The position numbers were made by a program, and so were the translations under genes. Positions 1-25,254 of a DNA stretch of 25,254 nt are shown here, one piece after another. The stretch's first letter is position 1. Each line of letters opens with the position of its first letter. The notes beneath the pieces were generated by a model that saw nothing but the letters and a program-made list of their open reading frames with translations, was not told the origin of the DNA and made no database searches. Source of the stretch: an uncultured bacterium (lineage in GTDB: Bacteria; Abyssobacteria; SURF-5); assembly GCA_964607485.1 (NCBI GenBank), contig CAZSKP010000055.1, positions 1 to 25,254 of the forward strand, in the 5' to 3' direction.

Positions 1-232
1 GGATAATGACGGGCAGATTGAGTTTTGACTGCCGCACACGCTCGATCACGGAAAGGCCGTCCAGGCCGGGCAGCATGATATCCACAATAGCCGCGTCATA
101 AGGCTCGTTTATCGCCAGAAAGAGACCATGCTCACCTTCTACGGCGTGGTCTACTGCATAGCCTGCCTCTTTCAGGCCTCTCAAAATAAACGATGCGATT
201 TTCAGATCGTCTTCAAGCAGGAGTATCCGCAT
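1..232 (-). CDS. Response regulator, OmpR/CusR-like receiver domain (runs off the window; not in the ORF track)
   Basis: Manual translation from ATG at 232 gives MRILLLEDDLKIASFILRGLKEAGYAVDHAVEGEHGLFLAINEPYDAAIVDIMLPGLDGLSVIERVRQSKLNLPVII. It has the acidic EDD pocket and the D-IMLP phosphoacceptor motif. Confidence 0.92.
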   Translation of the reverse strand, partial: MRILLLEDDLKIASFILRGLKEAGYAVDHAVEGEHGLFLAINEPYDAAIVDIMLPGLDGLSVIERVRQSKLNLPVII

Positions 233-679
233 GGCTGACAAATCCCTTTCGCCCTCCGAGACCGAGGGGCGATAATACAAAATCTTAGATCGCTCAATAT
301 CAACGGCTTAAATTCGTGCAGATATGGATTCTGAGCCCTTCGTTATCCTGGCTCGATTGCCCTAGTAAGATTATACTCCATCAAACCTATTATCGTACTC
401 TGCCAACCTGACCGGAAGGTTTCCAGGAGATTACCATTTGGCAATGCTCACTTCTGCACAATGCAACTCTTATCCAATAACCTTCATAAATGAAAGGCCA
501 AAAAAGTGAAGGTTATCATCGTGTATCTTCACTGTGTGGGAGACGATGACGCTGCCACGGAGTTGGTGAATCCCAGAGGGCGGGAATTTCGGGTCTTGCA
601 GACTAATAGAATGGAAGACTCTGTTCTTCAGTTCGGATAAACAATCGTTGGGTCCCGACCCCGGCGACAGGAGCCGAAG

Positions 680-726
680 TGGTTGCGGGGGCTGGATTTG
701 AACCAGCGACCTTTGGGTTATGAGCC
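680..726 (-). repeat. att-like site: 47-bp copy of the tRNA-fMet 3' half (anticodon arm to CCA)
   Basis: tggttgcgggggctggatttgaaccagcgacctttgggttatgagcc is identical to 16484-16530 and 13353-13399. Confidence 0.95.
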
Positions 727-830
727 TTGTTATGCCCCTTCGCCCTAACCCGCCGAAAGGGCGGTAACTTACAGCAATTCTATGAACCTACCTGCAAGGA
801 CCTCCGTTCACCATGTTTCCTGTGAAATTC

Positions 831-853
831 AGGGTACAGTTTAGGGTACAGTT
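831..853 (+). repeat. Tandem 11-bp direct repeat AGGGTACAGTT (putative integrase arm-type sites)
   Basis: agggtacagtt-t-agggtacagtt, about 105 bp from the att core. Confidence 0.55.
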
Positions 854-907
854 GCGGGGTTTGTCAAGAGCGATATTGTATCTCTGTTCGTGTGGCTGGA
901 AGTGCCT

Positions 908-1078
908 TCAGATCAGACCGTCTCTTTCGTCAAGAATTGATGGAGGATTCTCAACGAGGGGGTCGAGACGATCTGCCTGCTGCAATGCCCAAGCAATCCA
1001 TTTGTCAAGTTCGCTTCCTTGATTGATCTGGCCGTGTCTTGCGAGAGCATCTTCTTTGACTGCTTTGATGAACGCTCC
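908..1078 (-). pseudogene. C-terminal remnant of a hypothetical protein with a WxxWAxxQADRLDP motif
   Basis: Reads GAFIKAVKEDALARHGQINQGSELDKWIAWALQQADRLDPLVENPPSILDERDGLI*. It has no start codon and is cut by a TGA at 1079-1081 next to the PHP gene stop. Confidence 0.55.
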
Positions 1079-1089
1079 TCATCTTATCT

Positions 1090-1989
1090 TCAAGCCTTGG
1101 CCTTGATCAAAGGATTGCTCCAGGCTACCTTGCCATGAGCATCCTCGATCTCCATGCGTGCATACGGCCACTCAGCAGGTATCCTGAAATGTGTATCGGT
1201 CATTGGCTTCTTCCCAAGCGCGTTTCTCCACTTGGCCTTGTCCCGAGGACCGATCAGGCGCGCGTGGACGATTGGGGAAGTCTCAACTACGACGCGGTTG
1301 CCTTGTTCTATCGTTATTGACTGGAAACAGGGACCCGTGGAACTGTAGAAGTTGCCTCTCTTGATCGATGCAATGATCGCCTCATGAGAGAGTGCTGGGG
1401 CATTAACCATGATCCACGCGCCCGGCTCGGCAGGATATCCTTCAAAGAAGTGGGCATCGTCAGTCGCAAAACCGAGCATATTCGCGTGGCGTTCCAGCAT
1501 CATATCCCAGTGAAACGAGCCCAATCCCTTTCCTTCGCCCATCTGAGAAATGTAGTTGTATACTTCTATCCCGTGAAACCCATGCCGCGCCCCCTCCGCT
1601 ACCAAATTCCCCGACCAATGGGGGTGAGCCCAGATGAGAATACCCCCCTGACTCCGGACCCTCTTGAACCCGGCCATGAACGCCATGTCTGCTGTGACGC
1701 CGTCGACACTCCCGATGCAAACAGCATGGAAGAGGATACCAGCATCGTCTTTACCGTGGAGCTCGATTCCGTCAAGTATCAGAAGTGGCCACTGATTGCC
1801 TAGTTCGGCTCCGATAAACGGAACCATATGATCGGTGATGCTGATAAAGTCGTAACCCATGTCGGCATAGAATGCCGCCGCCTGTTCAACCGTCAATCGG
1901 CCGTCGGACCGGGTGGTGTGCATGTGAATGTTGCCCTTGAACCAAGTCCCCGAACAGTCGTACCTGAAACGATCTTCCATTGATACCAT
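1090..1989 (-). CDS. PHP-domain metallohydrolase (CehA/McbA-like)
   Basis: KGNIHMHTTRSDG, ITDH, GIE, AHP, IEVYN and TDDAH motifs. Confidence 0.85.
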   Translation of the reverse strand: MVSMEDRFRYDCSGTWFKGNIHMHTTRSDGRLTVEQAAAFYADMGYDFISITDHMVPFIGAELGNQWPLLILDGIELHGKDDAGILFHAVCIGSVDGVTADMAFMAGFKRVRSQGGILIWAHPHWSGNLVAEGARHGFHGIEVYNYISQMGEGKGLGSFHWDMMLERHANMLGFATDDAHFFEGYPAEPGAWIMVNAPALSHEAIIASIKRGNFYSSTGPCFQSITIEQGNRVVVETSPIVHARLIGPRDKAKWRNALGKKPMTDTHFRIPAEWPYARMEIEDAHGKVAWSNPLIKAKA

Positions 1990-2371
1990 GTCTCCAAAGA
2001 ACGCCGGTGTAGCTCGTTTCTCCTTGGTCTTGAAGGTTCTTCGGGTATAATACTCTGAACGCCTCTGCGTATTCTATCTCATCGGCCATCGGACGTCCAT
2101 GCCGGAAATTCTTCTGGGAGACATTCCCCCCAGTGACTATGCCCGGGTGGTGGCCAAGACCAAAAGAGCAGCTAGCCCGATTCCCTCTAATTCCAAATGG
2201 ACCGGTTTACTGGGAGCCGGTCACCATATCGGTGGCTCCTCCATGGCAGGGAGGCCAGCGTGCCCTGGCCTCAGCCGCGAGGGGCTTGTATCCGAGCGCG
2301 CTGTAGTTAGCAACTCATCGAGAATTGTTCTCACTCTGATTCTTGCTGCAATCCAAGCTGCTCCGGTCATG

Positions 2372-3382
2372 TCATTCATCATATTCAGCCACCGTCAAGG
2401 CCGCGAAGTCTGAGATACGGTCCCCGAGCTGGGCCGGCACTATTTGGCAGACACTCCTGTTTCTGGCCAGACACTCTTTCTCGAGGACAGCCTCAACGCT
2501 GTCCATAAGCAGTTCCCTGTTGCGCTCGAAGATGCTGCCGATGACGATCATCTCCGGATTCAGAATATCAATCAGCACCGCAAGACCTCTCCCCAGATAG
2601 TGACCAACCTTCTTAAACACGGATATAGCCACAGGATCGCCCTTTTGCGCGGCCTCGGCCACCGCTCGGGCTGAAATTTCTTCCAGCTTTCCCACATCTT
2701 TACAGAAGCCGGGAGCCTTTCCCTGTTGCAGATGTTCGAGGGCCATTACCCTTGCCACTTGGGCAATGCCCCCTCCACTGCAGAACCCTTCAAACGACCC
2801 TTCCTTCCCGTAGCCGACAGGACCGTTATCAGACAATCTTATGTGTCCCACTTCGCCGGCCATTCCGTTCGCTCCGCTGAACAACCTGCCGTTCAGAATC
2901 AGGCCCGCACCAAGCCCCGTCCCCATGGTGATGAAGATCACATTGCTGCATCCTCTGGCGGCGCCATACCGCCACTCCGCCAGTGCGCCGGCATTCGCGT
3001 CGTTCTGCAACCGGACCGGCACTCTATAACGGTCGTGGAGAATTTCCACTATAGGGACATTGTCCCAGCCGTACAGGTTCGGCGGGCTAAGAATTACACC
3101 GCTTACGAGATCCAGCGGGCCTCCGCAGCTGATCCCTATGGAATTCAGAGTCTTATTGGACGTCCTGTTCTTTTTAATAATGGAGTCGATGGAATCATAG
3201 ATCGTTTCAAGAGTGCTCTCTACTCCGTTCTTTGTATTCGTTGGAAAGGATATTCTGTCCATGATGATATCCTCGGCCTGAAGGGCTTCAGCCCGGGATT
3301 TTCCAGACACCAAAGTACATTTGGTTCCGCCAATATCCAGACCAATGTTGTACCTGTCCAATGACTTTTCTCCCTGTCTCAT
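2372..3382 (-). CDS. ROK-family sugar kinase (glucokinase-like)
   Basis: GLDIGGTK, GISCGGP, NDANAGALAE, GTGLGAG, GEVGH and EGFCSG motifs. Confidence 0.92.
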   Translation of the reverse strand: MRQGEKSLDRYNIGLDIGGTKCTLVSGKSRAEALQAEDIIMDRISFPTNTKNGVESTLETIYDSIDSIIKKNRTSNKTLNSIGISCGGPLDLVSGVILSPPNLYGWDNVPIVEILHDRYRVPVRLQNDANAGALAEWRYGAARGCSNVIFITMGTGLGAGLILNGRLFSGANGMAGEVGHIRLSDNGPVGYGKEGSFEGFCSGGGIAQVARVMALEHLQQGKAPGFCKDVGKLEEISARAVAEAAQKGDPVAISVFKKVGHYLGRGLAVLIDILNPEMIVIGSIFERNRELLMDSVEAVLEKECLARNRSVCQIVPAQLGDRISDFAALTVAEYDE

Positions 3383-3648
3383 TGTGACCTGCTTTAGAAT
3401 CGGTCGTGACGGTGCAAATCAAACGCAGGCATTGCTCGGCGGTAACAGACAAAAGTATACCAGAAAGCAGGGGGATTTTCACTTATGATGCGGAATTTGG
3501 GCGCGAAGGTTTCCTCAGGAAAGGGCAGTATTCTTTACTTCCTAAAGGCGGTGAACTAAGCCCTGAATTGTACGCCTTTAGATGACTTGGCACAGAGGGG
3601 AATTGCGTCCCAAATCTATGCATATACTTCGGAAGATGTGAACACACC

Positions 3649-4188
3649 TTACTTGGCCCTCACAGCCAGGGCCGGTCCCACATCTTTCCCTTCGGGAAGA
3701 TGAGCGACGTGTGTAGCGACGTCGGGGCGACGCAAGAGTTGTTCGAAGTCTCCGAAGTCCAGAGCTCGCATCGGACAGGCGGCGACGCATACCGGAGGTT
3801 CTCCGTTTTCGAGGCGGTCTGTGCAGAAATCACATTTCCGGGCCACCGTGTCTTCCTGCGCGAGAAAGCTGATCGCGTCATAAGGACAGGCGCTTTCGCA
3901 GATGCGGCAGCCAGTGCATTTCTCCCTGTCTATCAGAACAATCCCGTCATCTTCACGCTTGATAATTGCGTCTTCCGGGCACGCGTCGGCGCACGGGGGC
4001 TTTTTGCAGTGATTGCATGAAATCGAAAGATGGAATACCTTGACATTCGGGAATCGTCCTTCCTCGCGCGTTTCAACGCGACGAAAACCGACGGGTCCCG
4101 CCGGCACATCGTGCCAGTCCTTACATGAAACGACGCACGTGTGGCACCCCGTGCATCGGGTTTGGTCGAAACTAAACGCTAGCTGCAT
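3649..4188 (-). CDS. DmsB-like 4x[4Fe-4S] electron-transfer subunit
   Basis: CTGCHTCVVSC, CNHCKKPPCADACP, CTGCRICESACPY and KCDFC...CVAACP motifs. GGAGG precedes the ATG at 4188. Confidence 0.92.
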   Translation of the reverse strand: MQLAFSFDQTRCTGCHTCVVSCKDWHDVPAGPVGFRRVETREEGRFPNVKVFHLSISCNHCKKPPCADACPEDAIIKREDDGIVLIDREKCTGCRICESACPYDAISFLAQEDTVARKCDFCTDRLENGEPPVCVAACPMRALDFGDFEQLLRRPDVATHVAHLPEGKDVGPALAVRAK

Positions 4189-4215
4189 CCGAGCCTCCTG
4201 GGTCAATCTGTATGG

Positions 4216-6342
4216 TCAGGCCTTCTCCACCTGCACCCTCGTGGAATTGAACGGAGTGATTTGGGTCGAGGTGTGAATATCGGGGCAGACCGCATTCGCG
4301 CATCCGTTCTTGTCCACGCCGTCGGCATCGAGGTCGAACTGTATTCCCTGGTCGATGTTGACAGCGCCCGGAACGATGCGCTCGGTCACCCGCGCGGGCA
4401 GGACGGTCGAGCCGGTGGCGCTCGACACTTTTACGAGGTCTCCATTCGCAATGCTTCGCGCTTCTGCATCGACTGAGTTTATCCAGACTTCCTGCGCCTC
4501 GGCTTCTCGCACCCACTCGACGTTGTAAAACATCGAATTCGATGTCTTCTTGCTGTGTCCCGTCACCAGACAGAGGGGAAATGCGCCGTCGTCCTGCGAC
4601 TCCTCCGGCTCGATGTATTTCGGAATCGGCGGAACGCCCGGGTTTCCCAGATCGGCAATCGACTGGCAGAAAATTTCTATCTTGCCGCTGGGGGTGGAAA
4701 AAGGACTGTTCTCGATGTCTTCTATCTGCTCGCGAAACGCAATGTGAGGCCGGTCGAGCTTATATTTTATCGACCCGGTTTCCTTGAACTTTTCCCAGTC
4801 TTCGATTTCGGCGTTTGAACTCAAATACTTCAGCCACTCGTCCTCGGCCATTTCGCTGTATCCATCAATGCCCAGTCGTCCCGCGAGGTCGGCGAGAATA
4901 TCGACGTCGTTCCGGCATTCGCCATATGCCTCGATTGCTTTGTTCGAACAGGTGATGTAATGGCCCAGGAGCCACGGAGTGAACACGTCGTTGCGCTCAA
5001 ACTGGGTTGTGACCGGAAGCACGAAATCGGCGTAGCGAGCCGTCGCGGTGAGAAACTGCTCATGGACAACCATGAATTCGACGGACTTGAGCGCGCGGTC
5101 GGCCTTGCGGACGTTCGCCAACTGGTTCGCGGTGTTGCCGGCGACGGAATAGACCATCCGTATGTCCGACGGATACCCGCCGGCGCGGCCTTCCAGGATG
5201 GCGTCGGCCCACTTGTTGAAGTGGACTGAGACATTGTCCGAACAATACCCTCCCGGCAACTGCATCATCTTTGTCATGATGGGATATCCGAAGATGGGAA
5301 TCCCGGCCTCGCCTCCGGAGACGCCGACATTTCCCGTCATCGCCGCCAGGGTCGCGGTCGCGCGGCTGAATTGCTCGCCATGATTTGTCCGACACGGTCC
5401 GTAGCCGGTAACGAGCGCGGCAGGCTTCGCCGTCGCGTACGCGCGCGCAACCTCGACTATCCTTGCTGCCGGCACGCCGGTTCTCTCCTCGGCCCACTGC
5501 GGCGTCTTTGGAACACCGTCTTCCCGCCCCATGACGTATGTTTTGAATTCCTCGAAGCCCACCGTATATCTGTCGATAAAGTCCCGGTCGTAGAGGTTTT
5601 CGTCGATGATCACATACGCCATCGCGATCAGCATGGCCGCGTCGGTTCCCGGACGGATCGGAATCCACTCGCTTGCGAGGACGGCTGCCGAGTCGGTGCA
5701 TCGTGGATCCACGGCGACGACACGCGCTCCGTTCTCCCGCGCGAGGGCCACATAATATGCCGAGTTCGTCCCCCAGACCGAATCGCTGGGGTTCCAGCCC
5801 CACATGATGATCATGTTCGAGTTGAGCAGGTCCTCTCGCTCATTCGCCGTGAAGACGGTGCCGTAGGTATGAAATGCGGCGAACACGGCGCCGTCGTTGG
5901 AAACGTACGATTCGAGCGTCGTCTGTCCTCCGAACATGTTCAGCAATCGGTCGAGGCACGACCTGCGGTGATATGAGCACTCGTTGGTTCCCGAATGCGA
6001 GATGTTCATGATCGCCGTGGCGCCGTAGCGTTCGCGTATCTCGAGCATTGTCTGCGCGATCGTATCCAGCGCCTCGTCCCAGCCGACCCTCGCGAATGTG
6101 CCGACGCCCTTCTCGCCGGTTCTCTTCAGGGGATACTTTAGCCGGTCGGGATGATAGAGCCGCTGGCGGTATGCGCGACCCTTGAGGCACGCGCGGAGCT
6201 GCAGCCTTCCCGGTTGGTCGGGGAGGGACTCGTCGGATGTGATTCGTTTAACGACGCCATCTTCCACGTGGGCCACAAGCAGACAACTTCCTCCACAGTT
6301 ATGGCCACAGCCGACGGGAATCTTTTGCATCTTTTCCATCAT
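4216..6342 (-). CDS. DMSO-reductase-family molybdopterin oxidoreductase catalytic subunit (DmsA/YnfE-like), no Tat signal
   Basis: N-terminal CGHNCGGSC...CLKG Fe-S motif, HPDRLKYPLKR, WGWNP, IRPGTDAA, ADFVLP and TPSGKIE. The protein begins directly at the Fe-S motif with no twin-arginine leader. Confidence 0.92.
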   Translation of the reverse strand: MMEKMQKIPVGCGHNCGGSCLLVAHVEDGVVKRITSDESLPDQPGRLQLRACLKGRAYRQRLYHPDRLKYPLKRTGEKGVGTFARVGWDEALDTIAQTMLEIRERYGATAIMNISHSGTNECSYHRRSCLDRLLNMFGGQTTLESYVSNDGAVFAAFHTYGTVFTANEREDLLNSNMIIMWGWNPSDSVWGTNSAYYVALARENGARVVAVDPRCTDSAAVLASEWIPIRPGTDAAMLIAMAYVIIDENLYDRDFIDRYTVGFEEFKTYVMGREDGVPKTPQWAEERTGVPAARIVEVARAYATAKPAALVTGYGPCRTNHGEQFSRATATLAAMTGNVGVSGGEAGIPIFGYPIMTKMMQLPGGYCSDNVSVHFNKWADAILEGRAGGYPSDIRMVYSVAGNTANQLANVRKADRALKSVEFMVVHEQFLTATARYADFVLPVTTQFERNDVFTPWLLGHYITCSNKAIEAYGECRNDVDILADLAGRLGIDGYSEMAEDEWLKYLSSNAEIEDWEKFKETGSIKYKLDRPHIAFREQIEDIENSPFSTPSGKIEIFCQSIADLGNPGVPPIPKYIEPEESQDDGAFPLCLVTGHSKKTSNSMFYNVEWVREAEAQEVWINSVDAEARSIANGDLVKVSSATGSTVLPARVTERIVPGAVNIDQGIQFDLDADGVDKNGCANAVCPDIHTSTQITPFNSTRVQVEKA

Positions 6343-6414
6343 AACTTCTCTTTCACATTTGACAAACGCCTGTTCCTGGGTCTTCGGACTTTCCGCTTAT
6401 CGTATCATATTCTA

Positions 6415-6924
6415 TCAGACCCTGAAAAGCCCTCCCTTTGCCTCAAGCTCCTTCAGGAAGAGCGCTATCTCTTCCGCGCCTTCGGCCACGAGCTTGAAGC
6501 ATTTCTCATTTTGCTTCGAGGAATAGAACTCCATTGCCTGCTCGAGGTCGGTGAAGACAACTCCCGATATCTCTCTGCAGATGTGAGATCCGAACTTCTC
6601 GGTGAGGCGTCCCATCAGCTCTTGTCCCGGGACGACAATCGGGAACAGTCCGTCCAAGCCCGCCTCCAATCTCTCTCTGCCCATCAGCAAACCCAGGACC
6701 ATCAGCCCGGCCGTGTGAATTCCGCAGGTGAGAGAACACAGCATGCCACCGTGCATAGCGCCCGCGGCGCGAATCACCAGGGGGTCTTTCATGCCAAATT
6801 CGTCCATGAAAGCAGCAAGGATGCTCTGAGTGCAGCTATCATAGCGCATCATATTGTCACGCGACTTGTCACTGACCCGTGCAATCCAATCCGTTCCTCT
6901 TGGGAGTGAGATGGACTCGACCAT
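6415..6924 (-). CDS. C-GCAxxG-C-C family putative redox protein
   Basis: SCTQS...GGM...TCGIHTAG...FGSHICREI...KC cysteine pattern. Confidence 0.85.
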   Translation of the reverse strand: MVESISLPRGTDWIARVSDKSRDNMMRYDSCTQSILAAFMDEFGMKDPLVIRAAGAMHGGMLCSLTCGIHTAGLMVLGLLMGRERLEAGLDGLFPIVVPGQELMGRLTEKFGSHICREISGVVFTDLEQAMEFYSSKQNEKCFKLVAEGAEEIALFLKELEAKGGLFRV

Positions 6925-7017
6925 TCACGTTACTCCTTGTTTCAGGGGCCGCGTCAGCTTCGTGTCGCGGGGTGCGAAGGTGACCCGCGCCCAACAACTT
7001 CCCTCTTCCCCTCGACG

Positions 7018-7779
7018 CTAGCCGATCAATATCGGATACACCCCGGGAAGACAGGGCCAATCCATGCGCCCCTCGCCCACGGGGGGAGGCGCGAACAGTT
7101 TGTCGTCCCAGCCCGCTTTATGAGCCGTCGCATACATGTCTATGCCCACCGCCTGGGCGGCTGGTCGGCATCGATAGTACTGGAAGCAGATCTGGCTCTG
7201 TTTCGTATAGAGGGGACACTGCAGCGCCTTGCCCTTTCTTGCATCTTTTACCCAATCGGAGCTGAAGAGCCCGCAGATGGTGCATGGCCCTCCGGTGAAA
7301 CCCATGGCGTTGACGTACCCGACGTACTGCGCCTCGACCTCGGTCCTGCCGACGATCTCTTTCATCTTGTTGATACAATCGTATTTCTCGTCGTACGAGT
7401 CGCTCTCGGACGGGGGAATGCTGAGCAGCACCGCCCAATTGTAGTCGTCGATGATCTCTTGCATCTCAGATGCGGACGCCGTGTGGGGAGGGCAGAAGTA
7501 GCCGGAGTTGTATCCCCAGCACGTTGGGATGCGGCATTTCACCCTCATGATCTCATTGGTTGCGATATCGTTCGCGCTGATTGCGATCCCGTCTTCGGCG
7601 CCCAGTTCTTTGGCAAACTCGATTATCTTTGCGAGGTCTTTTTCGTCCACCGAGCTTTTGATCTTCGTCGTTGGCCTGTCTAACCGTTCCGGCATCACAT
7701 CTCTCGACCTCAGCTTCAGAAGCTGGCTTTGTTGCTCCAGCCGCTCGTCCATCCGATCGACATCAGTTTTTTCGGTCAT
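7018..7779 (-). CDS. DUF2284-like Cys-rich predicted metal-binding protein (paralog 2)
   Basis: KCRIPTCWGY...CPP, GGPCTIC, C...C...RPAAQAVGID pattern. GAGG-type RBS upstream. Confidence 0.8.
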   Translation of the reverse strand: MTEKTDVDRMDERLEQQSQLLKLRSRDVMPERLDRPTTKIKSSVDEKDLAKIIEFAKELGAEDGIAISANDIATNEIMRVKCRIPTCWGYNSGYFCPPHTASASEMQEIIDDYNWAVLLSIPPSESDSYDEKYDCINKMKEIVGRTEVEAQYVGYVNAMGFTGGPCTICGLFSSDWVKDARKGKALQCPLYTKQSQICFQYYRCRPAAQAVGIDMYATAHKAGWDDKLFAPPPVGEGRMDWPCLPGVYPILIG

Positions 7780-7842
7780 TGTTTCCGCCTCCTTGATTCA
7801 TTGGCTTGCTTTAAGAGATACGCCGCTTCGAACACTTCCCCT

Positions 7843-8529
7843 CTAGCCGACGAGCACAAAGGCGTAGTATGGGCATTCGGGTACACTGTCCACGCCGGTT
7901 TCGGGAAAAATCAACTCGTCGGGCGCCCATCCCTGGTCGCGAATAAACTCGACGATGTCGATGCCCGAAGGCTCGGCCGATGGCCTGGCCCTTCGGTGGG
8001 AACGACAGACGCCGTTGCGTATCGCCGTGCAATAGACCGCGTCCTGTCCGCTCATTACCTTCTCATACCACGGCTTGGTCCACATGCCGCAGCAAACGCA
8101 GGGCCCGCAGTTGAATCCCATGGCCTTGTAGTATCCGAGTTCATGGGCCTTGGATTCGATCACGCCGACGATTCTGTTCAACTTGCCCGACCACAGGCCG
8201 GCGTTGCCGAACGTCTCTATAATGTTCCCGTCCTTCGGTACGGCGACAGCCTCCCTGGGGCTGTACATCACGCCCATGACGCCGTACTCGTACGAGGAGG
8301 GGACACATTGGGCCATGAGCTCCTTGCGAGGCGTGAACGGGGGACACTGGAAGGTGTTGCCGTAAGAGCCGCAATTGGGGTACTCGCATTTTCGGCGGAT
8401 GGATTCTTTGAAATACAGCTCTGAGGCCTTGACCACGCGAGTCTCGACGCAGCCCATCTCTTTGAGGTAATCCTGGAGGATTTCCAAGTCTTCCGGGAGG
8501 ACCTTGAACTTCACCTTGCTTTTTGCCAT
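7843..8529 (-). CDS. DUF2284-like Cys-rich predicted metal-binding protein (paralog 1)
   Basis: KCEYPNCGSYG...CPP, GPCVCC, C...C...ARPSAEPSGID pattern. AAGGAG RBS favours the start at 8529 (MAKSK). Confidence 0.8.
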   Translation of the reverse strand: MAKSKVKFKVLPEDLEILQDYLKEMGCVETRVVKASELYFKESIRRKCEYPNCGSYGNTFQCPPFTPRKELMAQCVPSSYEYGVMGVMYSPREAVAVPKDGNIIETFGNAGLWSGKLNRIVGVIESKAHELGYYKAMGFNCGPCVCCGMWTKPWYEKVMSGQDAVYCTAIRNGVCRSHRRARPSAEPSGIDIVEFIRDQGWAPDELIFPETGVDSVPECPYYAFVLVG

Positions 8530-8644
8530 AACGCTCTTCTCCTTACTGTAAGCTCTTCTCGTTTCGCACCGACTCCCCAAGCACGTGGGCGAGGATTCCA
8601 TGGCGGTAGAATTCTCTTATCACGAACGGCACGAGCGCCACATT

Positions 8645-11041
8645 CTATCCGCAGACGCACATCTCCGTCCGACGGATGATTTCTTCCTGGGTTCCGAGCG
8701 ACAGGTCGACAAAGCGGGCGCTATAACCTGTCACGCGGACAATCAGGTCTTCGTATTTCTCAGGATGTTTCTGCGCGTCGCGGAGCGTTTCGGCGTCGGC
8801 GACGGTGATCTGCAAGTGCTGCCCTCCCATCTTGAAGTAGGATTTCAGCATCGAAGCGAACTTGCCGACCTGGTCCCTCGTGCGAAAGAGCGACGGGTTG
8901 AATCGCATATTGAGCGACCCTCCGCCGGCCACCTTGCTATAGTCGATAGCAGCCATGGAACGGAGCATCGTCGTCGGGCCATCGCGGTCCATGCTCGATG
9001 TGGGACCCGAGCCGGGACTCAGCATCTCTCCCGCATGCCGGCCGTCGGGCGTGGCCGCCACCATAGAGCCCTGATATACGTGGTGGGCCTCAGAGTGCGC
9101 TCCCAGCAGGTGCAGACCCCCGCGATAACTCAACGGCTGCGCCCTCAGAGTCTCGTCCATGTAGTCAACAATATCTCTGGCGATTGCATCGGTCTGCTCA
9201 TGGCCGTTCCCGAACTTGGGGGCGTGGTTGATCAACATCTGCCGTTCCTGCTCACTCTCTTCGAAATCCGTCTTGATCCAATCAACCACCTCATCCAGCG
9301 AGTGCGTCTTCTTTTCATAGACGACTTCCCTGATTGCAGCCAGCGAATCCACCGCCGTGCCCAGGCCGACAAGGCTCACGCCGACTTCGTTGTAGCGAGT
9401 GCCTCCCGCCTTCACGTCTTTGCCCGATTCCATCGGCCCCTTGGACAGGGCCGAAATGATCGGGTTGGGAAGATGGCGGTGATGCACCCTGCCCACCACT
9501 TTCATTGCCAGCGCGACGTGCTCGACCACGTGCTTGAGCATCTCCTTGTAGGCGCCGAACAGCTCGTCGAATGAGGTGAACGCGGGAGTGGGCAAATCGT
9601 CCTCGTCGCCCATAATCGAGATGATCGGCTTGCCTCCATTGAGCGTCATCTCGAGAATCTTGGGCGCGTTCATGAAGGCCGAGCAGTTCGGGCCGTACAT
9701 GCCCGCCGGCACAGGCTGCACACAGCCGCCGATGATGTAGTCGCGTGAGTCTTCCAGCGACAATCCCAGTCGGGTAAAGCCCGGGATGATGACCTCGTCG
9801 TTGAATACTTCCACAACGTTGCCGCCGTTGGTCATCAGCTCGGACACCGCTTTCACAAACGCATCCGGCGAGCCACCATGCAAGCGCACCGCGAGGTTCG
9901 GGCTGAGAAGCCTCAGGTTGTCCATCGCCTCGAGGAACAGGTACGACAGCTCGTTTGTCGCGTCGTTGCCGTCCCTGTCCACACCGCCGATCGTGAGTGT
10001 GTATCGCGTGGAGTTGCCGTCGTTGACCTTCGTGACCGCATATTCGACCAGGAAAGGAGTGCGCGCGCAATTGACGAAGAACTCCTCGATCAGTTCGAGC
10101 GCTTCATCGCGCGTCAGCCGGCCTTCGTCGATATCTTTTCGGTAGTAGGGGGAGAGAAACTGGTCGGCCCGGCACAGCGGAAGCTCCATGCCCATATCGA
10201 GTTGCTGCAGCGCGACGAAAGTGAACCAGTACGCCTGCAACGCTTCGTGGAAGGTGCGCGCGGGTTTGGCCGGAACGTGGGCGCAGACCTCGGCGATCTC
10301 GTTGAATCTGCTTCTGCTCTCCTGCGAAGATGACTTGACTGCAAGGTATTGGGCCAATTGCGAGTAGCGGGAGCCCAGCAGGATCACGCCCTCGGCGTAT
10401 GTGACGACCGATTTGTAGAATGTCCGCTTCTCCTCTGCCTCGGGGTCGCTATCGGAGATGCGAGCCATGTTCGTTTCGGCCTCTTCGATTATCCCGTCAA
10501 AACCCTGCGTTATGGCTTTGCCGTAATCGATGTAGCCCAATTGGTTCGCTCCGGCGAAGTCGTTCTCGACGACCATCGCGATGCTTCGCATCAAGAATTC
10601 GGTCTCCTCGCCGATGTTCTCCTTTGTGAAGCAATCATCATAGGCGCTGGCGCCGTCCCAGAAGGGAAATATCTCTTCGCGCAGCGTGTGCTTCTCTTCG
10701 TCCGAGATCATAAACCGCACATATGGCCGCTCGGTGAACGTGTCCAGCTCCTTGATCAGGCTCGAGCTCTTGACTTCGGGATACATCACGGCGCCCTTGA
10801 ATTTTTCCGTGATGTTGCCGACAATGCGCTGATCCTCGGAGATCGACAGCGGAAGCTTTTTGAAAGTCTCCTTCACTCCGAGAGCCAACTGGAAGGCGCG
10901 CGGAAGGTCGGGATTGTCCCGTATTGCCTTGGTTATCTCTCGGGCTCGAATCAGGCCCACCTCCATCGGCGCATCGATGACTCGCCGACGCATGCTTCGA
11001 AGTCTGTCAGACAATGTTCTCGTTTCGGTTGCCGTTGTCAT
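8645..11041 (-). CDS. Glycyl radical enzyme (PFL2/eliminase-like size), substrate unknown
   Basis: 798 aa. Glycyl loop RVTGYSARF (Gly772), thiyl loop GGCVQP (Cys440), plus PARTFHEALQ, TIGG, PKFGN and ATPDGR. AAGGAGG RBS. Confidence 0.95.
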   Translation of the reverse strand: MTTATETRTLSDRLRSMRRRVIDAPMEVGLIRAREITKAIRDNPDLPRAFQLALGVKETFKKLPLSISEDQRIVGNITEKFKGAVMYPEVKSSSLIKELDTFTERPYVRFMISDEEKHTLREEIFPFWDGASAYDDCFTKENIGEETEFLMRSIAMVVENDFAGANQLGYIDYGKAITQGFDGIIEEAETNMARISDSDPEAEEKRTFYKSVVTYAEGVILLGSRYSQLAQYLAVKSSSQESRSRFNEIAEVCAHVPAKPARTFHEALQAYWFTFVALQQLDMGMELPLCRADQFLSPYYRKDIDEGRLTRDEALELIEEFFVNCARTPFLVEYAVTKVNDGNSTRYTLTIGGVDRDGNDATNELSYLFLEAMDNLRLLSPNLAVRLHGGSPDAFVKAVSELMTNGGNVVEVFNDEVIIPGFTRLGLSLEDSRDYIIGGCVQPVPAGMYGPNCSAFMNAPKILEMTLNGGKPIISIMGDEDDLPTPAFTSFDELFGAYKEMLKHVVEHVALAMKVVGRVHHRHLPNPIISALSKGPMESGKDVKAGGTRYNEVGVSLVGLGTAVDSLAAIREVVYEKKTHSLDEVVDWIKTDFEESEQERQMLINHAPKFGNGHEQTDAIARDIVDYMDETLRAQPLSYRGGLHLLGAHSEAHHVYQGSMVAATPDGRHAGEMLSPGSGPTSSMDRDGPTTMLRSMAAIDYSKVAGGGSLNMRFNPSLFRTRDQVGKFASMLKSYFKMGGQHLQITVADAETLRDAQKHPEKYEDLIVRVTGYSARFVDLSLGTQEEIIRRTEMCVCG

Positions 11042-11074
11042 CCGAATCGCCTCCTTACCGGATCGCTGAAAGGC

Positions 11075-11803
11075 CTACAGCCTTCCCTGCAGCTCCCTGG
11101 CCTTTTCCTTCTGCCTCGACGCGAAGACGGGCCCGTGTTCGGTGATGTCTTGACCCAACACAAACTCGATGTGTTCCCTGGCTTCGGCCTTCTTGCGCCT
11201 GGCGAGCTGGAGTTCGGCCAGCGAGAGGGCAGCCACCGGGCATCCCGGAGCGAGTTCTCGCGCGCGGGTGAGATGCTCGAGCGACTTCTTCTTGCTGCCG
11301 ACGCCGATCGGTTTTGGAGGCGAAAGCCTGTAAAGATTCCCGAGCACCTGGTGAGCCATGGCGTTGTTGTAGGACTCATCAAGCTCGACGGCGCGTTTGG
11401 CATAAGCTTCGATCCTGGGAAGATAATGGAGGATGCTGAGGATGCCCTCCTCCTGCCCGTGAATGCCGAGCATCGCGGCCGCCCAGGCATTCGAATAGAC
11501 ATTTGTGTCGTCCAGCTCCAATGCGCGCTCGGCCAGTTCCGCCCCCTTCTTCGCGATCGCCGTCCGCGTTTTGCTTCCCTCTTCCGCATAGTCGTAACGC
11601 CAGAACTCGACGGCCGCAAGCATGGCGTATATGCGTGACTGCACGGGCGGGTCGGTGACTTTCTCCAAATGTTCCTTCAGCAGGGCCTCGGCTTTGTCGA
11701 GGTTGTTGTTCTCCTCACATCTGTCGATGAATTCATCTACCTTCTCGAACATCGATACGAGTTCTGATTCTGCCGCGTTCACGTCAAGGCTTTTCTGTTC
11801 CAT
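11075..11803 (-). CDS. TPR-like all-helical protein (TatT/RMDN-like), no signal peptide
   Basis: AERALELDD, KRAVELDESY...AHQVLGNLY...P...G...SLEHLTRARELAP repeats. GAGGAGG RBS favours the start at 11803 (MEQKS). Confidence 0.75.
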   Translation of the reverse strand: MEQKSLDVNAAESELVSMFEKVDEFIDRCEENNNLDKAEALLKEHLEKVTDPPVQSRIYAMLAAVEFWRYDYAEEGSKTRTAIAKKGAELAERALELDDTNVYSNAWAAAMLGIHGQEEGILSILHYLPRIEAYAKRAVELDESYNNAMAHQVLGNLYRLSPPKPIGVGSKKKSLEHLTRARELAPGCPVAALSLAELQLARRKKAEAREHIEFVLGQDITEHGPVFASRQKEKARELQGRL

Positions 11804-11894
11804 AACAACTCCTCCTCTCATTTCCTGAATGCCGCGACTGACCCTGGAGTCTCTCACGTCGGAGCACGTCGGCCAACATCCAGCGACCATTGTT

Positions 11895-11916
11895 TTATAT
11901 TGACTGTTCAATATAA
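11895..11916. promoter_or_regulatory. Palindromic operator TTATATTGA-CTGT-TCAATATAA (BetI-box-like)
   Basis: Perfect 9-bp inverted repeat overlapping the -10 and likely start site of the operon promoter. Confidence 0.75.
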
Positions 11917-11941
11917 TATCACAGAATCTTACCTATGTCAA
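11913..11941 (-). promoter_or_regulatory. Sigma70 promoter of the GRE operon
   Basis: TTGACA-17 bp-TATTAT on the minus strand. Confidence 0.8.
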
Positions 11942-12123
11942 GCCCCTGATGGCTTTGCCCGAAATTGGAGATCATGCCAGTTAATGCTCTCACGAGTGAA
12001 TATACATAATCTTCGCATTATAAAGATATTTACGAAACATATATACACAAGCCCTTTTTGCTGCTCTATGGCTGAACCTGGTAGATTCCAGGCGACAAGG
12101 GTGCGGAGAAACAAAGCGACGGC

Positions 12124-12152
12124 TTGCTTTTTTATCTCATACATGATACAAT
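12124..12152 (+). promoter_or_regulatory. Putative sigma70 promoter of the TetR gene
   Basis: TTGCTT-17 bp-TACAAT, with an extended TGn before the -10. Confidence 0.55.
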
Positions 12153-12176
12153 AATGCACGAGAGGAGGTTGCGGCG

Positions 12177-12770
12177 ATGCCCAAAATTGTTGATCACGAG
12201 GCCAGGCGTATGCAGGTCGCGGAGGCCACGTGGCGAGTCATTGCGAGAGAAGGCATAGAATCGACGACTATCGGGGAAATCGCGAAGGAAACAGGATTTT
12301 CGACCGGCATCTTTGCCCACTATTTCAAGAACAAGAAGGAGCTGCTCCTCTATGCGCTCCAGCTGGCCTCATTGCGCATAGGCGCGCGCATGTGGAAGAA
12401 GGGCGAGGAGTCAAGCGGAGGGGAAGTGCTGAGGAATGTGCTGCTCGAGGCGCTCCCTCTCGATGAGGAACGCCGGCTGGAGTGGCAGATCTGGGTGGCA
12501 TTTTGGGGGGGCGCCATAAGCGATGCCGCTATGGCAGAAGAACAAAGGCGCTGGTATATCGAGTATCGAAGCCTCTTAAGAAGTCTGATCCTCGATGGAC
12601 AGCGCAACGGATATTTTCGATCAGACATTAACGCGGAAGAAGAAGTCGATTCAATAATCGCTCTGGTGGACGGTCTTGGGATGCGGGCGACGATGGAGCC
12701 CCAACGATTCCCGCCGAAATACCAGACCGCGCTGCTGGACCGACATCTGTCCTCGCTTCGGCACGGCTGA
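12177..12770 (+). CDS. TetR-family repressor, BetI/PksA-like
   Basis: MPKIVDHEARR start, HTH with IAKETGFSTGIFAHYFKNKKELL, and a BetI-type C-terminus (W..FW, ALVDGL). GAGGAGG RBS. Confidence 0.92.
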   Translation: MPKIVDHEARRMQVAEATWRVIAREGIESTTIGEIAKETGFSTGIFAHYFKNKKELLLYALQLASLRIGARMWKKGEESSGGEVLRNVLLEALPLDEERRLEWQIWVAFWGGAISDAAMAEEQRRWYIEYRSLLRSLILDGQRNGYFRSDINAEEEVDSIIALVDGLGMRATMEPQRFPPKYQTALLDRHLSSLRHG

Positions 12771-12927
12771 CATCGCGCTCCGGCGACACGGAATGCGAAC
12801 ATCACAGGCCGAAACGTACAACTTGCTCGATGGTTCAAATACGGCTCTTGGCAGCCAAGAACTACGTGTTCAAGGTGCAATTCAGAAGGTTGAGGAATTC
12901 AGACATGTCGTCATTCTTCTTTCTGAA

Positions 12928-13177
12928 CTACTCCTTGCGGTCAACGACTCTCGCTTCCATGACAATTCGGCCCCAGCCGCCGCACCGCACCCCGACGTCC
13001 GCGCGCCCGGTTCTCTTGAACAACATTTTGTCCGGGTCAATGCCGGCATAGTACAGCTCATGCACTCCGAAGACTACCTTGTCCAAGCCGGCCAGGGCAT
13101 ACATACAAACTCTCTTCCGGACAACGTTCGGTCAGGAGATTGCCGGCTCCGTCGAAATAGAATTTGTCGCCGACCCT
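12928..13177 (-). pseudogene. 5'-truncated, frameshifted remnant of a small hypothetical protein with a CGGWG motif
   Basis: VGDKFYFDGAGNLLTERCP, then a frameshift near 13118, then KRVCMYALAGLDKVVFGVHELYYAGIDPDKMLFKRTGRADVGVRCGGWGRIVMEARVVDRKE*. Confidence 0.65.
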
Positions 13178-13352
13178 TCTTTTTCAACGAACAATGCCCT
13201 GAGATCAAGACGCTGGGCATTCCTCTGCCGATAGAGCATGCCACTGCTCTCAAATCAAAAACCTGAATTATCTCAAGACGTACGAATGGAGGGACTGCTG
13301 TTAACTTCGAAGAGAATTCATTGGGGTAAGACCCCGACGACAGGAGCTCAAG

Positions 13353-13399
13353 TGGTTGCGGGGGCTGGATTTGAACCAGCGACCTTTGGGTTATGAGCC
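13353..13399 (-). repeat. att-like site: 47-bp copy of the tRNA-fMet 3' half
   Basis: Identical to 680-726 and 16484-16530. Confidence 0.95.
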
Positions 13400-14158
13400 T
13401 TATTTCGCTCATTTCCCTAATCCGCTGAAGGGACTGTAACTTACAGCAATCCCGAGAACTTACCGCGCGGTCTTTGCCAGAGTCGCCTTTCCTATACTTT
13501 CCAAAAAAAGCTTGACAAGTATTCACTTATATGATAAGTAGTTTCTGGTTTTTGGGGGGGAATGTGATTCAACTCAATTGCTTCACATCTGGCACGCTGG
13601 CAGCACATCTGAGAATCCTCACCTTCAGGCATCTCACCACAAAGCCCATGGCCCGTGAGGTCCTTGAATTCTTCTGTTGCCCCAAGAAAGCGGGAGCGCT
13701 TTAAGCGGACGTTTTTCTTGGCGGCGAGTTGCGCTGCGGAAAGGCGGGCTACCCGAGCCGCCGACACGTAACTCCTCTCCAAATCCCGGAAGGGAAATGA
13801 ATCTTGTCTCCAGTGCGCGAAGAAAGCGTCAAGGAGCACCCCGCCTTTGGTGGCGAGCTGTCCCATCCGGCTCCTTTCATTCTCCCATCCCTGTTTCGGC
13901 GGAAGGGATTCTATGTGCAAGCTGTTTCCCTTCTCCCCCATGTCTGCAATTCACGACGTGGACCACCCCAGTTGACAAAAGCAGTTACCTGCCTTGCCTG
14001 AAACAGGAATAAGGAACTTGCGGGCATTGAGATAGAATGGGCCGCTTGTGTGAAGGGGTGTTTCAACTCCCTCTTCCACGATGGAGTCATTGTGTCAAGA
14101 AGCTCAATTTATCGGAAGCAAGACGCAAGTCGGAATCTCTTTAGGAGGTACATCAGAT

Positions 14159-16228
14159 ATGAGACCCAAATATGTGCTACCCTTGTTACTTTGCTGCTTT
14201 CTGTTCCTGATTCCCGTAAACGGCGTCGCAGAATGTCCCGACTGTGGCGACGCCTGTGATCCACTGGGAAATGGGTATGTGCTTATTGAGGAGCAGCTGC
14301 AACCGAGCAGCGTGACCCTTGTGTATGTGCTGAACCCTGGTCCGGAATATATCATGGCGGACTTTTACGGCAGTGGAGCGGTATGGCCTGAAGGCTCCAC
14401 CGAGGCTTTCGGCAGGCAATGGGACCTGTATCCTCTCGGAAGCTATCGTATCAGTGACCTGTCTCAACCGGGATTCGTCACGTGGACCTCCGACGTTACC
14501 GGGCAGTCCTGGGTGGGTCGTGAAGATTGTCGAGTCGGCGCATGGACGTGGGACATATGGACGGGCCCGACTATCGGTGACACCTGGTCCGTGTACGGAA
14601 CGCTCACCACGGTTCCCGACACCGAGGAACTTCCCGCGGGCTACGACTACGTGTGGGAGGCTCACTGGACGGTCACCGCGGTGAGATTCTGCCCCCAAAC
14701 TCTATATCCGGGTGCCCCCCCTCAGTATACCTGTGAGATCGACTTCGGAGTCACGGGTGCATTATATGTCAGGGTAACTCCGGTTGACGAAGACGGCGAC
14801 GGAGCGCTTTCCGACGTGGACTGCGACGACCTGGATTCGAGCGTGTATCCGGGCGCGCCCGAGTTGTGTGACGGGAAGGACAACGACTGCGACCCGACGA
14901 CTTCCGCTGTAGGCGGTGAGGCAGACGCGGATTTGGACGGTTCTCTGTCGTGTGCCGATTGTGATGATGCCAACCCGGGGGTGAATCCCAGCGCTTATGA
15001 ACTTCCGGGGAATGCCATTGACGAAAATTGCGACGGTTCGCTGGGTGACTGCGACGATCCAACCCGCATCTGGAAGAACCACGGTCAGTACGTCAGATGC
15101 GTGGCGCACGAGGTCAACGATCTGGTCGCCCAGGGCGCCATAACCCAGGATGAAGGCGATGGGTTGGTGAGTTCGGCGGCGCAATCCGATACGGGCAAGA
15201 AGGATGGCACAGTCCTAACATCTGAGGAAAGCGCGGCGGCATTGAGCCAACCCACTGACTGCGGCGACGCCTGCGATCCTCAGGGACATGGGTACGTGCT
15301 TATTGAGGAGCAGCTGCAACCGAGCAGCGTGACCCTTGTGTATGTACTGAACCCTGGTCCCGAATATATCATGTCGGACTTTTACGGCAGTGGAGCGGTA
15401 TGGCCTGAAGGTTCCACCGAGGCTTTCGGCAGGCAATGGGATCTGTATCCTCTCGGAAGCTATCGTATCAGTGACCTGTCCCAACCGGGATTCGTCACGT
15501 GGACCTCCGACGTTACCGGGCAGTCCTGGGTGGGTCGCGAAGATTATCGAGCCGGCGCATGGACGTGGGACATATGGACGGGGCCGACTATCGGTGATAC
15601 ATGGTCGGTGTACGGAACGCTCGTCGTAGTTCCCGATACCCAGGAACTCCCCGCGGGCTACGACTACGTGTGGGAGGCCCACTGGACGGTCACCGCGGTG
15701 AGATTCTGCCCCCAAACTCTATATCCGGGTGCTCCTCCTATGTATACCTGTGAGATCGACTTCGGGGTTACGGGCGCATTGTATGTCAGGGTATCTCCCG
15801 TTGACGAAGACGGAGACGGAGCGCTCTCAGATGTGGACTGCGACGACCTGGATTCGAGTGTGTATCCGGGCGCGCCCGAGTTGTGTGACGGGAAGGACAA
15901 CGACTGCGATCCGACGACTTCCGCTGCAGGCGGTGAGGCAGACGCGGACGTGGACGGATTCCTGTCCTGCAACGATTGTGATGATACTGTCGCGGCGGTG
16001 AACCCCGGCGCCTATGAGCTTCCAGGGAATTCCGTCGATGAAAATTGCGACGGCTCGCTGGGTGACTGCGACGATCCCAACCGCATCTGGAAGAACCATG
16101 GCCAGTATGTCCGATGCGTGGCCCACGAAGTGAATGACCTTGTCTCCCAGGGCATCATAACGCAAGATGAAGGCGATGAATTGGTGAAGACGGCGGCCCA
16201 ATCCGATACTGGCAAGAAGCAAGACTGA
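14159..16228 (+). CDS. Secreted protein with MopE-like Cys/Asp metal-binding repeats, made of two tandem units
   Basis: AGGAGG RBS and a signal-peptide-like MRPKYVLPLLLCCFLFLIPVNGVA. DCDDxDxxVYPGAPELCDGKDNDCD repeats. WKNHGQYVRCVAH module present twice. Confidence 0.85.
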   Translation: MRPKYVLPLLLCCFLFLIPVNGVAECPDCGDACDPLGNGYVLIEEQLQPSSVTLVYVLNPGPEYIMADFYGSGAVWPEGSTEAFGRQWDLYPLGSYRISDLSQPGFVTWTSDVTGQSWVGREDCRVGAWTWDIWTGPTIGDTWSVYGTLTTVPDTEELPAGYDYVWEAHWTVTAVRFCPQTLYPGAPPQYTCEIDFGVTGALYVRVTPVDEDGDGALSDVDCDDLDSSVYPGAPELCDGKDNDCDPTTSAVGGEADADLDGSLSCADCDDANPGVNPSAYELPGNAIDENCDGSLGDCDDPTRIWKNHGQYVRCVAHEVNDLVAQGAITQDEGDGLVSSAAQSDTGKKDGTVLTSEESAAALSQPTDCGDACDPQGHGYVLIEEQLQPSSVTLVYVLNPGPEYIMSDFYGSGAVWPEGSTEAFGRQWDLYPLGSYRISDLSQPGFVTWTSDVTGQSWVGREDYRAGAWTWDIWTGPTIGDTWSVYGTLVVVPDTQELPAGYDYVWEAHWTVTAVRFCPQTLYPGAPPMYTCEIDFGVTGALYVRVSPVDEDGDGALSDVDCDDLDSSVYPGAPELCDGKDNDCDPTTSAAGGEADADVDGFLSCNDCDDTVAAVNPGAYELPGNSVDENCDGSLGDCDDPNRIWKNHGQYVRCVAHEVNDLVSQGIITQDEGDELVKTAAQSDTGKKQD
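14240..16219 (+). repeat. Intragenic tandem duplication: 14240-15202 and 15257-16219 (offset 1017 bp)
   Basis: Near-identical DNA and protein from DCGDACDP to SDTGKK in both halves. Confidence 0.95.
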
Positions 16229-16244
16229 AAGCGATCAATCCGGC

Positions 16245-16283
16245 TGAAGCGAGGGCATTCCATTGATGATTGCCCTCGCTTCA
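16245..16283 (+). terminator. 13-bp-stem hairpin after the secreted-protein gene
   Basis: tgaagcgagggca ... tgccctcgcttca. No clear U-tract. Confidence 0.55.
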
Positions 16284-16445
16284 CCACGCTCTTCAATTTC
16301 GTACACGAGGTATATCATCAACAACGTGGCAAGAGAAGTGACGAAATCGTTTCAGTCAGAAGGAAGGTATTGGAGGGGGCAATATGAGAAGGCTTCTTGC
16401 TCTGTTCGTTGTCAGGGTACTAGAGACGTCTTTTGAGGCAGAATA

Positions 16446-16474
16446 AAGGGGACCTGCATTGCTGCAAGTCCCTT
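16446..16474 (-). terminator. Imperfect hairpin downstream of tRNA-fMet
   Basis: aaggggacctgca...tgcaagtccctt, followed by TTTATT on the minus strand. Confidence 0.45.
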
Positions 16475-16483
16475 GAATTTCCT

Positions 16484-16560
<77 letters not shown>

Positions 16561-16565
16561 CTTTT

Positions 16566-16594
16566 ACTATAAGGACGGCAATGTCATTTGTCAA
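16566..16594 (-). promoter_or_regulatory. Sigma70 promoter of tRNA-fMet
   Basis: TTGACA-17 bp-TATAGT. Confidence 0.8.
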
Positions 16595-16645
16595 GTGATT
16601 TCTCCCCGTGGTTTTTCAATCTTTCTCGATTCTGCGCCCGGGTGG

Positions 16646-16674
16646 TTGACACGAATTCTCACCCGGTTTATAAT
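16646..16674 (+). promoter_or_regulatory. Consensus sigma70 promoter
   Basis: TTGACA-17 bp-TATAAT. Confidence 0.85.
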
Positions 16675-16711
16675 TATAGTGATGTATATAGAGGATGTGC
16701 GGAGGTGATCG

Positions 16712-16954
16712 ATGATGCGCACGAGGAACGAACACGACAATCCGAAGAAGCTCTTCAGGGAGCAGGATGACCTCGTGGTTCCCACGGAAGAATCGCCGGA
16801 AAGAGCGGATGAGAAGCTGACATCCGTGAGACGTTCCGAAGTCACGAGCATCGCGCCCGATGACATCAACTGGAACAACGTTTACCTCGGCAAACAGCAC
16901 GGACTGCACAGCATCAAGCCCGAGGTAGATTCTCGCAAAAGAAGAATCGTCTGA
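16712..16954 (+). CDS. Small hypothetical protein (80 aa)
   Basis: Consensus promoter and GGAGGTG RBS directly upstream. Hydrophilic, protein-like composition. Confidence 0.7.
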   Translation: MMRTRNEHDNPKKLFREQDDLVVPTEESPERADEKLTSVRRSEVTSIAPDDINWNNVYLGKQHGLHSIKPEVDSRKRRIV

Positions 16955-17120
16955 TTCCACCCCACCTGCTGCCTGCACGTGTTATCGCGCCGCGGTCGAG
17001 AATCGCAAACGTGGTGTAATGCGTGTGCCGTAATGTCCCACGGTCAGGACCCTGTGACAACCGCCTTTCTTTCGGCCTGTTGCCCGGATTGTTCCTCACC
17101 CAACAACGTTCCCCTGCCTC

Positions 17121-17234
17121 GTCATTGCGAGGAGCAAAGAGCTGCAAGCTCGAGCGACGAAGCAATCCCGATGGCAAGCGGGAAACGCCTCCGAGATTGC
17201 TTCGGTCGAGTCTGTGACTCTCCCTCGCAATGAC
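17121..17234. repeat. REP-like palindromic element (GTCATTGCGAG...CTCGCAATGAC type)
   Basis: Terminal inverted repeat gtcattgcgagg/cctcgcaatgac and inner inverted repeat cgaagcaatc (17158-17167)/gattgcttcg (17195-17204). Confidence 0.85.
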
Positions 17235-17267
17235 TCCGAGTCATTTAGGCAACAGGCCTTCCTTCAA

Positions 17268-17296
17268 TTGACACTTGAGACTTGCGGCGATATAAT
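17268..17296 (+). promoter_or_regulatory. Consensus sigma70 promoter of the aldolase gene
   Basis: TTGACA-17 bp-TATAAT. Confidence 0.85.
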
Positions 17297-17410
17297 TTGG
17301 AAAGGCTCGGCACCGACACTCGCCGACGAGCCTTCAAAACGAATCATCGCTTCTCTATACTTGCTTCAGAATAGCATGGCGAAACGAGCGTACAGAAGGG
17401 GGAAAAACCG

Positions 17411-18823
17411 ATGAGTTCTGTAACCCTGCACCCGAATGTGGACGACATGAAGGCGCCGTTGAAAGGCATCGTGACGTTAACGAATGGAACCTTGAAGGTC
17501 GGCAATCAGGACAAGTTTCGGAAGCTCGCGTATGCGCTCGTGTATAACTCGATTTTCAATGCGGACAAGGACGTCCAGGAACTGTGCCGCTGGCTCATAC
17601 GGTCCGGCGCCGACGCCTGCGGCGTACGCCCCGCAAGCATTCACGACCTGTACATGGCGCGCGGTCGGGGCGAGTGCCACGGATTCACTGTTCCGGCGAT
17701 AAACATACGCGGCCTGACGTTCGACGTCGCAAGCACGATCTTCAAGGCGGCGCTCGACAACAAGGTCGGCCCGCTCATTTTCGAGATCGCCCGCTCCGAA
17801 ATCGGATACACCTTCCAACGACCCGCCGAGTACGCGACGTCCGTCCTGGGGGCTGCGATGGCGAGCGGATATGTCGGCCCGGTGTTCATCCAGGGCGACC
17901 ACTTCCAGGTGAACGCCAAGAAATACAAGGCCTCCGCCGACGGCGAGCTGGGCGCCATCCGCGACCTTATCGTCGAGGCGATCGAGGCGGGTTTCTACAA
18001 CATCGACATCGACGCCTCCACGCTCGTTGACCTGAGCAAGCCCACCGAGGAAGTACAGCAGGAAACCAACGCCGCCATCACGCACGAGTTCACGACATTC
18101 ATCCGCAAGAAGGAGCCGAAGGGCGTCACTGTCTCCATCGGCGGAGAGATAGGCGAGGTCGGCAGCGAAAACAGCACCGTCGAGGACCTCAGGGGATACA
18201 TGGCCAACTACAAAAAGAAGCTCAAGAAGAGCTCCGGCGATGTCCACGGAATTAGCAAGATAAGCGTCCAGACCGGCACCACACACGGCGGCGTGCCGCT
18301 TCCCGACGGCACGGTCGCGAAAGTGAAGGTCGATTTCGACACGCTCGAAAAGCTATCGAAGGTCGCTCGCGATGATTACGGAATGGCCGGAGCCGTCCAG
18401 CACGGAGCCTCGACTCTGCCCGAAGACGCGTTTCATTTCTTCCCCGGCAGGGAAACCGCCGAGATACACCTGGCCACCGAATTCCAGAATATGATTTACG
18501 ACCACACCGCGTTTCCCGACGACCTGAGGCGAAGCATATACGACTATATCAACAAGGAGCACGGGGACGAGCGCAAGAAAGACCAGACCGACGAGCAATT
18601 CATCTATAAAACGAGAAAGAAGGGGTTCGGCCCGTTCAAGAAACAGGTCTGGGACCTGCCCGCCGACATCAAGGGACAGATTTGTGAGAAGCTCGACGCC
18701 AAGTTCGAGTTTCTCTTCAAGCAGTTGGCCGTCCCGAACACGGAAGACCTGACCAAGAAATTCATCCGGCCCGCATCCGTCGCCGTTCCGCCGCCGAAGA
18801 CGGCACAGCGGGTGCTGGGCTAG
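17411..18823 (+). CDS. fba: Class II fructose-bisphosphate aldolase (long form)
   Basis: VPAINIR, QGDH, DIDAS, GEIGEVG, GTTHGG and QHGAST motifs. Confidence 0.88.
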   Translation: MSSVTLHPNVDDMKAPLKGIVTLTNGTLKVGNQDKFRKLAYALVYNSIFNADKDVQELCRWLIRSGADACGVRPASIHDLYMARGRGECHGFTVPAINIRGLTFDVASTIFKAALDNKVGPLIFEIARSEIGYTFQRPAEYATSVLGAAMASGYVGPVFIQGDHFQVNAKKYKASADGELGAIRDLIVEAIEAGFYNIDIDASTLVDLSKPTEEVQQETNAAITHEFTTFIRKKEPKGVTVSIGGEIGEVGSENSTVEDLRGYMANYKKKLKKSSGDVHGISKISVQTGTTHGGVPLPDGTVAKVKVDFDTLEKLSKVARDDYGMAGAVQHGASTLPEDAFHFFPGRETAEIHLATEFQNMIYDHTAFPDDLRRSIYDYINKEHGDERKKDQTDEQFIYKTRKKGFGPFKKQVWDLPADIKGQICEKLDAKFEFLFKQLAVPNTEDLTKKFIRPASVAVPPPKTAQRVLG

Positions 18824-18844
18824 GCCGAGGGGCGGCCGCCGAAC

Positions 18845-19024
18845 ATGCAGTGTCCGAAACATCCCGACCTTCCGGCCAGGTTCAGGTGTGAGAAGTACGC
18901 GCTCGAGATGTGTGAGCGCTGCATGGAGTGTCGCAGCCCCGACATCTACTGCAAGCACCGCCCGCAGTGCATGATCTGGGAGCTGCTCAGGGAGGATTAC
19001 GACGAAAATCCGACCGAGGAGTGA
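18845..19024 (+). CDS. 59-aa Cys/His-rich zinc-finger-like protein (below the ORF-track cutoff)
   Basis: MQCPKHPDLPARFRCEKYALEMCERCMECRSPDIYCKHRPQCMIWELLREDYDENPTEE*, 21 bp after the fba stop. Confidence 0.75.
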   Translation: MQCPKHPDLPARFRCEKYALEMCERCMECRSPDIYCKHRPQCMIWELLREDYDENPTEE

Positions 19025-19079
19025 GTCCCCCGCCTGTTCCGTGGGCGCGCGATGGAAAGGACGCCCGCCGAACGTCGCC

Positions 19080-20177
19080 TCAATCGCCGAACACCGTTCC
19101 CACCGAGCGCGCAGCCGCGATGAGCTCGGAATCCGTGGGCACGAGCTTCAGCTTTCCGACGGCGTCGGTTATCGTGACCGATTGTATATCGTTCCCGCGG
19201 AGGCAGACCATTTGTCCGAACTTTCCCTTTTCTATCAGCTCAATGGCGCCCACGCCGTACTTCGTCGCGAGTATCCTGTCGAACGCGGTCGGTGAGCCCC
19301 CTCGTTGCACGTGGCCGAGCACGGTCACCCGTGTCTCGATTTTGGTCGCCTCTTCGATCTGGTTTCCCACGACTCTTCCGATTCCGCCCAGCCGGACGGG
19401 GTCGGGGCTGTCGGCAATCATCTTATCTACCACTTTCCCGCCTCCGACGGGCTCGGCCCCCTCGGCCACGACGACTATGCTGAAGAGCTTTCCCCAGCCG
19501 GCGCGGTCGTGTACTGTCTCGCAGACCTTTTCTATGTCGTATGGGATTTCCGGTATCAGGATGATATCGCCGCCGCCCGCAAGGCCCGAGCCGAGCGCCA
19601 GCCACCCCGCGTAGCGTCCCATCACCTCGACGACCATCACCCTGTGGTGCGACTGGCCGGTCGTGTGCAGCTTGTCGATGGCGTCGGTCGCGGTGGCCAC
19701 GGCGGAGTCGTGCCCAAAGGTGATGTCGGTTCCCGACAGGTCGTTGTCTATCGTCTTCGGAATCCCCACGGCCGGCAATCCCATATCGACGAGTTTCTTG
19801 GCGATGCTCAGGGTGCCGTCGCCGCCCACGCAAACGAGCACGTCAAGCTTCAGCTCCTCGCAATAGGCCAGCGCCTCCTTTGACTTATCGGAAAAAGTGA
19901 GGCTTCCGTCAATCTGCAGCTCCGCCCATTTGAACGGGTTGGCCTTGTTGGAAGTGCCCAGAATGGTTCCCCCGAGGTTCAGGATGTTGGAAACGCTCCT
20001 GTTCGTGAGTTCGACCGAATCGCGAAGCACCAGGCCGGCATAGCCGTCGCGGAATCCGATGACGCGCCAGCCATGATCGTGCAAAGCGGTCTTCGCCACC
20101 GCGCGAATCACCGCGTTGATGCCAGGGCAATCTCCTCCGCCCGTCAGGATTCCGATGGTTTTGCTTTTTCCGGCCAT
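19080..20177 (-). CDS. pfkA: 6-phosphofructokinase (group III-like)
   Basis: TGGGDCPGIN, GGTILGTS, GGDGT, PKTIDND, EVMGR and LGHVQRGG motifs. Likely start at MAGKSK (20177). Confidence 0.93.
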   Translation of the reverse strand: MAGKSKTIGILTGGGDCPGINAVIRAVAKTALHDHGWRVIGFRDGYAGLVLRDSVELTNRSVSNILNLGGTILGTSNKANPFKWAELQIDGSLTFSDKSKEALAYCEELKLDVLVCVGGDGTLSIAKKLVDMGLPAVGIPKTIDNDLSGTDITFGHDSAVATATDAIDKLHTTGQSHHRVMVVEVMGRYAGWLALGSGLAGGGDIILIPEIPYDIEKVCETVHDRAGWGKLFSIVVVAEGAEPVGGGKVVDKMIADSPDPVRLGGIGRVVGNQIEEATKIETRVTVLGHVQRGGSPTAFDRILATKYGVGAIELIEKGKFGQMVCLRGNDIQSVTITDAVGKLKLVPTDSELIAAARSVGTVFGD

Positions 20178-20341
20178 CCACGCTCTCCTTTGTAGGCTGT
20201 CTCCCCTTGCGCTTCCCCGGCGTTTCTCACGTCGGCAACGATTGTACCATTTCTTTTCACCAATTAAAAGAGAAGAATCGGCTTCGCCCAAACGGCCGCC
20301 TCTCCCCGACAACCGCGGACAAACCTGCGGGCGAAAAAGCT

Positions 20342-20370
20342 TTGACATTTTGCGGGTAAAGTGGTAGTAT
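20342..20370 (+). promoter_or_regulatory. Sigma70 promoter of tRNA-Val
   Basis: TTGACA-17 bp-TAGTAT. Confidence 0.75.
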
Positions 20371-20383
20371 TTCTTGAGAAACA

Positions 20384-20457
20384 GGGCGCTTAGCTCAGTT
20401 GGTTAGAGTGCTTGCTTGACATGCAAGAGGTCAGTGGTTCAACTCCACTAGCGCCCA
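20384..20457 (+). tRNA. tRNA-Val (GAC), CCA not encoded
   Basis: GGGCGCT/AGCGCCC acceptor stem, anticodon arm CTTGC-TTGACAT-GCAAG, GTTCAA T-loop. Confidence 0.96.
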
Positions 20458-20499
20458 CAAAGAACAATGCCGAAGCGGAAACATCCACATCATCCGGGG

Positions 20500-20527
20500 A
20501 AAACAAGACGATGAGTCTTGTTTTTTT
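20500..20527 (+). terminator. Intrinsic terminator-like hairpin after tRNA-Val
   Basis: aaaacaagac-gatga-gtcttgtttt with a T-run. Confidence 0.6.
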
Positions 20528-20583
20528 GTCTTGAACTGCGGGCGCGCGGCCCTTTTTCTTCTCGACACGCTGAAAGAATGACT

Positions 20584-22500
20584 ATGAGCCGAAAAGAGAT
20601 AACACTGAAACTGCCCGACGGCTCGGAAAAGACGTTTGAAAACGGCGTCACGCTTGCAGAGGTGGCCGACTCTCTGGGCAAGCGGCTGGCGAAGGACGCG
20701 CTTGCGGCCAGGGTCGATGGCCGGATTGTGGACCTGTCGGCGAAATTGCAGGGAGACGCACGCGTCGAGTTCCTCACGTTCGACTCGGAGAAGGGGCGCG
20801 ACGTGTTTCGTCACAGCAGCTCCCACCTGATGGCGTATGCCGTCCAGGAGCTTTTCCCCGGCACGAAGTTCGGCATCGGCCCCGCGATCGAGAACGGGTT
20901 CTATTACGATTTCGACCGTCCCGGCGGGTTCACCGAGGAAGACCTCGGCGCCCTCGAGAAGAAGATGAAGGAGCTCGCGGCGAAGCGCATCCCCTTCAAG
21001 CGCAGCGAGATTTCCCGCGGCGAGGCGCTCAAGCGGTTCCGCGCGCTCGGCGAGACGTACAAGGTGGAGCTCATCGAGGGAATCGAGGACGATACGGTCA
21101 GCCTCTATGAGCTGGGCGATTTCGTTGACCTGTGCACCGGTCCGCATGTGCCCGACAGCTCCTACATCAAGGCATTCAAGCTGACCAGCCTGGCGGGTGC
21201 ATACTGGCGAGGCGACGAGCGCAACAAGATGCTCCAGCGCATCTACGGCACTTCGTTCGCCAAGGAGAAAGACCTGAAACAGCACCTGCAACTGCTCGAA
21301 GAGGCCAAGAAGCGCGACCACCGCAAGCTCGGCCGCGAGCTCGACCTGTTCAGCTTTCACGAGGAGGGGCCGGGCTTCGCCTTCTTCCATCCCAAAGGGG
21401 TGGTGCTCTGGAACGCGCTGATGGATTTCTGGCGGGAGGAACACACCAAGCGCGGCTACGTGGAGGTGCGCACGCCCATCATCCTCACACGCTCGCTGTG
21501 GGAGCAGTCCGGCCACTGGGAAAATTATCGCGAGAACATGTATTTCACGACCATCGACGACCGCGACTTCGCCATAAAGCCGATGAACTGTCCCGGCGGG
21601 TTGCTCATATACAAAACGCAGCTCCACAGCTATCGCGAGTTCCCGCTCCGGTGGGCCGAGGTGGGCCTCGTGCACCGCCACGAGAAATCGGGAGTGCTGC
21701 TCGGTCTGTTCAGGGTGCGCCAGTTCACACAGGACGACGCGCACATATTCCTCCTGCCCGAGCAGATAGTGGACGAGGCCGTCCGCGTGATAGAATTCAC
21801 CGATTTCATGTACAAGGCCTTCGGGTTCGAGTACATGGTCGAGCTCTCCACGAAGCCCGAAAAACATATCGGCACAGACGAGATGTGGGAACACGCGACG
21901 AGCGCGCTCGAGGCGGCGCTCGTGCGGGTCGGGCTGGAATACAAGCTGAACGAAGGCGAGGGCGCCTTCTACGGGCCGAAGATAGATTTTCACATTCGCG
22001 ACTGCCTCAACCGCACATGGCAGTGCGCCACGATACAGATGGATTTCGCCATGCCGGAGAAATTCGACCTCTCCTACGTCGGCTCCGACAACCAGCGGCA
22101 TCGGCCCGTCATGATACATCGCACCATTTACGGTTCCATCGAGAGATTTCTCGGCATCCTCACCGAGCACTACGGCGGCGCGTTCCCGACGTGGCTGGCG
22201 CCCGTGCAGGTCACGCTGCTGCCCGTCGGCGAATCGCACCGGCCATACGCCGCGGACGTGCTCGAACGGCTTCGGGAGCGCCGCATACGCGCGGAGGCCG
22301 ACATGAGGGACGACAAGATAGGGTTCAAGATACGCGAAGCGCAGTTGCAGAAGGTCCCGTATATGCTCATTCTGGGCGACAGGGAGGTCTCTTCCGGCAC
22401 GGTTTCCGTCCGTCACAGGCGTCAGGGCGATCTGGGACCCCGGAAGTTCGAAGACTTCTTGGAATCCCTGCAGGCCGAAATAGAAAGCAGGGCGGTGTAA
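20584..22500 (+). CDS. thrS: Threonyl-tRNA synthetase
   Basis: TGS domain, HSSSHLMA, DLCTGPH, RDHRKLG, KPMNCP, FYGPKID and HRTIYGSIERF. Start at 20578 or 20584. Confidence 0.98.
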   Translation: MSRKEITLKLPDGSEKTFENGVTLAEVADSLGKRLAKDALAARVDGRIVDLSAKLQGDARVEFLTFDSEKGRDVFRHSSSHLMAYAVQELFPGTKFGIGPAIENGFYYDFDRPGGFTEEDLGALEKKMKELAAKRIPFKRSEISRGEALKRFRALGETYKVELIEGIEDDTVSLYELGDFVDLCTGPHVPDSSYIKAFKLTSLAGAYWRGDERNKMLQRIYGTSFAKEKDLKQHLQLLEEAKKRDHRKLGRELDLFSFHEEGPGFAFFHPKGVVLWNALMDFWREEHTKRGYVEVRTPIILTRSLWEQSGHWENYRENMYFTTIDDRDFAIKPMNCPGGLLIYKTQLHSYREFPLRWAEVGLVHRHEKSGVLLGLFRVRQFTQDDAHIFLLPEQIVDEAVRVIEFTDFMYKAFGFEYMVELSTKPEKHIGTDEMWEHATSALEAALVRVGLEYKLNEGEGAFYGPKIDFHIRDCLNRTWQCATIQMDFAMPEKFDLSYVGSDNQRHRPVMIHRTIYGSIERFLGILTEHYGGAFPTWLAPVQVTLLPVGESHRPYAADVLERLRERRIRAEADMRDDKIGFKIREAQLQKVPYMLILGDREVSSGTVSVRHRRQGDLGPRKFEDFLESLQAEIESRAV

Positions 22501-22557
22501 CCGAGTTTTCTTTCCGTTTGAACGGTTGGGTCGAAGGCCTCGAGGAGAAAAGAAGAA

Positions 22558-22890
22558 ATGGCACAGGCGCCCTCCAGATGTTTCACACACACCGAACGCA
22601 CCGCCGTCGCACGATGCAAACAGTGTCACAAGCCACTCTGCGAGCGATGCGTGAAGAAGATGCCCGGCGGCATCTATTGCAGCGACGAATGCTACAAGAA
22701 GGCCGCCTCGTTCCATGATCGCGTGGAAAAGCTCGATGCGCAGACCAAACGCGGCCCAGGCCTGGGAAGACTCGTGGGAAGGCTCGTCATTCTCGCGGTA
22801 GTGATAGCCATCCTCTACTACGTGTTTGTCTATGAGGGCGTGCGTGGAGTTGGTGATTTCATAAATCTCTTGAAAGGGCTGGTTCCTTAA
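22558..22890 (+). CDS. B-box-type zinc-finger protein with a C-terminal transmembrane helix
   Basis: CFTH...CKQCHKPLCERC...YCSDEC, followed by hydrophobic LVILAVVIAILYYVFVY. Confidence 0.8.
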   Translation: MAQAPSRCFTHTERTAVARCKQCHKPLCERCVKKMPGGIYCSDECYKKAASFHDRVEKLDAQTKRGPGLGRLVGRLVILAVVIAILYYVFVYEGVRGVGDFINLLKGLVP

Positions 22891-22909
22891 GACAGGAGGG
22901 GGAGAGAAC

Positions 22910-23317
22910 ATGCTGAGCCAGTGGAAGAAGATTCTGTTCATCTTGATTATTGCCGGAGTGGTGTATGGGAGCTGCAACACGCAGACCATGCTGAAGACGG
23001 AGACCTTTTTTCGGGAGAAAAACCCAAACCTCGCCCTCACACCCAAGGTCTGCTATTTTCTCGGCAATGTGGCGTACATGACATTCCGCTACAAGCTCGC
23101 CATCGACATCATCGACCGTAATCTCAAGGATTTTCCCTACGCCGGCGGCGCGACGCAGGCGGAATACAGGCGGGCCGTCTGCTATGAGAAGCTGGGCGAT
23201 TACGTGAAAGCGATCCAACTCTACGAAGACTTTCTTCTCGCACATCCCAAAGACAATAAGTACCAATCGATTGAAAACAAGTTAGCCAAGCTCAAGGCGC
23301 TTCATGCGGCAGAGTAG
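22910..23317 (+). CDS. Membrane-anchored or lipoprotein TPR protein
   Basis: N-terminal hydrophobic segment, TPR-like AEYRRAVCYEKLGDYVKAIQLYEDFL, AGGAGG RBS. Confidence 0.75.
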   Translation: MLSQWKKILFILIIAGVVYGSCNTQTMLKTETFFREKNPNLALTPKVCYFLGNVAYMTFRYKLAIDIIDRNLKDFPYAGGATQAEYRRAVCYEKLGDYVKAIQLYEDFLLAHPKDNKYQSIENKLAKLKALHAAE

Positions 23318-23366
23318 GCGTCTGAATTCTAGCGGCGGTGTCTGCCGGATGTAAGAGAGTGAAAAA

Positions 23367-24689
23367 TTGGCAGCCTCAGAACCCGGTTCCCTCTCAACGG
23401 AAGCCGTACGTCCCGCCCGCTCGATTCAAGGCGAGATAAGGGTCCCGCCCGATAAGTCCATCTCACACAGGGCCGTGCTCATCGGCTCGATAGCCGAAGG
23501 CCGCGTCGCGGTGAACAATTTCCTTCGCTCCGAAGATTGTCTGGCGACACTAAACGCGATGCGCATCCTCGGCGTATCCATCCACGAGAGAGAAGCCGGA
23601 CGATTGGAGATAGAGGGAGCCGGCCTCGACGGACTGAAGCCGCCCGTGAGCACAATCGACTGCGGCAACTCCGGGACCACAATGAGATTGATGATGGGCC
23701 TGCTGTCGGCGCAGGGCTTCGCGTCTGTCCTCACGGGCGACCAATCCCTCAGAAAGAGGCCGATGGACCGCGTCATCCTGCCGCTCAGACAGATGGGCGC
23801 GCGCCTGCACGGGCGAAACGAGGACAAACTCGCACCCATCGAAATCGAGGGAGCGAAGCTTAAGCCGATAGTGTACGACTCACCCATCGCGAGCGCTCAG
23901 GTGAAGTCGGCCATCCTGCTTGCAGGCCTGTACTGCAGCGGCAAGACCGTGGTGCGAGAGCCTCGCAAGTCGAGAGACCACACCGAGCGCATGCTGTACC
24001 GACTGGGCGTCGCCGTCGAGGTGGAGGAACTGAGCGCGTCGGTCGTCGGACGAGCGCTCCTGCGCGCGGGCGAGATCAGCGTGCCGGGCGACATCTCATC
24101 GGCGTCTTTCCTGCTCGCGGCCGCCGCCGTGCTCCCCCAATCGGAACTGCTCGTGCGCGACGTGGGGCTGAACCGGACGCGTTCGGGATTTCTTGACGTG
24201 TTAAGGGAAATGGGAGCCGATGTCTCGGGCGCCGACATCTCAGACGACGGCCTCAGCGAGCCTTCGGGCGACCTGCTCGTTCGGGGCGGAAGAACGCTCA
24301 AGGCCGTTCGCGTCGGCTCGCGCGACATTCCGAGGCTCATCGACGAGGTTCCGATAATCGCCGTCATGGCGCTTAAAGCGGAGGGAGTAACCACCATCGA
24401 GGGCGCCGGCGAACTCAGGGTCAAGGAAACCGACCGGCTGAGCGCGCTCGCAAAGAACCTGTCGGCCCTGGGCGCTCAGGTCGAAGAAAAGTCGGACGGC
24501 CTGGTCATCCCCGGCCCGCAACGCCTGCGCGGGGGCGTCGTCGAGAGTTTCGGCGACCATCGCACCGCCATGGCGATGGCCGTCGCGGGACTCATCGCCG
24601 ACGAGCCCGTAACAATCAACGACACAGCCTGTGTCGCAACTTCGTTTCCCGGATTCTTCCGCGAGGTTCGAGCCCTCGCCGTCCCCTGA
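23367..24689 (+). CDS. aroA: 3-phosphoshikimate 1-carboxyvinyltransferase (EPSP synthase)
   Basis: DKSISHRA, GNSGTTMR, SAQVKSA, RDHTERM, ELRVKETDR and DHR motifs. Confidence 0.97.
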   Translation: MAASEPGSLSTEAVRPARSIQGEIRVPPDKSISHRAVLIGSIAEGRVAVNNFLRSEDCLATLNAMRILGVSIHEREAGRLEIEGAGLDGLKPPVSTIDCGNSGTTMRLMMGLLSAQGFASVLTGDQSLRKRPMDRVILPLRQMGARLHGRNEDKLAPIEIEGAKLKPIVYDSPIASAQVKSAILLAGLYCSGKTVVREPRKSRDHTERMLYRLGVAVEVEELSASVVGRALLRAGEISVPGDISSASFLLAAAAVLPQSELLVRDVGLNRTRSGFLDVLREMGADVSGADISDDGLSEPSGDLLVRGGRTLKAVRVGSRDIPRLIDEVPIIAVMALKAEGVTTIEGAGELRVKETDRLSALAKNLSALGAQVEEKSDGLVIPGPQRLRGGVVESFGDHRTAMAMAVAGLIADEPVTINDTACVATSFPGFFREVRALAVP

Positions 24690-24720
24690 GCATCTCCGTC
24701 ATCATCTGGGAGGAATCATA

Positions 24721-25104
24721 ATGGACAGAAAGAGCATTTTCTCGGAAGCGGCTCCCCGGCCTGTGGGGCCGTACTCTCAGGCAATCAAAGCGGGGGAATG
24801 GATATTCCTTTCCGGTCAGATTCCCATCGACCCGCACACCAACCAGCTCGCCCCGGGAACCATCGAGGAGCAAACGGAACTTGTTCTGAAAAACTCCCGG
24901 AGCGTCCTCGAGGCCGCCGGAGCATCGCTTGAACACGTTGTCAAGGTGACGATCTTCCTCGCAAGAATGGAAGACTACGCAAGAGTCAACGCGGTCTATT
25001 CGACATTCTTCACGTCCGCGCCTCCCGCACGCAGCGTCGTGCAGGCCGGCCGCCTGCCCAAAGACGTCGGCATAGAAGTTGAGATGGTCGCCTGCGCGCG
25101 CTGA
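24721..25104 (+). CDS. ridA: RidA/YjgF-family enamine deaminase
   Basis: GPYSQAI, LSGQIP, VVKVTIFL and PARS...LPK motifs. GGAGG RBS favours the start at 24721. Confidence 0.92.
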   Translation: MDRKSIFSEAAPRPVGPYSQAIKAGEWIFLSGQIPIDPHTNQLAPGTIEEQTELVLKNSRSVLEAAGASLEHVVKVTIFLARMEDYARVNAVYSTFFTSAPPARSVVQAGRLPKDVGIEVEMVACAR

Positions 25105-25254
25105 ACGCCAAAAACTTTTTCCGTTCACGCGCATGTGGCTTGCGCCAATGGTATCAGGGCCGCATCTCCAAAAAACGCCGAGAATACGCCCATCAGCGCC
25201 CCTGCCGTCTCTCCGCGCGGTGAGCATTGTCCGGCATCATTCATCGCCCGCCAC

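Follow-up and report, generated by a model that had tools for sequence, protein, structure and literature searches.

An operon centred on an uncharacterised kind of glycyl radical enzyme, and its possible link to organoarsenicals

The functions assigned here to Cys433, Glu435, His164 and the CXE motif are those given in PMC13450708; there, this motif is kept by all characterised eliminases and isomerases among the glycyl radical enzymes (GREs), and where cross-activation is known, the Gly loops concerned are conserved (section 2.5 of that source). The role of the substrate-packing aromatic residue, Phe395 in CutC, is given in PMC8473560. The window analysed here is one entire contig of 25254 bases and contains a GRE gene within the operon listed in Table 1. 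A sequence-only reading had described seven minus-strand genes following one promoter/operator, with a TetR gene opposite, and had assigned the eight products to families; the arrangement was confirmed (seven co-directional genes at 3649-11911, behind one strong promoter), as were all eight families (Pfam, NCBIfam). The seven operon ORFs are all intact. For the TPR gene the most likely start is the ATG at 11803, with a GGAGGAG ribosome-binding site before it and eight homologues aligning from this point; for DUF2284 protein a it is 8529, the homologues of this protein being 225-245 aa long.

Table 1. Features of the GRE operon and of the divergent regulator gene
Feature	Position	Strand	Evidence
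DmsB-like FeS subunit	3649-4206	-	Fer4_11 101.3 bits; TIGR02951 (DmsB model) 179.4 vs cut-off 214.1
DmsA/DorA-like Mo-bisPGD oxidoreductase, 708 aa	4216-6342	-	Molybdopterin 173.5, Molydop_binding 75.3, Molybdop_Fe4S4 28.5 bits
C_GCAxxG_C_C protein	6415-6924	-	PF09719 71.3 bits
DUF2284 protein b	7018-7779	-	PF10050 84.1 bits
DUF2284 protein a	7843-8529 (ORF open to 8601)	-	PF10050 76.7 bits
GRE, 798 aa	8645-11041	-	PFL-like 559.5, Gly_radical 105 bits; motif RVTGYSA
TAtT/RMD1-like TPR protein, ~242 aa	11075-11803 (ORF to 11911)	-	TAtT 37.4 bits
Sigma-70-like promoter, TTGACA-17-TATTAT, TG-extended	11941-11913	-	11/12 positions matched
TetR-family regulator, BetI-type C-terminal domain	12177-12770	+	TetR_N 45.4, TetR_C_6 93.2 bits

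The operon promoter was the best of 8 sites in the scanned region 3300-13100 (mean for shuffled sequences, 4.0). Its -35 and -10 hexamers are kept in three other loci with TetR-type regulators (L001, L003 and L004), with little or no variation in either TTGACA or the -10 hexamer when the intergenic regions are aligned, and TetR orthologues with 59-76% identity occupy the same divergent position in all three. BetI models scored 77.8 with the TetR protein, below the cut-off of 118, and Rfam gave no match in 11700-12250 at E-values up to 1. The divergent TetR protein is probably the repressor of the GRE operon.

The gene set had been thought to match no recognised GRE pathway, and the GRE itself indeed belongs to no characterised family: each NCBIfam equivalog scores less than half its cut-off (HypD 513 vs 1100, CutC 489 vs 1050, HpsG 487 vs 1000), and in a tree of 92 GREs the window enzyme belongs, together with that of L023, to an uncharacterised, monophyletic superclade of 25 sequences (support 0.993). 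The best solved structures, CutC and glycerol dehydratase, are distant (~33-35% identity, read from the alignments), the top match being choline TMA-lyase with 496 bits. The Gly loop and the thiyl Cys are intact (Gly772 in RVTGYSA, Cys440 in GGCVQP), and all catalytic and signature residues are retained. Clade-specific residues are Glu286, Arg346, Cys453, His649, Glu651, His654 and a C-terminal CVC; Cys453 is a second invariant Cys, 13 residues past the thiyl Cys. The enzyme also has a His-x-Glu-x-x-His strand, and a Cys or CxC tail terminates the close-clade sequences. The signature Glu286/Arg346/Cys453/His649/Glu651 was found in all 25 full-length close relatives and in P0032, whereas the remaining 33 of the top 60 database matches lack it; among 91 GREs from the loci compared it is present in all 10 close-clade members and in 13 sister-clade members. 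Arg346 stands where CutC, HypD and IslA have the substrate-packing aromatic residue, and Gln takes the place of the CXE glutamate in the window enzyme as well as in 20 of the 25 close relatives. Judged from these positions, which were assigned by sequence alignment onto the glycerol dehydratase (1r8w) and CutC structures, the pocket is rebuilt relative to known GREs, and the operon is centred on an uncharacterised kind of GRE; Ser282, Tyr339, Asp447 and Tyr640 of glycerol dehydratase were presumed to have their usual roles. The same residues bear on the idea that the GRE is a CutC-like 1,2-eliminase of a choline- or betaine-like onium compound, with the BetI-type TetR protein sensing the onium and the Mo enzyme handling an N-oxide or S-oxide as product or precursor. 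The choline TMA-lyase match, the BetI-type domain and an MtgC-like corrinoid protein plus an MtaA-like gene nearby in L003 are consistent with such a function, but the Gln in place of the CXE glutamate, Arg346 at the position of the cation-pi Phe, the low CutC equivalog score and a window devoid of microcompartment or aldehyde dehydrogenase genes (Pfam) make it improbable.

That the window lacks a radical-SAM activase was borne out, and there is no remnant of one either. No Radical_SAM match was obtained in its 19 large ORFs (Pfam), the sole CxxxCxxC in frames of at least 60 aa lies in a 60-aa frame (21587-21766), and eight activases of the clade (tblastn), like an HMM built from them, matched nothing beyond the ferredoxin portion (3760-4023) of the FeS gene. 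However, an activase-less neighbourhood is not the rule, since 17 of the 22 other signature loci carry a canonical activase directly 3' of the GRE gene; it scores above the TIGR02494 cut-off in L003, L005, L009, L010 and L067, as well as in 12 of 14 sister loci. The closest relative, L001, has orthologous TetR-TPR-GRE-Mo-FeS genes in the same activase-less order (63-79% protein identity), with no activase within 10 kb on either side. L003, from the same MAG, reads TetR-TPR-GRE-TPR-GRE-activase, and the RVTGYSA Gly loop is shared without change by the window enzyme, that of L001 and the L003 paralogue beside the activase. Because the MAG of L001 thus has an activase beside an RVTGYSA paralogue, and 17 of 22 loci have one, activation in trans is the best reading: a conventional radical-SAM activase, encoded elsewhere next to a paralogue whose Gly loop matches, would most likely install the glycyl radical. 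The sequence-only reading had offered such a trans-acting activase as one of two routes; the other, in which the Cys-rich proteins DUF2284 and C_GCAxxG_C_C would stand in for a radical-SAM activase as part of a new catabolic pathway, is very unlikely, and nothing points to it. It would fit the absence of an activase from the window and from L001 and the conserved Cys clusters of DUF2284, for which no function is known. However, L001 is also without DUF2284 and C_GCAxxG_C_C, so these proteins cannot be a general substitute for the activase; moreover, the Gly loop is that of the activase-linked paralogue, DUF2284 lacks the CxxxCxxC motif and most related loci have the canonical enzyme.

The absence of a gene found directly 3' of the GRE in most relatives could also mark a non-functional remnant from which the activase was deleted, but this is scarcely credible given the seven intact ORFs, the retention of every catalytic and signature residue, the lack of an activase remnant in the window (tblastn, HMM) and the same activase-less order in L001. 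Between the window and L001, dN/dS is ~0.06-0.09 for the GRE, the Mo enzyme, the TPR protein and TetR (rough ratios, as dS is saturated). The activase-less copies are under purifying selection, and this is no deletion derivative in decay.

The neighbourhood TPR-GRE-DUF2284x2-C_GCAxxG-DmsAB, proposed as a candidate pathway, mostly does not recur in the 22 other signature loci: DUF2284 was found in none of them and in none of all 77 loci (tblastn), C_GCAxxG_C_C in 3, and orthologous Mo/FeS genes in 1, with one further case inferred from contigs of matching length. This poor recurrence and the routine presence of an adjacent activase are both outcomes that the sequence-only reading had named as counting against its proposal, which holds only in part. 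The only conserved partner is the TPR protein (6 of 8 close-clade loci), whose gene immediately precedes 9 of the 11 close-clade GRE genes and, in L003 and L004, has been duplicated along with the GRE gene. It is without a signal peptide, its nearest solved structure is BstC (7t1s, E = 1.4e-8) and its Atlas clusters are RMD1-3/TAtT. A predicted TPR-GRE complex scored 0.47 vs 0.00 for the best control, which is weak support: 116 of 157 solved complexes, but also 2 of 215 mismatched pairs, pass the mark, and among these passes just 18 of the 157 solved complexes and both mismatches score 0.60 or less. Three runs share at least 85% of the contacts, with a partner pLDDT of at least 85. We infer that the TPR protein is a clade-specific partner of the GRE.

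The Mo enzyme has the FS0 Cys motif and a Ser ligand. It starts MMEKMQKIPVGCGHNC, and since its alignment with dmsA_ynfE begins at model position 47, it has no Tat leader and is cytoplasmic. TIGR02166 scored 602.6, below the cut-off of 777.7, and among solved structures the best match is the DMSO reductase of Rhodobacter (1eu1), in which the Ser of DYSTAAA (Ser147), presumably the ligand, aligns with Ser148. Orthologues fall in 26 clusters with 68-83% identity, after which identity drops to 52% or less; the gene stands beside an orthologous GRE gene in L001 and probably also on a 38171-base contig. In the FeS subunit, 63% identical to its L001 orthologue, four Cys groups read from the translation correspond to four [4Fe-4S] motifs, and no membrane anchor gene lies 3' of its gene.

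An arsenic or metalloid context of the clade is new and had not been seen in the sequence-only reading. ArsR/SmtB regulators are encoded in 10 of the 23 signature loci vs 1 of the 53 GRE loci outside this set (Fisher p = 1.1e-5, which overstates independence because the loci are phylogenetically related), and C_GCAxxG_C_C occurs in 4 of 23 vs 0 of 53; the ArsR, ArsM and C_GCAxxG_C_C HMMs were trained on matches from signature loci. ArsM above cut-off adjoins the GRE gene in L002, L067 and L007, and the matches carry NCV and GCV Cys motifs, whose roles we take to be those in ArsM. L003 and L023 have ArsP_1 permeases, L023 also has an ArsA-type ATPase, and MatE genes are found in L008, L011 and L023. 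Nine of the 10 ArsR-type regulators have a vicinal CC pair at the C-terminal end, which, according to PMC11868830, is the AfArsR-type site, the two-Cys SpArsR answering to MAs(III) and not to As(III). The window itself has no arsenic gene, and its regulator is a BetI-type TetR, not ArsR; the arsenic link is one of guilt by association, through relatives 36-58% identical.

The chances seem about even that the TetR-controlled operon represents one of several paralogous TPR-GRE pairs and that the substrate of the superclade is a thiol-binding organo-metalloid, most likely an organoarsenical. More tentatively, the superclade may act on trivalent organoarsenicals: compounds such as methylarsenite would bind Cys453 (and the tail), and thiyl-radical chemistry would split the C-As bond. 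The soluble Ser-ligated DmsAB-like enzyme would carry out oxo-transfer, turning a pentavalent As=O organoarsenical into the trivalent substrate, the two DUF2284 proteins and C_GCAxxG_C_C would be electron donors to this anchorless enzyme, thiol carriers removing As(III), or both, and the TPR protein would be a GRE subunit or a ligand-handling protein. ArsI needs O2, whereas the proposed route would be its anaerobic counterpart; if true, the operon would be an oxygen-free way to break carbon-arsenic bonds. Several points count against arsenic: ArsM and a C-As lyase make no obvious pair, the benefit of converting harmless As(V) to toxic As(III) in the cytoplasm is not clear, L007 has sulfur-type genes and L024 an HgcA-like gene, and DUF2284 is linked to a superclade GRE in no other locus. 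The same architecture could, though this is doubtful, serve an organosulfur, organoselenium or other soft-metal compound (methylated sulfides or sulfoxides, selenides, methylmercury), the DmsAB-like enzyme reducing an S-oxide or Se-oxide. The nearest counterparts of the Mo enzyme are indeed DMSO/TMAO reductases and the selenate reductase models for YnfE/F, L007 has MddA-like (142 bits, below cut-off), rhodanese, MBL and homocysteine S-methyltransferase genes, L024 combines its HgcA-like gene with a PhsA-like Mo enzyme, and the ArsR-type regulators match BigR weakly (26-41 bits vs a cut-off of 155). However, persulfide sensors have a separated Cys pair, whereas the vicinal pair in 9 of 10 regulators is of the arsenical type, the ArsM matches with their two Cys motifs exceed the curated cut-off, and ArsP- and ArsA-type genes occur in signature loci. 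Selenoprotein forms of C_GCAxxG_C_C and DUF2284, recorded in NCBIfam and in PMC13188914, would suit selenium.

DUF2284 also occurs fused to ArsM, in the selenoprotein family NF041536 (NCBIfam), with the DUF2284 part of which protein b shows a weak match (47.4 bits vs a cut-off of 575). Protein b is a paralogue of protein a (29% identical). The search for homologues of protein a gave just 18 clusters; of its Cys residues, 5 are invariant and 2 nearly so. PDB gave no sequence match to protein a at E-values up to 1; its AF2 model (pLDDT 73, pTM 0.75, the Cys loops being of low confidence) resembled, in Foldseek, the folds of reductive dehalogenase, QueG and nitroreductase, but only weakly (E = 2e-3 at best, TM 0.36). 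The C_GCAxxG_C_C protein of the window scored 45.6 with the DVU_1555-family model, below the cut-off of 103; members above the cut-off are present in L007 and L019, and a homologue 67% identical to the window protein lies downstream of the GRE gene in L002.

Seven minus-strand genes lie between 3649 and 11911, separated by gaps of ~10–115 bases and facing a divergent TetR gene, as the sequence-only reading had described. In order of transcription they code for a TAtT/RMD1-like TPR protein, a glycyl radical enzyme (GRE) of 798 amino acids, two DUF2284 proteins, a C_GCAxxG_C_C protein, a DmsA-like protein of 708 amino acids and a four-cluster DmsB-like protein. Probable start positions are 11803 for the TPR gene and 8529 for the first DUF2284 gene (DUF2284a). 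The hexamers of the promoter-like site upstream are conserved in three other TetR-type loci (L001, L003 and L004 of the related GRE loci described below). The stretch that follows the −10 hexamer is also conserved in these three, and an operator is not definable from the alignment; a search for a TetR operator found no inverted repeat of 10 bases or more in 11780–12200. Similarly, no riboswitch was found in the 5′ UTR (no Rfam match in 11700–12250 at E up to 1), the two tRNAs being the only Rfam matches in the whole window that reach the gathering score. The window is an entire contig of 25254 bases, whose flanks encode PFK, a ROK kinase, a PHP-type hydrolase and a class II aldolase-like protein and also carry thrS, aroA and the two tRNAs. 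Given these housekeeping genes, the locus is chromosomal and is not evidently an island. An 871-aa ORF on the minus strand over thrS is probably spurious. A plus-strand gene at 14081–16228 has a product of 715 aa whose only family assignment is PF11617 (125.5 bits), with four copies of the MopE-like, putatively Cu-binding repeat.

Coordinates of features mapped around the operon
Feature	Position	Strand	Remarks
BetI-type TetR gene	from 12177		divergent from operon
Promoter-like site	11941–11913	−	11/12 positions matched; best of region
tRNA	16487–16560	−	Rfam gathering score
tRNA	20384–20457	+	Rfam gathering score
Threonyl-tRNA synthetase	20518–22500	+	tRNA-synt_2b, HGTP_anticodon, tRNA_SAD, TGS
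871-aa ORF over thrS	20431–23046	−	no family

The GRE belongs to its superfamily by PF02901 (559.5 bits), PF01228 (105 bits) and the glycyl loop RVTGYSA with Gly772; its Cys440, which aligns with Cys433 of glycerol dehydratase and with the Cys of GCVEP in CutC, is invariant in alignment A1. The earlier suggestion that it falls outside the known families is borne out, since every NCBIfam equivalog (a curated model with its own cut-off) scores below half its cut-off (bits/cut-off: CutC 489/1050, HypD 513/1100, HpsG 487/1000, HpfG 468/1000 and PflD-type 450/1109). The broad PFL2-3 subfamily model is missed as well (609.8 versus 678.2). The best solved relatives score 496 bits (CutC) and 453 bits (glycerol dehydratase). 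Comparison with 5.8 billion clustered proteins gave no more than 25 other clusters with 49% identity or more to the GRE, the next tier standing at ~40%. The GRE 1,2-eliminases (CutC, glycerol dehydratase, HypD and IslA), which provide its best PDB and NCBIfam matches, share with it the fold, the length, RVxGYSA and the thiyl Cys; it differs from them in having CVQ instead of CXE, Arg346 instead of the packing aromatic, and a CxC tail.

Pocket residues were compared by residue-by-residue alignment to 1r8w and to the CutC structures. CXE refers to the Glu two residues past the thiyl Cys, which binds the substrate hydroxyl and which, in the relevant part of a 2026 GRE review, is kept by all characterised GRE eliminases and isomerases (PMC13450708); the same part covers the roles of Cys433, Glu435 and His164 in glycerol dehydratase, and the role of the substrate-packing aromatic is taken from a passage of PMC8473560. 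As aligned, in this clade Gln442 replaces the Glu of CXE, Gln167 stands in place of glycerol dehydratase His164, Glu286 in place of Ser282, Arg346 in place of Tyr339 (the packing Phe in CutC), Cys453 in place of Asp447 and His649, inside the motif H-S-E-A-H-H, in place of Tyr640. Ser282, Tyr339, Asp447 and Tyr640 presumably have pocket roles in glycerol dehydratase. CXE is not kept in the window (C-V-Q), and among 25 close relatives position 442 is Gln in 20, Glu in 4 and Ile in 1. The set Glu286/Arg346/Cys453/His649/Glu651 (the signature) is found in all 25 full-length close relatives and in one more database cluster (P0032), and in 0 of the other 33 among the 60 best matches.

One scan of species-representative genomes led to 77 related loci, whose 91 GRE ORFs were aligned with the window GRE. 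The signature is present in 10/10 genes of the close clade, spread over 8 loci (L001, L002, L003 twice, L004 twice, L005, L009, L010 and L067), and in 13 loci of a sister clade at 36–41% identity (L006, L007, L008, L011, L014, L017, L019, L020, L021, L022, L024, L026 and L028); it is partly present in L023. A FastTree of the 92 sequences groups the 25 GREs of this superclade together with support 0.993; within it the 11 close-clade members are united with support 1.0, and the window GRE branches with that of L001. Cys797 is invariant near the C-terminus of the close clade and is part of a C-x-C in the window, L001, L003 and L004. The close-clade proteins end in E-x-C-x-C-G or have the single Cys797 (8645–8662 in the window), a tail absent from the sister clade. 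The GRE of L067 is split in two overlapping ORFs (3964–6361) and the activase of L020 in two ORFs (12396–13344), owing in each case to either a frameshift or an assembly error.

The sequence-only reading had also noted that the window contains no radical-SAM activase, and three independent checks confirm this. Radical_SAM matches none of the 19 large ORFs; CxxxCxxC is absent from window frames of at least 60 aa except for one 60-aa frame within the thrS region; and neither tblastn with eight clade activases nor an HMM made from these activases matches anything except the ferredoxin part of the FeS gene. The adjacent cognate activase expected of the superfamily is thus missing from the 25254-base window. 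The proposal of an activase-free pathway is not supported by the comparison with related loci, as an activase adjoins the GRE in 17/22 related signature loci: directly 3′ of it and above the TIGR02494 cut-off in L003, L005, L009, L010 and L067, and also in 12/14 sister loci. The apparent activase match in L024 was rejected as a ferredoxin stretch only (24.7 bits). The five activase-less loci are L001, L002, L004, L014 and L024, of which L002 is a 6.4-kb contig and L004 lies on a contig that stops 74 bases past the GRE. L001 is the orthologous locus (TetR-TPR-GRE-Mo-FeS, 63–79% protein identity); 10 kb of flank on each side contain no activase, and the locus has neither DUF2284 nor C_GCAxxG_C_C. 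It occurs in the same Poribacteria MAG as L003, where the order is TetR-TPR-GRE-TPR-GRE-activase, so this genome combines three TPR-GRE paralogue pairs with a single visible activase.

The missing gene is therefore probably explained by activation in trans, through an activase encoded beside a paralogue elsewhere in the genome. The loop RVTGYSA is identical in the window, in L001 and in the L003 paralogue that adjoins the activase, and documented cross-activation is, according to section 2.5 of the GRE review (PMC13450708), between GREs with conserved Gly loops; the examples in that section are Escherichia coli PFL and TdcE, which share the one activase PflA, as well as HPAD and BSS/IBSS. The likeness to PFL/TdcE thus lies in similar GREs with conserved Gly loops; the difference is that cross-activation of the window GRE is suggested by sequence and that the host activase would be encoded outside the contig. 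Comparison of the window with L001 gave dN/dS values of ~0.07 (GRE), 0.06 (Mo enzyme), 0.09 (TPR) and 0.08 (TetR), all rough because dS is saturated (the FeS gene was not computable). Such low values suggest that the activase-less arrangement is maintained and is not decaying.

A TPR gene lies directly upstream of 9/11 close-clade GRE genes, co-duplicated with the GRE, and is missing from all 14 sister loci. Complex prediction for GRE 22–798 with TPR 21–242 was weakly supportive, the median score being 0.47 versus 0.00 for the best of 3 controls, with at least 85% of contacts agreeing between runs and a partner pLDDT of at least 85; the mark used for such scores is passed by 116/157 solved complexes and 2/215 mismatched pairs, and at scores of 0.60 or less only 18 solved complexes passed, as did both of the passing mismatches. 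Taken together, the conserved pairing and the predicted complex lend mild support to the TPR protein being a physical partner of the GRE. Its nearest solved relative is the sterol-binding BstC, and by analogy a ligand-handling role is also possible. As in GREs with small subunits, the accessory gene adjoins that of the catalytic subunit and is duplicated along with it. The only small subunits named in section 4.2 of the GRE review (PMC13450708) are Fe proteins of the HiPIP-like or rubredoxin-like kind, unlike the TPR partner, which is all-helical, TAtT/RMD1-like and devoid of a conserved Cys cluster.

The Mo enzyme is of the DmsA type, with three Pfam domains (molybdopterin, dinucleotide-binding and FS0) above cut-off. 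Its Ser148 aligns with the Ser of DYSTAAA in 1eu1 (Rhodobacter DMSO reductase), the Mo ligand of that enzyme. The domain set, the FS0 motif, the position of the Ser ligand and the four-cluster DmsB-like partner are those of DmsAB/DorA/TorA. The differences are that it has no Tat leader (an RR motif is absent and the dmsA_ynfE alignment begins only at model position 47), that the operon has no gene for a membrane anchor (DmsC) and that the score is below the subfamily cut-off (602.6 versus 777.7). Without leader and anchor, the DmsAB-like pair should be soluble and cytoplasmic. With its orthologues, 26 clusters at 68–83% identity, the enzyme forms a distinct group; the very large family outside this group does not exceed 52%. 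L001 also has the orthologous Mo/FeS pair, and Mo/FeS and GRE genes are probably also together on a 38171-base contig (GRE cluster P0005 and Mo cluster P0152), a linkage inferred only from equal contig size and source.

The accessory proteins were assigned by DUF2284 (PF10050; 84.1 and 76.7 bits, cut-off 25) and by C_GCAxxG_C_C (PF09719; 71.3 bits, cut-off 27, the DVU_1555 subfamily being missed with 45.6 against 103). The expectation that the whole neighbourhood would be conserved was not borne out: DUF2284 is near the GRE in 0/77 loci, and C_GCAxxG_C_C recurs in L002 (67% identical), L007 (twice) and L019. DUF2284 homologues are rare (18 clusters), and in 0/18 does the longest-contig size coincide with that of a GRE cluster; DUF2284 and GRE proteins from Lindowbacteria (P0122 and P0016) have the same locus-tag prefix and are on different contigs. 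DUF2284 has no sequence match in the PDB. An AF2 model of DUF2284a (7843–8529; pLDDT 73) gave 0 Foldseek matches at E 0.001 or better, and the weak ones, to reductive dehalogenase, epoxyqueuosine reductase and nitroreductase folds (best E 2e-3, TM 0.36), were set aside as too weak to rely on for function. These three kinds of protein are cobalamin/Fe-S or flavin enzymes. In the portions of the literature covered by our search, the name DUF2284 occurs only in tables. In NCBIfam both accessory families are tied to ArsM-type methyltransferases, one through an ArsM/DUF2284 fusion (NF041536) and the other through the DVU_1555/DVU_1556 pair.

A link to arsenic is also seen in the relatives. An ArsR/SmtB regulator is encoded upstream of the GRE in L005, L006, L007, L008, L009, L010, L011, L014, L019 and L067, that is, in 10/23 signature loci (window included) versus 1/53 other GRE loci with flanks of similar length (Fisher P = 1.1e-5, for loci that are mutually related and an HMM trained on seven of the ten regulators). 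Nine of the ten terminate in two vicinal Cys (CC, in many cases CCP and in two CCPPDCC) and the tenth has CC plus a CxC further upstream, whereas the single control regulator has neither. AfArsR, in the part of PMC11868830 that describes it, binds As(III) via the C-terminal Cys95, Cys96 and Cys102. An arsenite methyltransferase adjoins the GRE in L002, L067 and L007 (360, 339 and 287 bits; curated cut-off 263). Elsewhere there are ArsP_1-family permeases (L003 and L023), a GET3/ArsA-type ATPase (L023), MatE pumps (L008, L011 and L023) and MBL-fold genes (L007, L023 and L024). Many signature loci look like small resistance operons with a regulator, an enzyme with its activase and sometimes a pump. 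An ars operon, defined by an ArsR-type repressor with an ars gene, is not present in the window (TetR only, no ars gene); its elements are found in the relatives (ArsR in 10/23 loci, ArsM in 3, ArsP_1 or ArsA-type in 2). In L003 the activase is followed (16638–22361) by genes for a MtaA/URO-D-like protein, the permease, a MtgC-like corrinoid protein and a Fer4 protein, which looks like a corrinoid methyl-transfer set beside GRE paralogues.

Most economically, the superclade would act on an organo-metalloid that binds thiols, in the likeliest case a trivalent organoarsenical. The anchoring ligand could then be Cys453, which lies beside the thiyl Cys, and the loss of the CXE base would fit a reaction whose starting point is not a hydroxyl of the substrate. 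In the TetR-type paralogue of the window, the soluble Ser-ligated oxotransferase might produce the As(III) substrate by reducing an organoarsenical with As(V)=O, which would be the natural step for oxo transfer, and DUF2284 and C_GCAxxG_C_C might supply the anchorless DmsAB-like pair with electrons or bind the As(III) set free. A serious rival is that the substrates are compounds of sulfur, selenium or mercury, in line with the sulfur- and mercury-flavoured genes of L007 and L024; in the latter an HgcA-like corrinoid protein (166 bits, below the cut-off of 275) occupies the activase position. There the signature GRE is followed by the HgcA-like protein and the ferredoxin stretch (2745–4186) and, further on, by MarR, AraC, MBL and a PhsA-like Mo enzyme.

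Within the organoarsenical explanation, we consider it rather unlikely that the superclade is the missing O2-independent C–As lyase and that, with a DmsAB-like As(V) reductase, it would complete anaerobic demethylation outside methanogens. A trivalent methyl- or aryl-arsenical would be held on Cys453, plus the CxC tail in the close clade; the Cys440 thiyl would attack it, possibly by homolytic substitution at As with release of a carbon radical, which would regain a hydrogen atom; the products would be an As(III) thiolate and methane or an arene. The soluble DmsAB-like enzyme would be the organoarsenical As(V) reductase, and the two DUF2284 proteins and C_GCAxxG_C_C would be dedicated Cys-rich redox or carrier proteins. 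The gene for ArsI belongs to small operons under ArsR control that also have ArsM, ArsP and efflux genes, and the enzyme binds trivalent organoarsenicals through an active-site Cys pair. It would be a functional analogue only: its fold is unrelated to that of the candidate, a GRE known from sequence. ArsI and ArsH, the two known methylarsenite-destroying enzymes, are obligately oxygen-dependent, as stated in the relevant part of PMC7229686. The mechanism by which methylated arsenic is demethylated under anaerobic conditions is described as less resolved, with arsI not detected there, in the part of a preprint dealing with it (bioRxiv 10.64898/2026.08.27.747368).

What is new is a GRE subfamily, by its pocket, its TPR partner and its genomic theme, and not an activase-free pathway. 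The novelty rests on two negative searches: the GRE review has no 'arsen', 'molybd', 'mercur' or 'tetratricopeptide' (PMC13450708), and a literature search with 'glycyl radical' and 'arsenic' found, among the titles and abstract openings listed, no GRE acting on arsenic. In flooded soils and sediments the speciation of arsenic is governed by anaerobic loss of methyl groups from its methylated forms, and a GRE clade with a Cys/His/Glu/Arg pocket tied to ArsR, ArsM and ArsP-type genes is a concrete enzyme to test. If active on arsenic, it would give the superfamily a new reaction class and a new type of partner (TPR); whatever the element, the clade breaks with the CXE rule.

Tandem GRE genes occur elsewhere among the related loci. 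In L006 (657–10900) three GRE genes, of which only the first has the signature, and two activases are arranged in tandem behind one ArsR-type regulator. Two to four tandem non-signature GRE paralogues are present in each of six loci from Asgard archaeal MAGs (L033, L055, L056, L057, L047 and L073), and L055 has, ~8 kb downstream, a Mo enzyme 42% identical to that of the window.
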